From positions 232,128,001-232,192,000 of the forward strand of contig OZ024742.1 of NCBI GenBank assembly GCA_964016885.1: a stretch of 64,000 bases of DNA, given 5' to 3'. The notes beneath the pieces are model-generated. The model was not told the DNA's origin. It ran no database searches and saw only the letters and a program-made list of their open reading frames with translations. How positions within the stretch are numbered: the stretch's first letter is position 1; each line of letters opens with the position of its first letter. The stretch comes from Eledone cirrhosa (lineage: Eukaryota). The position numbers were made by a program, and so were the translations under genes. Shown in pieces: positions 1-64,000 of the stretch.

Positions 1-175
1 TCTGCACGACTATCTGTCTGCACGCCTATATCACCTCTCTGCACGACTATCTGTCTGCACGCGTATATCACCTCTCTGCACGACTATCTGTCTGCACGAC
101 TATATCACCTCTCTGCACGACTATCTGTCTGCACGCCTATATCACCTCTCTGCACGACTGTCTGTCTGCACGCCT
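1..175. repeat. 37-bp minisatellite (~4.7 copies, cut by the window edge); each unit is 16+21-bp subunits that both start TCTGCACG
   Basis: Unit tctgcacgactatctgtctgcacgcctatatcacctc restarts at 1, 38, 75, 112 and 149. Confidence 0.95.
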
Positions 176-478
176 AACGACGAAATATTTGCTTGTTTTA
201 CGTAGTCTTTAAATAGACTTGTTTTCAAGTAAAAATATTGTTTTAAAATGCTTTTAAATGGAAATGAAGCAAAACGGAAGCTTAGTGTTCGAACTGATGA
301 ATTTTGCAGGTCAATATTTTGCTGGCTCGACAACTGTTAAAGTCAGCGTAATTTTTTACGTAAGACGCTCAATGTAAACAGAACAAAGGGAAATAACTGA
401 TAACTTACGCTCAAAAATCGATACATTATATTCGATTTCGTCACATAGGGTGGGTCAATTTGAAATATTTTTTTTTCC

Positions 479-733
479 GATGTCTTCGCTAGGGCTCAAT
501 GTACAAGTATAGCAATTTCGGTGCAATTCCGTGAGAGATTCTAAGAGGAGATGTGTGCCAAAAATCGATAGACAGACAGACAACCACAGTTTTATATATA
601 TAGATAGATGTCTTCGCTAGGGCTCAATGTACAAGTATAGCAATTTCGGTGCAATTCCGTGAGAGATTCTAAGAGGAGATGTGTGCCAAAAATCGATAGA
701 CAGACAGACAACCACAGTTTTATATATATAGAT
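479..733 (+). mobile_element. Tandemly duplicated (128-bp period) 3' terminus of a Helitron/Helentron-derived (HINE/DINE-1-like) element
   Basis: gatgtcttcgctaggg...gacagacagacaaccacagttttatatatatagat occurs at 479 and 607. A GACA microsatellite followed by TTTTATATATATAGAT resembles HINE-type ends. The duplication is certain; the family call is inferred. Confidence 0.6.
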
Positions 734-939
734 TGGAGTGAAATCAACTGGTGCGTGTGTTTCTTATTAGCAACATGACCCTCCCAAAGTATAACAATAT
801 ATAACAAATATAAAAGATTAATTAATATATCAATATTGTAGCATTTAAATAAATCCGCTAGAAAAAAATCAAATTTTAGATTTTATTAGCTAGATCTAGC
901 TAGAAAATAGTTAAATTAGCAACCCTACAAGAAGTAAAT

Positions 940-1450
940 AAAGTACAATCATGTTTAACAGATACGCTAAAACATCACCAGTTTTTGTAAATGGAAAGAC
1001 CATCGAGAAAGTAGACAGATATGTGTACCTCGGAAAGAAGATGGCAAGAGATGGTGCTCTACTTCTGGAGGTCAAAAGAATGATTGTGCTTGGCTGGGCG
1101 GCTTTTGGAAAAGTTTATAAGAAGTCAACAATCGAAACCAAAAGAAAACTGTTTAATGAATACGTTCCGCCGGTGATGACTTATGGAAGTGAAACGTGGG
1201 CACCTGCACCGTAGAGACGCTTGCAATGGCTCAACGTAAAATGGAAGCGAATCATGCACAGCATCACCTTACCTGACAAGAAGAGCAACAGTGAAGGACA
1301 TAATCAAGACCACCAAGTAGGGCAAACATGGATGGGCTGGACATGCTTCTCGTCTCAGAGACTACAGAGTAGATGCCAAGGCAGTGGAGAAGAACTAGAA
1401 GGCGACCATGGGCAAGATAGTGTAACAATCTGACCTGATACCATGACCAG
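940..1450 (+). mobile_element. Degenerate RTE-clade LINE fragment (RT C-terminal part)
   Basis: ORF 951-1214 contains EKVDRYVYLG...GWAAFGK...KRKLFNEYVPPVMTYGSETW; the continuation is frameshifted. Confidence 0.85.
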
Positions 1451-1626
1451 AGAAAGGAAATGGTGGAGTGAGAAGACCATGGATTTGGGATTTGGTGTCC
1501 CTAAATACATAATACGGATTTATTTTCAATCTTTTAGACATTTAAAATTTTATATCAGTCATTTAAGAATTAAAAAAATATATATATGTAATTTCTCATA
1601 AATTCTTTTAAATATTTTATCCCATT

Positions 1627-1788
1627 TAACCCTTTAGCATTTACATTACTCTCTATTTACTGTTGTACTTTCACAATAAACACTTTATTTCACATAACCT
1701 TAACACCAATAAGAGCAACTGTTTATGGCCGGTGTAAACAAAGTGAGAGAATTCTGACTGGATGGTCAGTTTAAATGCTAAAGGGTTA
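1627..1788. mobile_element. piggyBac-type MITE family A (TTAA-CCCTTTAGCATT...AATGCTAAAGGG-TTAA)
   Basis: Terminal inverted repeats flanked by TTAA. Related copies at ~16661-16876, 31275-31465, 31747-31927, 41210-41410, 51147-51361 and 58338-58546. Confidence 0.85.
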
Positions 1789-2039
1789 ACAAGTAAATTT
1801 CTTTGCGTAGCTCCAGGTCAAATCTGATTGACTTGACCAATGATCAAACGCATTCCATCCATGGCCATCCCGTCTTTTTAGACAGTGTTTTATCTTTTGT
1901 ATGTCGATATGGTGTAAACGGAGAGAGATTTCACTGCTATTTCTAGTAAGTCGAGCTACGACGCAGCTTTGCTATATCTGATAAGTGAGAGTTCCGCCAA
2001 TGCATGTAAAGGGAGAAAACTAGAGTATTTTGGTATAAA

Positions 2040-2132
2040 TCACCGCTGTCATTTATGGGTTGAACTGAAAATTCACCAAATGTTAGTTATCGCTCCTTCT
2101 TAGCATGTTCAAGGAGAACTTTGCGAAAGTTT
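2040..2132 (+). other. GTPBP8: Probable first exon of GTPBP8 (5' boundary unknown)
   Basis: Strong donor ttt|GTAAGT at 2133 in a locally CpG-richer, non-repetitive stretch; it would join the acceptor at 4485/4486. Confidence 0.5.
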
Positions 2133-2889
2133 GTAAGTACTGATTTGTATTTAGTAACTTATTTGGAATCTCTAAGTATATCAAAATGGTGTATATTAGA
2201 CTACAAGGAAAGTTTTCTTTACCATTATATGTTGTTATCTTTGGTGTTCGTTACTTCACTATTAAAATGAATGCTCATTGGGCTAGTGTTGAGAACAAAA
2301 GAAGAGGGAGAATCATGACACAACACCAAGTCTAGATCAGAATTTCTCTTGCAGTTGCTTTGATCGGGTCTGTCTGTCCTTTATTAGTCTCGGCAGCCAC
2401 CAGCGAGCTTGTAATAGGCTTGGACAGGCCTCTTCATAAATCTTCGTTAGTGAAGCCAAGCCATGATTAAAGTGACGAACCAACGATGGGAGCTTCTACG
2501 TGGTCCTTGAAACTACCCTCAAATTGCACTATTTTAAGAAAATATACTCATAAAATAATTCTAGATACACCTAGAAAGACGAGATAATTACGCCTGGAAT
2601 GTCTTCTCTGTTATAGCTGACCTGACGCTAAACAAAACAATAACTATTAAAAGACAGCTAGGATATGTTGTGATGGGGATGCCAAAATATCTTATAAGTA
2701 TAACCAGTGGGGTACATTACATAGTACAGTGCAAACTTAATGATCTATGAAAGAAGAAAGAATTCGTGCGTAGTAATAGGAAATCAGTAGCTTAATAGAT
2801 GTTGACATAATGTTAAAGATTAGTGAAACCGAAAACGTCTATGCCGAACTTATGTGGAATACGCAGATATCGATTATAGATTATACATT

Positions 2890-3075
2890 TGCGGGTGGAC
2901 CTCCGTCGGTTTCGATGTGAGTGTTTCAGTTGTTCAATCAACGGAACGGCGTGCTCATGCAATTAACGTGTAAGTTGTTATTCATTCCATTGACACGTGT
3001 ATCCGTAACGTAATTTTCAGGGAAATTCAGCGTGACAGTGTATACTAAGATTGGCCCTTTGAATTACAGGTACAG
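2890..3075. mobile_element. SINE fragment (octopod-type interspersed repeat)
   Basis: CpG-rich block caatcaacggaac...aattcagcgtgac...ggccctttgaattacaggtac, recognised from memory of cephalopod SINE bodies; not verified by search. Confidence 0.4.
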
Positions 3076-3234
3076 TCTACCAACGGGCTTCCGAATATTT
3101 CCGAATATTTTCCATCTGCCTAATTTCACTCTCTCTGCTAGGATATATACCAACTAAGCCCCCTTTTTATCAGCTATGATCACAACTACAAGCAATTATT
3201 GGGACTGTAAACATAATTTTCCAGAAGTTTAGCA

Positions 3235-3450
3235 TTAACCCTTTCATTATCATATTTCTGATAAAATACACTGTATTTGAATTAATTAATAAATAATTGG
3301 GAGAGATTTACTAAAATTATTTCAATTATTAAGATGGTATTTGTGACAAGATTTTTATATAAAATTTTGTTGGAAGATTTTAGTTTAATTAAGAACCTTC
3401 TAAATGGAGGGTTTTGTTCCATAGAATCAGAGGCAGTTTTTGGTTGGATG
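3235..3450. mobile_element. piggyBac-type MITE family B (TTAACCCTTT...), partial
   Basis: ttaaccctttcattatcatatttct... body shared with copies at ~31557-31980, 33218-33420, 36556-36807, 57460-57568 and 58308-58744. Confidence 0.65.
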
Positions 3451-4509
3451 GTATCCGTGTAGGCATACAAACATTGATGAGTTGTAGTGCACCTGAGCAT
3501 TGTATACAATAAATTTCTAATAACATTGTTGTCCTTGTGATAGACATTGGTTTACTATGGACATATGTTACATAGAGGGAGGAGTGCAAGATTGTAACTA
3601 GATTGATTTGAGAGGTATAGTTGTCTTAGCCATATTAAGAAGTTTGCCTTGTAATCATGAGGCGCTATGGTTTGCTGCAGAAACAGAGTCAAAAGTCCTT
3701 GACAAACTGTATTTGTCTGTGGCTGGTAGACTTTATATATCTACATCTAGTGCATTTGAAGTGCAGGTTATTTGTCAGTTTGACAGAAACCTTACTGCTT
3801 ATTTTTTGTACCTATCACTTGCACAGTATAATGCTCATACCCACTCCATATATATATTGAGCAATGTGCTTTCCCAGATAACACTGGAATTTTGTTCTTT
3901 TCATCCTTAACTTAGTCTCTGTGAGTGTGTTGTGTCAAAGCTCCACCTTAGCAACAGTCAGGTTGTTAGATTAGAGATGTTTGAGAGGACTCTTCAGTTT
4001 GGCCTGGCATATAACAATCTCTCTAGTTCTGGTCCCACAATAAAATGCACCCAGTATACCCTTTAAAGTATCTATGTTGATGCCATAATAAAATACACCC
4101 AGTCCACTCTGTAAAGTGGTAGTGTTGATGTCAGGAAAAATACACCCTGTAAGGTCTGGAAGGTGGTTAACATTATGAAGAACATCCAGCAATAGAAACC
4201 TTGCTAAATACGGTATATATTGAGCAAGATCTGTCATTTATCTGGACTCGGACAATGACAACCTATCCAACCCAGCCAGTGTGGAAAGCAGACATAAAAT
4301 GATGATGATGATGATAACATTTTCACCACAGCTTCAACTCTGAGTGTAAACTTGTGAATATTTTAACACTATTTCTTTTCAACATTATAGGATATTAAAT
4401 TGATAAGCAAATCAATCCTTAATAAAATTTGTATTTTATTAATATACTGATGCTATTTTCTTCTATTTTTAAAAATCTTTTACAGAATAAATGCTTCTCT
4501 TGGATTAGA

Positions 4510-4821
4510 ATGATTGTAAGCAAAAGGTTTATGTATGAAATTGCTAAAAAAAGGAACACCATGCCAAAATTGTTGCCTATTCACCGATTAAAAAGCCAAT
4601 TGAAGCATTCTGATTACCTGAAAGAAATTTGCAAAAATCCTTTGTTAGATCTCCAAAAGCATCTTCAGGAACCTGTTTTTCAAGATACTTTAATTTTTCA
4701 GCCATGTATTAAAGAAATTCAAGAAGCAACAAAATTGTTTAAAGAGCATGGAAAACACAAAATAGGTTTTATGAAATCAGTATTTGACATGAAAGATCTT
4801 CCTGAAGAAAAGCTACCCGAA
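4510..4821 (+). CDS. GTPBP8: GTP-binding protein 8 (EngB/YihA family), coding exon A (acceptor 4485, first in-frame ATG 4510)
   Basis: tttacAG acceptor; MIVSKRF...FMKSVFDMKDLPEEKLPE then GTATGA donor, phase 0, joining [13 protein letters not shown] to give the EngB [16 protein letters not shown] motif. Confidence 0.85.
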
Positions 4822-4901
4822 GTATGAGATATTGTTATCCTTTTATTTGTATGTTTGCATTTAAAAACAAATTATCTTCCTTCTGTAACCCATATAAAAG
4901 T

Positions 4902-5152
4902 TGTGGTGAGGAAGCAAACGGACCTATCTTGCGTCTCCACTTGTGTCTGGACTGAATGTCCCTGCACGGATGTAAACATGTCTTACATCCAGCCAAGATA
5001 ATACAGAGCGTCTCTTGCACACAATCATACCATGTCCACACTGTACTGCGCCCTGACGAAAGAGGAAGCAACAAGTGCATGAACCATGTGACGTCACTGG
5101 CCCCTTGCTTCTGGCAAGACCTCCCCTACACTTCCGGCACCGTAGCTCCACA
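4902..5152 (-). mobile_element. 3' LTR (~251 bp) of a Gypsy-type element
   Basis: Inverted termini TGTGG...CCACA, preceded on the minus strand by the purine tract AAGGGAGTG (5153-5161). Confidence 0.6.
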
Positions 5153-6965
5153 CACTCCCTTGATCTCAAGGATCAATCACCCCATCATATTACTCCATCA
5201 CCCCATCATATTACTCCATGTCAAAGTCCATCATCCACCTGGGTGGACAGCATTCCCATTGCAATCTCCTCACAGTTGGGGCAGAGCTTTCGTTCTCTTC
5301 TCCGAAGTCCAACAAATCAACGATTCTATGGACATCCAAGATGTGAGGCGGCATTCCATTCATAGACACATTATTTCAGGAATTTACAGCTGTTACCATT
5401 CCCTTTCCCCATTGAGATGTGCAACGCACATTCGGGGGCTTGACCCAGACTTCTTTGCCCACTCATACAAATGCATTCTGTCTCTCCTCCACAGGTCATT
5501 GTAATAATATGCACAGATGTCACCATTGATATCTATATTGTCCTATGTGGCACCGACCCCTTGGCCTGACCCACACAAGGAGACATGTTGTACCAGAACA
5601 CTGCCTCCATTGGTGAAATGTTTCCCCTCTCCGCCATGGCCTTGATTATGCAATGGTATCTCGCCATGATCTCATTTCTGCTTGACCAGTACGCTACTCT
5701 GAAGAAGCAGCTCACATTCCACCTGCCGAGTATCTCCTTCAGCACCTCCAAGTGAAACTCTGCAGTACATCCACAGCGCCTCACTCTAAGAATATATCTT
5801 TCAGCGACCGTGTGATTTCCTTTGCAGTCCCCGTCTACATCTCCCCCCATATTGCCATCCACCCTGGACTGCAACTGACCATCGAGAGATATGTCCCATG
5901 TCAGTAGTGTGTCACATCTCCTACCTATCGCTTCCAGTTGTGCTCCACCGGGATGTTACCCATCTCATGTATGCTCTGGCGTGGGGTCGTTAGACTGGCA
6001 TTTGTCACAACTCCCAACCACTTTCTGGACACTGTCTTATAACGTCGGAGTCAACTTTCCTGGCTTGGAACAGGGTCCTATCCACTCCCATATGATGCAT
6101 GGTATGCAACCTCCTCAGTTGACACACTGCAGCTATCCCCTTTTCTGCATTCTCAGGTACTTCCAGCTAGGCTTTCTTCACTCTGGTTAGGATGTCTCCC
6201 TTATTTTTCTCCGATGGCTCAAAGACAACACTCAACTTCAGGCCAAACTCAGCAGCCAGCTCTCTCAGAGTTCCCAGATAGTGCTTTATTAACATTTCTG
6301 CCACCTCTCGCGTTTGCACCATCCTCTCACTGGTAAGCACTGATCTCACCCATCCAAGAGTGACTGAATCAGTATGAATCTCTATGGTTCGCAGTACCCA
6401 TCCCAGGGCGAGATTCATTCCCCTCAGCATGGTGTCCAATTCAGCCACATCGATATGGTTACAGTCCTCCTTCTTCCTGAGCCAGGCTGTGTCCTCAACC
6501 CGACACCCCTTATGCTGCTAGCATCATACCATATGGTCCCATTCAATTTGGGTACATACCAGCTTCCTCTTACTGGGTCATCCGCCTTTACCCTCTTCAC
6601 CATCTCTCTCATCATGACCACCGTCCACTCTCCTACCCTGTCTCCTGACATAGCTGCATGCTGTTTGGAGCCACCCTGCAATTTTCCACACATTGAGAAA
6701 AGTTCTCGTCTGTCCATGGCGGTGCCCAGTTTTGAGACTTCATTCCCTCTTCGAAATATCAGTGTGCCTGTCTTGTCTCTTCACAGCTTGAGTCCCAATA
6801 CAGCTCCTCCTTCCATCACCTCTGGCAGTTTCGCGGTTAACCCGAACCTTCCTAGGTGGCTTGAGACCTCTGCCGCTGATACCACGGTCTCATCTACCAA
6901 GATATCATCGATGTAGGAATTGGTGGCCCTCTTCACATTGTCTATATTCCCCAGAATGGTAGACA
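5153..6965 (-). mobile_element. Degenerate, 5'-truncated Gypsy-type LTR retrotransposon pol (RT-RNaseH-integrase)
   Basis: YIDDILV RT motif (6781-6966); RNaseH WYDASS, AELD and IHTDS motifs; integrase-like segment 5533-5874. Order is RT-RH-IN, with many frameshifts. Confidence 0.85.
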
Positions 6966-7601
6966 AGGTGAAGTAATTTTACCTGAGAGATTATTATTAT
7001 ATTTTTAAAAAATTATTTTGGCACCAAAACTCAGATATCTGAGGCTATGTTTGTAAAAGTACTTCTACAAATGGCATTGGATTCACATTATTTTTCATTT
7101 CATTACTCTTGATTGCTGACTAATTTAGAAAGTGAACTGTTGTATTCTCTGAGCACATGTCCATAGTTAATTATTGGCAGGGAAATTTCAAATATATTTG
7201 TTAATTATTATAAGGTAACATTGTAAAGTTAGACAAAAAAATAATACTTAAATGAAACAAAAGAAAAAGGAAAGGGAAAGAAAAAGAAAAAAGAGAATGA
7301 AACAATGAAGGAAAGTGAGAGGAGGAGGGAGGGACAGACCTCTTACTACAGACAATCTTATAATTCTCAAACAATACCATGACTATAGTTTATGATGTAT
7401 TACACAACACACAAGTGTTTTAAGGCCTTTTCCCCTGCTAAAGCAGAGGTTCACCTTGCTGGCTCCATGACAAGCTAAGTTTATATTAATCTGACACTAA
7501 TCAAAGAATAGAATAGACACACACACACTTACACATATATGTATGTACACACTCGCACACACACAAACATATGCATATTTCCCTAAAGCATTTCTTTCTA
7601 A

Positions 7602-7862
<261 letters not shown>

Positions 7863-7999
7863 TGAGGCAATGTCCTTCTTGATTCCAACCCTTTTAGTCG
7901 CTTCTTATAACATGCAGGAATATGGTGTACTTATTTTAAACTGGATAGACAAAGCCTACCAGACATGCATTCTTTATCTTATTCCTGGAAGGCCTGCCA

Positions 8000-8700
8000 G
8001 ACATACATTCTTCGCCCACTTATTCCTATGAGGGTTGTGGGAGCAGAGTCCTCAAGCATGCCTTCCAGAGGGTCTTCTCAGAAGCAACTATCTTGAATTG
8101 ATCCGGTTGGATCTTCAAGCAGACCAGCCAAGCTCATGTATGTTATCCAACCATCTTGCTTGGGGCTCTATCCCTTTATTTTGCCTATAAAATCTGTCCA
8201 GCGATTCTTTCCTGAGACATTCTAACCACATGTCTGTAGTGTTGGAGCTCTCATCTCTCAATTTGGAGAAGTAGTGGCTGCACCTGGAGCAACTCTGTGA
8301 TCTCCATGCTACTCTATTGAGTAATGTTCTCCAAAGACCCTTCGGATGAACCCTATTTCGGCCACTTGTATTTGCAATTGTATTCTTTTGGTCATTACCC
8401 AAGTCTCATGACTATAGGTAAGGGTTGGCATGAATGCTAAATTGAAGATCATGAGTTTGGCTTTTACACCAACCTCCCTTCTATTATCTGAATGCTGAAG
8501 CTGGCGAGTTACTGCACCAGCTCCTGCAATTCTTACACTAAATTCAGCCTCCTGTCTTCCATCACTCATGAACAAGGCCCTGAAATACTTGAACTTCTCC
8601 ACCTGCTTCAGTGGAACTTCACTCACATGTAGAGTGCACTGTGCAGGCTTCCTTGAGAGGATGTGTGCCTTAGTCTTTGCGGCACAGATATACATTGCCT
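8000..8700 (-). mobile_element. Degenerate RTE-clade LINE 3' fragment (second family)
   Basis: QVEKFKYF...AGAGAVTRQL...MPTLTYSHETW. Related pieces at ~18570-18750(-), 52900-53080(+) and 56090-56795(+). Confidence 0.85.
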
Positions 8701-9458
8701 TTTGAATTTTGAAATTTTAGATCTCTCATTTTTTATTTTTTACAAACATCCAGAATGCTCTTCATAAATTTCATTTATATTTTTAATTAATTTAAACAAT
8801 TGTGTAAGAACATTTGTATTCTCATAGAATTTGTATATATTCCTACCAAGTAACTCTACTTTCTTAAAGCTGAGCCAATGAAGGAGTGAGCTTTTATGTG
8901 GTCATTCAACCTGCTACGTATATTAACCAAATTTCCTTTACATAGTTCCCTACCATCTTGAAAAGGGAAGGATAAATTTGGTAATGCAATCCTAGATATA
9001 CTATGCCTGAAAAAAAGTTGGATAGTTAAGTGATGTAACACTTTTGATCTTTGGTCTGCTTAATCAGGGCTGACTTGGTATTAAACAACAACCCTTTTTG
9101 TATTTGTAGTAGGGTCTGTGCCAAAAGTCCCAGTTATCGATGATGTACTAAGTGCGTTTATCATGTAAATCACTAACACTAAGGAGAATGTCAGGTCCTT
9201 GACACAACTGAAGGGTCCTCCCAACTTTTTGTTTGGCAAGCTTTCTATGGAATCTAGGTGTTTTAGGGGAGCAGCAACTAAGGAATGAAAAAAAGGAGGG
9301 GGTGTAGTAATGGTGAGGATAGGGGCCAGTGGGAAGGGCATGCAGGGAAAAGAGTAGCCATTCAATATTTTAAAGTAGCAGTTTGCATAAAATATTGTAA
9401 TTCCAAGTTAAATTATTATTTATGAAAATTAAATTGTGTTCTTTGAAACTCATTTTAG

Positions 9459-9589
9459 GGTCGAACAAGATGTTTAAACTTTTATGGAGTGGGAAAATCA
9501 TTTTGTCTAATTGATATGCCTGGTTATGGTTATAATATGCCAAAACATTTTGTTGAAAGTGTGGAAAGTTACATCAGTACAAGAAGAAA
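9459..9589 (+). CDS. GTPBP8: GTPBP8 exon C (G2/G3)
   Basis: ttttAG|GRTRCLNFY...LIDMPGYGY...YISTRR|GTAAGT, phase 0/2. Confidence 0.95.
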
Positions 9590-9951
9590 GTAAGTACATG
9601 TAATTATTCAAAATACTAATTTTTAATATTAAAATTATGCTTCGAATTATGTATCTCATTTCATAATTCTTCACCAAAAATCAAATTAAATTATAAAGAT
9701 AAAAATCTGGATGCGATTTCTACTATGTTATTGTTAGTATCTCAATAAAAATGCTGAAAAGAATTTATACTTTTAATGGCCTATCGGAAGCAGGAGGGGA
9801 TTAAGCTTGCATGGGATCCCTGGCTGAAAATTTCATCATGGCCCTTGTCTCAATTTTATGGTCATTTAAAGATTTGGGCAATTTCTGAAATTTTGAAAAT
9901 ATTGAATTTATTTGATTTTTAGAGACCTAGTACTCTGAGTGGCTTTTATCC

Positions 9952-10350
9952 CATCATCATCATCATCATCATCATCATTTTACGTCCGCTTTTCCCTGCT
10001 TGCACGGGTGGGACGGGAACTGATTCTGGCTTGATTTCTACAGCTGGATGCCCTTACTAACACCAACCTCATTTACAGTGAGTGCTGGGTGCTTTTTTTC
10101 CGTGGCGCCTACATGTCCACTTTACAGTGTAGACTGGGTGCTTTTTTTCCGTGGCACCTCCACGACCACTTTGCAGTGGATTGATAGGGATCCCAGTACT
10201 ATCATCTCATTTCTATAGCTGAGTAAACTGGAGCAATGTGAAATAAAGTGTCTTGCTCAAGGAAACAACACATCACCCGGTCTGAGAATTGAACTCACAA
10301 CCTTTCGATTGCAAGGCCAATGCTCTAACCACTAAGCCATGTGCCTCCAT
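9952..10350 (-). mobile_element. Full-length tRNA-head SINE with CORE/V-like body and RTE-derived tail
   Basis: Minus strand: A box TGGCTTAGTGG, B box GTTCAATTC, then CCTTGAGCAAGACACTT, tandem ACTGTAAA units and a (GAT)n tail. A nearly identical copy lies at 22232-22580. Confidence 0.85.
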
Positions 10351-10786
10351 GTTTTTGGAAATTGATTTCCTTAATCTCCACCATCTGAAGTCAAAGTTTA
10401 GGTGGCTGTTACTGAATAGCAACAACTGTTGAGCACCCCATCTTCTCTAATATTACAGTATGCCTTTGAAACTTGACAGAACACTTGAATTCAGTTACCC
10501 AAATACCTGATTTTCAGTGTATCAAGGAAGTTAAAAAAATGGAAAAAGTGCAAATTATCTTAGAGTGGAACACTCTGACGTTAATGTTAAATTCCTTCAT
10601 CTCAAAGGCTCTGCAAGTCAATTTTTCTGGCCAGGTAATGACGACATCAGTTAGATTCCAATCAAGAACATCATGAAGAAAGTTGATCCACCTTCCTCTG
10701 CTGGATGCTTTTACAAGATGGACAGGGTGTTTTTCATTGTGGCACCAGTTCTACTACCTTGTGCTATTATTTTTGGTTTATATTAC

Positions 10787-11352
10787 ATGAATGAACTAAG
10801 AGAGAAATTAGGCATAAGAGGAATCAAATGCTGTGTGCAGGAGAGGAGATTGTGTTGGTATGGACATGTGTTGCATATGAAGGATGACAGCTGCATAAAA
10901 AAGTACAGAGCGCTCAAAATCATTGGAAGCCTTGGAGTGGGGAAACCCAGGAAGACCTGGAATGAGGTGATAAAAGCTGATCTTGCACCTCTCAAAGGAG
11001 ATGACACATGACCAGGATCTCTGGCGATATACAGTAATACAGAAGACCCGACTTTCTACGAGCACAAGCTGAAGCATATGTACAGTATGCCCCACCCAAC
11101 CCCACCAGCCCACACTGGACATGTAAAAGACACGGCAAAAAGCACCCAGCCCACACTGTAAAGTAGACGTGTATAAGACACGGCAAAAGCACCCAGCACA
11201 CACTGTCAATGTGGTTGGCATTAGGAAGGGCATCCAGCCAGAAACACCCCTACATGAGCAAGACACGGTTACCAAACCCAGCTTGCCTCTAAATGGGACC
11301 CGTCTAACCAATGCTAGCGTGGAAGATGGACGTTAATCGATGATGATGATGA
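10787..11352 (+). mobile_element. RTE LINE 3' end (5'-truncated) with 3'UTR tandem units and (GAT)n tail
   Basis: ELREKLGIRGI...RRLCWYGHV...GKPRKTW, followed by the same tail as 18973-20577. Confidence 0.9.
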
Positions 11353-11649
11353 TTACATCAAACAATAGAAACATTGTTTGGAATGTTGGCCTTGTGCCTA
11401 AATCAGAAACCATTATTAGTTGTATGTTTCCTATCTTATGCTATATTCTAGCTAGAGGCTTCTTTTAGTTAAAAAAAGAAGTCTAAGTTTAACAGTGATA
11501 ATGATGTTTTATTTCTGAAGATATATCTTATACATCACATATTTTGTATGTATAGTGAAAAATATTCTGCTTTTGTACTGTTTCAATTTTGTTTTATTAG
11601 CCACTTCTCAGATTTTATTAAAAATAAGAAATATTTTTGTCATCAACAG

Positions 11650-11749
11650 TTTAGCCCGAACGTTTTTATTAATTGATGCAAAACTTGGAATCACACCTGC
11701 CGATAAAATTGCTTTAAAAATGCTTGAAGAATTCCTTATTCCTTATGTT
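11650..11749 (+). CDS. GTPBP8: GTPBP8 exon D
   Basis: caacAG|(N)LARTFLLIDAKLGITPADKIALKMLEEFLIPYV|GTAAGT, phase 2/0. Confidence 0.95.
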
Positions 11750-11944
11750 GTAAGTTGACTTTTAATTATACTGCATGACATGATAATATTTTAACATAAA
11801 TGACTTTATGATTAATTACTCTAGGGTTAATAACTGTTTTGTTTGAGGAAATTTTAAATTCTCTCTTCCAGTTCTTCCAAATTCAAACACAAGAAACTAA
11901 GCACATTATATCTAAACATTATATTTTAGAAAAAAGCGGTGTAT

Positions 11945-12120
11945 TGGCAGTATCGGTAGAGAGTCAGACGACATGCTTTGACGCATAGTTACGGCCCTTG
12001 CCATTCTGAGTTCAAATCCCACCGAGGTTAACTTTGCCTTTCATCCTTACGGGGTCAATAAAATAAAGTACCAGTAATGCACTGGGTAATTGTGGCCTTG
12101 TGCCAAAAGTAGAAACAATT
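11945..12120 (+). mobile_element. tRNA-derived SINE with Deu/Nin-type domain
   Basis: GTTCAAATCCC B box, then GCCTTTCATCCTTACGGGGTCxATAAAATAAAGTACCAG. Further copies at ~13488-13660(+), 18226-18325(+), 48570-48780(-), 60470-60610(-) and 60740-60880(+). Confidence 0.8.
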
Positions 12121-12568
12121 ATATTTTAGAAAAAAGGACATTTCAATATAAAATATATTGAATAAAAAGCAGGATGATAACTTGAATGCTTTGATTGGAG
12201 CTGACCTGTGTCTAAACAACAACAACAATAGCTTGGTTTTTAATAGGCTCTCATGCTATCTTTCACATAGTTACAATGTGTTGAAAAAGACCAAGCTGGA
12301 TGCTTTTACTGTCAAAATTGATATATGGTAGCACCTTGTAGGAGAAATATAAGGATTCCTAACTCTTTCATTACATACTCAGCCAAAACCAGCTCTGTTT
12401 CTATGAAACAAAACTACCCATTTTAAAAGATTCCTATTTAAATTATAATCTTTCAACGTAAGTTGAAGTCTGTTGAAAATTGTTGTTTCCCAATACTGGG
12501 ACACCAACATTAAACAATTGTGCAGATGTATCAGTAGTTACTAAATATATATATTTGTTTACTTCCAG

Positions 12569-12681
12569 ATAATTTTAACTAAAATAGATAAATGTAAAGA
12601 ACATTTACTCCTGAAGAATTTGCTATCTATCTTTAAAATTGAAAGCCAAATCAACTGTTTTCCACAGCCATTTTTGATTAG
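12569..12681 (+). CDS. GTPBP8: GTPBP8 exon E (G4 TKxD)
   Basis: ttccAG|IILTKIDK...CFPQPFLI(S)|GTAAGT, phase 0/2. Confidence 0.95.
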
Positions 12682-15520
12682 GTAAGTGAAATTCCTCAAT
12701 AATTATTATTTCTATTAGAATGAATGAGAATTTAATAGTTTTTACATTCAGATATAGCAGTCACTGCATATTAATTACTAATATCTTAGTAGCCACAGTA
12801 ATTTTAAAATCTTAATTGAGGAAACCTTTGCTAACAGAGAAAATGAATATTAAATGAGGATGATTTGAAGTATGGCAAAGGATTAAGAAAGATGATATAA
12901 GAAAGATTTATTTCAATTAAAAATGCACTTGTACTTTTATAATTTATGGGTAAGTCAGTGTAGACATATTTGATGCACAGATCATTAAAAAGCTAATTAG
13001 AACTATATATAAGATGAGGAAAAAGTTTCAATGGCTCATATTTTCATTTTCTGGTAAGTACAAGAGATAACTTTGGACACGGTTTATTTTTATTTTGACC
13101 TTCTTAATGAAGAAGCATAACCTTTATTATACTAGTTGAAGTAGTGACAAAGAATCACTAAGTAAATATATAGGATTGTACATTTATTGGAATAGACAAA
13201 TAAAAAGAACTCCATTAGCGCTGATATTTTTAATCTTTAACCCATTGTCGGTAACAACTTGCGACAATAGAGTAATCTCCCCTTAATACATAATGCAGTG
13301 TCAAGGAAAACAATTCATTAAAAATATTCAGCGTGCTAAAGATTAATGATGAATTAAAAAGATACCTAGAAATAGAATGTCTTATAAATACATTCTATAT
13401 TTGACTATGCTGCAAGGAAAAAAATGTCTAATATTATTTCCCGTTTTATAGTTTACTTTTGCTATAGGACTCAGTTTTCTGAATGTTATATCGGTAGATG
13501 GTCGGACACCATGCTTTCCAACATAGTTACGTCCCTTTACGATCTGAGTTCAAATCCCGCCGAGGTTGACTTTGCCTTTCATCCTTACGGGGTCGATAAA
13601 ATAAAGTACCAGTAATGCACTGGTTAATTGCTGGCCTTGTGCCTAAAGTAGAAACAGTTATTTTCAATATCCAGAACATTTTGTGATTGGTTTATTTTAC
13701 TGTGTTTATTCTTAAATTCATTTCTATTTCAATATACATTGATCTGTGAAGATTAACGAGTTTCAATGATAATCATCATCATTTGCATGTTTCCCATACT
13801 GGCATGGGTTGGCGAGGTCATCATAGTATAAGACTAAACAGGTTGTACAACAATGCCTTGCATATATAGACATTCTATATTTGACTTGGTTTCTACAACT
13901 GGATGCCCTTCCTAATGCTGATCACTTTACAAAGTGTACTACGTACATTTTATCATGGCACCAGCACGATTGGATGGATCTTTTATAATACAGAAAGTTA
14001 CCAGGCAACATAGTCCTGTATTATCTCCTCCATGTATGACAGCAGTGTTTATCTGAAAAATAAAAAGATTCATTTCGTCATCATTATCATCTTTTTTAAA
14101 TGCTTGAATGGGTTATGAGGCCAGACAAGTCAGGTGACCGTGTCTAGCTCATATGTTTTTTTTAGCTTGGTGTTTATTGTGGGATGCCCTTCCTAATACC
14201 AATCACTTTAGAGCATACAAAGGGAGCTTTTCATTGTGACTCCAGCATCACTGCCTTACAGGGTGGACTGGCTGCTTTCATTGTGGCTCCAGCACTACCA
14301 CCATGAGCTGGGTGTTTTTTGTGATGGCACCTGCATTAATCCTTTCTCAGAGAAACAGCTTTGAATGATTACAGAAACCCATATTGATTTCAATCAAGCT
14401 TACTGAAATCTCATTTTATGAACAATAGTCTTTCCAATGGAGCAATTACTGGTTTGTTGCATTTACTATGGCCAGAGTGTCAATGTAACTGGGGCAGAAC
14501 AAATACTATGGTATCCATGTTTCAAAGTCCCAGTTTGTCAGGGTTTTCTCTGATGTTTACATCTTTTGCCAGTACACCAAAATATATACTTATGTCTACA
14601 TACGAATGTATAATCTTGTTCTTATATGGCTGCCGAGATAGCTGTGATATGATCACAGATTAAAGTACCATAGCAACATAGCAAGATAGCAATATGTTTA
14701 TCATAGATAAACATATTGTATATGTTTTCATATCCACATCTATTATGAATCACATTAGTGCTACTGCTAGTTAAAATCAGCTCGTCAAATATCCACTATA
14801 TGCAAATGAACTTCACCAGCAGATGTTTCATTTGCAAAATATATATATAAGCAATAACTTATCATAGCCTCTGTACCAAATAAACATCACTGATAATGGA
14901 TAAAAAAATCCTGAAACAATAGTGTTTGCCGTTCTCACATGATCTCAGCTTAAGGTTCTGAGCCACGACAAAAGAACTCAGCCCACACTATAGTGGTCAT
15001 GGTGTCATGACAAAAGTGAATGCCCAGTCCACACTGTAAAGTGGTTGTGTAGGCGACACGGCAAAAAGCATCCAGCACACACTGTAAATGGGGTTGGCGT
15101 TAGGTAGGGCATGCAACCGTAGAAACCAAGCCAAAATGAGTTTTGTGTGAGCGAATTACAATCCCCGACCTGATCCCTCGCAAAGGGACAGCCTATTCTA
15201 TCCATGTTAGTGTGGAATATGGACGTTAAATGATGATGATGATATATACACCTTTGTGAATTATGCTTTGTTAGTGCTACTGCTAATTAAATATGTATAT
15301 ATGGTTGTGTGGTTAAGAAATTCATTTGGTAACCACATAGTTTTAGTAATTTGATCACAGTTGGGCAGGTGTCTTCAACCTCAGACTGACACTTGTGAGT
15401 GAAATTTAGTAGATGTAACTTGTGCAGAAGACTGTTATATATGTTTCATTTTGAAAATTCGTTGTTTATATTGTGTATAATTAAGATAGTATATAAAAAT
15501 ATTTTTTGGTTTTTCTTCAG

Positions 15521-15626
15521 TTCTTTAACAGGTTCTGGTATTCCTCTGTTGCAAGCTTTTATAGCATATATAACTGGAAGCATTGAAATAAAGGATGGTG
15601 TGAAAAAAAAAAATAATAATCAATAA
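15521..15626 (+). CDS. GTPBP8: GTPBP8 last coding exon (G5 region, stop)
   Basis: ttcttcAG|(S)SLTGSGIPLLQAFIAYITG...NNNQ*, phase 2. AATAAA overlaps the stop codon. Confidence 0.93.
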
Positions 15627-18600
15627 AAATAGATTAAAATTGTTTAAAAAAACAATGTCTGTGAGTTAAATGATTCTGTACCCATGCTTGCAATGATGCC
15701 AATTTATACTTCTTTGATGAGGCTAGAATACTCTCTGATGAGGCTAGAATACTGGAACACACCTGAACTTGATGAAATAATTAAAATAATATTAGTCATT
15801 GCATAATATTTTCAATATCATTTAACATGTTTTCCTTGCTAGCAAGGGTTCAACATAATTAGAACTAATGAACCCTCAGATGGGCCAGTGGCCTGCATCT
15901 CGCTTATATATATTCCTACTCTCTAGAGTGATCCAGACATATTTTATCATCACATAATCACTAAGGAGGCTGCCATGTCTATGATCAGTAAAAGAGTCCT
16001 CCCATTCCTTTGTTTGGTAGTATGCAACAGACAATTATTAACACTTTGTCTTTATATTCAGTAACATTGTGGACAGAAAAGAAGGGTTCATCCAGGCTAG
16101 TTGAAATTCTGCTGGAAATTTAAAGAGGGTTCTCAGTTGCTCATAAAATATTTATCTGTGAATGGAAACACTGTTTATAAACTCACGGCTACTAAGGGCT
16201 TGAGTCAACTGGAGAGACCATTCTAGGCAGCTAGTCTTCATCATCATTTTTATGTCAACTTTTCCATGCTGGTATGAGCTGGACAGAACATTTTGAGGCA
16301 ATGTTTAATATCCAGGTCACCTTCCTGACACCAACCATTTTAGTTTCTTCTTACTACAGGCAAGGATATGGTGTATCTATTCTAAACCAAATACACACAG
16401 CTAGTTTGTTTAATTGTTTCAATACTTTACTGTGTAACAGAATGTATTCATAGACTTTTGGTCAATACTGTGGATTTATAATTAATGTCTTTGTGGACAG
16501 TTAAAGTGGGTAGTCCGTCACTGATGAAATTCCAGCAAATGAAATGAGTCCTGCTCATGATGATACAGCATAGAAAGACAAGGTGTTTAAAATCTTCTTT
16601 AGCATACAGAGTTGGCTAAAATCAACAGATATATTCTGTAGTACAATACATTGAAAAACACTTAACTCTTTAGCATTCGCATTATTCTACATATACTATT
16701 GTATTTTTGTGGTAACTGCTTTACCTCACATAATATCGAATCTATGAGATTTTGATGATACCTATTTTGAGAACAATACCTTAACATAAGTATGAGTGGC
16801 TGGTTACAGCTGGTTTGAACAGGAAGAGGTGAGAGAATTCTGCCAGATATGGCTGATTTAAATGCTTAAGGGTTAAAAACAAATTATCATAATCACCATT
16901 TTATGTCTGTTTTCCATGATGGCATGGGTTAGACTGTAATTAACACTTAACATCCAGTAGCACATGAAACCATATTAGCAAGACATTTTCGAAAAGTATA
17001 AAACAGCACTATAACATCACATTAAATATTAAAGTCTTTAGTCTAATACTCTTTTCATCCTTTTGTGGTCAATAAAAAAGTACCAATCCAATACTGGGGT
17101 TAGTTCTTCCTCTATCTATCTCCTCCTCTGGAAGAAATTGAATGTGTTCAGACCTGAATAGGCAAGTGATCTGCCATAGTTGTTAGAGTGATGTATATTT
17201 GTTCTGGGTCTCTCCTTGCAGCTCAAATCACACCAAGTTTCACTTTGCCTTTCATCCTTCTTGGGCTGGAAGTTCCCAGCCAAACACTGGTGCAGTTCAC
17301 TCTCTCCTTCCAGCTGTCATATCCTGGATGTTCTGCTGGATCAAGGAAGGGTGTTTGTGCCTGCTCTTGACTGCATGGGCACTTAGAACCTTTAGCAAAA
17401 GCATGGTACTTACTATCAAGTCATACTGGATGTGATTGACAGCTGTAGTAATAATAATAATTCACTTACTTGTATTTTCCATGTTTGCATGGGTTAAACA
17501 GGTTGTCACATTCTGAGGCTTGAGTGGTCAGGTGATCACATCTTGTTTATAGATTCTGCTTTTGGCTGGTTGCCTTTCCTAACATCAACCATTTTACAGC
17601 GTTTACTGGGAGCAATTTATCATGATTCCAGCACTACCATTTTACAGGGTGCTATTTTTGTATTGTGACACCAGCACTACCAACTGACAGGGCAAACTGG
17701 ATGCTTTTAATTAGAGCACCAGCGCTATCACTTGACAGAGTGGGCTCATGAATAATTTTATAAAATATATTTTTTTGTTTTATTAGCGTGGAAGATAGAT
17801 GTTAAACAATGATGATAATAGTTATATGGCGTTTACAGTATTCAGTAATTTTCTTATAGTTTATCATGCTCAGCAGATGGTATATATTTCCAATATCATA
17901 TGTATACTATATTAACCCCTTTCACTACTGTAGAAATCAAGCCAGAATCAGTTCCTGTCCCATCCTTGCAAGCAGGGAAAATCGGGCGTAAAATGATGAA
18001 TTTCAATTAGCTAGTGAAAAATTTGGAGGGATTTACAAAAATGATTAATTAAGATATTTGTAACATAACTTAGTAAAATTTATATAGAAACCCTTTAAAC
18101 TAGGGGGTTTTATTTCATAGAATCAGAGATGGTTTAATGAGAGTTGATATCAATAAGATCAACATCTCTGTCCCTCTTAGTACAGTTTAATGAGGGTTCA
18201 CTGTATTTATCATCATTATTGCTTCAGCAGAGGTTGACTTTGCCTTTCATCCTTACGGGGTCGATAAAATAAATACCAGTAATGCACTGGTAATTGCTGG
18301 CCTTGTGCCTAAAGTAGAAACAATTATTGCTTCAGCATTTTGTTTTTCTCTGCTGGCATGAGTTTGATATATCTGCTTTGCTGATCTTTTGTCATTTAAA
18401 TGTGGAGCCCAACATCACGACACCCACACTGCATTATTCATATACTAAAGAATAAAAAAAAATGCAGCACATTTTTTTCTATATTTTTCTGCTATGTAAC
18501 AAAAGAACAAAAAAGGCAGGGTAATTTTATAACTTTAACTAGAATGGGAGTATTCATGTTCGTTGTTCTTCGTCTATTCCTTGGAGGGTCGTGGGGGCAG

Positions 18601-18972
18601 ATTCCTCAGACATGCCTTCCAGTAGGTCCTATCAGAAGCAACTAGCTGCTACCCCAAGTGAGACTAACTGAGCTCATGGATGTTATCCAACCATCTTGCT
18701 CATGATCAACAAAATTTGTCCAGCGATTCTTTTCTTAGACATTCAAACCACATGTCATGTATTTGTTGCACGAGGAAATGGTGTTGAGAGCATATCTTGG
18801 AATAAGCAGGGCTATATTTGATGTGTACTTCTTTCATTCTGTTAAAACATTAAGCCGAAAAGTTGAATCAAACCAAATGGAAATTTGTATATATATATAT
18901 GATCAGTATTGTAATGTATTCGCACTACTATTATAGACTTCAATGTCTGAAAGAAGCTATTACTCTGTACCT

Positions 18973-20577
18973 CATCATCATCGTTTAACGTCCATCTTCC
19001 ACGCTAGCATGGGTTTGGACGGGAATTTACCCACTTGAGGCAAGATTGGTTGTCTTGATTGTATCGGACTGTCTGGCGGGTTTTCTACAGCTGGATGCCC
19101 TTCCTAACACCAACCACGTTTACAGTGTGGACTGGGAGGTTTTTACCGTGTTACCTACACGGCCACATTACAGCGTGGACTGTGTGTTTTTTTCGTGACA
19201 CCTACACGACCGCATTTATTTAGGACTGGATGTTGTGGTACCAACATAACTTTACATCGAAAGTGGGTGGGAGTAGTGAGACGGGGGTGTATTTTGGTAA
19301 GAGGTGCCTACTGACTAGGTTTTGCTTTGCACATAGGCAAGGTGGGTCTTCTGTATTACTGTGTAGCGCCAAAGATATCGGTCCAGTGACATTGTCTTGG
19401 AGAGGTCGGAATTTATCAGGTCGTCCCAGGTTTTTCTGGGTCTGCCTACTCCGTGATTACCGTCTATTTTGATTGCCCTGCCCTTTTTTATAAAGCTGTC
19501 TTTCATGCGCATCACATGACCATACCAACGTAGTCTTCTCTGGAGTAAACAGCATCTGATCCCTCTTATTTTTAATTTCTCACTTAGTTCATTTATGCTT
19601 TGCGGTTCACGTATATTACTATTACACATCCAACGGAGCATGCAAGCTTCGTTCCTCTCCAGTCTGCGTAGATCCTCTGCACACAATGCCCAAGTCTCAC
19701 TGCCATGTAACATTGTTGTTCGTATGCAGGCATCATACAACCTGCCTTTCATTTTTAGAGAAACCTTTAGCGGCCAATAGTGGTATAAGCTCTCTGAACT
19801 TTTTCCATCCAGTTCTGACTCTAGCTACTGTACTTTCAGAGCACCCTCCACGACTGCTGATTTTGTCACCCAGGTAACGGAAGGTGTCCACTATTTCTAT
19901 AGAACCATCTGTGCAATGGAATGGGCTAGTATTCTGTGGGCACTTGCTGCTACTTATTGTACCCAAGCACCGGCCACATATAAAATCTATATTCTTAGTT
20001 AGCTTACCTGTGATCCCACTACATCTTTTATGCACCCATACTTTGCATTTGGAACATAAAATGGAGTTTCTGCCTACTCCTTTCCTACACACTGAGCATG
20101 GCCATTTCCCAGATGGGACCAGTGCCCTATTTTCCTTCCTACATACTAGAACTTTAGTCTTAGACAGGTTAATTTTAAGGCCTTTTGATTCTAGGCCATG
20201 CTTCCATGTTTGGAATTTCTTCTCTAGTTCAGCCATTGATTCAACTATAAGTGTTAGATCATCAGCGTATAGGAGTTCCCATGGGCAGCCGGTCTTGACC
20301 TCCTCTGTTATAACCTGAAGAGCAATAATAAATAGGATGGAGCCCTGATGAACACCAACTTTTATGCTCAACTCTTCACTATATTCGTTGTTAATTCTAA
20401 CCTTGCTGACTGTTTCTTTATACATGGCTTGTATAGCTCTCACAAGCCATTCATCAACACCTAGTTTTCTGGGAGCCCACCAGATAATGGGGTGTGGAAC
20501 TCTGTCAAAGGCTTTCTCCAAGTCAACAAAAGCTAAGTACTTCTCCTGTAGCTGTCGTACAATGAAAAGAGCATGTG
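18973..20577 (-). mobile_element. 5'-truncated RTE-clade LINE (RT with internal PHD-like finger), frameshifted
   Basis: DLEKAFDRVP, GVHQGS, LLYADD, FRYLG, LHGSETW, RRLRWYGHV; 3'UTR tandem units and (GAT)n tail. Confidence 0.95.
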
Positions 20578-20589
20578 TGTAAATATATC

Positions 20590-20595
20590 TTTATT
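20590..20595 (-). terminator. Candidate polyadenylation signal AATAAA of the MBTD1/Sfmbt gene
   Basis: tttatt on +; it is the last AATAAA of a ~1.3-kb repeat-free, 3'UTR-like stretch before the LINE. Confidence 0.35.
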
Positions 20596-21769
20596 ACATT
20601 TTGATTTTGTATGATTTCATTTTTCATATAACTCAATTTTCCTAACCATATGGTTGTTGAAGAGAATTGAATCACACACAAATAATCAATATAAAATACT
20701 GGTACTCGATTCTTTGGTGTTTGGGTGGTGAAATAATTGTAGTGATGCACAAAACTGCTTCAAACTTGAGAAACAAAGAAGCCGACTTAGAAGACAATAT
20801 AATCTGAGAATACAAGATCCAGAAGCATATTGTTCCCTAAGATTATAATTTGTTACCAAGTTTCAGCTTTCTAAACTAGGTACAACTAAAGTCTTACATA
20901 TTTTTACAATTCATTTAATTTTCATAGGAGAGGATAACCACTTTCTCATTTCAAGCTCCAGCATATTTGTTTTGTGAATGTTTGTGTTAAAAATATATTT
21001 CACTTATAATTAAGTGAAGCAAATTATTTTCAACTTAGATACAAAACTAAATAAAACATTTTAAGCTTGTCTTTGTCATAAATCAAAGCTTCTTGCTTAC
21101 TGAATACCAAGAATAGAACTGTTTTTTCGTTTCTTAACAAAATTCAAAACTAAAAAGAAATGGAAGTAATGAATACAAAATATAAGAGATAAATAACAGT
21201 TTATCGTGCTTAAAGCTAAAGTTCTGTACAAAGCTCTTCCAGTTTAATGAAAATGTTTCAAAATTATAATACTGGACTGAAATACAATATGAAGGAATGA
21301 AAGGAAAATGTAGAAATTTCCCAATTAACTGAGTGCAATAATGAAAGTGGCATGGATGTTTGGTTATTCTAGCTTTTTCAGATTTGTATAAGATCTCCTT
21401 ATATCAGACACTAAAAATGTTCACATTGAATTGCCACTTTGCATAAATGGTATGTGACTAACTTCGGATTTATTTTCAAAACAGTACAGCAAAATATAGA
21501 CAGAAAAGCAATGATAGATAAATGTATGACTTAGGGAATACTACTGTAAAATAGATTTGAGAAGAAAAGGTTAAGATAGAGTCATTGTGTTTGTTTGAGG
21601 TAATAGTGAATCTAGAAAATGAACTTTATTTTTGAATAAAGAAAAACACAAATTTTGGAAGTAATGATATGGTAATTGAAAGAAAGTTATTTGGATTAAG
21701 TGAGTAACAAGACACTTTACACTTATGTAAATGCAACATTAAAGCTCTGATTAAATGTATTTGATGGTC

Positions 21770-21897
21770 TCGGTCAGAGAGTCGTTGCTTCAGTTGTAGA
21801 ATTATTTCATGAACCTTTTTGGAAGATCCGAATTTCATGCCAGTTATATGAACAATTTGATCTTGTGTTAAGCTTATATGCTTTTGTCATCAATGCC
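21770..21897 (-). pseudogene. Relic exon for the C-terminal half of a SAM domain (1-nt frameshift); probably now the last exon or 3'UTR of MBTD1/Sfmbt
   Basis: tttctAG|GIDDKSI-(frameshift at 21875-21876)-SLTQDQIVHITGMKFGSSKKVHEIILQLKQRL matches the SAM pattern IDGxxLLxLT...GMKxGxxxKI. Confidence 0.75.
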
Positions 21898-22231
21898 CTA
21901 GAAATATAAAAAAATCATTCAGTAAACCCAAAAGATTGCAGTGACAGATTTATACTTTTATTTCTAAGAGTGAAGTTTATATTTTTAATCAAAGAACTGC
22001 CTGGGAGATTTAAATAATTTTGAAAATAATCAAGAAACTGAGGGACTTATAATATGAGTAATATAACACACTTTCTCATTATTAAGCTGGTGTTTTGAAG
22101 CAGATCTTAACAAATGTTCTTACATAAAATTATGATAGGTTTTTAGAAAAATAGAAATACTTTTAAATAAACAGCTCAGAATCATATTGACTTCAGGTAG
22201 TTTGGTAACAAAAAGGTTAAAAATGAAAGAA

Positions 22232-22580
22232 CATCATTCATTCATTTTCATTTCATTTTACGTCGACTTTTCCCTGCTTGCAAGGATGGGACGGGAACTG
22301 ATTCTGGCTTGATTTCTACAGCTGGATGCCCTTCCTCACACCAACCTCATTTACAGTGAGTGCTGGGTGCTTTTTTGCTGTGGCACCTCCACGACCACTT
22401 TGCAGTGGAATGATAGGGACCCCAGTCCCTATCATCTCATTTCTACAGCTGAGTAAACTGGAGCAATGTGAAATAAAGTGTCTTGCTCAAGGAAACAACA
22501 CATCACCCGGTCTGAGAATTGAACTCACAACCTTTCGATTGCAAAGCCAATGCTCTAACCAATAAGCCATGTGCCTCCAT
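22232..22580 (-). mobile_element. Second copy of the tRNA/RTE-tail SINE (one internal tandem unit fewer)
   Basis: Near-identical to 9952-10350 by direct comparison. Confidence 0.9.
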
Positions 22581-22649
22581 ATATAATTAATATCGCCCAA
22601 CTACTGTTAAATCTTTTGAAGTAACAAAGTCATATAGCAAATATTTCCA

Positions 22650-22725
22650 GATTAATTTTCTACTATAAAGCTCACAATGCGAGTAAAAAATGACAGACAT
22701 CATCAACAATCCACATTTCAGGATG
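22650..22725 (-). pseudogene. Relic N-terminal half of the SAM domain, out of frame with the preceding exon
   Basis: HPEMWIVDDVCHFLL-(frameshift)-HCELYSRKL matches the SAM start PxxWxVxDVxxFL....CxxY. Confidence 0.65.
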
Positions 22726-22853
22726 TATAGAGTAGCTGTGCTTATTTTCATGAAATTTAACAAGAAGCTGATGACCATTTAATACCAGGTTAAAATTAGA
22801 TGGAATACAAAGGCTTGCTCAATGAGTCACTCCTAACAGAACTCTTGGTAACT

Positions 22854-23050
22854 TTACATATAGTCATCGGTAGTTGTTAATTTACCTATATTGGCCTCAG
22901 AAGGTACAGATGAAATAATCTTTTTTGTATGATCTTGGACTTGGAAAGATGATGAGTGAAAGTCAGATATGGGTGTATGAGGACTCAACACCGGGGGTGC
23001 ATCTGATGCTAAACTCTCTTTGCGCTGTTGTTCAGGTTCAGCACGTGAAA
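22854..23050 (-). CDS. MBTD1: MBTD1/Sfmbt C-terminal low-complexity exon (stop at 22854, or donor after 22886)
   Basis: ttgtAG|(V)SRAEPEQQRKES...SEANIG. The phase-1 start fits the previous exon; a GTAAAT donor starts at 22885. Confidence 0.75.
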
Positions 23051-23856
23051 CTACAAAGAAAAACATTTTTAATAAAAAGCAAAAATAATAAAAACTCAAG
23101 TTATTTTTTATCTAATATAAGGTTGCCCTACAATTAAATAATCTATAAATTTCCTGAATTAGGAGGGAAGTAGAATGATACATACACTAGACATGTCATC
23201 ACAAATTTTGACTGTAAAATCTGTATATCAACACAGAATTTGAAATGTCATATCAGAGTCAATGAATAAAGATTAGCTAAATATAACAGAATTTGAAACT
23301 AATATAATTAAACTGATATTTATCAACAATAAAAGTTAATGTCTTTCTCCCAATAAATATCAACACAAACAGAAACACTTTTATGTGGTTACTAAACTTG
23401 CTAAAACTAGCAGACCACGTCCCTTAAATCACACCTCATTGTCTTAAAACAAAGAAGGACACACTAGATAAAACAATCCTAGATACACTGTGAAATAAAA
23501 ACAAAAGACTGGATGGTCCTATCATGGTTGGAATACCTTTGATCATAGGTCTGCCTTGATTAAGCAAACCTGAGGCCCAAACAACAACAGAAATGAAACA
23601 CAACATCAAGGAAATAGAGCAGAAAACTGACAATTATTTGTATCCCAACACATCTGAAAAAATAAGATTTAAAACAGTACCTTAGAGCAGGTAGTACATT
23701 TGACTAACAGAAAGAAACAGCAACATTAAGGTACAAACAATACATTAGTTCAATCATAAACTATCCCTCCTTCACATGGGTGCCTGATTTCTTCAAAACA
23801 AGCTGTAGTAAAGTACATAGAACATGAAACAAAACATTTCATATCACCACAAGTTG

Positions 23857-24033
23857 TACACAGACCATATACCCAGGTCACAATAAACTGCACTGCACAT
23901 CATCACATGTTTACACAGACCATATACCCAGGTCACAATAAACTGCACTGCACATCATCACATGTTTACACAGACCATATACCCAGGTCACAATAAACTG
24001 CACTGCACATCATCACAGGTTGTACACAGACCA
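23857..24033. repeat. 55-bp minisatellite, ~3.2 copies
   Basis: tacacagacc restarts at 23857, 23912, 23967 and 24023. Confidence 0.95.
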
Positions 24034-25035
24034 AACACACAGGGCACTTACACAACATAAAAATGAAAGACCACTGGACAGATCTTGTCATTACATGCAC
24101 ATGGTTTAAGTAGCACACCACTAATGTCAAATGCAGAAGAAAGGCAATTGTCACACTCTGACCAAGTTCATCTTGCACACAAGGAGTCTGACTGTGTATG
24201 CTCAACCTGCTAGAAACAACAGCCAAATCTTCCTTATATCATACCCTACTTTCTTAAATAAAGAAATATACTTTTTGTTTATTTTAGACAATGTAGTTTT
24301 AGACAAACAAAAAGTACCATTTGATTGTTGCTTTCTTTTTCCAGAGTAAACTGGGTTGATGGATATCGTGAGTTCATGTGATCTAGAAAAATGCTTTCTT
24401 GGTGTTGCTAGTATATGAAGAAGTCAATCACATAAGTTTCAGGTTTCACTGTTCAAGAGCTAAATTTTTGAAGTACTTCCTGTGGATATTTGCCATTATG
24501 AACAATAATGACAAAACCATAGTCATCCCTTCCACTTGTTGATAAATTTCATTATTGATTTGCTGGTGCCTTGATAAAATACAATTGGTAGAGTGTGGGA
24601 ACATATGTTAGTGAGATGTAGGCCACACCTGGCTTGTCTAGGTCAGTAAGCCTCCTACGTATTGACTTAGTCTGTGATGATCCATCCAAACCTTGCTAGC
24701 AGGGAAAATGGGCATTAAACGATAATGATGAAATTATTCATTCTCAGGCACAATGTTAAATAAAGGTATAAAGTTATGATGATCATCATTGTTTAACGTC
24801 CATTTTCCATGCTAGCATGGATTAGACGAGTTGTCTCACCTGAGGCAAGTCAGATCACATGACTGTGTCTTGCTCATACAAAACTGATTTTGGCTTGGTT
24901 TTTACAGCTGGATGCTCTTCCTAACGTCAACCACATTTACAGTGTGGACTGGTTTTTCCAATACCTCATATATTACAATAATTACTATGCTAATTTAGAA
25001 TAAAAAGTACATAAGGAAGTAAAAAAATGAAGTAC

Positions 25036-25209
25036 CTTTTGTACTTTTGGAATCCGTTTCAAAGAAGGAGTCAGTATTACTTTTGTCCAATAAAGGAGGT
25101 AATGCTGCAGCAACAGCTTCTGAAGTCAGCTGTACATGGGGCGGGCAAGAATTCAGGTTCTCAGAGCCATTTTGGTTAAGGGATCGGGTAGCTAATTTGG
25201 ACTTTCTTT
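25036..25209 (-). CDS. MBTD1: MBTD1/Sfmbt exon (post-MBT linker)
   Basis: AG|(K)RKSKLATRSL...DSKSTK|GTACTT, phase 1/1. Confidence 0.8.
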
Positions 25210-25749
25210 CTATAAAAATAAAGGAATGAAGAATACATGATATTAAACACAATGTGACATTGTATTAAATTTCAAATAAAAAATGAATTTAATATTTTTT
25301 TTCTTCAAGTCAAAATTGACTTATATAGGAAAAATAAATTTGTATAATAATTCATGTCATAAATATGCAAATTTATATAGAAACCTTAGTTTATTTTCTA
25401 TACTTATACATTTAATCAATTTTAGCTCATATGAATATAATTTCAAATATAAAACCAAGAACATTATATTAAACTAGTTGCTTTTTAGTTACTAAAATAA
25501 AAATTATATATCAGTTATGAATTTTGGAACAACCAATCAATAAAAACAATATTACCAATGGGATCCATATAGTAGAATTGGTAGTGTTTGGGAAAATGTC
25601 TAATGGTATAGAGTTTCCCCCCCTCATGTGTTCTAAAACTAAATCCAGCCAAGGTTTTCTTTTTGGAAATTTTGCACTCATCCTTTTAAGTTTGCATAGA
25701 TGAATTTTCTCCAGGACAGATTCTCTCCAGTTGTTTCGTTCTTTAACGA

Positions 25750-26250
25750 TATCGATGATGATGATGATGATATCATCTCCTTTGTGAGTTTCAGTATCAT
25801 CGGATCAACTTTCATCACCTCTGCCTAAATCTATTCTAGTCTTCCTTCTTCACCCAATGACCATCATCCATGCACATTACATGTCCATATCACCACAATC
25901 TTCTCTCTTCTATACTACTTATGATTCCTTATCTTCTCAGTTTTTCTCTCAATTCATCTGTTTCATCATTCATGCACAATGACATTACTTACATAAGAAG
26001 AGCATGTTTTTTAATTTCTATCCAGCCTTTGCACATCCTCCAGATTCAGCCTTCATGTTTCATTACCATGCACTATGTACACAGGCATCACAAAATCTAC
26101 TCTTTGCCTAGAGAGAGAATCCCTTTATTGCTAACAGAGGGTGTAGCTCTCTTAACTTTTTCTACCCTATTCTTATTCTAGTTGCTAATTAGATCACTCC
26201 ATTGCTAATTAGATCACTCAGGTAACAGAAGGTATCGGCTACTATGAAAC
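25750..26250 (-). mobile_element. Old RTE LINE 3' fragment
   Basis: Homologous to 19500-19890 (catcacatgtccatacca, aggtaacxgaagg) and next to a (GAT)n run. Confidence 0.75.
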
Positions 26251-26402
26251 TCTCCCTGGATTGAAAAATGTTTAACTATCTAGTGTAAAATAATTATAAT
26301 TCAAAATAATGAATAATAATGTTTCTGTCATTCAGAAGGAGAAAGATGGGAGCAATAACAAAATTAAGAACTTATTTAAAAAAAACAAGTATAACAACTT
26401 AC

Positions 26403-26486
26403 TTTTTCTCGGACCTTTGTAAACTTGTGTTTTTCCCCTTCTTTTCCGACAAGCAATTGATGGAGATAATGCAGTTGCCGAAGCCT
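26403..26486 (-). CDS. MBTD1: MBTD1/Sfmbt exon (basic, NLS-like RKRRGK...GPRK)
   Basis: tttAG|(E)ASATALSPSIACRKRRGKTQVYKGPRK|GTAAGT, phase 1/1. Confidence 0.85.
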
Positions 26487-27219
26487 CTAAAATAAGAGAA
26501 AAGCATAACATTGTGTAAGTTTCTTCCATTATAAGCACCTCAATTTTATTTAACAAAATTCTAGTTATAAAACCTATCAGAGTTAAAAGCATAAATCTTG
26601 AATTTACAATTACAACCAGTAATACATGGATTGAATTTAAATGAATATTAATGTCTGTGTATGCACATGCATTTGTAAATGAAATACAAAAATACCAATA
26701 ATTCAAGTCAAAAGTCTTTTACTCCAATATTTAACATATTTTTATATCAAACCAACTGAAACTGTCACTGGTTTTACATTATTAAACTGCTTCTTTTAAG
26801 GTATTTATATTTATAATTTTATGTAAAAAGCTTTGTTAAATTATATTCCAAACACTAGCTTAATGATGATTTGAAAATCATAGGTAGTGTCTTTAAAAGA
26901 GCTAACACTCTTAAGTTACAAGATCAATATTCTAACCCATGCTAACATGGAAAAATGACGTAAAACGGTGATGATGATGATAGTTTCAGTCAATTATATC
27001 AACACCATGGTATCTATTTATCTATATTCATTCAGTGGCTGAAGAACATTTTTGGGACAATGATTTTTTAAACCTGGTGTTGTGTCAAACATATTCAGAC
27101 AAATTCAGACACACAAACTTCTGCTCAGTTTCAGTTTACCAACCTGAAGCTATAACAGAAGACACTTCCTGAAGATTTAGGGTAAGCAAACAATTTAACC
27201 ATGCAGCCTTAGAAAATCA

Positions 27220-27471
<252 letters not shown>

Positions 27472-28480
27472 TTAAGGAATTTAAATATCCATTTAATATT
27501 TTATGCTACAAAACAACAAGTATTTTAAGGCAATTTCCCCAGTTAAAGCAGAAGTAATCTTTGTAGGCCCCACAATGAGCTTCACCCCGATCATGGAGTC
27601 TTTTTTGAGGCAATGTTTAATTGCCAAATGTCTTTTCTGATACAAACACTTCTCGTTGCCTTTTATGACACATGTATTGAATGCTACAAAATACTGTGTA
27701 TTGAATAGTATAAAATAAATGTTAAATGTTGGTAGAGTGATAAGCCAGTAGTTGACACAATCAAGAGAATATCCTCTTTTTGGTAATGGGACATACTGTA
27801 GCACATTTCCAAAACAATTTCTGTAGAGTGGGAAACATTTAAGTGCCTGGCAATGATAACAAATAACAATGGAAATCACTGTCTGAGATAGATGGAAGGA
27901 ACACTGTGGTAATGAGTTGCTTAGATCTTACATGCCACAACATAAGGTTCCAGTAAGACTTTCAGAGATGTTTTTTAAATACATTCAATGTTAAATTTTG
28001 ATTTTCATCCTCAACAAAAGGGAAACATCTTTTATACTGAATTTTTGTTAATTTTCCACAGTATTGAATATTCATTAAAACAAGTTGAATTTTTAAATTC
28101 TTATTTAATTAACAGAGTAAAAAGAAATCTTTGTTCCTTCTGACAAATGAATGTTGCAATCATTGATCAATGGGACAACATAATGCAATTAACATATAAG
28201 TAGCTGAGAAATTCACACACATGTGTACCATCACATTATTTACAGGGAGAATTAGCCCGATAGTGCATGGCAAGTATAGTAAAGAATGAGATTTTTTAAA
28301 GTAATGAATAGTTTCTTGTTTATAAACTATTAAAATACATTAAAATATAATAATATACTAAGAAATTATATTCTTGATCCTTAACTAAAAAGTAAAGCAA
28401 TTTAGAAAAGATAAAAGCTACCAAAATTCACAAAAACATTTTGTTTTCTTATACAATTCCAATAAAAAAAAATTACTAAC

Positions 28481-28545
28481 CTTGGTTCCATAAGATCAAC
28501 AGCTTCTAACTTCATACCAGCCTTAAACTTGTGTTTTGGAATTTC
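28481..28545 (-). CDS. MBTD1: MBTD1/Sfmbt exon, MBT repeat 4
   Basis: EIPKHKFKAGMKLEAVDLMEP, phase 0/2. Confidence 0.95.
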
Positions 28546-28689
28546 CTATTTAATAAAAATAAAATAGTAAATTTTCAACATTCTTACTTTTTATGTTTAG
28601 AAAGAATAAAGGAAAATTATTTCTCATAGTTTATAGACTATTTCAGAAAATGTGTTGTACAGCCCCCCAACCCCTCTCTCTATATATAT

Positions 28690-29490
28690 AGCGGTGGTGT
28701 AATTGTTTGCAAGATCTTTTTTTATATGAAATCATGTGTTGAAACAGATATTGTTATATTTGGGGAGGGTCATGTTGTCCTAATATTGCCAGAAGAAAAT
28801 AGTAAAACACATTCACTGTTTGGTTTGGTTTTCACTTCAGTATATTTTTATATTTGTATAAATAATTTAACTGGCAATCTATGTTTCATTGATTGCCAGC
28901 TAAATTATATGAGTACAAATATAAGTATAAATATAGTTTCTCAAAGTTCTTTCATTACACATATCTGTGACACCTTCACTGATTATCACGTTTCCATGTT
29001 TCTTCCTGCTGTGTTCCTGTTTTTTTTTAAATTAAATTTTTTGTTGTTGTCTGCTTCCACATGCGTTTGTGTGCATGTATTGTTTGCTGTGTGCTTGTAT
29101 GTTTATATTCTACCTTTGGTCACTAGTGTGTGTTTGTCTATGGTTGTTGTTATTCCATTCATGTTTTCTGTTCAGCCTAGGTTTTCTTAATTCTATTTCT
29201 GTAGCCTCACTAATTTGTCTAATTGTCGAGTTATTCCTATGTTTAGATAATATTTTAATTACTATGTTGTCTATTTTACCGACATGCCTTAGTCTGGCAT
29301 GTCCATATAGTACTGTCTTTTTGTCCTTTTAGTTCACTCCAGTGTTCATCAATCCTCTCTCTTATGTATGTCGTTATGTTTCTGCAAGTACCCTCTGTAC
29401 ATCTTATGCTATAGACTACATTTCTAGTTTTACAATGTATTTGTGGACTTACTCTACATATTACACATTTCTTATTTGTACAGTGGGTTT
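28690..29490 (-). mobile_element. Penelope-like element remnant (GIY-YIG endonuclease and 3' region)
   Basis: Manual translation: CKTRNVVYSIRC..C...YI(deletion)ERIDEHW, frameshift, then LYGHARLRH...RQISEATEIELRKPRLNRKHEW. Small hairpin at 28862-28908. Confidence 0.8.
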
Positions 29491-29558
29491 TCTTAAAGGG
29501 ATAAGTTTTACTGATCAGAGATTTTATGGTAGTTCCTGGTTTTTCTTAGAGCCTCTGG

Positions 29559-29765
29559 TTCACCTTCAGGAGTTGTATCCACGAACATGACACTCTGGTA
29601 TCTTTGGTTGTTATACCATGAGTTGGCTTTCCCTATCTTTTGCCCACTGTGCAGGAGAAAATCATGAAATAGCATCGATAATAACAGGGGAAAGATAGGG
29701 AAAGCCAACTCATGGTATGACAACCAGAGATACCATGTTTGTGGATGCAAACCCTGGAGGTGAAT
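29559..29765. repeat. Long inverted repeat (foldback/MITE-like)
   Basis: Core arms 29596-29640 and 29691-29735 pair at 43/45; outer arms extend ~30 bp further. Confidence 0.9.
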
Positions 29766-30071
29766 TAGGTAACCAATTTAGAAAGGCCCAAAGAAAAACC
29801 TAGTTAAACATTAAAGTGGTAGAGTAGAGATGCTTAACCTATTTTAAAAAATCATATTTCTGAGGATTACTAAAAGTCCAGTAAAACATGAACTTATAGA
29901 TTCATACTTCATTGTCAACCTATAGAAAGTCCCATGTGCAGTATGTAATTATATTTGTACATAGAAATCTTAATTACTATCTAATTTTGTATTTAGTTTC
30001 AAAACTTATATGTACTAGATAATAAACCTTATCCCAATCTACAAAGGCCTTCTGTGTAAATATAAACTTAC

Positions 30072-30151
30072 TTTGTCAAACAATCTTACGGGAGCTGCAA
30101 CAGAACTGGTTTCCTTGAGATATTCAAACCACTGGAATTGGTTCTTATATC
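30072..30151 (-). CDS. MBTD1: MBTD1/Sfmbt exon, start of MBT repeat 4
   Basis: GYKNQFQWFEYLKETSSVAAPVRLFDK, phase 1/0. Confidence 0.95.
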
Positions 30152-30384
30152 CTGAATATTAAAAAATATAAAACACAGCATAAACATTTTTACATCCATT
30201 TGATATTTACATAAATCATAGGAAAATGTGTCTTACAAAGGATTGTCTTTCCAATGTAAGCAAGTCTAATATAAAGTAAGAGTATGAGCTATTTTGAATC
30301 AGCTATTTAGAAATATGCTAAGAGGCCATCCACTTTCACAATGCAGTTGAATTGACTAAAAGCTCTGTCAACAATGTAAGGTGC

Positions 30385-31090
30385 TTATGCTGGTGCTACA
30401 ACAAAAGCCCTAAGTCCATCATGTAAGGTGCCATGCCAAAAGAGCACCCAGTCTGCCCTTGGGGACATGATAAAAGCACCCAGTCCAGCTTGTGGGGTGG
30501 TTGTGGTAGTGAGACACAACAATAAATGTAAAGTGATCGTGAAATGCAAAGAGCACCCAGCCTATTCTTGGTGACATGACATAAAGCACCCCCCCACCTA
30601 GCTCACACTGTAAAGTGGCCATTGCTGTAACGTGACAGTGACACAACAAAAAGCACCCACCCCACACTGTAAAGTGGTCGTTTTGGTACCACAACAAAAG
30701 GTGCCCAGTTTACAATGTAAAGTAGTCATTTTGGTGCTATGACAAAAAGTGCCCAGTCCACACTGTAAAGAGGTCGTTTTAGTGCCACAACAAAGTGTTC
30801 AGTTCACACTTTAAAGTGGTCATATTGGTAACACAATAAAAAGCACCCAGTTCACACTGTAAGGTGGTCATATTGACGACATGACAAAAAACAATGTCCA
30901 CAATGTAAAGTGTTTCTGATGTCATGATAAAAAGTGCCCACCAACAATGTAAATGTGGTTGGTGTTAGGAAGAGCATCCAGCTGTAGAAACAAAGCCAGA
31001 AACAGTTCTGTATGAGCAAGGTACGGTCAAATGAAAAACTCATCTAATTCATACCTGCATAGAAAAATGGTCATTAAATGATAACAATGA
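30385..31090 (+). repeat. Expanded ~41-bp tandem array (AAAAGCACCCAGTCCACACTGTAAAGTGGTC-like) inside an RTE/SINE 3' tail
   Basis: About a dozen diverged units, followed by gttggtgttaggaagagcatccagctgtagaaac and the RTE-type terminus. Confidence 0.8.
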
Positions 31091-32280
31091 AATAACTCAC
31101 AAACTTTTGAATCATGAGTTTATCACTTATTAATTCCAGAACTTATTTGAAACCAATCACTAGTCAACTGCTATGTTAAGTATCCAAGAATGTATCAATA
31201 AATTATCAATTTTGATTGTGAGTATTCTCTCTCTGAGATAAAGTTTTGATTTCTGTTGGAAGTAACTTTGCTTATTTACCGGCCAGAATTCTCTACCTCT
31301 TTCTGTTAAAACTGGCCACTCATACTGATGTTAAGGTATTGTTCTCAAAATAAATACTTTCAAAATCTCATAGATTCAATATTATGTGAGACATTATGCG
31401 AGGTAAAGCCTTTACCATGAAAGTATAATAGTATATATAGAGTAATGTGAATGCTAAAGGGTTAATTGTGGGTATATTTAGTTTGGCTCTCTATTATTGA
31501 GGTCTTTTTTTTTCACAATGATTTGTAAATAGTTAAACGTGCGTGTGAGGATTGAGGTTAACCCATTTTATACCAACCTGCCAAGAAACGAACTGGTTTT
31601 GTAAAACTAAACCATCAATTTTAAAGAGTTCCTATCTAAATTAAAGTTTTTCAAAATAATTTTATATAAGAACCTTTTGTTGAGTTATATTTACAAATAT
31701 CATCTTAATAATGCAATAATTAATAAATTTAGTAAATCCCTGCAATTTAAACTGGCCATAATTGACCAGAATTCTCTCAGCTCTTTCTGTTCAAACCAGC
31801 CATAACCAGCTGCTCATACTTATGTTCAGGTATTGTTCTCAAAATAAAAAATATCAAAATCTCGTAGATTCGATATTATGTGAGATAAAGCCATGAAAAT
31901 ACAATAGTAAATATAGAGTAATGTTAACTAATTCAAATACAGTGTATTTAATTAGAAATACAGTAATGAAAGGATTAAGGCAGATTCCAAGAGACAGTAA
32001 TAGATATCAGATTAGTACTAACATTAATAGTGAGTATTAACATTAATAGATGTTTTCCTCAAGATGTAAAAATAAAGTAAGTTATATATTATTTCAAACA
32101 CTATTTTTTAAAACCAGAAACTTACTTAAATGATTCCAAAATCCCTATTAAAAGAAACAAACCATGGAATTTAAGTTGTAATCCCCTAGTATGGAATTTA
32201 GTGATTTAGTAAAAACAGAACTCATTAAACATGAAATAATTAGTTTCAAAGCGATTGTTAAAACAAAAAGAATTACTTAC

Positions 32281-32428
32281 CTCGAGGAGGAGTCAGCTCT
32301 AAATTGTTTACTTCACAAAAACTTACAGGAAAAATGCAAGGAGATGTTATATGATAACAAAACCAATCAGAGCCATTTTGTGCAAGGGAGCCATCGATAC
32401 CAATCATTAAATAATTATTTTTTAAGAC
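32281..32428 (-). CDS. MBTD1: MBTD1/Sfmbt exon, MBT repeat 3
   Basis: VLKNNYLMIGIDGSLAQNGSDWFCYHITSPCIFPVSFCEVNNLELTPPR, phase 0/1. Confidence 0.96.
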
Positions 32429-33991
32429 CTACAACAAAAATGTTAAATATATCTAGAAGATAAAAATGTGTGTAACTTTAAAAGACAATTTCATGTTGAA
32501 TTTGCGAGTAAGAAAAATTTCAAATTTTACAGTATACATAACAAGGCAAATACAGATACAACACTGATTTTCTGGCATCTTTGCTGTCAACCCGTACCAA
32601 ATTATCTATTTAACCAGACTAACAGAAGTTACATAATAATTCTGGGTAAATTCCTAGGAAACCGCCAATATGCTATCGATAATTATTTCACCATGAAACC
32701 TGTACAACACATTATTATCATTTTTATTCCTTGAAAACACATTATAAAGGCAGAAACATTCTCCCAACACCTTAGCTATAATAATATAAACGTGCAAATG
32801 TTTTGGCACTTGCACTGGGCTTGGAAGCCATAATTAGTAGTAAATGTAAAATTGGTTAAAAATTACCCAAATTCACCAAAACTGCAGCAATCACCACTAT
32901 CCTATTTAGGTGATTGAAAATAACACATAGTGATGCCTGTGACCACCTAGTAAATTATAGTAGTGGGTTATAAAAAATTCAAGTGTCCATTCCTAATTAC
33001 ACCCAGATTAAAAGAATAGTGAAACCAGTCATTGCCTGAAAATCAGTGTTAGGCCTGTATTCACAAAATCTTAAAAAATTTCAATTTAATGTTAGAATTT
33101 TCAACTGTGCTTTTTTAGGATTTCATTTACATTATATCAAACTTAGTATAAATAAAAATTTCAAATACAGATTAAGAACACTGTTTAAATATCCAATTAA
33201 TTTGAGAAATATAATGTTTAACCCTTTTGACTGAAACCACCCTTGTTTCTACTCGACAAAACTGTTTATCTTAAACTATATATTTATCTGTGTAAGAATC
33301 TTTGTTGAGTTATGTACCAAACACCAGCTTAATAATGAGAACATTAGTTATGTTTGTGATCATTTTCAAAATTATTTGAAAATTATAGGCAGTATTTTTC
33401 ATTAGAAATATGGTAACAAAAGCAGGAAGCTATGTTATGCAGTTCAGTTCCTTTCATTCACTTTGCTACTCAGCCTGCTTTTATATCACTAATGATTATA
33501 TTAGAAGCAGTGTAACTAAGGACTTTTCACTGCTCCATCATTAATTGAATATCCATTTTTCCATGCTGGCATATGGCAGCTCTGGTTTTTAATCATTTTT
33601 TCTCTAAGCTTCATCATTGAGAGATTTGGCTCCGTACAACCTCTTTCCATGTTACCCATCTATTACAGTCAGTACACAGCACTATTTGACATATACTCTT
33701 CCTCTGTAACTTCAATTCTTATTCAATATACTGCAAGACCAATTTAACAAACTATTTTCCCATCTCCAGATCACTGGTCATATGCATAATTTTCAAATAA
33801 CTTTCCTACAAGCTGTAACAAACTCCTTTTTTTTTTTTATATCAACTACCCTTTCATAGTATGTTAGCTAACATTAATTTATCAAAAAAAAAAAAAAACA
33901 AGTATAGCAGAAGTAAAATACATATTACAGGTAAAAAAACAAACTAAATTCTAATTATTAAAAGATTAATTATTCAAATGCAATAAATTAC

Positions 33992-34105
33992 CTTATTAAC
34001 AGAAGCTACACAAATGGCCGATAGATTAAGAGGATCAATGGCTTCTAACTTCATACCAACTTCAAATGCAAGCTTGGAATTAGAAAGAACAGGAGGCTCT
34101 TTTTC
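33992..34105 (-). CDS. MBTD1: MBTD1/Sfmbt exon, MBT repeat 3
   Basis: EKEPP...FEVGMKLEAIDPLNLSAICVASVNK, phase 0/0. Confidence 0.96.
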
Positions 34106-35355
34106 CTAGAAAACAAATAAATTTAGCAGATGAAAACCAGTAATGATTTGCACTAATAAAAATCATTTAGTTAATTGTTATACTTTTTCACCCACTGTTT
34201 GTACTTTCTACATAGTACTAAGGTCTTACCAATTCCTATCCCTTTTGTGATTCTGTTTCACTTTTAATTGAATCATCATCCTTTTATGTCCATCTTTCAA
34301 TGCTTGGGTTGGACAGATTTTTTTCCAGCGCCCACCTCTGTTCATCATGCTCATCATTTTGTCTTCCTAGAAAGGTTGAAGAAACATGTCTTGTTCAATA
34401 CATTCCATTTTGGGCATGGTTTTTATAGCTAGATGCCCTTCTTAAATCCAAACACTTTACAGAGTGTACTGCTGGTGACATGATAAAAGAAGCAGCACAG
34501 TTAAGCAATGATGATAACAATAGTGATGATGACTGAGTGCATGGCACCAGCATCAGAGAGGTGGTCATGTCTACATCCTTTGAAGGCAATGTGACCTATA
34601 GAAGAACCATTGTGAATGGGTGAAGGGACTTACAGTATGAAGGATGGAACATACATGTCAACGATAGTGAACTTAAGGCTTTGGAAGGACATTCTAACTA
34701 AAGGTGTGCTGTGGGAACAAGCCCAGGACCATGTGGTTGTGAGGCAAACTTGTTGAAATAAATAACAACCATCATCGCCATCATTTAAAGTCTGTTTTCC
34801 TTGCTAGCAAGGGTTGGATGGATCATCACAGACCAAGTCAGTAGTATTCAAGCAAAGCTAGTGACCACTTAGGTTCTTGCACTCAGACATGTGCTCAAGT
34901 GGGCCAGGGGCACACATCTTGCTTACAAACAATTTTCATGCTCTACTGAGTGCAGTTTATTGTGGCACCAGCACTAGAAAGGTTATCAAGTTTTTGACAC
35001 AGCTGAACAGTCCTTCCAACTCTTTGTTGGGCATGTTTCTATAGTTGGATGCCCTCTCTATCACTAACCACTTTATTGAGTCTACTGGATGCATTTATCA
35101 TGTAAATCACCAACACTAGAAAAGTTGTCAAGTCTTTGGCCCAACTAAAATGTCCTACTGACCCTTTGTTTGTAAAGTTTTCTACAGTCAGATGCCCTTC
35201 TTATCACCAACAACAAACAAATAATAATCACTATCATCGTTTAACATCTATCTTCCACGCTAGCATGGGTTTAGATGGGAATTGTCCCACTTGTGGCAAG
35301 TTTGGTCAGGAGACCCGTGGCTCACTCGTATAGGACTATAAAAAGATATACTTAC

Positions 35356-35435
35356 TTTATGAAACATATGTGGTACAGCATCAAAACTGTCATATTTCTG
35401 TAATGAAATCTTGGCAATACAATCAGACTTGTATT
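35356..35435 (-). CDS. MBTD1: MBTD1/Sfmbt exon, linker between MBT repeats 2 and 3
   Basis: ttttcAG|(E)YKSDCIAKISLQKYDSFDAVPHMFHK|GTAAGT; supplies the required phase 1 to 0 bridge. Confidence 0.9.
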
Positions 35436-36381
35436 CTGAAAATATATTTTAAAAAATCGATAATTCATCCAAATACTTTAAATTTATGTTTTGTTCTATC
35501 TAGCAGTTCTTATATAGAATTACTGCCAATCTATATGACAACCCTGCAATGTAGCTTGCAGTGTCCACATCCTGCTTATACATTCTTTTGGGGTATGACT
35601 CCTGTGGTTAAATGACTTTATCATCAACAACATTGCGATATACTGGGTGCATTTTAACATGCAACAAGCAAAAGAGAGACTTCCATGTGAAGAGAACTAA
35701 AGAGTTCCTTCTATCCAGTATCAGTTCAACTTTGAAGTTATTGCCTGCCTAAACATACAATCTATGATGCAGCTTACAGAATGCATTCATTCATACATTC
35801 CATTTTTGGTGGGATTTCTCTCCCATCCCCAACCACTTAATAGTGTATACAGGGTGTACATTTTATCCTGCTACATACACTAGGAAGCCTGTAAATGTGG
35901 CAGGGCTGAGAAGTCCTCTCTACTGCAAAAAGAGGTTCAACTATATTTGCAGATTTTTGTAAAAACATGTGAGAAATAGTTTATTAACCCTAAATATATT
36001 TATCATTTTTTTTTAAATTTCAACGTAAGAACACCAATCCACTGAAACTTGTCTATAAGATTATATGATGGTTTAATGCTATTCTCTGAAATATTCATCC
36101 TTAAGGAATATATGGCAGAGGCAAGGATTAATACATTTTAGCCTAGGCAAGATGCAGTTCAGATATATTTCAGAACAGGATATCACTGATGCTCTCTACC
36201 TAATAAGTAATAAGATAATGACCAAAGAAGCACTTAGATGCAATCTGGTGGTCGTTATGAAAATCATGGACAGATAAATGGCATGTAAGCCGTATACTGT
36301 CATATACTTTTCAATATACATAAGTATTTTACTGTCTGTTTTGAATGTGAAGATTATACCTATCATTAGTGTATTTCATTA

Positions 36382-36465
36382 TTGTTAGTGTAATGTGGTA
36401 AATTAGGATTCAAAAGTTATGACCATATAACTTTTGGATCTTAATTTAACACATTACACTAGCAA
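36382..36465. repeat. Hairpin with 39-bp arms and a 6-nt loop
   Basis: 36382-36420 vs 36427-36465 pair Watson-Crick at 35/39. Confidence 0.9.
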
Positions 36466-36496
36466 CAAACAATGCACAAGGGAAAGAATGCTCTTG

Positions 36497-36537
36497 ATTC
36501 AGACATGTTTCACTCTTATTAGAACTCATCAGCAAAC
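36497..36537 (-). ncRNA. Minimal type I hammerhead ribozyme motif (Penelope-type), sense to the host gene
   Basis: guuug-CUGAUGA-GUUCU-aaua-AGAGU-GAAA-CAUG-UC-ugaau; palindromic ACAUGU stem III; stem I is weak and G:U-rich. Confidence 0.55.
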
Positions 36538-38115
36538 ATTGAGTAACCTCAAAACTTAATCCTTTTGATACTAACCTGCCCCTGATTCCACAATACAAAA
36601 CTATTTTTATTGTTTAAATTTATCTAAAAATCATCCACCACAATTTTGTGAAAGAACCTTTGTTTAATTATGCTCAAAAGAATAGCTTAATAATGAGAAG
36701 GTTAGTTATATTACTAAGTCCCTTAAAATTCTTTGATTTTTTTTTTCAAAATGATTTGAAAATCATCAGCAGTGTCTTTCATTAGAAATATGGCAATGAA
36801 AGGGTTAAAAGACGGGAGAAAAATATTAAGGGATGCTTGCTGTATGGAAATTAATAGTAACTTGGACACTAGTATATTTGATGTTATAAACCAATAAGGA
36901 ACCACATCATTAGTATATAGTATTATATTTGCACTTAAATTAAAGCTGAACTCTGTCATCTTTGGTTAATTGCTTTTCACCATCAACTGTATAAAGTTTG
37001 ATCTTCTATTGCACTGGTTTTATACATATATGAGTGAAGGTGAGAGCGACAGTGTCAGTGGAAGAGACACTGAAGTACAAAGCTCTAAGCAAGCTAAGAT
37101 TTATTTTAATTTTACACTGTGTATGTGCTTGTGACTACTCACCAGTTGTATGAGGTCGTTGACAACATGGCAGTACATCAGTCCATGTCATTTTGACAGG
37201 TACATGTATAAATACACAAATCACCACCATCACTACCACAATGATATATGCCAAGACAACATGGGAGAATGCTTGTGCTATCTTGCTAACCAGCAGTTAT
37301 GAGTATTGCAAAGGCATAGTGAATAAATAACATCATTACTTTTAGTTTGAATTCAGCTTGATGACCATCAAAGACCAAATTGATTGAAACATAGTTTAAT
37401 TCTAAATGTAGAGTCTAAAGGTGAGGTTAATATCTGGAAAATTATGTTATTTCTTATATTGACCTCTTTCAATGGATTTTTCAATAATATTTTGGAAATG
37501 TCTACATTCCAACCATAATTTATGCTCTCATGGACCCATTTCAACTCAATGATAATTCATCATCATCATTTTATGCAGATTTTCCATGCTGGCATGGATT
37601 AAACATGTTGTTGCAATGAAAGGCAAGTTAAAGGACCATGTGTTGCTGAATTTTGACATGGTTTCTATGGCTGGATGCCCTTCCAAACAACAATCCCTTT
37701 AAAGAGACCATTGGGTGCATTTTATTGTGGCACCAGTGTCATCATTTCACAGAGCCTACTGGGTGCATTTTATCCAGACACCAACACTACCACTTACACT
37801 TTTCTAAGTAGAATAATTTTTATATGTCAATTCAATTATCTTATTCTCTTTTATAATTATGTTTTACATCCAAGCATGGAAAAAAGATAAAACAATGTCA
37901 ATGATGATTGTTGAATGCTTCACCAAATATAAACATCTGCTGTAACAATAATTTCCTTTCTAAATTCTGAGTGATACATTTGTTATCAGTTGGATATAGA
38001 ATAGCTTCTTTATTAATCACTAGCTGAGGTACCCAGCTTCGTCAAGGTTAACAAATGATAAGAGAAGACCGGCAGAAGAGACAACGTCTGTATTGAATGC
38101 ATTGTCTTGTTTACA

Positions 38116-38142
38116 GTGTGTGTGTGTATGTGTATGTATATA

Positions 38143-38177
<35 letters not shown>

Positions 38178-38188
38178 GTGTACGTGTG

Positions 38189-38222
<34 letters not shown>

Positions 38223-38227
38223 CGTGT
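38116..38227. repeat. Compound (TG)n/(TA)n microsatellite
   Basis: Seen directly; similar tracts at 59037-59280, 60248-60315 and 60617-60722. Confidence 0.95.
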
Positions 38228-39084
38228 AATCCACCGTTGGAATCGGAGACATAGGCCACGAAACACGATCATCACTGACAACGAACTCAGAGAGAATCCC
38301 TTATGGTTGATTCCCAACCTGCTAGAAATAGCAGTCAGGTTGGTTAGCATACATGGTATGTCTTTCTTCTTCTTTGGTGTTATAAAATTAGTACCAATAA
38401 ACTTTCCTGGATATACTCTTATCCCAATCCTGTACATACTTTCCGATTGTCACTTTGTTTTTTTCGTGTGATACGCGAAGGAACCAACCAACAAACATCT
38501 CTCTTTTATTTGTTCATTCAAAATATTTTTCAGCTAATTCTGTCTTACAATATAAATCAGCAATCGTTATATAATGTTTAAAACATATGAATAGCTGCGA
38601 TATATGTACCATATCAATCAAAAACGATATGAGAATTGAATACCATACTAAAGCGCCACTAAGCTTGCTAAGAACCTGCAGATAGAAATGTTAATAAATA
38701 CAATATTTGGCTTGGGTAAACTTTAAGATGTTCTTTCATTGTAGGTTTCTTTTCTCCTTCTCTCCTCTTCCTTAGCTCGCCCTAGAGCATCCTACATACA
38801 ATTGACTATGGTTTCCCCAGATGAAGGCCAGCCACTTTTAGAGTTTGACCCTGAGCTTTGTTGATGGTAATCGCGAAGCTTACGCTCTCTGTTGCTCGAG
38901 TAACACATTTTCTTCTGGAAAATCTGATCTTGCGGCCAGGCTAGGACTTTTTGGGTGGCATATCGGCAGTAACAATGACGATAAGCCGTCTGTGCTTTCG
39001 TGAAATAAATACGTTTGTTTACATTTTATTTTTGTGTATGCAAAAATATCTGTACACGAATAGATAATTATATATATATATATA

Positions 39085-39261
39085 TAGAAGTGGTTACACA
39101 ACAGTTAGTTCACCATACAGAGAAAAATTGTTTCACCTTAGCGGATCCTCAGCTCGTAATGGACATGTTCCGTATAACTATGTCCATTACGAGCTGAGGA
39201 TCCGCTAAGGTGAAACAATTGTTCTCGGTATGGTGAACTAACTGTTGTGTAACCACTTCTA
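39085..39261. repeat. Near-perfect palindrome: 82-bp arms (80/82) and a 13-nt spacer
   Basis: 39085-39166 is the reverse complement of 39180-39261 except at 39119/39227 and 39125/39221. Confidence 0.97.
39184..39233 (+). ncRNA. Minimal type I hammerhead ribozyme motif (Penelope-type); mutated mirror copy at 39113-39162(-)
   Basis: ccauuacgag-CUGAGGA-uCCgcuaaGGu-GAAAC-aauu-GUU^cucgguaugg; stem I is 4+4 bp with a 2x2 internal loop; palindromic AAUU loop III. Confidence 0.65.
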
Positions 39262-39340
39262 CCTAAATCGTCCCATGGACTGAGTGCTCTACCACTACGG
39301 ATATTACCTTCCAGTGTTCTACCACTATATATATATATAT

Positions 39341-39753
39341 ATTAAAATAACAGATTAAAGTTTAAGCAAAGAATCACTGCTTTCACCCTTAATAGGATCT
39401 TCTGAAACTAAAAAATCAATCTGTGAACGCAGAAGTAAGTATTTCAAAAAACGTTGTAACCGAAAGAAAACAGGAAGATGATACTTTGCTTCGAATGTTG
39501 TATAACCGGAAGTGTTGTATAACAGGAAGCCGTTAGGAATGTTGTATAACCGGAAGTGTTGACATTTGAAATTTTAAAGAAGTGAATATTCAAATAAGTC
39601 TTTAATCTTTTAACAAAATGCAGTAGACAAAAATACCCTCACTTTCTTACTTGGAAAAAGTTACATCTATGGTGCAAATTTGGTGCCATTTGGTCCAGCC
39701 GCTTGGCGGAAAGTTTAATACTTATATACAGCTGTCAGCTTTATAGTATAGAT
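39341..39753 (+). mobile_element. Non-autonomous Helitron/Helentron-like (HINE) element with internal short tandem repeats
   Basis: Internal repeats of tgttgtataaccggaag; 3' part gtgcaaatttggtgcc...ccagccgcttggcgg hairpin...ctttatagtatagat, the same terminus style as 479-733. Confidence 0.55.
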
Positions 39754-40506
39754 TGTGTCTTGTGAGAATTAACCAAAATATTATTGCACTATTTTGATTA
39801 TAGTTAATAATTATTTCTATTCACTTAAGAAGTAAAATTCATCATCATCATCATTGTTTAATGTCCATTTTTCCATGTTATCACGAGTTGTCCCGTGAGT
39901 CAAGCCAGGTCAGGTCAGAGGACCATCTCTTGCTCATACAGAACTGATTTTGGCTTGGTTTCTATGGCTGGATGCCTTTCCTAACACCAATTACATTTAC
40001 AGTGTGTGCTGGCCGCTTTTTGTTATGTCACCACCATGACCACTTTACAGTGTGAGCTGAGCGCTTTTTGTCATGACACCTACACGTCCACTTTACAGTG
40101 AGGACCAGGTACTTTTTGTCATGTCACCAACATGACCACTTTACAGTGTAGGCTTACATCCAGTACATACATCATCATGGCATGGGTTGGAAGATGCTGC
40201 CACGGACTAAGACTAGATGGGCCATGGTACAATGTCTTGCTCATACATTCTATCTTTAGCATGGTTCTACAGTTGGATGCCCTTCCTAATACCAACCACT
40301 TTACAGAGTGTAATGGATGAATTTCATTTGGGCATTAACACAACCACTTACAGCATGTACTAGGTGAATTTGATTATAGCAACACTAGAAGGGCCATTGT
40401 GATATTAGCAGGGTGAAGAGAGGCGGTATTGTAAAGATGGGAAAAATTACAAGTAAGACAGGGAAACATATGTATATGGAACAGAAAGGAATAATCTGGA
40501 ACTTAC

Positions 40507-40603
40507 CAGCACTGGCAGTAAGCTTGTGTCCGACCTGCTGTGACCAACCAACTGGGTGGATAAGTGGGGATTTGAAATGGCACCAAAACTCGTTCGTCTC
40601 ATC
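40507..40603 (-). CDS. MBTD1: MBTD1/Sfmbt exon, end of MBT repeat 2
   Basis: DETNEFWCHFKSPLIHPVGWSQQVGHKLTASA, phase 0/1. Confidence 0.96.
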
Positions 40604-42169
40604 CTGAGAGTAAAATAGCAGCTGGTGAATACACCTAAGCAAGCTAACTAGACTGTGGTAGAGACAACCACCTTGAAAGTAGATATGAAGACCATAATAT
40701 GACATTTCCAGTCAGCTCTTAGAATATTACCAAAAGTCAGCACCAACTAAAAAGTAGAAAAACAAGAAACGGTTCAGGAAATAAAGAAGATCCTCCTTAC
40801 TGATGTATAAAAATAGCTACAGTGAAACAACAAACATCATGCAAATGGATGAGCTTTTCCACAAATGAAACTAAAAGGAACCTTCAAAGAGTAATATACT
40901 AATTCATAATATACCACAACACTATGAAAATACTATGGTAACCGATAACTAATTACCAAAATAAAGCCAAATTGACTTCATATGAAAGGAAATATGCTAG
41001 TAAGAAAAATCAGAGCAGAAATATACTAGCAAGAAAATTCAGAGAAATACTATACAAGCAAAATTTCAAGATGAAAAATCTAATATTTCTTTAAAGTATA
41101 ACTGACAAGCTCTTACTACTAAGAATGAAACTGATTTGTAAACAAAAACTTAAATATAACACAGGATTATATAATCATAAAAATGAGTGGAATTACAATC
41201 CAACATATTTAGCCCTTTAGCATTTACATTACTCTATATTTACTATTGTATTTTTGTGGTAAAGGCTTTATCTCACATAACATTGAATCTATGAAATTTT
41301 GATATTTATTTTGAGAACAATACTTTAACATCAGTATGAGTAGCTGGTTACGACCAGTTTGAACAGAAAGAGGTGAGAGAGTTCTGGCTGGATATAGCTG
41401 GTTTAAATACAATTTTAACAACTTTTCTAAAGAATATTTTCCAAAAGTACCAATAATCCATCATATATATATTTGGATATTTAAAAGAGAAAAGACAAAG
41501 AGATATCTAAAACCAGTTGAATCTATCATAAATGTGTGTGTGTGCAGTAAAGCAAAGTTTTATTTTATTTTTAATGGGTTAATTACTGGTCCACTAAATT
41601 TCTGACAGCAGAGAGTGACATGGGAGTGCCACCAGTTTTTCAATTCAAATCCTTTACATATATACATCAGTGAAAGATGTATATATTCACAAACCCTGAA
41701 AATAATGTGAACTTTTGACAATAAAACCCTGTCTAAGTGCACAAATACACACACTACATAACAACAAAATGCCATCTGAACCATTATTATGAATCAAAAA
41801 GGAATTTTCTAGTGAATCAATTGAATCCTGACCTGTTGACCCCTCGCACCACACACACGCACACAAACACTTCCTCCATCACCACCCCACCCCCATAAAG
41901 AAATTTTGACAGAAAATTCACATATGTTCTAACTTCCCACAGAATATGAAAACTTTTTTAATATTTGATAAGATTGACATACCAATTGAAACCAGTAATA
42001 TTTGACAAAATTTAAATCCATTTAACATAACAGTTATAAAAATATTCATTGCCGGATTAAAGAAAAAATAATCTTTAAATATACACCTATGCTTTTTCAC
42101 TTTTACTTTTTACCAAAAATCTTTGATTTGTATAAAACTTTACCCCCATTTCAACTATATATTTCAGTA

Positions 42170-44495
42170 AGCAAGAGAAAGAACGAGACATACAGGAAGG
42201 TGTGAACAAGAAAGGTCTGGAAGCTAAAAGACCTTTCATTAAAATATAAATTTCGCAAAGCCCTTCAAGATGTATATGACGAAAACGAAGACGATTTAGA
42301 GTTGTATGACATAGATGATAACTGGAATTTCTTGCGTGACAACTTACTGCAGGCTACTGAAGAAACTTGTGGTTGGGGCAGAGGTTCAATCAGAAAGAGT
42401 GACCTTGTGCTGGAACAGCATGGTAGATAGGACCATTAGAGACAAAAGACTGGCATGGAAGGCTTGGAAAAAGGGTGGGAGTAGAGAAAGATACACAGCC
42501 GCCAAGAGAGAAGCTAGACATCAAGTGTACTTAGCACGCAGGGAGGCTGAGAGTAGGAGGTTTGCCAATGTTCTGCGACGGGAAGATCAGAGACTTTTAG
42601 TTTTCTGCATTGCAAGGCAGTGTGTCAGTGCAAATATGGATGTTGTTGGAGATAAGTGTGTCCGGAATGATGCCGGTGTACTTAGTGTCTTGAATGATCA
42701 AAAAAGGAGGCCTGGAAATGTTATTATGAGAGACTGATGAATGTGGAGAACGAATGGGAGAGAGAAATTACCCCCAGTAGACCCGACAGAGGGACCAGCT
42801 ATTGAGATTGACGAATATAGGTACAAGAGGCAATTAAAGAAATGAAGAATGGTAAGGCTGCTGGACCGTCGGGGATAGTTGCTGAGATGCTGAAGGCACC
42901 AGAAGTTGGCACTAAACTGGTTGTACGCATCATCAACCAAGCTATTTATGGTGGTGTCATACCCAAAGACTGGTGCAGCAGTATTCTCATAAATTGATAC
43001 AAAGGTAAAAAGGATGCTCTAGATAGGAGCAATTATAGGGGCATAAAGCTGATGGATCAGGTTATGAAAGTGGCAGAGAGAATATTAGCGCAACTGATTA
43101 GAGAAAGGGTCAAATTAGATGAGATGCAGTTTGGTTTTGTGCCTCGGAAAAGTACAACAGATTCCCTCTTCTTAGTGAGGCAACTACAAGAGAAGTTATT
43201 AGAGAAGAATAAGCCACTATACTTAGCCTTTGTTGACCTAGAGAAGGCCTTTGATAGGGTACCCCAATCTGTCATCTGGTGGTCCCTAAGGAAACTAGGT
43301 GAAGAGGAATGGCTTGTGAGGACAGTGTAAACTATGTACAGGGGTGCTGTCAGTAAAGTGAGAGTAGGAATGGTGTTTAGTGAGGAATTCCAGATACAAG
43401 TAGGTGTACATCAGGGTTTGGTCCTCAGCCCGCTCTTGTTCATTATAGTCCTCCAAGCCATAACAGAGGAGTTTAAGACTGGATGCCCATGGGAACTTCT
43501 CTATGCTGATGATCTGGTTCTTATAGCAGAATCAGTAGAGGAGTTAGAGAATAAATTCTGGCTATGGAAACAGCAGTTGGAATCAAGAAGACTGAGAGTG
43601 AACATAGCTAAGACAAAAGTGTTGATAAGTAGAAGAGAGGACAATACTCTGATTCCATCAGGGAAATGGCCATGTTCGATATGCAGAAAAGGAACTGGCA
43701 TAAATTCTATAAAATGTACACAATGCAGATCTTGGGTACACAAAAAATGTAGTGGGATAGCAGGCAAACTAACAGGTAGGGAAAACTACGTATGCAGTAG
43801 ATCTACATGGAAATTTGGGAGTAGTAATCGTAGTGATAGATACATTTTTCCAATGCAGGTGGGTTCTATAGAAGTGGTTGATAGCTTCCAGTACCTGGGT
43901 GATCAGATTAGCATGGGAGGGGGGAGTTCCAAGGCCATAGTATCTAGAATAAGGACGGGTTGGAAGAAGTTTAGGGAGCTGCTTCCTCTGTTGACAAAGG
44001 GTTTCTCCCTGCTTATGTAAGGACGGTTATATGATGCTGGTGTGAGATGCATAATGCTGCATGGTAGTGAGACATGGGCAGCAACTGCAGAGGATATGCG
44101 ACGGCTGGAGAGAAATGAAGCAAGTATGCTCCTTTGGATGTGCAATGTCAATGTGCGTGAACGACCAAGCATAGACGAGTTGAGAAAGAAACTGGGTATA
44201 AGAGGGATAAGTTGTGGTGTGCAGGAGAGAAGGCTGAGATGGTATGGACATGTGATGTGCATGGAGGATGACCGCTGGGTAAAGAAGTGCCAAGAAATTA
44301 CAGTAGAAGGAAGACGCAGTAGAGCTAGACCACAAAAAACATGGGCGGAGGTGGTGAGAGCAGACCTCAGATCGCTGAAAGTCACAGAGGAGATGATGAG
44401 ATGAGGGACCCTGACAAATGGAGAGATGCTGTGCTGACCGTCCAACCCTTGCAAGCAGGGAAAAGCGGACATAAAATGTCGATGATGATGATGAT
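42170..44495 (+). mobile_element. 5'-truncated RTE-clade LINE (~2.3 kb, RT region to 3' tail) with stops and frameshifts
   Basis: NYRGIKL, QFGFVP, DLEKAFDRVP, LLYADD, FQYLG, LHGSETW, RRLRWYGHV and a (GAT)n tail. Confidence 0.95.
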
Positions 44496-47400
44496 ATATT
44501 ATCCTATGTGAGTGTAAGCAAAACAACCCAATTAATTGAACTGCAAGCCCTAAAAAACTTTACATAGCCATACAACCTGCTAGAAACAGTAGCCAAATTT
44601 CCTGGGAATCACATCCTAACACATAGGATAATGTAATTCTAAATACACTATGTCTATATGAAAGACAAGATGGTCACAACAGGAACATATGATCAATCAT
44701 CGCTGACCTAGGGCTAAACAACAATATCCAGGAGCAATAATTATATCCAAACGAAGTGAATGTATTTTTACAATAACTATTTTTCAATGATCCATTGGCT
44801 TAATGAATCTATTTACAACTGATTCAGGGAGGATATCAGTCTGAATAAATATAAGCTATTGCTATAACCAGTATGTTTTGACAGAAGATAATAAAAAGAT
44901 ACAAAACGAATATTGTAAGGTTTTGATTTATTAGTAGCTTATTATTTTGATATGTTCTAAGTAAATATATTATCACCTCTGAGGTGAATTAAATAAATAC
45001 TAGGATTGATGTAACAGACTATGGCTTAGAAAGTGGTGCCGTAATGACTGAAATTAGTAAAGGAAAGAATAACAACGACAGAAGCTAACAAACAAAAGAT
45101 ATACCAAACACCAGAAAGAAATTTTCAGCAATAAATTACACATATGACTCCAAACAGACTTCCAAAGAATGGAATGTTTCAATGTAACTTTCCTGACAAT
45201 AATTTTGGATTGGATCTATGCAAAATATGTTTTCCTATACTCCTCTAAAACTAATCCAAATGACACAAAGTAAAGAACTTTAGATTCTCTAGAGTAGATA
45301 AATTTATGTAATAAAAGATTTAATCGATAGGAAATTAGACAAGAGTGACCAGAATGGTTAACTGTAATATTTAAGATTTATAGCTGGAAAATGTTTCATA
45401 TGATGCAGAAGCATTTATCATCTATTTTAATTATACATATTTTTTAATAATCCAAAATAAATATTCAAAAAGTAATAATTCAAGTAGGAGTAACTTCAAC
45501 AGTATGAAGCTCCTTGTTGTTTCCTGTCATTCCAAAAGAACAATAGTGGAAACAACAAAGAGTTATAATTCATCTTTCATTACAATGAGGGGTAAAATTT
45601 GTAAATACAATAAAGGACATTTGCATAAGTGGCTGTCTCTACAGAAAAATAATAACAACTAAAGAAAAATAAAGAGAGCTCTTACAATTATTTCTGAAAT
45701 TATTCAAACATAATTTTAAGAGCAGAGAGGAAAAAAAACAAAAAAAAAAAAAACAATAGCATAAAATTTTCAAATATATACATGAAAAACATTTTTTTTT
45801 TTCACCCTTTGAAAGGTTTCTGAAATAAACAATTCCACATACATAGACTAGATAATTTTAATATACACATTTTTTGTAAGATTTACATTATAATGTTTTA
45901 TACATTCTGCTATAACTAAAATATGGACAAAGAAATAAACATAAAAAAACTTTACAGTTATGAACAAATTATCAGAATTTTGCTATAAAGTCCACTAAAT
46001 TAGGTAACCAATCAAATCCATTAAATAATTATTTTTAACACACCCCACAGTTTCTTTATCTATGTGAATAGAGGCATGTGTCTGCCTGCTTGGATGTTTG
46101 TATAACTGAATATATGTATATGCATGCACACCTAAGTATAATTGTCTAAATACATACTTTATACAATTGTTTTAAAATCATTCACAATTAATTCATAGAC
46201 AAGACTGATGTAAAGGACCAATTTTTTTAGGAATGGGGGTGGGAGCTAGGGTGAAAACCTATCACAGCTGGACCCAAGAAAGATCTGTCATTATGCCACA
46301 TAAGGAAACATCAAGCCAGTTATATAGGTGAGAATGGAGGCTATGTTTAGGTTCAAGAAATCAAGAGAGTATAAAACTTACAAAATTGTGTAGTAGAATA
46401 ACCTTACAATCAGAACACAACTTTAAAAAAAATCCCTGTTTATCAAATGTCCAGAAATAGCTGCTAGCCACATTGACCAGAAAGAAGTGGTCACAAATTT
46501 ATCTTTGGTGAAGAATATATCCCTCAACAAGTGGTATCTTAATGCAGCCACTAATATGTTTTGTAAGAGGTGTACAGCTCCGATTAGTCATGTTGAGATA
46601 GTATGGTGAAAAAAAAACAAAGTACACCCCGTATGGTGATCTGATGCTACAACAAAGCACCTAGTCCACTCTGTAAGGTGGATGTGTTGGTGACAACAAA
46701 AATGCACCCAGTACACCCTATTAAATGGTCATTTTGGTGACACAATAAAAAGCACCCAGTCCACACTGTAACATGGTTGGCAACCAGCCATAGAAACCAA
46801 GCCAAAATACAGATCCATATGAGCAAGACATGGTCACCTGACCTGATTTGTCTCATGACGTGACAGCCCACTTAACCCATGCAAGCATGGAAAAATAGAC
46901 GTTAAATGGTGTCGATGATGAACTCTTTAAATCTTGTAATGATTTAACATATCTAAATATCTAAAACCAGGTTCGTTAATTCAAAAGTTTATAACATTTT
47001 TATTAGTGGACAGACCGTTATGAAAATTTGAAGTAAACTAAAGTCAGCAACTTCTAATGTGATGCAGCCATAGTGCTATTTCATGCTTTTCAAGAATGTT
47101 TTTTCTTATGCAGTTTCATGAGATACAGAATGTTAAGATTTAATAAAGCACTTTGAGTACCCAGACTATAAGTAATGGGAGAAGTTAGGCAGCAGGTATT
47201 GCTATAAAGGAACTAGATAAAATGTCAGAAACTATCTAGTCCAGAAAGATCTAGAGAGCAGTGTTTTTGCAATGTCTAACATTGTCAATGAAACCGAGAT
47301 AGAATTGCAAAAGAGCATATGCAATGAAATAAAAGAAGCATGGAAGTGTTATTATGAGGGGTTGATGAATAAGGAGAATGAATAGAGTAGGGAGGACATG

Positions 47401-47869
47401 TTGGTAAAATTGTAAGTCACTTGTGTCAATGTTTTCTATAATAAGCTCAATAAATATCACTATTCATGATAATAACAAAATCAGGAATTATTGTGAGTTC
47501 ACACTTATATATGTTTAGCTGGTCTCCCATGAGGTTACATCTTATAGTGGGTGTTTTAATTATAATGGCCCAAGTTCTATCATATCACACTTTTCTAGTG
47601 ACAAAAGGCAGAATTTGAACTCAAAATGCTGAGCCAGAACATATAACTGATACTCTAAAAATTCTGTCAATCCTCTGTTATGGATGGTACAAGATTTATT
47701 GAATCCTAAAAGGATGAAAGGCTGGTACAAGATTTATTGAATCCTAAAAGGATGAAAGGCTAAGTAGACTGAAGCAGAATATGAGCTAGAACAACTACTG
47801 CAGAACACTTAATCCAGTACATGTGGCAGATGCAAAAGGATAGTTAGTTGTAAGAGCATTTTCAAAACA

Positions 47870-48490
47870 AATATTTTCCAATCCCTGGAAAGCGCCATAG
47901 AAGTGGCTGAAAGTTTCTTCCACCTAGGTGATCAAATTAGTGGAGGAGGCTGCACCAGTAGCTAGGTTAAGAACAGGACGGGGAAAGTTCAGGGAGCTAC
48001 AACCCTTGTTGGCAACAATAGGTTTCTCTCTACGAAGGAAAGGTCAGCTGTATGATGCTTATGTGTGAAGTGCAGTATTGTATGGTAACGATACATGGGT
48101 AATAAATGCAGAGGATATGTGAAGGCTAGAGAGAAATGAAGTGAGGATACTCTGATGGATGTGTGTGTAAATGACAAAGTGTGGATGAGCTGTGATAAAA
48201 GCCAGATATAAGGAGAATCAGATGTAGTGTGCAGAGAAGAAAATTACACTGGTATGGTCATGTAATGCATAGGGATGGTGATCATTGGATGAAGAAGTGG
48301 CAAAAAATCCCAGTGGAAGAGAGCTACAGCAGAGGGAAAGCAAAGAAGACTTGGACAGAGGTTGTGTTACTGAAGCTCGCAATCGAGTTAATGAAGGATG
48401 ACAAGTAGTGGGATGCTATGCTGGAAAAAAACTTATCCAACCCATGCAAGCATGGAAAAATGGAGGATGTAAAACAGTGATGATGATAAT
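47870..48490 (+). mobile_element. Old RTE LINE 3' fragment
   Basis: Homologous to 43860-44495 (atagaagtgg...cctaggtgatcaaattag...aacccatgcaagcatggaaaa). Confidence 0.85.
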
Positions 48491-48832
48491 GATAGCTTTC
48501 AGAATTGTGTCAATGTGTTTCCATAATGAAAATACAAAGCTCTATAGATTATCACTATTCATAATAGTAATGGTTTCTGATATAGGCACAAGGCCAAGAA
48601 TTTTGGGGGAGGGAAATTAAATCTACCCCAGTGCATTACTGATACTTTACTTTATCGACCCCATAAGGATGTAAGGCAAAACCAACCTCGACGGGATTTG
48701 AACTGAGAACGTAAAGGGATGTAACTATATGCTGCAAAGCATGTTGTCCAACACTCTACCGATACTGCCAAGTCACTGCCCTTAATATTATTCATAATAA
48801 TAATAATAGGAACACTGAAAAATGATACTTAC

Positions 48833-48970
48833 CCCCTCATATTGCAATTTCAAACGGCCTCCAACTATTTCATCAATAGTGGCAACCCGCATAGATGAAA
48901 CACACATCTTGTTGACCACTTCAACATTCATTCCTCTTTTAAACTTGTGATCATTCAAAGAATCCAATAC
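48833..48970 (-). CDS. MBTD1: MBTD1/Sfmbt exon, MBT repeat 2
   Basis: VLDSLNDHKFKRGMNVEVVNKMCVSSMRVATIDEIVGGRLKLQYEG, phase 0/0. Confidence 0.96.
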
Positions 48971-50330
48971 CTATAAAGAATTAATTTAAATGGGAATAAA
49001 TAAAACCTAGATAGAGCTTTTGAAGCAAAATAATAGCACAATAAACAGTCAGTTGCATAATAATTAGTGATCATTGGTACTTATAATGAAGGCACGTTAC
49101 TTAGTGGTTAGTGTGTTGGGCTCACGGTCATAAAGTTGTGTTCAATTCCTAGACCAAGCAGCAACATAATTTCATATTGCTCCAGTTCACTCAGCTGGAA
49201 AATTTTAATACCAGTAACAGATGGGAATTCATCCCTCATTTGGCTGGTATACAGTCCAAGGAAATACATTTGGCTATGACAATACTGATGCCAAGCTGTA
49301 TTGGCTTTTGCCTTTCCCTTGAATAACTGCTGGTAATCTCCAAAACAACTTGCTCAGGCTTAGATCTTGGAGAGGAGCTTTCCAGAAACAAACCAATATT
49401 TCCAGAGGTGGAGCAATGGGAGTTCTGACATACAAGAAATAGCAGTCAAATCTGCCTCAAACCACACCCTACCCTCTTAGAAAAGAACATGTGGGATAAT
49501 GTGGTTCTAGCTTGTCTTCATAAGGGTTAAAGAACATTTGATCAGTGCAAAGAAACCATATGAATATTTTTACTGGTTCCAGCCAATCGGCTGGGATCTT
49601 TCCAGGACACTGCTGTATAAATAATATATTACAGATCTATCCACAACAAATCACACCAACTACCAAGTATACAAAACAACACACTTCACATCATCACAGG
49701 CTGTACCGAGAACACCTACATAATGAAAAACAACTTATACATACAAAGATGTTCAGACAGTACAAGAATAGTAATACGATTAGTAGCCTCATTAGCACCA
49801 AACACTGCTAGAATGCACATCACAATAGATAAGTGCAAAGAAACAGCAAATGTTATACAGACAAGCCACACTCCACCCCCTACTTATCAGTGGCAATATT
49901 AGCAGCTTCAACAACATCACTCACTCACCTCATACCTCAAATACCATATTTAAACTCCAACAGCAAGAAAAACGTTTTTATTAAACATTTTTTAAAATCA
50001 GTCATTTACATGAATAAGAAAAGATGAGTTTGTGTTAGCATATTTAATGCATAACAGAACAAATGGTTAACTAGAAGTAAATATGCACCAAGTATACTCT
50101 TTTAAAATGGTACTGCTGAAACCAAAATAAAATGTGGTACTGTTGGTGTCAAGATAAAATACAACAACTATATTCTATAAAGTATTTAGTATTAAAAAGA
50201 GGCATCAAACTAGAAACCATGCCAGTATATCTATTGTATCATAAAGAAATTCAGCTTAAATGATATACATTTTCTGAAAATCTACTATCTACTATACATG
50301 CTATAGTTTCAAATAATAAATGACCATTAC

Positions 50331-50419
50331 CAGATTATAAAAGTTACTGGGGAGTGTCCTCGCACCAGTAAGCCGCTTAACCAAGAATTCCTTCCAATCA
50401 GCATATTTGGTTTGAATTG
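50331..50419 (-). CDS. MBTD1: MBTD1/Sfmbt exon, start of MBT repeat 2
   Basis: (S)IQTKYADWKEFLVKRLTGARTLPSNFYNL, phase 1/0. LVKRLTGAxTLP is typical of MBTD1/L3MBTL2/Sfmbt. Confidence 0.97.
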
Positions 50420-51961
50420 CTGCAAATGTAAGAAAAATATAACAAATAAAAAAAAATAGAAAAATATGAACATCTGCTTTTTATCGGAGGGGGAGTGGTG
50501 GGTCAAGCTATTTTGTTTTTATATAAAGTTATATTAGTCCTGTATGTAGTATTAGTGAATAAAAGTAAAGGAACCAATCATCAAATAAGATGAAGAAAAC
50601 AGTATTTCCATTGCTAATACTACCTGCTAGTCAACTTAAGCAGTAGGAAGTAGGATTTGAATTCAAAATCCACAGAGCTAAATCAGATATCACAAAGTGA
50701 TATCAGTAAACCTTGTTTGGATTCAATATTGAGATAATAAACTCCTAAACAATTATGCATCAACAAATTAGATACAGTGAATTTCTTTTTCTATTAAAAA
50801 TCATTAGTTATTTTTCTTAAAAATTCATATTGACACCAGATTATGATGAGTTTTGGTGTTATGTACACATCCAAACTTGATGACAATCGAAATAAAGTGA
50901 AAATATGACAATTTTTTTTAAATATTCATCTCTAAAGATGAGGTTAATAGTTCAGAAAATCATAATTGCATTAATATCACAGCATGTACCAGGTTCACTT
51001 TCTTGTGGTACCACTTCTACCATCCAAAAGTGTAGGCTATGCACATTTTATTGTGGAACCATCACTACAAATTTACAGAGTAAGTTGCATGCATTCAATG
51101 TGCTAATAATTCAAGATTCTGTATATACAGAATAAAGCAATATTATTAACCCTTTAGCATTTATATTACTCTATATTTACTATTGTATTTTCACGGTAAA
51201 GGCGTTACCTCACATAATATCGAATCTATGAGATTTTGATGATATTTATTTTGAGAACAATAACTTAACATTGGTATGAGTGGCCAGTTACAGTCGGTTT
51301 GAACAGTAAGAGGTGAGAGAATTTTGGCTGGATATGGCCGATTTAAATGCTAAAGGTTTAAACACAAACATTGTTAGCTTTCTAAATGTAAATATTAATC
51401 TAAGTATGAGGGGGGCACGTACTCACTCTTTATTACAGAGAAAACTTGGATGTTGTGTCAGCAAATTAAGAGTCTTAATTAGCAACTCTGATTGCTTGTC
51501 TGTGAGAATTTAATTATAGAAACACAAGAAATTTAGTGAACCGCGGTTGTCAATATTTCTTTCTTAAAGTAAATGTGATATAATCCATGAATGTGTTCTT
51601 TTTTCCATCCATGTTTCTAACATTTTCATTACTGCATGCTAAAATATCAGATTATCTACTACTTTAAATATTTTACAATTTAGTATGACAAAGAATGAAA
51701 TGCAATTTACAGATCACCCCATAAAGGTTTAGCTGGCCTCCTACAAAAATGCACCTCAGGCGTTTAAATGACAGGAGATCTGGTCCTATCATGAAAAGCA
51801 GCTCAAAATAAAATGCATTGGCTGGTCCAGAAATCTGACCCATGACCTTATGATCATGTGTCCAGCATCCTAACCACTTGGCCACCATCTTCATCTTAAC
51901 AAATTTCAGCTCAGGACTTCATTCATTATTGAAAAGATTTATAAAAAAGAACAAAATACTA

Positions 51962-52159
<198 letters not shown>

Positions 52160-53276
52160 TCAAATAAAAACAGGAATGCTGCTGTTATTTATGGTTTTTA
52201 TAAGAAATGCTTAAGGTTTCATATAACTAATCAACCATAATAATGCACTACATGTGTTTGTATATTTATATATATTTCCATCTGTAACACTTTAAAATTT
52301 ACACACAATGCATTTCTTATCTCAGTCATGTTGCAACAATAAGAACTTTCCAATCCCATGTTCCTGGGTTCTAACCCTACACTTATCTCTGTAAATTGTT
52401 ATTTCTTCAAAGTTACACACACATTTAATCCTGTATGTTATTTGTACATGCATGCTGAACATTTAGGAAATGATATCATCATCATCATCATCATTTAACA
52501 TCTGCTTTCCCTGCTAACAAGTCAGTACTGAAGTGGGGTTACTGACCTCCCAGACGAGTAAGGTGCTGAATCTCACATATGTTTCTGCTTTCTACAGAAT
52601 GCACTGAGTGAATTTTATCATGGCCCCAACACCAGGAAAGTTGTCGGTTATTGATATGACTGAAGAACTCTCTCTACCTTCTTAATTGAGGGAAGGTGAG
52701 AAGGATGATAAGTATAATGCAGTTAACACAAGTAATAAAAATGAGCAAAAACCATGTGCAGACAAACCGAAAGCACAGCAATTTTTTGTTTGGCTCATCT
52801 ATGCAATAACAATATTTGTCATTTTTCCTGTTCATAATCTTCATGGACAAGATTGACATGGTACTTCTTTACTCATCAAAGGTGATCTCTGACATGCACT
52901 TGATATGAATGAAAATCAGTACTGCAAAGACCGACACACTCGTCCTCTCAAGGAAGCCTGCTTAGTGCTCTCTACATGTGAGTGGAGTTCTACTGAAACA
53001 TGTGGAGAAGCACAAGTATCTCAGGATCGGAAAGTGTGCTTGAGGATCCTGCCCCAACAGGTGAGCAAAGAAGAAGAAAATTAATGGAATTAGGATTAAG
53101 AATTTAACACAGAAACAGACTTAAAATAGCCCATATTGACTATTAACAGAAGCTTTCATGGAATTGCTGAAGTTAAAATGTGAATGTTGATTATGACAAA
53201 TCAACTTTTAGTCTACTAAAACAAATTTCATTACAAATCAAGCATGCTTTTATATAAGCACATTAACAGCAAATAC

Positions 53277-53391
53277 CTGCAATTTTGGTAACTGTTGCAA
53301 TCCAAAAGACATTGTTAAGGTCTGTATCATAGTTTGGAACTTCTACTTTCATTCCGACAGTAATGTTGTCCCATCCATCACTCATTGCTGC
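53277..53391 (-). CDS. MBTD1: MBTD1/Sfmbt exon, MBT repeat 1
   Basis: AAMSDGWDNITVGMKVEVPNYDTDLNNVFWIATVTKIA, phase 0/1. Confidence 0.96.
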
Positions 53392-53940
53392 CTGTAAATA
53401 GAAATTCAACAGTAAGTACATAGAACAAATATTGTATTTCAGTTAGCAAATCCTTGTATATGGCTGTGAGACATGGTGAATGAGGGCAATTAACTTATGC
53501 AAACTTGAAATATTTGACTACTCTTGCTTTTGTCAAATCCCCCACGTCTGCACATTGGATTTTGTACCAAACCCTGAAATTTGCTCATCACTGTCAGAAT
53601 AATTCCCTCCAACAATTCCAACTGAAAAGACATCCCCAATGGGCTGGTCATACACCTTGCCATGCAGGATGTGGACTCACCAGCAATGCATCAGACCCTC
53701 TCACAGGATGACATAATCAAGTTGAGCTAATATTGGATCCTCATATACATATATAGTGTCTGCCATTGGGATTGAGAATCGATGAGGAACGTTTTAGGTG
53801 CAAAGCCATGGTCAGCCATGACTGAAGAGGGCTCCCTATAGATATATTATACCAGCAAAAAAATTGAATGGAATGCCTTCAAGAAAGCCAACTTAGGGGC
53901 TTAACAACAATATCTACATCAAAACCACAGCCAAACTTAC

Positions 53941-54017
53941 ATGTTTAAAACAGCTAACAGGAGCAGCTTCAGCACATGAAGATTTTAAATAAGGTCCCCA
54001 GTCAAAAATCTTGTCAC
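53941..54017 (-). CDS. MBTD1: MBTD1/Sfmbt exon, start of MBT repeat 1
   Basis: (S)DKIFDWGPYLKSSCAEAAPVSCFKH, phase 1/0. Confidence 0.95.
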
Positions 54018-54747
54018 CTAAAAAAAAGTTATATTTCAGTTTAAAAATGAGTGTATGGGTGTGTGATTTCATTATCATCTTTCATACTTGCATGGTTGTA
54101 TATGTTTACCAAATCACAATCTGTCTCTTACAAATGAGTTAAATATTGAATTAAATGAAGGTGTGTGGACTAGTGGCTAGAGCGTTGGACTTGCAATCAT
54201 AAGGTTGTGGATTCAATTTCTAGACCAGACAGCATGCTCCTGTTCTTGATACATTACTAAATCAACACAAATTTCTGATAATTTTAAAATATGAAAATTT
54301 CAGGCAGTGTTTTTCATTAGAAATATAGTAATAAAAGAGTTAAACAATTATACATATCTCAAAAACTGATAAAAAGAATTGATCGACGAGGTCTCAGACC
54401 AAGGAAACAATGGTCTTTCCATTGCTGATACTATCTACCGGTTGCTACTCCTAGCACAAAGAGCAACATGAAAATAAAATGTTTTGCTCAAGTACATCAC
54501 CCGATCCAAGAAGAGAACTTGCAACCTCACAATTGCAAATCCAACACTCTAACCACTAAGCCACACACCTTCACAATAAAGATACTCAAGTTTATATTAT
54601 AATGTTCAGGACACCTATTTTTACCATAGCAATTATGAATATCTATAAACCAAATTTATTAAAAACCAATTAGATAACATAAAACTAAAACAGTTTACAC
54701 AGAACATTTTATAAATAAGTAAAGTTATAAATCAAATATCTTCATAC

Positions 54748-54835
54748 TTTTACTGCAATTGATTGATGTTGGAAAACTTCGATGGTAATACTGGAAGTTC
54801 GAAGACTTTATATTGGATTTCTTACACATTTTACT
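54748..54835 (-). CDS. MBTD1: MBTD1/Sfmbt linker exon
   Basis: tttcAG|SKMCKKSNIKSSNFQYYHRSFPTSINCSK|GTATGA; gives the required phase 0 to 1 bridge. Confidence 0.8.
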
Positions 54836-56089
54836 CTGAAATAAAAAAAAAAATAAAATGTAAATTTAGAATACAAAAGCTAACTACATTTATGTTAAGT
54901 AATTATATATTTTTTTCTTTATAAGCATGTTAAATTAGTTGGATAATTCAGATATTTTCATGAGTTCCGAGAACATATTTTGTCCCTAGGTTGTATTTTT
55001 TGTTACTAGTCAAACTTGAAATGGGAAGGATATTACTGTTTCAAATAGCCTTTCTCAAACAAATAATATTCTTTGCCTAATACAATGGTTGCAATAATAA
55101 TCCATCACCCCAAAAAATCAGTACTTTGAACTTCTATTGTCTTCAACATTTGTCTAATCTATTTATAAAATCATAAAGCTATATGCTGTTGGGAATTGAC
55201 TACAGGTAAAAAAATGGATGGTCTTGGCTGGAATACCATTAATCACGGTCTGCTTGAGCCAACAAAAACAATACAACTCAACATATTGGGAAACATACTC
55301 TTGATAGTCTGAATTTAATCTACTTTTATGAGTGAAGAAGCTTAAATGAATTTTTGGAAAATTTGACATTAAACTTTGATACCTGAATATATGGTTGGAT
55401 TCTTAACACTAAATGCATGAAATTTGTTTACCAACAACAGGTATTCACTCATATATTTTACTTGACGTAATTATAGAGTTTAAATAAATATATTATTCGA
55501 ACTGTAGTATAATAAAAAATAGAAAAAAATGTTGGTTAATAAGTTCTTATACCTTTACTGCTCAAAAATTTAAGCAGCTAATCAAATACATTATAAGAGA
55601 ATAGTTTAAGATGGAAATATAGACCAAACTATTTGCTTTGGTAGGATAGATTTTTATAAATTTTTGCATTTTTTATGTTTTTGAAGTACGTATGCTCTTC
55701 CTGTTAATTTAAAGCACTCAACAGAGGACGCTAGCAAGTAGGGAGTGTTAAATGTGAATTACAATTACATTACAGAATCAAAAGAACTATTTGAAACAAT
55801 ATTTATTAAAAAAAGTTAAACAAAAACAAACAAAAGATTTTCTCAACATATTTGTATATATTTTGCACAACTGTTATAGCCACAAATATCCAAAAGAAAT
55901 TGTGCATTGATACATTATTAAATATATAAATATATCTAAAAAAAAGTAAAAGGAAAGGAAAAATCAATTAGTTCATAATCAGTTATTTAAAAAAATCCTA
56001 ACTAGAGTAGTTTCTGAAATAACAAAGCAATATTGATGAAGAAAACATAATAAAATCAATGACAGCTTATTTCTGGATATAGGGAATAA

Positions 56090-56795
56090 TGAGTGCTGCA
56101 TACCTGGAATGAAAATCAGTGCTGCAAAAACTGAGACACTTGTCCTCCCAAGGAAGCCTGCGCAGTGCATTCTACATGTGAATGGAATTCCACTGAAGCA
56201 GGTGAAGAAGTTCTAGTATGTTCACAAGTGATGGAAGGCAGGAGGCTGAATTAAGTGCAAAAATTGCAGGAGCTGGTACAGTAATGCACCAGCTTCAGAA
56301 TTCAGTAATCAAAAGAAGGGAGGTAGGCATAAAACCAAACTTGTTATCTTCAATTTGGTGTTCGTGCCAACTCTTACCTATGGTCATGAATCTGGGTAAT
56401 GACCGAAAGTATACAATTGTGAATACAAGTGGTTGAAATGGTGTTCTTCCGAACGGTCGTTGGAGTAACGTTGCCTGATAGTGCATAGCTCGGATATGAG
56501 AGAGTCACTCCAAACAAAGCTGCTACTTCTCTGATTTTAGAAATCACAGCTCCAATACTATGGGCACATCTCAGGAAGGTATCACTGGACAGATTTTACA
56601 GGCAAAACCAACAGAAAGGAGACCCAGGTGCAGACCCCGAGCAAGATGATTGGATATCATCCATGAACTTGGCAGGTCTCGCTTGGGGGTCCAGCCAGAT
56701 TAGTTGGAGATGGTTGCTTCTGACAAGACTCATTGGAAGGAGTGTTTGATGACTTTGCTCCCATGACCCTCTCAGGAATAAGTGGGTGAAGAAGA
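56090..56795 (+). mobile_element. Degenerate RTE-clade LINE 3' fragment (same family as 8000-8700)
   Basis: FTSDGRQEAELSAKIAGAGTVMHQLQ vs FMSDGRQEAEFSVRIAGAGAVTRQLQ. Confidence 0.85.
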
Positions 56796-56977
56796 ACAAG
56801 GGAATAATGGTAATGTTACAGAACATAAAAGCTGTACCATATCTAAAGACACAATAAAATAATAGCTGTAGTAACAGTTAAAAACGTGGATAGTAGTCAA
56901 ATACTTAAATTAAAATATCAATGCTGAAATAATGAAATATAATAACTATTAACTGAGTGTAATGATTAAATACTTAC

Positions 56978-57126
56978 CTGACTAGAATTTGTAGAACATT
57001 TCACAAAAGGTTTGCCTTCTCGTTGAGTAGTAGCAAAACCACGAGAACAAGCCAAACTGCAGAAGCGCTTAGACTTAGAGTAGAAAGCATGTTTTACGCC
57101 AACGGTTCCACATTTTTCACATGTTG
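56978..57126 (-). CDS. MBTD1: MBTD1/Sfmbt exon, FCS-type zinc finger
   Basis: (A)TCEKCGTVGVKHAFYSKSKRFCSLACSR, phase 1/0. Confidence 0.97.
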
Positions 57127-58307
57127 CTATATATATATATAGAAAAAAATCAAGACAAGGTAATTTTGCATGACAAATTTGTTTCAAGTCTGTAAAGTAT
57201 ATATATCAGATTGAATGGAAGAAATAGGTATAAAGTATTATGGTATGATGTTTCAGTTATGTTCCAAACATCAACTTTATAATTCTTTCTAGCATTGGCA
57301 CAAGGCCAGCAATTTGGGGGAAGTGGTAAGTCAATTTATTTTATTATCCAGAAGGATGAAAGACAAAGTTGACGTTGATGCAATTCAAAAACGCAAAGCA
57401 TTTTTATCCAATGCTCTAATGATTCTGTCAAAATATCACCCTAAACAGCAACTTAATAATGAGAAAGTCAGTTATATTACTAAATCCTTCCAAATTCTTG
57501 ATTATTTTGAAAATTATCTGAAAACCAGTCAGTGCTTTTCATTAGAAATGTGGCATTGAAAGGGTTAAGTTCAAGTAATAAAAGCATTATTATCAACAGT
57601 TTGGAAATAAAAGTTTTTTGTTCAAATCCTGGAATGACAATTAATGAATAGAGAAATAAATGTAAATACTGAAAAGTTGATGTTTCTAGTGCCCCAAATT
57701 ATAATCTTAACCAATTTCAGATATTTAGATGAAAGAAGCCATTAATACTCAACTAATGACCAATTCTTAGTTGTATCAGCCCTCCTTGTCAAGTCTTGGT
57801 TATGATTATATGCATCCCACCCCTTGATAAAATCATGGAAAACTATCTACTAGGAAAATCTCCCAAGTGACACAACACACTAAAAGAAGAAAACACAACT
57901 TTTAAGAAGGTATCCAGCACCATGCCATAGGTTGTCGTCATTGAATTTAATTGCTCAGTAGCTTAACCATTTTGTGACCAACCCTCCTGATACTGCCCCA
58001 AGCTTTTCATGATCCATGATTACCAACCTACTTATTCATATTCAAATTAGAATATTGCTGTAAATCTCGTTACTATGTTGATAATAACACGTGACTTCAC
58101 TAGATAAACAAATGTATCCCACCCAACATTTTATAGTGAGAAATTTGTGCTCTCTGAATTATTTTGGATATTATTTTATGATTGATATAGAAATTTTACT
58201 AAGATCTATCTCTACACCTCTACTGAAGTTGGCATGAATAAAATTATAGTGACAAACATTTGAAAAAAAATTAAATTTCAATATACAAAGAATTAAAATA
58301 TGCATGT

Positions 58308-58744
58308 TGACCCTTTTGCTACCTATTTCTAATGTGTTTAACCCTTTACCATTTACATTACTCTATATTTACTATTATATTTTCACAGTATAGGTTTTAT
58401 ATCATATAATATCGAATCTATGAGATTTTGATGTTATTTATTTTGAGAACAATACCTTAACATCAGTATGAGTTGCCAGTTTGAACAGAAAGAGGTGAGA
58501 GAATTCTGGCCAGATACAGCCAGTTCAAATGCTGCTAAAGGGTTAAATTAATTTACTAAATTCCTCTAAATTTTTCGAATGTAACTAACTTTTTCATTAG
58601 TAAGCTGATGTTTGGAACATAAGAAAAATTTCTTACATAAATTTAAGATAAAAGGTTTTAATATAAATATGAACACTTAAAAACTGGAAATATTATATCA
58701 TAGAACAAGGACGAATTCAGGTGGGTTGCTATTAAAAGGGTTAA
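58308..58744. mobile_element. MITE B with a complete MITE A nested at a TTAA (58338-58546)
   Basis: Outer tgacccttttg...aaaagggttaa; inner ttaaccctttacc...ctaaagggttaa. Confidence 0.75.
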
Positions 58745-58822
58745 GAATATATACCCAATTTCCCTTATTTTTCACAAACAGCAATATTCCCCAATTAATG
58801 AAAAAATATAACAAAGACTTAC

Positions 58823-59003
58823 CCATGCCATCTTTGCCATTGATAAAATGCAATGGAGCAGTTTTTTCTAGAGTGGTGGGTTTAGTATCTGATGAAATTC
58901 TAGACTGGAGAATTTTCTCAGCAGATCTTTCCTTGTCAGAACTATTACTTTCATTGTAACTGTCATAATCATCTATTAAAGCTGGGTTGTAATCATCTTC
59001 AGC
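58823..59003 (-). CDS. MBTD1: MBTD1/Sfmbt 5'-most exon found in the window (acidic N-terminal region); start codon not located
   Basis: tattAG|AEDDYNPALIDDYDSYNES...FINGKDGM|GTAAGT; phase 1 joins to GMATCEKCG. Confidence 0.88.
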
Positions 59004-59399
59004 CTAATAAAAATAGAAAAAGTGATATAATTAAAGACTATATATATATATATACACACACACACATAATCTCTATACATATATATACATAGACATTATA
59101 TATACATACATTATACATATATATATACACACACACATAATCTATATACATATATACATATATACACACACACATAATCTCTATACATCATCATCATTTC
59201 ATTTAACGTCCACTTTTTCCCTGCTTGCAAGGATATATATACATACATTATACATATATATACACACACACATATATAGTGTAAGCCAACACGTACCTAA
59301 GTACAACCACTTCTTAAAAAAAACAGGTTTTGGCAAAAAGGTGTTGTTGATGTTGTTGTCACCTTAGATGGCTCACCAAACCAGCAAGTGAGTTACAGT

Positions 59400-60200
59400 G
59401 TGCAGGTAAGTTTCCAGCCTTCTTGAGTTTGTTTGGTGTGGTATGCTTTGCGGTGCCATGTTAACCCACCTGTAGAGTGACGCATTTTAGTACAGATGCC
59501 ACATGCAAAATGAAGGTGTAGAGTATGATGTCTGCTATAGCTTAGTAGCCCAGCCTTTGACATGCACACACGTCTCTTTCAAACCCTGTTCTGGGAACGA
59601 ATTATCATCCCCCATATATTTAGCTGTTTACTTCCCTTCAGTTTCTCTTTCTTAACACTGGTAGCAATCAGATTTTGTCACTGGGCTCTGTCTTGCAAGA
59701 TCTTCACATGTTTCAGTGTTGATGTTGACCTTTTCCAGAGCATCCTTTAGATAGTCTTTAAAGTGCTTGTGTGGCTTGCATGAGAGGTGTTTGTCTTGCA
59801 ACAGCTCTTTATACAATACTTGTTTTGGGAATTTGCTGTTCTCTAGGCATACTGTGTGACCTGATCACCAGAGATGCTGCTTCATGATCATGGTCTCAAT
59901 GCTTGCCAGACAGGCCTGCTGCAGTACATCAATATCTGGTGTACGAGACCTTCATGAGATATTGAGGATGGAGCATGGTATGCTTCCACTTTTGTGTGCA
60001 CACTGATATTTGACTGTGGTCACAAGTGCTTCTCATGAGATCAACAAAGCAAGCTGTTGCTCCTTACACTTCTCATACATCTGCTGCATAGTGAAGATCA
60101 TATCTGTAGTGCCTGATATGGACAGAGACGACACTGAGATTCTGGCAGGATGTTAGGTGCAACATGCATCAGCAGAGCTTTAAAAACAATCCTGGTAATG
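59400..60200 (-). mobile_element. Heavily deleted RTE/BovB-like LINE remnant
   Basis: Minus-strand pieces resembling ILPESQC..R..GTTDMIF...QEKC and PKQVLY.EL..G.R...KxFKDxLK. Confidence 0.6.
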
Positions 60201-61254
60201 GGCAGATTAACTCATAAGAGTCAACAAAAGTTTACTAGGAGAGGGAAACACACTCACACACACATATATATATATATAGACACACATACATATATACATG
60301 CTTATATGTATGTATGGTTCTGTAACTCTTGATAGAGTCGTAGGAGCACTGTATTGACATATGACATTTCTTGGACATTTTAAGCCTGGTAGAGCTCAAC
60401 CCTCTCCAGACCTAAGTACAGCAGATTTCTTCCAGAGAAAGACAGAAAGTGAGAGGGAGGAAATAAGAAAGAGATATATCGACCCCACTACTAGACTGGT
60501 AATTTTATTGTCGATCTCGAAAGGATGAAAGGCAAAGTTGCCCGTGGCAGGATTTGAACTCCGAAAGCAGAAATGAATACCATAAAGCATTCTATCCGAT
60601 GTTCTAAAGCCCCACATGCATATATATACATACATCTATATATAAACATATACACATATACACACACACACACATATATATATATGCATACACACACATG
60701 TATACATACATTCATATATGTGTGAAATGTATTTGCAAAATTGTTAAAACGTAGGATCGAATGCTTTGCAGTATTTGTTCCAGCTTGCTGCACTCAGAGT
60801 CCAAATCCCACTGAGGTCAACTTTGCCTTGCATTCTTTTGAGGTCGCTGAAAAAGTACCAGTTCATACTGGGATCAATTTTTCCTCACATCCACTCTCTT
60901 GTGCTCTGGAAGAAGTCAGCAGTTTCGACCTGGAGAGGAGCTGTGCTCTGCCAGGTTCAAAGTAACCAAGGCACCCCATATGTCATTACCGCATGCTTAC
61001 GACTCAACAAAGAGTCTCAGGTCTACACATACATGATTATATGCATATATATTAATATATACATATATTTTTGATCTAGTCTTGGACCATGACAACCTGT
61101 CCAATACATGAAAGTGTGGAAAGCAGATGTAAAATGATGTTGTTGATGATAATATCATCATCATCACTCCCTTTTCCATAGCTAGATACCCTTCCTGAGG
61201 GCAACCTATACTATATTTCCACACATGGTATATACTATTAACATTCATCAAACT

Positions 61255-61620
61255 ATTCGTGCGTTTTATATCGAATAACAATATTTGATGCATTTGCAAG
61301 GAAACAGCCTCATTACACTATGTTTTTTAGATGACCATCGCCATCCTTTTGTCTAGCGGTGACAGAGAGAAACAATCAACAATATTGTTTCTGGGTTATT
61401 GCCCTATGTCAAGATTGTGTATCTTTCTTCTGTCACTCAGTAGAACTCTTGAGAATATATAGAATTCTCTAAAGTATACATTGGCTGATTAACCTAATTT
61501 GCATACTGAGCGATTTTATGGCTGGCTCTGCCAAAAAAACAAAAAACATAGCGTAATGAGACTGTAGCTTGCAAATGAAATGAATATTATTATTATTATT
61601 TGATATAAAACTCTTGAATA
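61255..61620. mobile_element. Foldback/MITE-like element with long imperfect TIRs
   Basis: tattcgtgcgttttatatcgaataac...ttgcaag..acagcctcattacactatgttttt pairs with aaaaacatagcgtaatgagactgt..cttgcaa...ttgatataaaactcttgaata. Confidence 0.7.
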
Positions 61621-61649
61621 CATTTATGTATCTACTATGTTAGAATGAA

Positions 61650-63960
61650 AATCTAAATTCATCAAACCACTATGCTGCAAGAGGAATTTTTAGTAATTTT
61701 ACAAACAATTTTCATCAATAGTAGCTAAATCCAAAGGAGCTGTGCGACCTCCAGGCCACTGTGAAACAGCTATGCATTTAGAAACCACTTGTACTAATTT
61801 ATTTTGCTTGTCAACTTTGGCCAATAATAGATAGACATTTTTCTAATGCCATCAGGATCATCCAAAAAGAAGATGCTTCTATTCTGCTAAGAGAATCAAT
61901 TTATTGTAGTTGACTAAACAGTCCTCTGATCAGGCACAATTTGGGTTGGGTTCATTTTCATTTACATATCCAGTTAAAGAGTTGATATCATATGTTTTTC
62001 TTACATGTTCTGTTGCTAAACTGTTGACTTCTGATGCCACATGAAGATAGTTGTGATTCATCCATATATACATACATATATATCAGGTCTAGTCTTGGAC
62101 CATCTTATCTACCATATCATTTGTGCTTCATGTTTATTATTTTGTGTCAAGTCACTTTTTACTTTATCACAGGTTTTTAGCAGAATATGCCTCTCTGAAC
62201 CATTCTCGGGATTGATATATGATTTGGCTATTTTTTTTAAAGGTTGCACCGCATTGATTATCATTTTCAAGCATATGCACATTATGTATGAAGCATGCCA
62301 GCATGTCCTTTTAAATGTTACACAAACATGACCATCAACTGTTCTGAGATCTTCAAAAAATCGAAGCCCTTTAATTTCCTGCAGTACATTTTAAAAAAGA
62401 ACCACTCAGTCTGGCTGAGATGAAGTACAAACTCTACCTGAAGTACTGTGAAATCTTATGAAATGATCTTCAACTCCACGTCTTTTTCTTCTACTCCATT
62501 TCTTTGATTTTCCATATTTAATAAAATGGTAACTGGTGATACAATAAAGTTTGAGCAAAATTCAGCATAGTTTTAAAAGAGCTTTAAGAGTAATATCTCT
62601 AGCAAGTAAGAGTTTGTTGGACATGTTTCATTAGTAAAAAAAAAAAACTCTTTGTCTATTTTTGAAATGATCTGCAATTGCTGTATTGCAAGATATCTTT
62701 CATGAATAGAAAAACTAAAAATTCTCTAAAGAATGCTGCTTAAGTAATTGACTTTCTTGATAGTCACTTCATCAGATTCCTAGATTACTAGATAGATTTG
62801 ATGAAATTACAAAATTCTAGATTAATATGAGTTTTAGTCAAGTGAAGACAGGAACTGTCTATCTATTATATTTTATTCAACTCTCTCCATAAAATCTAAT
62901 CAGCAGGGGGTTTTCTGTGATATGAAGAATATCCATATTCATCTGTTTGAATATTTTTTTTTATGGTTTTAGGTAACATTCGGTACATTTTAAAAACTTT
63001 TATGTAAGGTGAAATAAAATTTAGAAAAACACATAGACCATGCACCATTTGAGTTCAAACTATTTCAAAGAGATCCTTGCCTGTGTTAGGACCTGAAAGT
63101 TCAGCTGAGTTAACAGAATCAATTTGATTAGCTTCAATTTTGTTGACCAGCCAAATCCAACAAGAGGCAATCCTCTTTTTTGCCATTCAATAGTGTACAT
63201 GTGGCCTCTTATTGACCAAAATATACTAGGATTTCTCATTAAATCCACCATATTATAAATGAAACACTCTGGCTGTGAGATCATGTCTGTGATTGTATGT
63301 TCATCCTGAATTTCCTCCCATTTAGCATTGCATGTAAATGTGATAAATAGGCCACATCAACCATAAGTGAGAACCTTTGTGATAGTTTGTTCATGTATTT
63401 AATGTGGACTGCCTATAAAAGTTGATAGGAAAATCTGAAATTGGTCAAACTCTCTTCCAGTTACACCATTGTTGATGCTATCTCTTAGATGTATATGTAA
63501 ATCATATCTTGATTATCTCAGATGCATAAAACTTTTGCTTCTATTTGTACATATATAACTTCAAATTGATAATAAAAGGTCAACAGAGGATAATTTAGTG
63601 GATTATTATAAACACAGAAATCCTTGCTACAATTTATACCTGCTTGAGGAACTCCAAAGCCATATCCATCTCCTCTGCAGGCAAACAATAAAGGATATTG
63701 CAAAACTTTAAAAGATCTATAGGTTTCATTGATGAATTACAGTGTTTCTTTGACCTTTAAAACAAGGTCTATTTTGCCATGTTCTTGACCAGTAATGATA
63801 ACATCGACTTCATTGGACTCTGGAAGATGAAATCATCAAGTATGTTATCTCTAGTCAGCATCAATGGTGATTTTGTATTCTGTAGTAGAGCATATCTTGA
63901 TGTTCAACAATTAGTCCCAATCTCCAAATGAAGATACCTTGGTTCTTCTTGAGGTAATCA
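61650..63960 (-). mobile_element. Degenerate Helitron RepHel remnant (Rep motifs + PIF1-type helicase start)
   Basis: LQYPLLF..GDGY, LFITFTCNAKWEEI, YTIEWQKRGLP, FEDLRTVDG, decayed Walker A IFFLDDPDGIRK and PGGRTA, in the expected order. Confidence 0.88.
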
Positions 63961-64000
63961 TTTTAATGAACTTATTCTATAGTATATATAAATATATTCA

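Follow-up and report, generated by a model that had tools for sequence, protein, structure and literature searches.

The window (the whole stretch of DNA that was analysed, 64,000 nucleotides) contains the octopod Sfmbt/MBTD1 gene, all features of which lie on the minus strand. Coding exons 1 to 17 extend over 25036..59003 and were delimited by tblastn, AG/GT bounds and MBT matches; exon 18 (22886..23050) represents, in its present form, the 5' part of a long ancestral exon and ends in phase 1. Each of the 18 exons from 59003 to 22886, whose bounds were taken from the tblastn alignment to the Octopus protein, has an AG acceptor and a GT donor, and together with the last exon they form a single open frame of 718 amino acids with SEANIGH and a stop at its end. 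The 18 upstream exons are thus all intact, as the original prediction held. The start ATG falls outside the 18-exon model, in an upstream exon.

The best database match is the Octopus bimaculoides MBT domain-containing protein 1-like (719 amino acids), which has FCS and MBT domains and no SAM. Compared with the 719-residue Octopus MBTD1-like proteins, the window protein shares 655 identical residues with O. vulgaris/sinensis and 660 with O. bimaculoides, which points to an octopod other than these species. The gene encodes an FCS zinc finger, four MBT repeats and a basic linker: the zinc finger is a Pfam match (PF21319) on the 91%-identical Octopus protein P0122, to which window exon 2 aligns at that place, and MBT is matched by Pfam over four stretches of P0122 and in five exon matches (PF02820) at the window locus. 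The GWCA clamp motif for the Pho/YY1 spacer is present. No SLED match was found at the window gene, and in the genome SLED occurs only on C9 and C11. Judged by sequence, the gene is the single pro-orthologue of MBTD1/L3MBTL2 and a member of the Sfmbt/MBTD1/L3MBTL2 orthogroup. It lacks the C-terminal SAM that characterizes the fly-type Sfmbt, and would not be placed with the SFMBT1/2 type (4MBT+SLED+SAM), SLED being absent.

Several related genes were seen elsewhere in the genome. A second 4MBT gene at C11:33.59-33.61 Mb (L026, L027) has SLED, an intact SAM on two exons and GWCA in repeat 1, and is a candidate substitute. There is also a Scm-like gene with 2 MBT repeats, SLED and SAM at C9:53.02-53.03 Mb (L029, L030), a Ph-like SAM at C24:20.60 Mb (L003), another Polycomb-type SAM at C15:22.09 Mb (L006) and a 3-MBT locus at C2:342.3 Mb; these last four have open frames where inspected, and their names are our reading of the architecture. 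No intact copy or retrocopy of the Sfmbt SAM was found elsewhere in the genome, the best other match being 32-37% identical to the decapodiform SAM. The window itself also holds broken reverse-transcriptase-like frames at 19318-20590 (minus strand), 42315-44401 (plus strand) and 8118-8716 (minus strand), which, from their translations, we take to be probable LINE fragments.

The present splice donor of exon 18 (GTAAAT, phase 1; 22880..22885) is found 230 nt upstream of the one formerly used and opens a last intron of 988 nt (GT..AG; 21898..22885), which holds the N-terminal half of a SAM remnant and a very high-copy repeat. The last exon starts (21887..21897) at the ancestral phase-0 acceptor, where the old frame read GID; because the present donor is in phase 1, this acceptor is now read as G-H-TGA-TGA. 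The 3' UTR follows, traced here over 21500..21886, with AATAAA at 21630 and 21474. The splice is seen directly in a contig of run X4 (record 17, depth 38.9) that joins 21500-21896 to 22885-23052 with 0 differences and holds 374 letters beyond 21500; the join of 22886 to 21897, offered beforehand as one of two possible ends of the protein, is therefore the one found in the spliced contig. In the same run the intronic remnant has a depth of 2.1, and exon 17 (25036-25209) is covered at its exact bounds. X4 is not on record as RNA, but is likely to be RNA, as inferred from its exon-bounded contigs; the splice evidence comes from this one spliced run of one study, and contigs drop rare isoforms. 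If the present donor were unused, the protein would stop as DDYM at a TAA (22854..22856), the codon at which O. vulgaris P0125 ends. Another contig of X4 runs across intron 17 (window 23023-23886), and the Octopus annotations P0123, P0124 and P0126 have further SAM-less ends, where intron 17 is read through or the acceptor is shifted. Constraint on the C-terminal tail seems to be loose.

The repeat in the last intron occupies 22155-22580, about 70 nt past the dead donor described below, and its contig depths add up to millions. To the eye, its head resembles a tRNA; ARAGORN, run over the window, found no tRNA. The insertion may differ in a second octopod (organism B), since the contigs of that organism stop aligning at 22147 and 22641.

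Both halves of a SAM domain are still readable downstream of exon 18, and the peptides quoted in the original prediction were found in place. Block 1 (HPEMW...CHFL; 22684..22731), now intronic, is identical to the decapodiform SAM at 11 of 15 residues; block 2 (HCELYSRK; 22656..22679) ends at the ancestral exon boundary; and the C-terminal half (21764..21880), which carries the end-helix surface (…TGMKFG…), now lies in the 3' UTR. A SAM HMM was built from intact Sfmbt SAMs of invertebrates, 27 in all and the majority of them molluscan, and run on six frames of the whole window. Its top two matches, at 21886-21782 (iE 5.2e-9) and 22728-22684 (iE 0.012), are in the correct order and on the correct strand for a split SAM; the next match has an iE of 2.2. 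Frameshift-aware alignment to the decapodiform SAM (P0008), the check proposed at the outset, gave scores of 72 for the N-half and 115 for the C-half, which none of 200 shuffles reached (maxima 37 and 36, respectively). In a PDB search with the C-half alone, the top match was the fly Sfmbt SAM 5J8Y (E=0.005). Over 62 aligned residues, the closest of the 27 intact SAMs is that of the decapodiform (38/62), with the other 26 at 10-33. The remnant thus is a significant match to an Sfmbt-type SAM. A Pfam scan of the three raw remnant-bearing open frames, taken singly, returned 0 families and no SAM_1 or SAM_2, and the 41-residue C-half had 0 matches at E<=0.001 among 1.84 billion representatives; both blanks are expected, because the remnant pieces are short and broken. 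Among the residues of the end-helix interface (fly D1177, M1180, K1186, V1187, G1188, L1191 and K1192), D, K, G and K are kept; the L1191 column holds Lys, where 27 of 27 intact SAMs have Leu or Ile, and the interface is not intact in the remnant.

The lesions are distributed along the whole region. Between the DDYM stop and block 1, the linker (22732..22853) is decayed. It contains stops and, since the SAM N-half is in another frame than exon 18, one frameshift or more; frameshift-aware alignment recovered no alignment of 22853-22732 to the decapodiform linker. Blocks 1 and 2 are separated by a net 17-nt frameshifting deletion (22680..22683), which leaves 4 nt at a place occupied by 7 residues in every one of the 27 intact SAMs. 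A net 1-nt deletion (21876..21885) brings the C-half into the reading frame of the spliced ORF, after both TGA codons. Frameshifts had been placed at about 22858, about 22683 and 21876: the last two stand, as the net -17 nt and the net -1 nt in 21885-21876, and the first is demanded by frame arithmetic between 22853 and 22731, but it cannot sit at 22858. The apparent want of a GT donor after the first half could be traced to a definite site, TTAATC (22650..22655, beginning at 22655), which is the dead ancestral donor. This assignment rests on three paralogous SAM genes (the Scm-like gene on C9, the SFMBT-like 4MBT-SLED gene on C11, and L006), 3 of 3 of which have a GTAA phase-0 donor and resume at EIDG after AG; the window resumes at GID.

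Contigs of runs X1 and X3, which represent one sample and possibly the source of the assembly, aligned gap-free to 21500-22135 and 22556-23886, differing by 0-1 substitutions, and those of X4, a different sample, matched 21500-21896 and 22628-22808 with 0 differences and 0 gaps, spanning both deletions and the dead donor. Splice paths were enumerated with GT-AG introns, up to 3 introns and donors in 22900-22600; none of the 4183 carries all three SAM blocks. That the breaks are assembly errors, or that a hidden splice path restores an uninterrupted SAM, is hardly credible: X1 and X3 may be the assembly's own sample and 84 of the 4183 hypothetical paths do join block 1 to the C-half, but the different sample is exact over both deletions and the donor, a second octopod has further stops, three Octopus proteomes end identically, and the middle of the domain is missing from all 84 paths.

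In the second octopod (organism B, run X5), decay has gone on. It has TGG>TGA at the SAM Trp that is invariant in 27/27, TTA>TGA at a Leu of the N-half, and CAA>TAA; the C-half shows T>N and K>R changes; indels in this organism were inferred from offsets only. Among the substitutions listed, coding exon 18 has 2/165 (1.2%), the UTR 9/398 (2.3%) and the intron 26/293 (8.9%), with p=1.4e-4 for UTR against intron and p=0.49 for the SAM C-half against the rest of the UTR. Coming from the substitutions listed, these rates are provisional. As the C-half is no more conserved than other UTR, its preservation looks like UTR constraint.

Another possibility is that a small amount of translation still reaches the C-half, the tandem TGA being read through or recoded (A-to-I), so that the protein would gain the SAM half that carries the end helix. 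Coleoids have extensive RNA recoding, and the C-half, in frame behind TGA TGA after the 1-nt deletion, is open for 86 codons. However, an in-frame outcome has a 1-in-3 chance of arising, the spliced contig reads both stops with 0 differences, and organism B adds a third stop, TAA, at the next codon, besides the two amino acid changes. Moreover, the Lys of the remnant occupies a column that forms part of the hydrophobic Scm interface, the C-half is indistinguishable from the rest of the UTR in the comparison above, and half a SAM is unlikely to fold. We regard translation of the C-half as very improbable.

The loss is found beyond the window. O. bimaculoides P0001 and O. vulgaris/sinensis P0121/P0122 have the SEANIGH end, and P0125 ends at the unspliced stop; the sharing of the loss with Octopus species is read from these protein ends. 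Two further members of the Octopus cluster have the lengths of the SEANIGH proteins. The SAM HMM matches none of the 8 members of this cluster, and all 10 of the decapodiform one. A quick tree was computed from 34 FCS-4MBT cores selected among the matches of the first search, most vertebrate rows and several of molluscs being omitted, as were L3MBTL2, fly Sfmbt and paralogous MBT families. In it, the window gene is sister to Octopus (100, starred), both are sister to the SAM-bearing decapodiform (100, starred), and all are apart from chordates (99, starred). Since three Octopus species end alike, a second octopod is decayed and the decapodiform SAM is intact, the loss appears specific to octopods and independent of that in chordates, and its independence is well supported by these sequences. 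The original prediction of an independent loss in this lineage was therefore right as to independence, but the loss is not peculiar to this genome, being common to three Octopus species and the second octopod. Its timing is loose, because the decapodiform sampling is one 90% cluster and no cirrate, vampire squid or nautilus sequence appeared in the homolog searches, which returned 3 clusters with the octopus C-terminal region and 2 with the decapodiform SAM region; the 3 clusters held no further octopods.

On the same tree, the SAM-less label requires 5 changes (octopods, chordates, Haliotis+Gigantopelta, Liolophura and Priapulus), at least 2 of which are forced by starred branches. SAM-less orthologues are thus annotated in about five lineages, the non-octopod cases being known as annotations. 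At the protein level, SAM is absent in every entry obtained from Haliotis (three species), Liolophura, Gigantopelta and Priapulus (P0013, P0153, P0154, P0018, P0155, P0020, P0156, P0157, P0033). Chordates as a whole show the SAM-less architecture: the domain is missing from the amphioxus and tunicate entries too, so that the chordate loss appears older. Convergence on the vertebrate architecture, as had been proposed, holds in that the form without SAM is the same, but it is recurrent (abalones and Gigantopelta, a chiton, a priapulid) and not a single event. In Babylonia (P0016 versus P0159) and Lineus (P0188 versus P0034/P0187), SAM-less and SAM-bearing isoforms are both annotated. The Sfmbt SAMs of Aplysia and pulmonates (P0023, P0032, P0036, P0038, P0049, P0056) are strongly diverged, with 18-21 of 62 residues identical to the decapodiform, and are without the GMK-G motif of the end-helix surface; in these species Scm binding was possibly lost without loss of the domain.

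RefSeq already has the SAM-less Octopus protein, in annotations that carry no mark of a lost domain. In the literature searched, from which most subscription papers were absent, no description of the octopod SAM loss was found; octopus is not mentioned in the accessible part of PMC10638273, and 10 supplementary files contained no match.

The reading that we favor, and consider highly probable, is that splicing of the gene now ends the protein ahead of a decayed SAM, the loss having likely occurred once, in an octopod ancestor, and that Sfmbt has likely lost with it the direct contact by which, in flies, it docks onto Scm/PRC1. The phase-1 donor at 22885 is joined to the old phase-0 acceptor of the SAM exon at 21897, ending the protein at NIGH and turning the N-half into intron and the C-half into 3' UTR; this splice is observed, as are the lesions, the dead old donor and the intact SAM of the decapodiform. 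Messages whose stop is located in the last exon escape nonsense-mediated decay; here the stop comes after the last junction, in a last exon with two codons, and the message would therefore be expected to escape. The unspliced stop, 198 nt before the old donor, would trigger decay under the old splice. Two orders of events may be considered: either the new donor came first and freed the SAM from selection, or the stop came first and the donor was then favored as an escape. Thereafter, the N-half would have changed as fast as intron sequence does, and the C-half, being UTR, less quickly. Constraint would still act on the FCS+4MBT part, probably because of roles that need no SAM, such as those which L3MBTL2 (variant PRC1.6) and MBTD1 (TIP60/EPC1) have in vertebrates; YY1/Pho-spacer and methyl-lysine binding are further candidates. 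The locus also records the loss of a terminal domain without death of the gene, through a donor shift to another phase at the last intron.

In the fly, according to Frey et al. (PMC4863741), the Sfmbt SAM binds the Scm SAM via its end helix, is needed for repression and forms a bridge, defined by structure, that leads to PRC1 from the only Polycomb complex able to bind DNA; they also show that Sfmbt without SAM is not wholly inactive, some repression being left, possibly through an N-terminal Scm contact. According to Alfieri et al. (PMC3828522), an earlier study reported Scm binding that does not require the SAM. The Scm link of fly Sfmbt and the lack of SAM in L3MBTL2 (stated by Kang et al., 10.1101/2022.04.29.490092) agree with the background originally put forward, and for MBTD1 the vertebrate entries have no match to the SAM HMM. 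Compared with the fly Sfmbt SAM, that of the decapodiform aligns at E=5.8e-22 and keeps K1186, G1188, L1191 and K1192. As the interface is kept there, the Sfmbt-Scm contact was probably present in the coleoid ancestor.

Whether the loss changed Polycomb recruitment in octopods is about an even question. The loss may be real but quiet: another 4MBT-SAM protein or an N-terminal contact could cover for it, or the PhoRC-PRC1 link may never have mattered in molluscs. Compensation is plausible, because the octopod keeps a Scm SAM, in the Scm-like gene on C9, and the 4MBT-SLED-SAM paralogue on C11, which has GWCA, both SAM exons open and, by eye, all nine mid-loop residues of Frey et al.; this SAM differs, however, at the D1177 and M1180 positions (by eye). 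As shown by Alfieri et al. (PMC3828522), YY1 binds MBTD1, L3MBTL2 and SFMBT2 weakly; the weak in vitro binding of the YY1 spacer to SFMBT2 speaks for a quiet loss. Mammalian SFMBT1/2 are reported in distinct non-PcG complexes (PMC13449738), which speaks against it; the same paper states that L3MBTL2 must act by other mechanisms. Fly Sfmbt co-purifies with PRC1.6 and Tip60 subunits, according to Kang et al. Of 20 aligned orthologues, 18, the decapodiform among them, have Pro at the fly Ser633 position, as does the low-affinity MBTD1, and the recurrence of SAM-less orthologues in about five lineages also fits a quiet loss. On the other hand, the Scm-binding surface of the decapodiform is strongly conserved to the fly, implying selection in the sister lineage. 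For this functional step only, we give a quiet loss slightly less than an even chance. Separately, convergence on vertebrates at the YY1 pocket was examined and found no support: there is little difference in this pocket between octopus and decapodiform, and the Pro at S633 is general.

Returning to the loss of direct docking as the favored reading, a wider and tentative extension, which we think rather doubtful, is that the Sfmbt SAM tether between YY1/Pho and PRC1 has been shed repeatedly, each time through fixation of a SAM-less isoform that was already latent, like those annotated in Babylonia and Lineus. Vertebrates manage without the Sfmbt SAM bridge; octopods would, like them, recruit canonical PRC1 with no sequence-specific nucleation by Sfmbt, and cuttlefish would keep the fly mode. 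If true, this would provide a natural paired experiment within coleoids, octopods versus cuttlefish. In any case, octopods and decapodiforms are related closely enough to be compared for an effect of the loss of the bridge on PRC1 targeting.

Among known systems, Drosophila Sfmbt, a subunit of PhoRC (5J8Y, 4C5E), resembles the octopod gene in its FCS + 4MBT composition, its GWCA motif and the Ser at the S673-equivalent position, but in the octopod the SAM is not encoded, Pro is found at the S633 equivalent and the remnant has Lys at the L1191 equivalent. The SFMBT1/2 type, represented here by the C11 gene, has four MBT repeats, and its Polycomb-type SAM is interrupted by an intron at the same phase-0 point; it is nevertheless a separate paralogue with SLED, its label being a reading of architecture. 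Vertebrate MBTD1 and L3MBTL2, both top PDB matches of the decapodiform orthologue, likewise combine FCS and 4MBT without SAM, whereas the octopod loss appears independent and its SAM remnant is still readable. The nearest SAM-bearing relative is the decapodiform, cuttlefish-type Sfmbt (cluster of CAE1316915.1; P0008/P0128), in which the SAM is intact and the stretch from exon 18 to the old donor measures 195 amino acids, versus 395 nt in the window. Finally, the Octopus MBTD1-like proteins (XP_014773582.1, XP_029638661.1 and CAI9725140.1) have the same ends, either NIGH and stop or the unspliced 9-residue tail, and differ from the window protein in sequence, with about 91% identity.

Follow-up and report, generated by a model that had tools for sequence, protein, structure and literature searches.

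A head-to-head palindrome of two truncated, hammerhead-bearing repeat ends in an MBTD1-like intron of Eledone cirrhosa: a likely young Penelope-like insertion

The palindrome and its setting

Within the 64,000-nt stretch of Eledone cirrhosa DNA that we analysed (the window) there is an inverted repeat with arms at 39085-39166 and 39180-39261. Each arm is 82 nt in length, and the two are complementary at 80 of 82 positions on either side of a 13-nt spacer, with mismatches at 39119/39227 and 39125/39221. The coordinates, identity and mismatches are those given in a preliminary description of the locus. On comparing the window with itself using BLAST, the palindrome is the sole short-range inverted repeat above 91%, and BLASTN found no further copies of the arms within the 64,000 nt. 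The 177 bases of the - strand are calculated to form a hairpin of -145.8 kcal/mol, with a z score of -27, and none of 200 shuffled sequences was equally stable. Rfam microRNA models matched below their gathering thresholds (MIR6217 with 79.1 of 110 bits, mir-63 with 38.1 of 55 and mir-2001 with 37.1 of 74). These matches are explained by the hairpin, and we have rejected an identity as a microRNA precursor.

The palindrome lies between exons 40618-40508 and 35439-35356 of an MBTD1-like gene on the - strand, mapped using an MBT-domain protein of Octopus bimaculoides that was the nearest named relative among four matches. The mapping agrees with the original assignment of the palindrome to an MBTD1 intron and of the left-arm motif to the host-sense strand. 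The right limit of 39261 originally given was too short, as the element continues to 39327. Also overlooked were the 66-nt tail, the origin of the spacer in a repeat family (family 1, below), and two other hammerhead-like motifs in the same intron. The features of the locus are collected in Table 1.

Table 1. Features at the palindrome locus, numbered from the first nucleotide of the window
Feature	Position	Strand	Remarks
Host intron, MBTD1-like gene	35440..40507	-	Between flanking exon matches, limits approximate; GT and AG present
(TA)10 microsatellite, left target	39067..39086	.	3′ end of inverted copy adjoins; mirror position 39261 leads into (TA)n in 63 X1 contigs
Inverted 5′-truncated family 1 copy	39085..39166	-	Stops at inner 3′ end, without tail; hammerhead motif on host-sense strand at 39162-39113, in which 39125 and 39119 are derived
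Foldback junction	39166..39167	.	1-2 bases fit inverted copy and family upstream sequence alike (probable microhomology)
Direct 5′-truncated family 1 copy	39167..39261	+	Includes spacer 39167-39179, of family origin; right arm 39180-39261 has the family majority sequence
Type I minimal hammerhead motif, intact core	39184..39233	+	Antisense to host gene; cut predicted after 39223
One-sided 66-nt tail to outer 3′ end of family 1	39262..39327	+	Internal 30-nt-spaced repeat; seen in X1 joints and X5 record 20
(TA)7 microsatellite, right target	39328..39342	.	Common to families 1 and 2; loose contig ends at 39326 and 39342
Family 2 copy, older, very high-copy repeat	39343..39500	-	Far limit approximate; 3′ end at the same (TA)n, tail-to-tail with family 1 across (TA)7

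Elsewhere in the window there are exons of a second gene at 4426-4827 and 7602-7865 (+), of which 7602-7862 matches the Pfam GTPase family MMR_HSR1 (E 7.6e-06). At 60292-61052, upstream of the first mapped MBTD1-like exon, there is a long, degenerate inverted repeat (65% over some 800 nt). Broken reverse-transcriptase frames at 19315-20590 (-), 42206-44404 (+) and 10655-11011 (+) are presumably copies of RTE-type LINEs. A dispersed repeat with a tandem unit of 47-49 nt, often following (CAT)n, is found at 4035-4167, 10072-10178, 19120-19216, 30642-30875, 39996-40149 and 46654-46777, and is probably a common SINE-like family. Close to the palindrome, 38400-39040 (-) is a moderately repeated sequence, with similar fragments seemingly at 62035-63736; its translation contains what we take to be a disrupted helicase motif of the Pif1 type, such as Helitrons have.

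Hammerhead motifs on the two arms

The right arm had been proposed to read on the + strand as a minimal type I hammerhead, and it does so. Stem I is formed between 39184-39193 and 39224-39233, with two sets of four base pairs separated by a 2 x 2 internal loop. The first core segment (39194-39200) is followed by a U·U opposition (U10.1·U11.1) and then a stem II of only 2 bp, with the GAAA segment of the core at 39212-39215. Helix III is a perfect 8-nt palindrome. The core elements CUGANGA, GAAA and NUH of the minimal type I hammerhead were found by the descriptor scan in both arms. On the - strand two base pairs, C15.2-G16.2 and the fourth of stem I, have each become C·U, and the palindrome of helix III is lost. 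The calculated free energy of its self-duplex is -6.4 kcal/mol for the + copy compared with +1.0 kcal/mol for the - copy. Thus both arm differences damage the - copy, as originally suggested.

With the exact core the descriptor, which was composed after the motif had been seen, gave two matches in the window against none in 40 dinucleotide shuffles. Allowing one core mismatch gave four, whereas the shuffles had 0.375 on average and at most 3. The Rfam covariance models proposed earlier as a check gave no such support: the search of 38800-39600 produced 18 matches at E ≤ 10, none of them to a hammerhead. The hammerhead fold of the 50-mer is calculated at -6.9 kcal/mol and the best fold at -10.7 kcal/mol; the probability of stem I pairing is about 0.5 in the 50-mer and about 0 in the 161-nt direct copy. 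We regard the + motif as a predicted, candidate self-cleaving ribozyme, in which every core base is as in the family majority.

A further motif in the same intron, at 36532-36502 (-), has the exact core, a 5-bp stem II closed by G·U, a palindromic helix III and a weak stem I. A 90-nt palindrome (82%) is located just 3′ of it at 36379-36468.

A very high-copy repeat with two 3′ ends

Contigs from four of nine runs (X1, X4, X5 and X6) were aligned to 38400-39830 at 80% likeness. The summed depth of X1 contigs reaches 2.6e5, 8.7e5 and 5.3e5 in bins of 39168-39311 compared with 17.8 at 39792-39830, values that are not copy numbers and from which we take an order of magnitude alone (about 10^4). 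The depth over this repeat, which we term family 1, falls toward its 5′ side. Upstream of 39166 the family sequence continues in 39 X1 contigs and one X5 contig, with similar loose letters. Because these contigs run on, the direct copy in the window is 5′-truncated, and the spacer is family sequence.

At the other end, 63 X1 contigs exit family 1 at 39261 into (TA)n. Joints in X1 jump from 39253, 39258 or 39260 to 39325-39326, while other contigs cross 39262-39327 to the next (TA)n at 39342. Since contigs either end at 39261 or pass through the tail, family 1 has two 3′ ends, separated by 66 nt. The left arm goes no further than the inner of these, and the right copy reaches the outer. In run X6, which carries the label of another organism, there are relatives with 19-21 differences in 110-117 letters, and three of the four end at 39342.

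The depth of X5 is confined to repeats, and this run appears to sample the same set of repeats thinly. Records 18-20 of X5 extend over 39166-39342 and differ from the window at 39179 and 39267 only. The alternative letters at these two positions are the X1 majority (70258 of 70415 and 355759 of 356864 depth units, respectively), the family having C at 39179. Positions 39221 and 39227 lie inside X5 record 18, and are absent among the 40 of 155 difference rows listed. It is therefore the right arm that has the family state, and both changes of the left arm, at 39125 and 39119, are derived. The family consensus therefore has the state of the right arm and not the UUU allele, which the preliminary description had named as a point against itself. 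In all, the locus has four changes in 244 nt (1.6%), and we therefore consider the insertion to be young. The arms had been called young or homogenised; the youth stands, while homogenisation is not needed, as the right arm is simply equal to the family majority.

Probable insertion by a Penelope-like element

Insertions of Penelope-like elements (PLEs) are 5′-truncated, often with an inverted 5′-truncated copy directly at the 5′ end and a tail of 30-40 bp at one end, and those of Naiad and Neptune are biased toward (TA)n, according to the available text of PMC8557442. The same insertion pattern is given in brief by Goubert et al. 2022 (PMC8969392, available text). Apart from the length of the tail, family 1 shares these properties. 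Its copies are 5′-truncated, as the 39 X1 contigs that run on upstream show, and it lies in (TA)n, the target of both Neptune and Naiad. An adjacent inverted, truncated copy is present at this locus, and the junctions vary. At least four foldbacks with other junctions are found among the 15 joints listed of 27 in X1 (39151-39191, 39158-39200, 39159-39195, and 39184/39222 on opposite strands), and record 14 of X4 is a fifth, crossing the center with 25 gap letters. These other junctions are represented by one contig each, three of the four with 23-28 letters on the short side, and we take them as supporting evidence and not as a count. The one-sided tail with two 3′ ends is also present, but it has a length of 66 nt compared with the usual 30-40. 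A partial tandem giving a pseudo-LTR, another trait of PLEs, is absent at this locus, and a tandem arrangement is seen in one X1 joint (39341 to 39187). The truncation, the two 3′ ends, the (TA)n target and the foldbacks at other loci all support the derivation from Penelope suggested originally. We conclude, with a probability of about 0.78, that the palindrome comprises two head-to-head 5′-truncated 3′ ends of a high-copy repeat in (TA)n, likely a young PLE insertion, with hammerheads predicted to be locked into the hairpin and mismatches that are likely to be neutral decay. Since no open reading frame is linked to family 1 we can only infer that it belongs to the PLEs, and we think this quite probable.

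The family 1 piece contains no open frame, and none is open through its 3′ end. A broken Neptune-type PLE remnant lies at 29110-29764 (-) in another MBTD1 intron, with the cysteine linker and GIY-YIG domain at about 29110-29640. It is 5′-truncated and has its own head-to-head inversion at 29559-29764. A word-based search with the remnant found nothing; a profile-free search found 82 related proteins, and two of eight relatives gave a weak Pfam GIY-YIG match. The remnant matches a metagenome contig (L001) by tblastx with E 6e-25. One of 256 candidates, L001 contains a near-complete Neptune-type PLE at 1-3441, with a repeated end and a minimal hammerhead of the ordinary G-C type at 3237, about 110 nt past the end of the ORF. 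None of 11 viral contigs contained a Neptune-type element. The remnant supports the local presence of PLE insertion chemistry. Comparison of family 1 with its 3′ UTR gave 60% over 76 nt, which is not significant (E 2.0), and there was no match between family 1 and L001. By eye we saw no likeness between family 1 and three octopus Naiad consensuses at their 3′ ends, and a text search of the source, in which the lines are wrapped, was negative. Recently active Penelope families have been described in Octopus vulgaris, and the word 'hammerhead' is absent from the available text of that paper (PMC13282606).

The locus might have been formed in the following manner. The endonuclease and reverse transcriptase of a PLE would have cut the (TA)n on both strands and started a cDNA at each of the element's two start sites for reverse transcription, leaving a left end that lacks the tail and a right end that has it. 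Both cDNAs would have halted after about 80-160 nt, and their 5′ ends would have been joined at 39166-39167 through 1-2 bases of microhomology. On transcription in either direction the antisense arm would be made first and would capture the sense hammerhead. The intron would then have gained an 82-bp duplex, a likely substrate for ADAR, and not a cutting ribozyme.

Comparison with known systems

The endonuclease-containing (EN+) PLEs, of Neptune type to judge by the target, share with this locus 5′ truncation, the inverted copy, the one-sided tail, (TA)n and a 3′ hammerhead (available text of PMC8557442 and PMC8969392). It differs from them in that both copies are reduced to the ribozyme region, with a near-perfect hairpin as the result, and in its longer tail. 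Pairs of hammerheads on opposite strands, 100-700 bp apart, occur in PLEs, as does a truncated PLE with a second, opposite-strand hammerhead at its 5′ end (PMC4209133, with Fig. S4A for the former, in the parts available). A biochemical parallel to the steps above comes from the available portion of a study of PAc, a Poseidon element of Anolis (PMC11167929). There the PLE protein, in purified form, cleaves AT-rich DNA on both strands and extends both, and reverse transcription begins at two sites bounding the tail. As here, the two start sites are downstream of the hammerhead and AC-rich, and the target is AT-rich; cutting and extension on both strands would yield such a foldback. The ORF of PAc starts inside the hammerhead, however, in contrast to family 1. 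Animal non-LTR retrozymes (10.64898/2026.07.22.740005, available text) are likewise non-coding and PLE-related, with a type I hammerhead, but they are head-to-tail tandem units, while this locus is head-to-head without such an array.

The minimal type I hammerheads of metazoan PLEs described in the available part of PMC4209133 have in common with our motif the exact core, a palindromic helix III, U at the cut site and a short core-proximal helix I. Their consensus has G10.1-C11.1 with an extra base and a helix II of about 3-8 bp; in contrast the base of stem II is U·U here, with 2 bp in family 1 or 3 bp in family 2.

The U·U variant in a second family

The preliminary description did not notice that a second repeat (family 2) adjoins the (TA)7 and that its stem II likewise has U·U at the base. 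The hammerhead-like motif of family 2 is at 39418-39354, on the host-sense strand, and has a 5-bp helix III, U at the cut site and one core mismatch at 39403; the stem sequences are unlike those of family 1. The X1 depth of family 2 rises to 1.9e6 and is lower away from (TA)n. It has a foldback joint of its own at 39370/39412, and is also abundant in run X6. Beyond it, 39493-39700 is high-depth sequence with short internal repeats of period about 17.

The U·U had been noted as a non-canonical feature. That caveat stands in so far as it is found in 0 of the 56 PLE hammerheads listed in PMC4209133, where the survey itself demanded a paired stem. Against it, the U·U is family-wide and recurs in family 2. 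It is also known from nature, in reported hammerheads with U10.1·U11.1 and a 2-bp stem II, where U·U is said to be the mismatch best tolerated (PMC3088659, available text). They share with ours the mismatch and weak stems II and III, and that text makes no connection to PLEs or to high-copy animal repeats. We found no literature on the U·U variant in PLEs or on such PLE hammerheads in octopus, although Lunse et al. (RNA Biol) may cover it. Searching metagenome contigs with the exact core pattern and viral contigs with a degenerate pattern gave no matches. Three matches to the degenerate pattern in prokaryote genomes have no stem I complement by eye and no other likeness, and we set them aside as chance.

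Alternative explanations

We have considered whether the structure is real and whether a PLE made it. A foldback created in assembly would be in keeping with the fact that no contig among those aligned from X1, X4, X5 and X6 spans the entire palindrome, and short-read assemblies are known to struggle with such structures (PMC8557442, available text). Yet the arms carry two differences, the sequences flanking them are not mirror images, the left end coincides with a natural 3′ end of family 1, the spacer is family sequence, and like junctions exist in independent contigs; an artefact is extremely improbable. We think it rather unlikely that family 1, instead of being cut down from an autonomous PLE, is a non-autonomous element that resembles a retrozyme or SINE or is a foldback MITE. 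The lack of a linked ORF and the very high depth would be consistent with this, as would an X1 joint from 39341 back to 39187 that reveals a tandem arrangement at another locus, although there is none at the palindrome. Moreover, animal retrozymes have been proposed to stem from PLE ends (10.64898/2026.07.22.740005, available text). Such a retrozyme mobilised by PLE enzymes would, however, entail the same mechanism of insertion. A MITE or TIR element with a fixed unit we reject, as the junctions differ among loci, single arms of the family run on upstream, and the tail extends beyond the inverted repeat at the right end only. The insertion of two truncated PLE ends remains our preferred reading.

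Two further proposals concern the ribozyme. The motif could be a hammerhead-like relic that cuts in no context, in accord with a U·U (or C·U) base on a 2-bp stem II, the failure of Rfam to recognise it, the preference of the 50-mer for another fold and the virtual absence of stem I pairing in the 161-nt copy. We consider this unlikely, given that the core bases, the palindromic helix III and the 8-bp stem I all match the family majority, that U·U recurs in a second family whose stems differ, and that natural hammerheads of this construction are known. Alternatively the host-sense ribozyme might be harmful to the MBTD1 pre-mRNA, with the two changes selected. Both are indeed derived, fall on the host-sense copy and break pairs, and the chance that two arm mutations would both fall on that arm and in structured positions is 0.018-0.054. 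A core mismatch is likewise found in the host-sense motif of family 2, and the introns of Xenopus are depleted of retrozymes (10.64898/2026.07.22.740005, available text). However, taken over all four changes in 244 nt, P becomes 0.04-0.19, for a pattern chosen post hoc, and because family 2 differs from the contigs of its relatives by 10-14 letters in about 114 a core mutation there is to be expected. The host-sense motif at 36532-36502 lies in the same intron with its core intact, albeit with a weak stem I. Taken singly, minimal PLE hammerheads do not cleave, and dimers of them are only weakly active (PMC4209133 and PMC6765202, available text); that of PAc cuts only with the PLE protein and is dispensable for insertion in vitro (PMC11167929, available text). 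The hairpin is calculated to be more stable than the ribozyme fold by >130 kcal/mol, and is predicted to form during transcription. In simulated - strand transcripts left-arm bases pair with their mirror bases with a probability of 0.95-1.0, from the first 15 bases on, in five of six snapshots, the sixth containing a single left-arm base. This supports the earlier suggestion that the host-sense ribozyme is sequestered, at least in the model. Since a head-to-head foldback always yields the antisense arm first, there would be little ribozyme activity for selection to remove. Selection is thus quite improbable; with P of 0.02-0.19 the suggestion that the two mutations mean more than chance is not supported, and they are likely to be ordinary decay rather than defence.

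Meaning of the locus

Taken by itself, the locus is a very short case of the inverted copies already known to result from PLE insertion. Its two arms end at different 3′ ends of family 1, just as priming from two ends predicts, which makes it a clean specimen for how PLEs make inverted structures. The U·U hammerhead in two abundant families is a lead worth following, and if it cuts then descriptor searches have undercounted the PLE ribozymes of cephalopods, and foldbacks of this kind could form a measurable share of the edited intronic RNA in these animals. More speculatively, and as a tentative proposal that we do not hold to be probable, octopod genomes may contain two or more PLE families that target (TA)n, were active recently and number on the order of 10^4 copies or above, with working hammerheads of U10.1·U11.1 and a stem II of 2-3 bp that are missed by Rfam and by published PLE descriptors. 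Their two-ended insertions would repeatedly make self-muting foldbacks, the footprint of priming on both strands by a PLE dimer, and these would supply ADAR editing in cephalopods with long intronic duplexes from a large source that has gone unrecognised.
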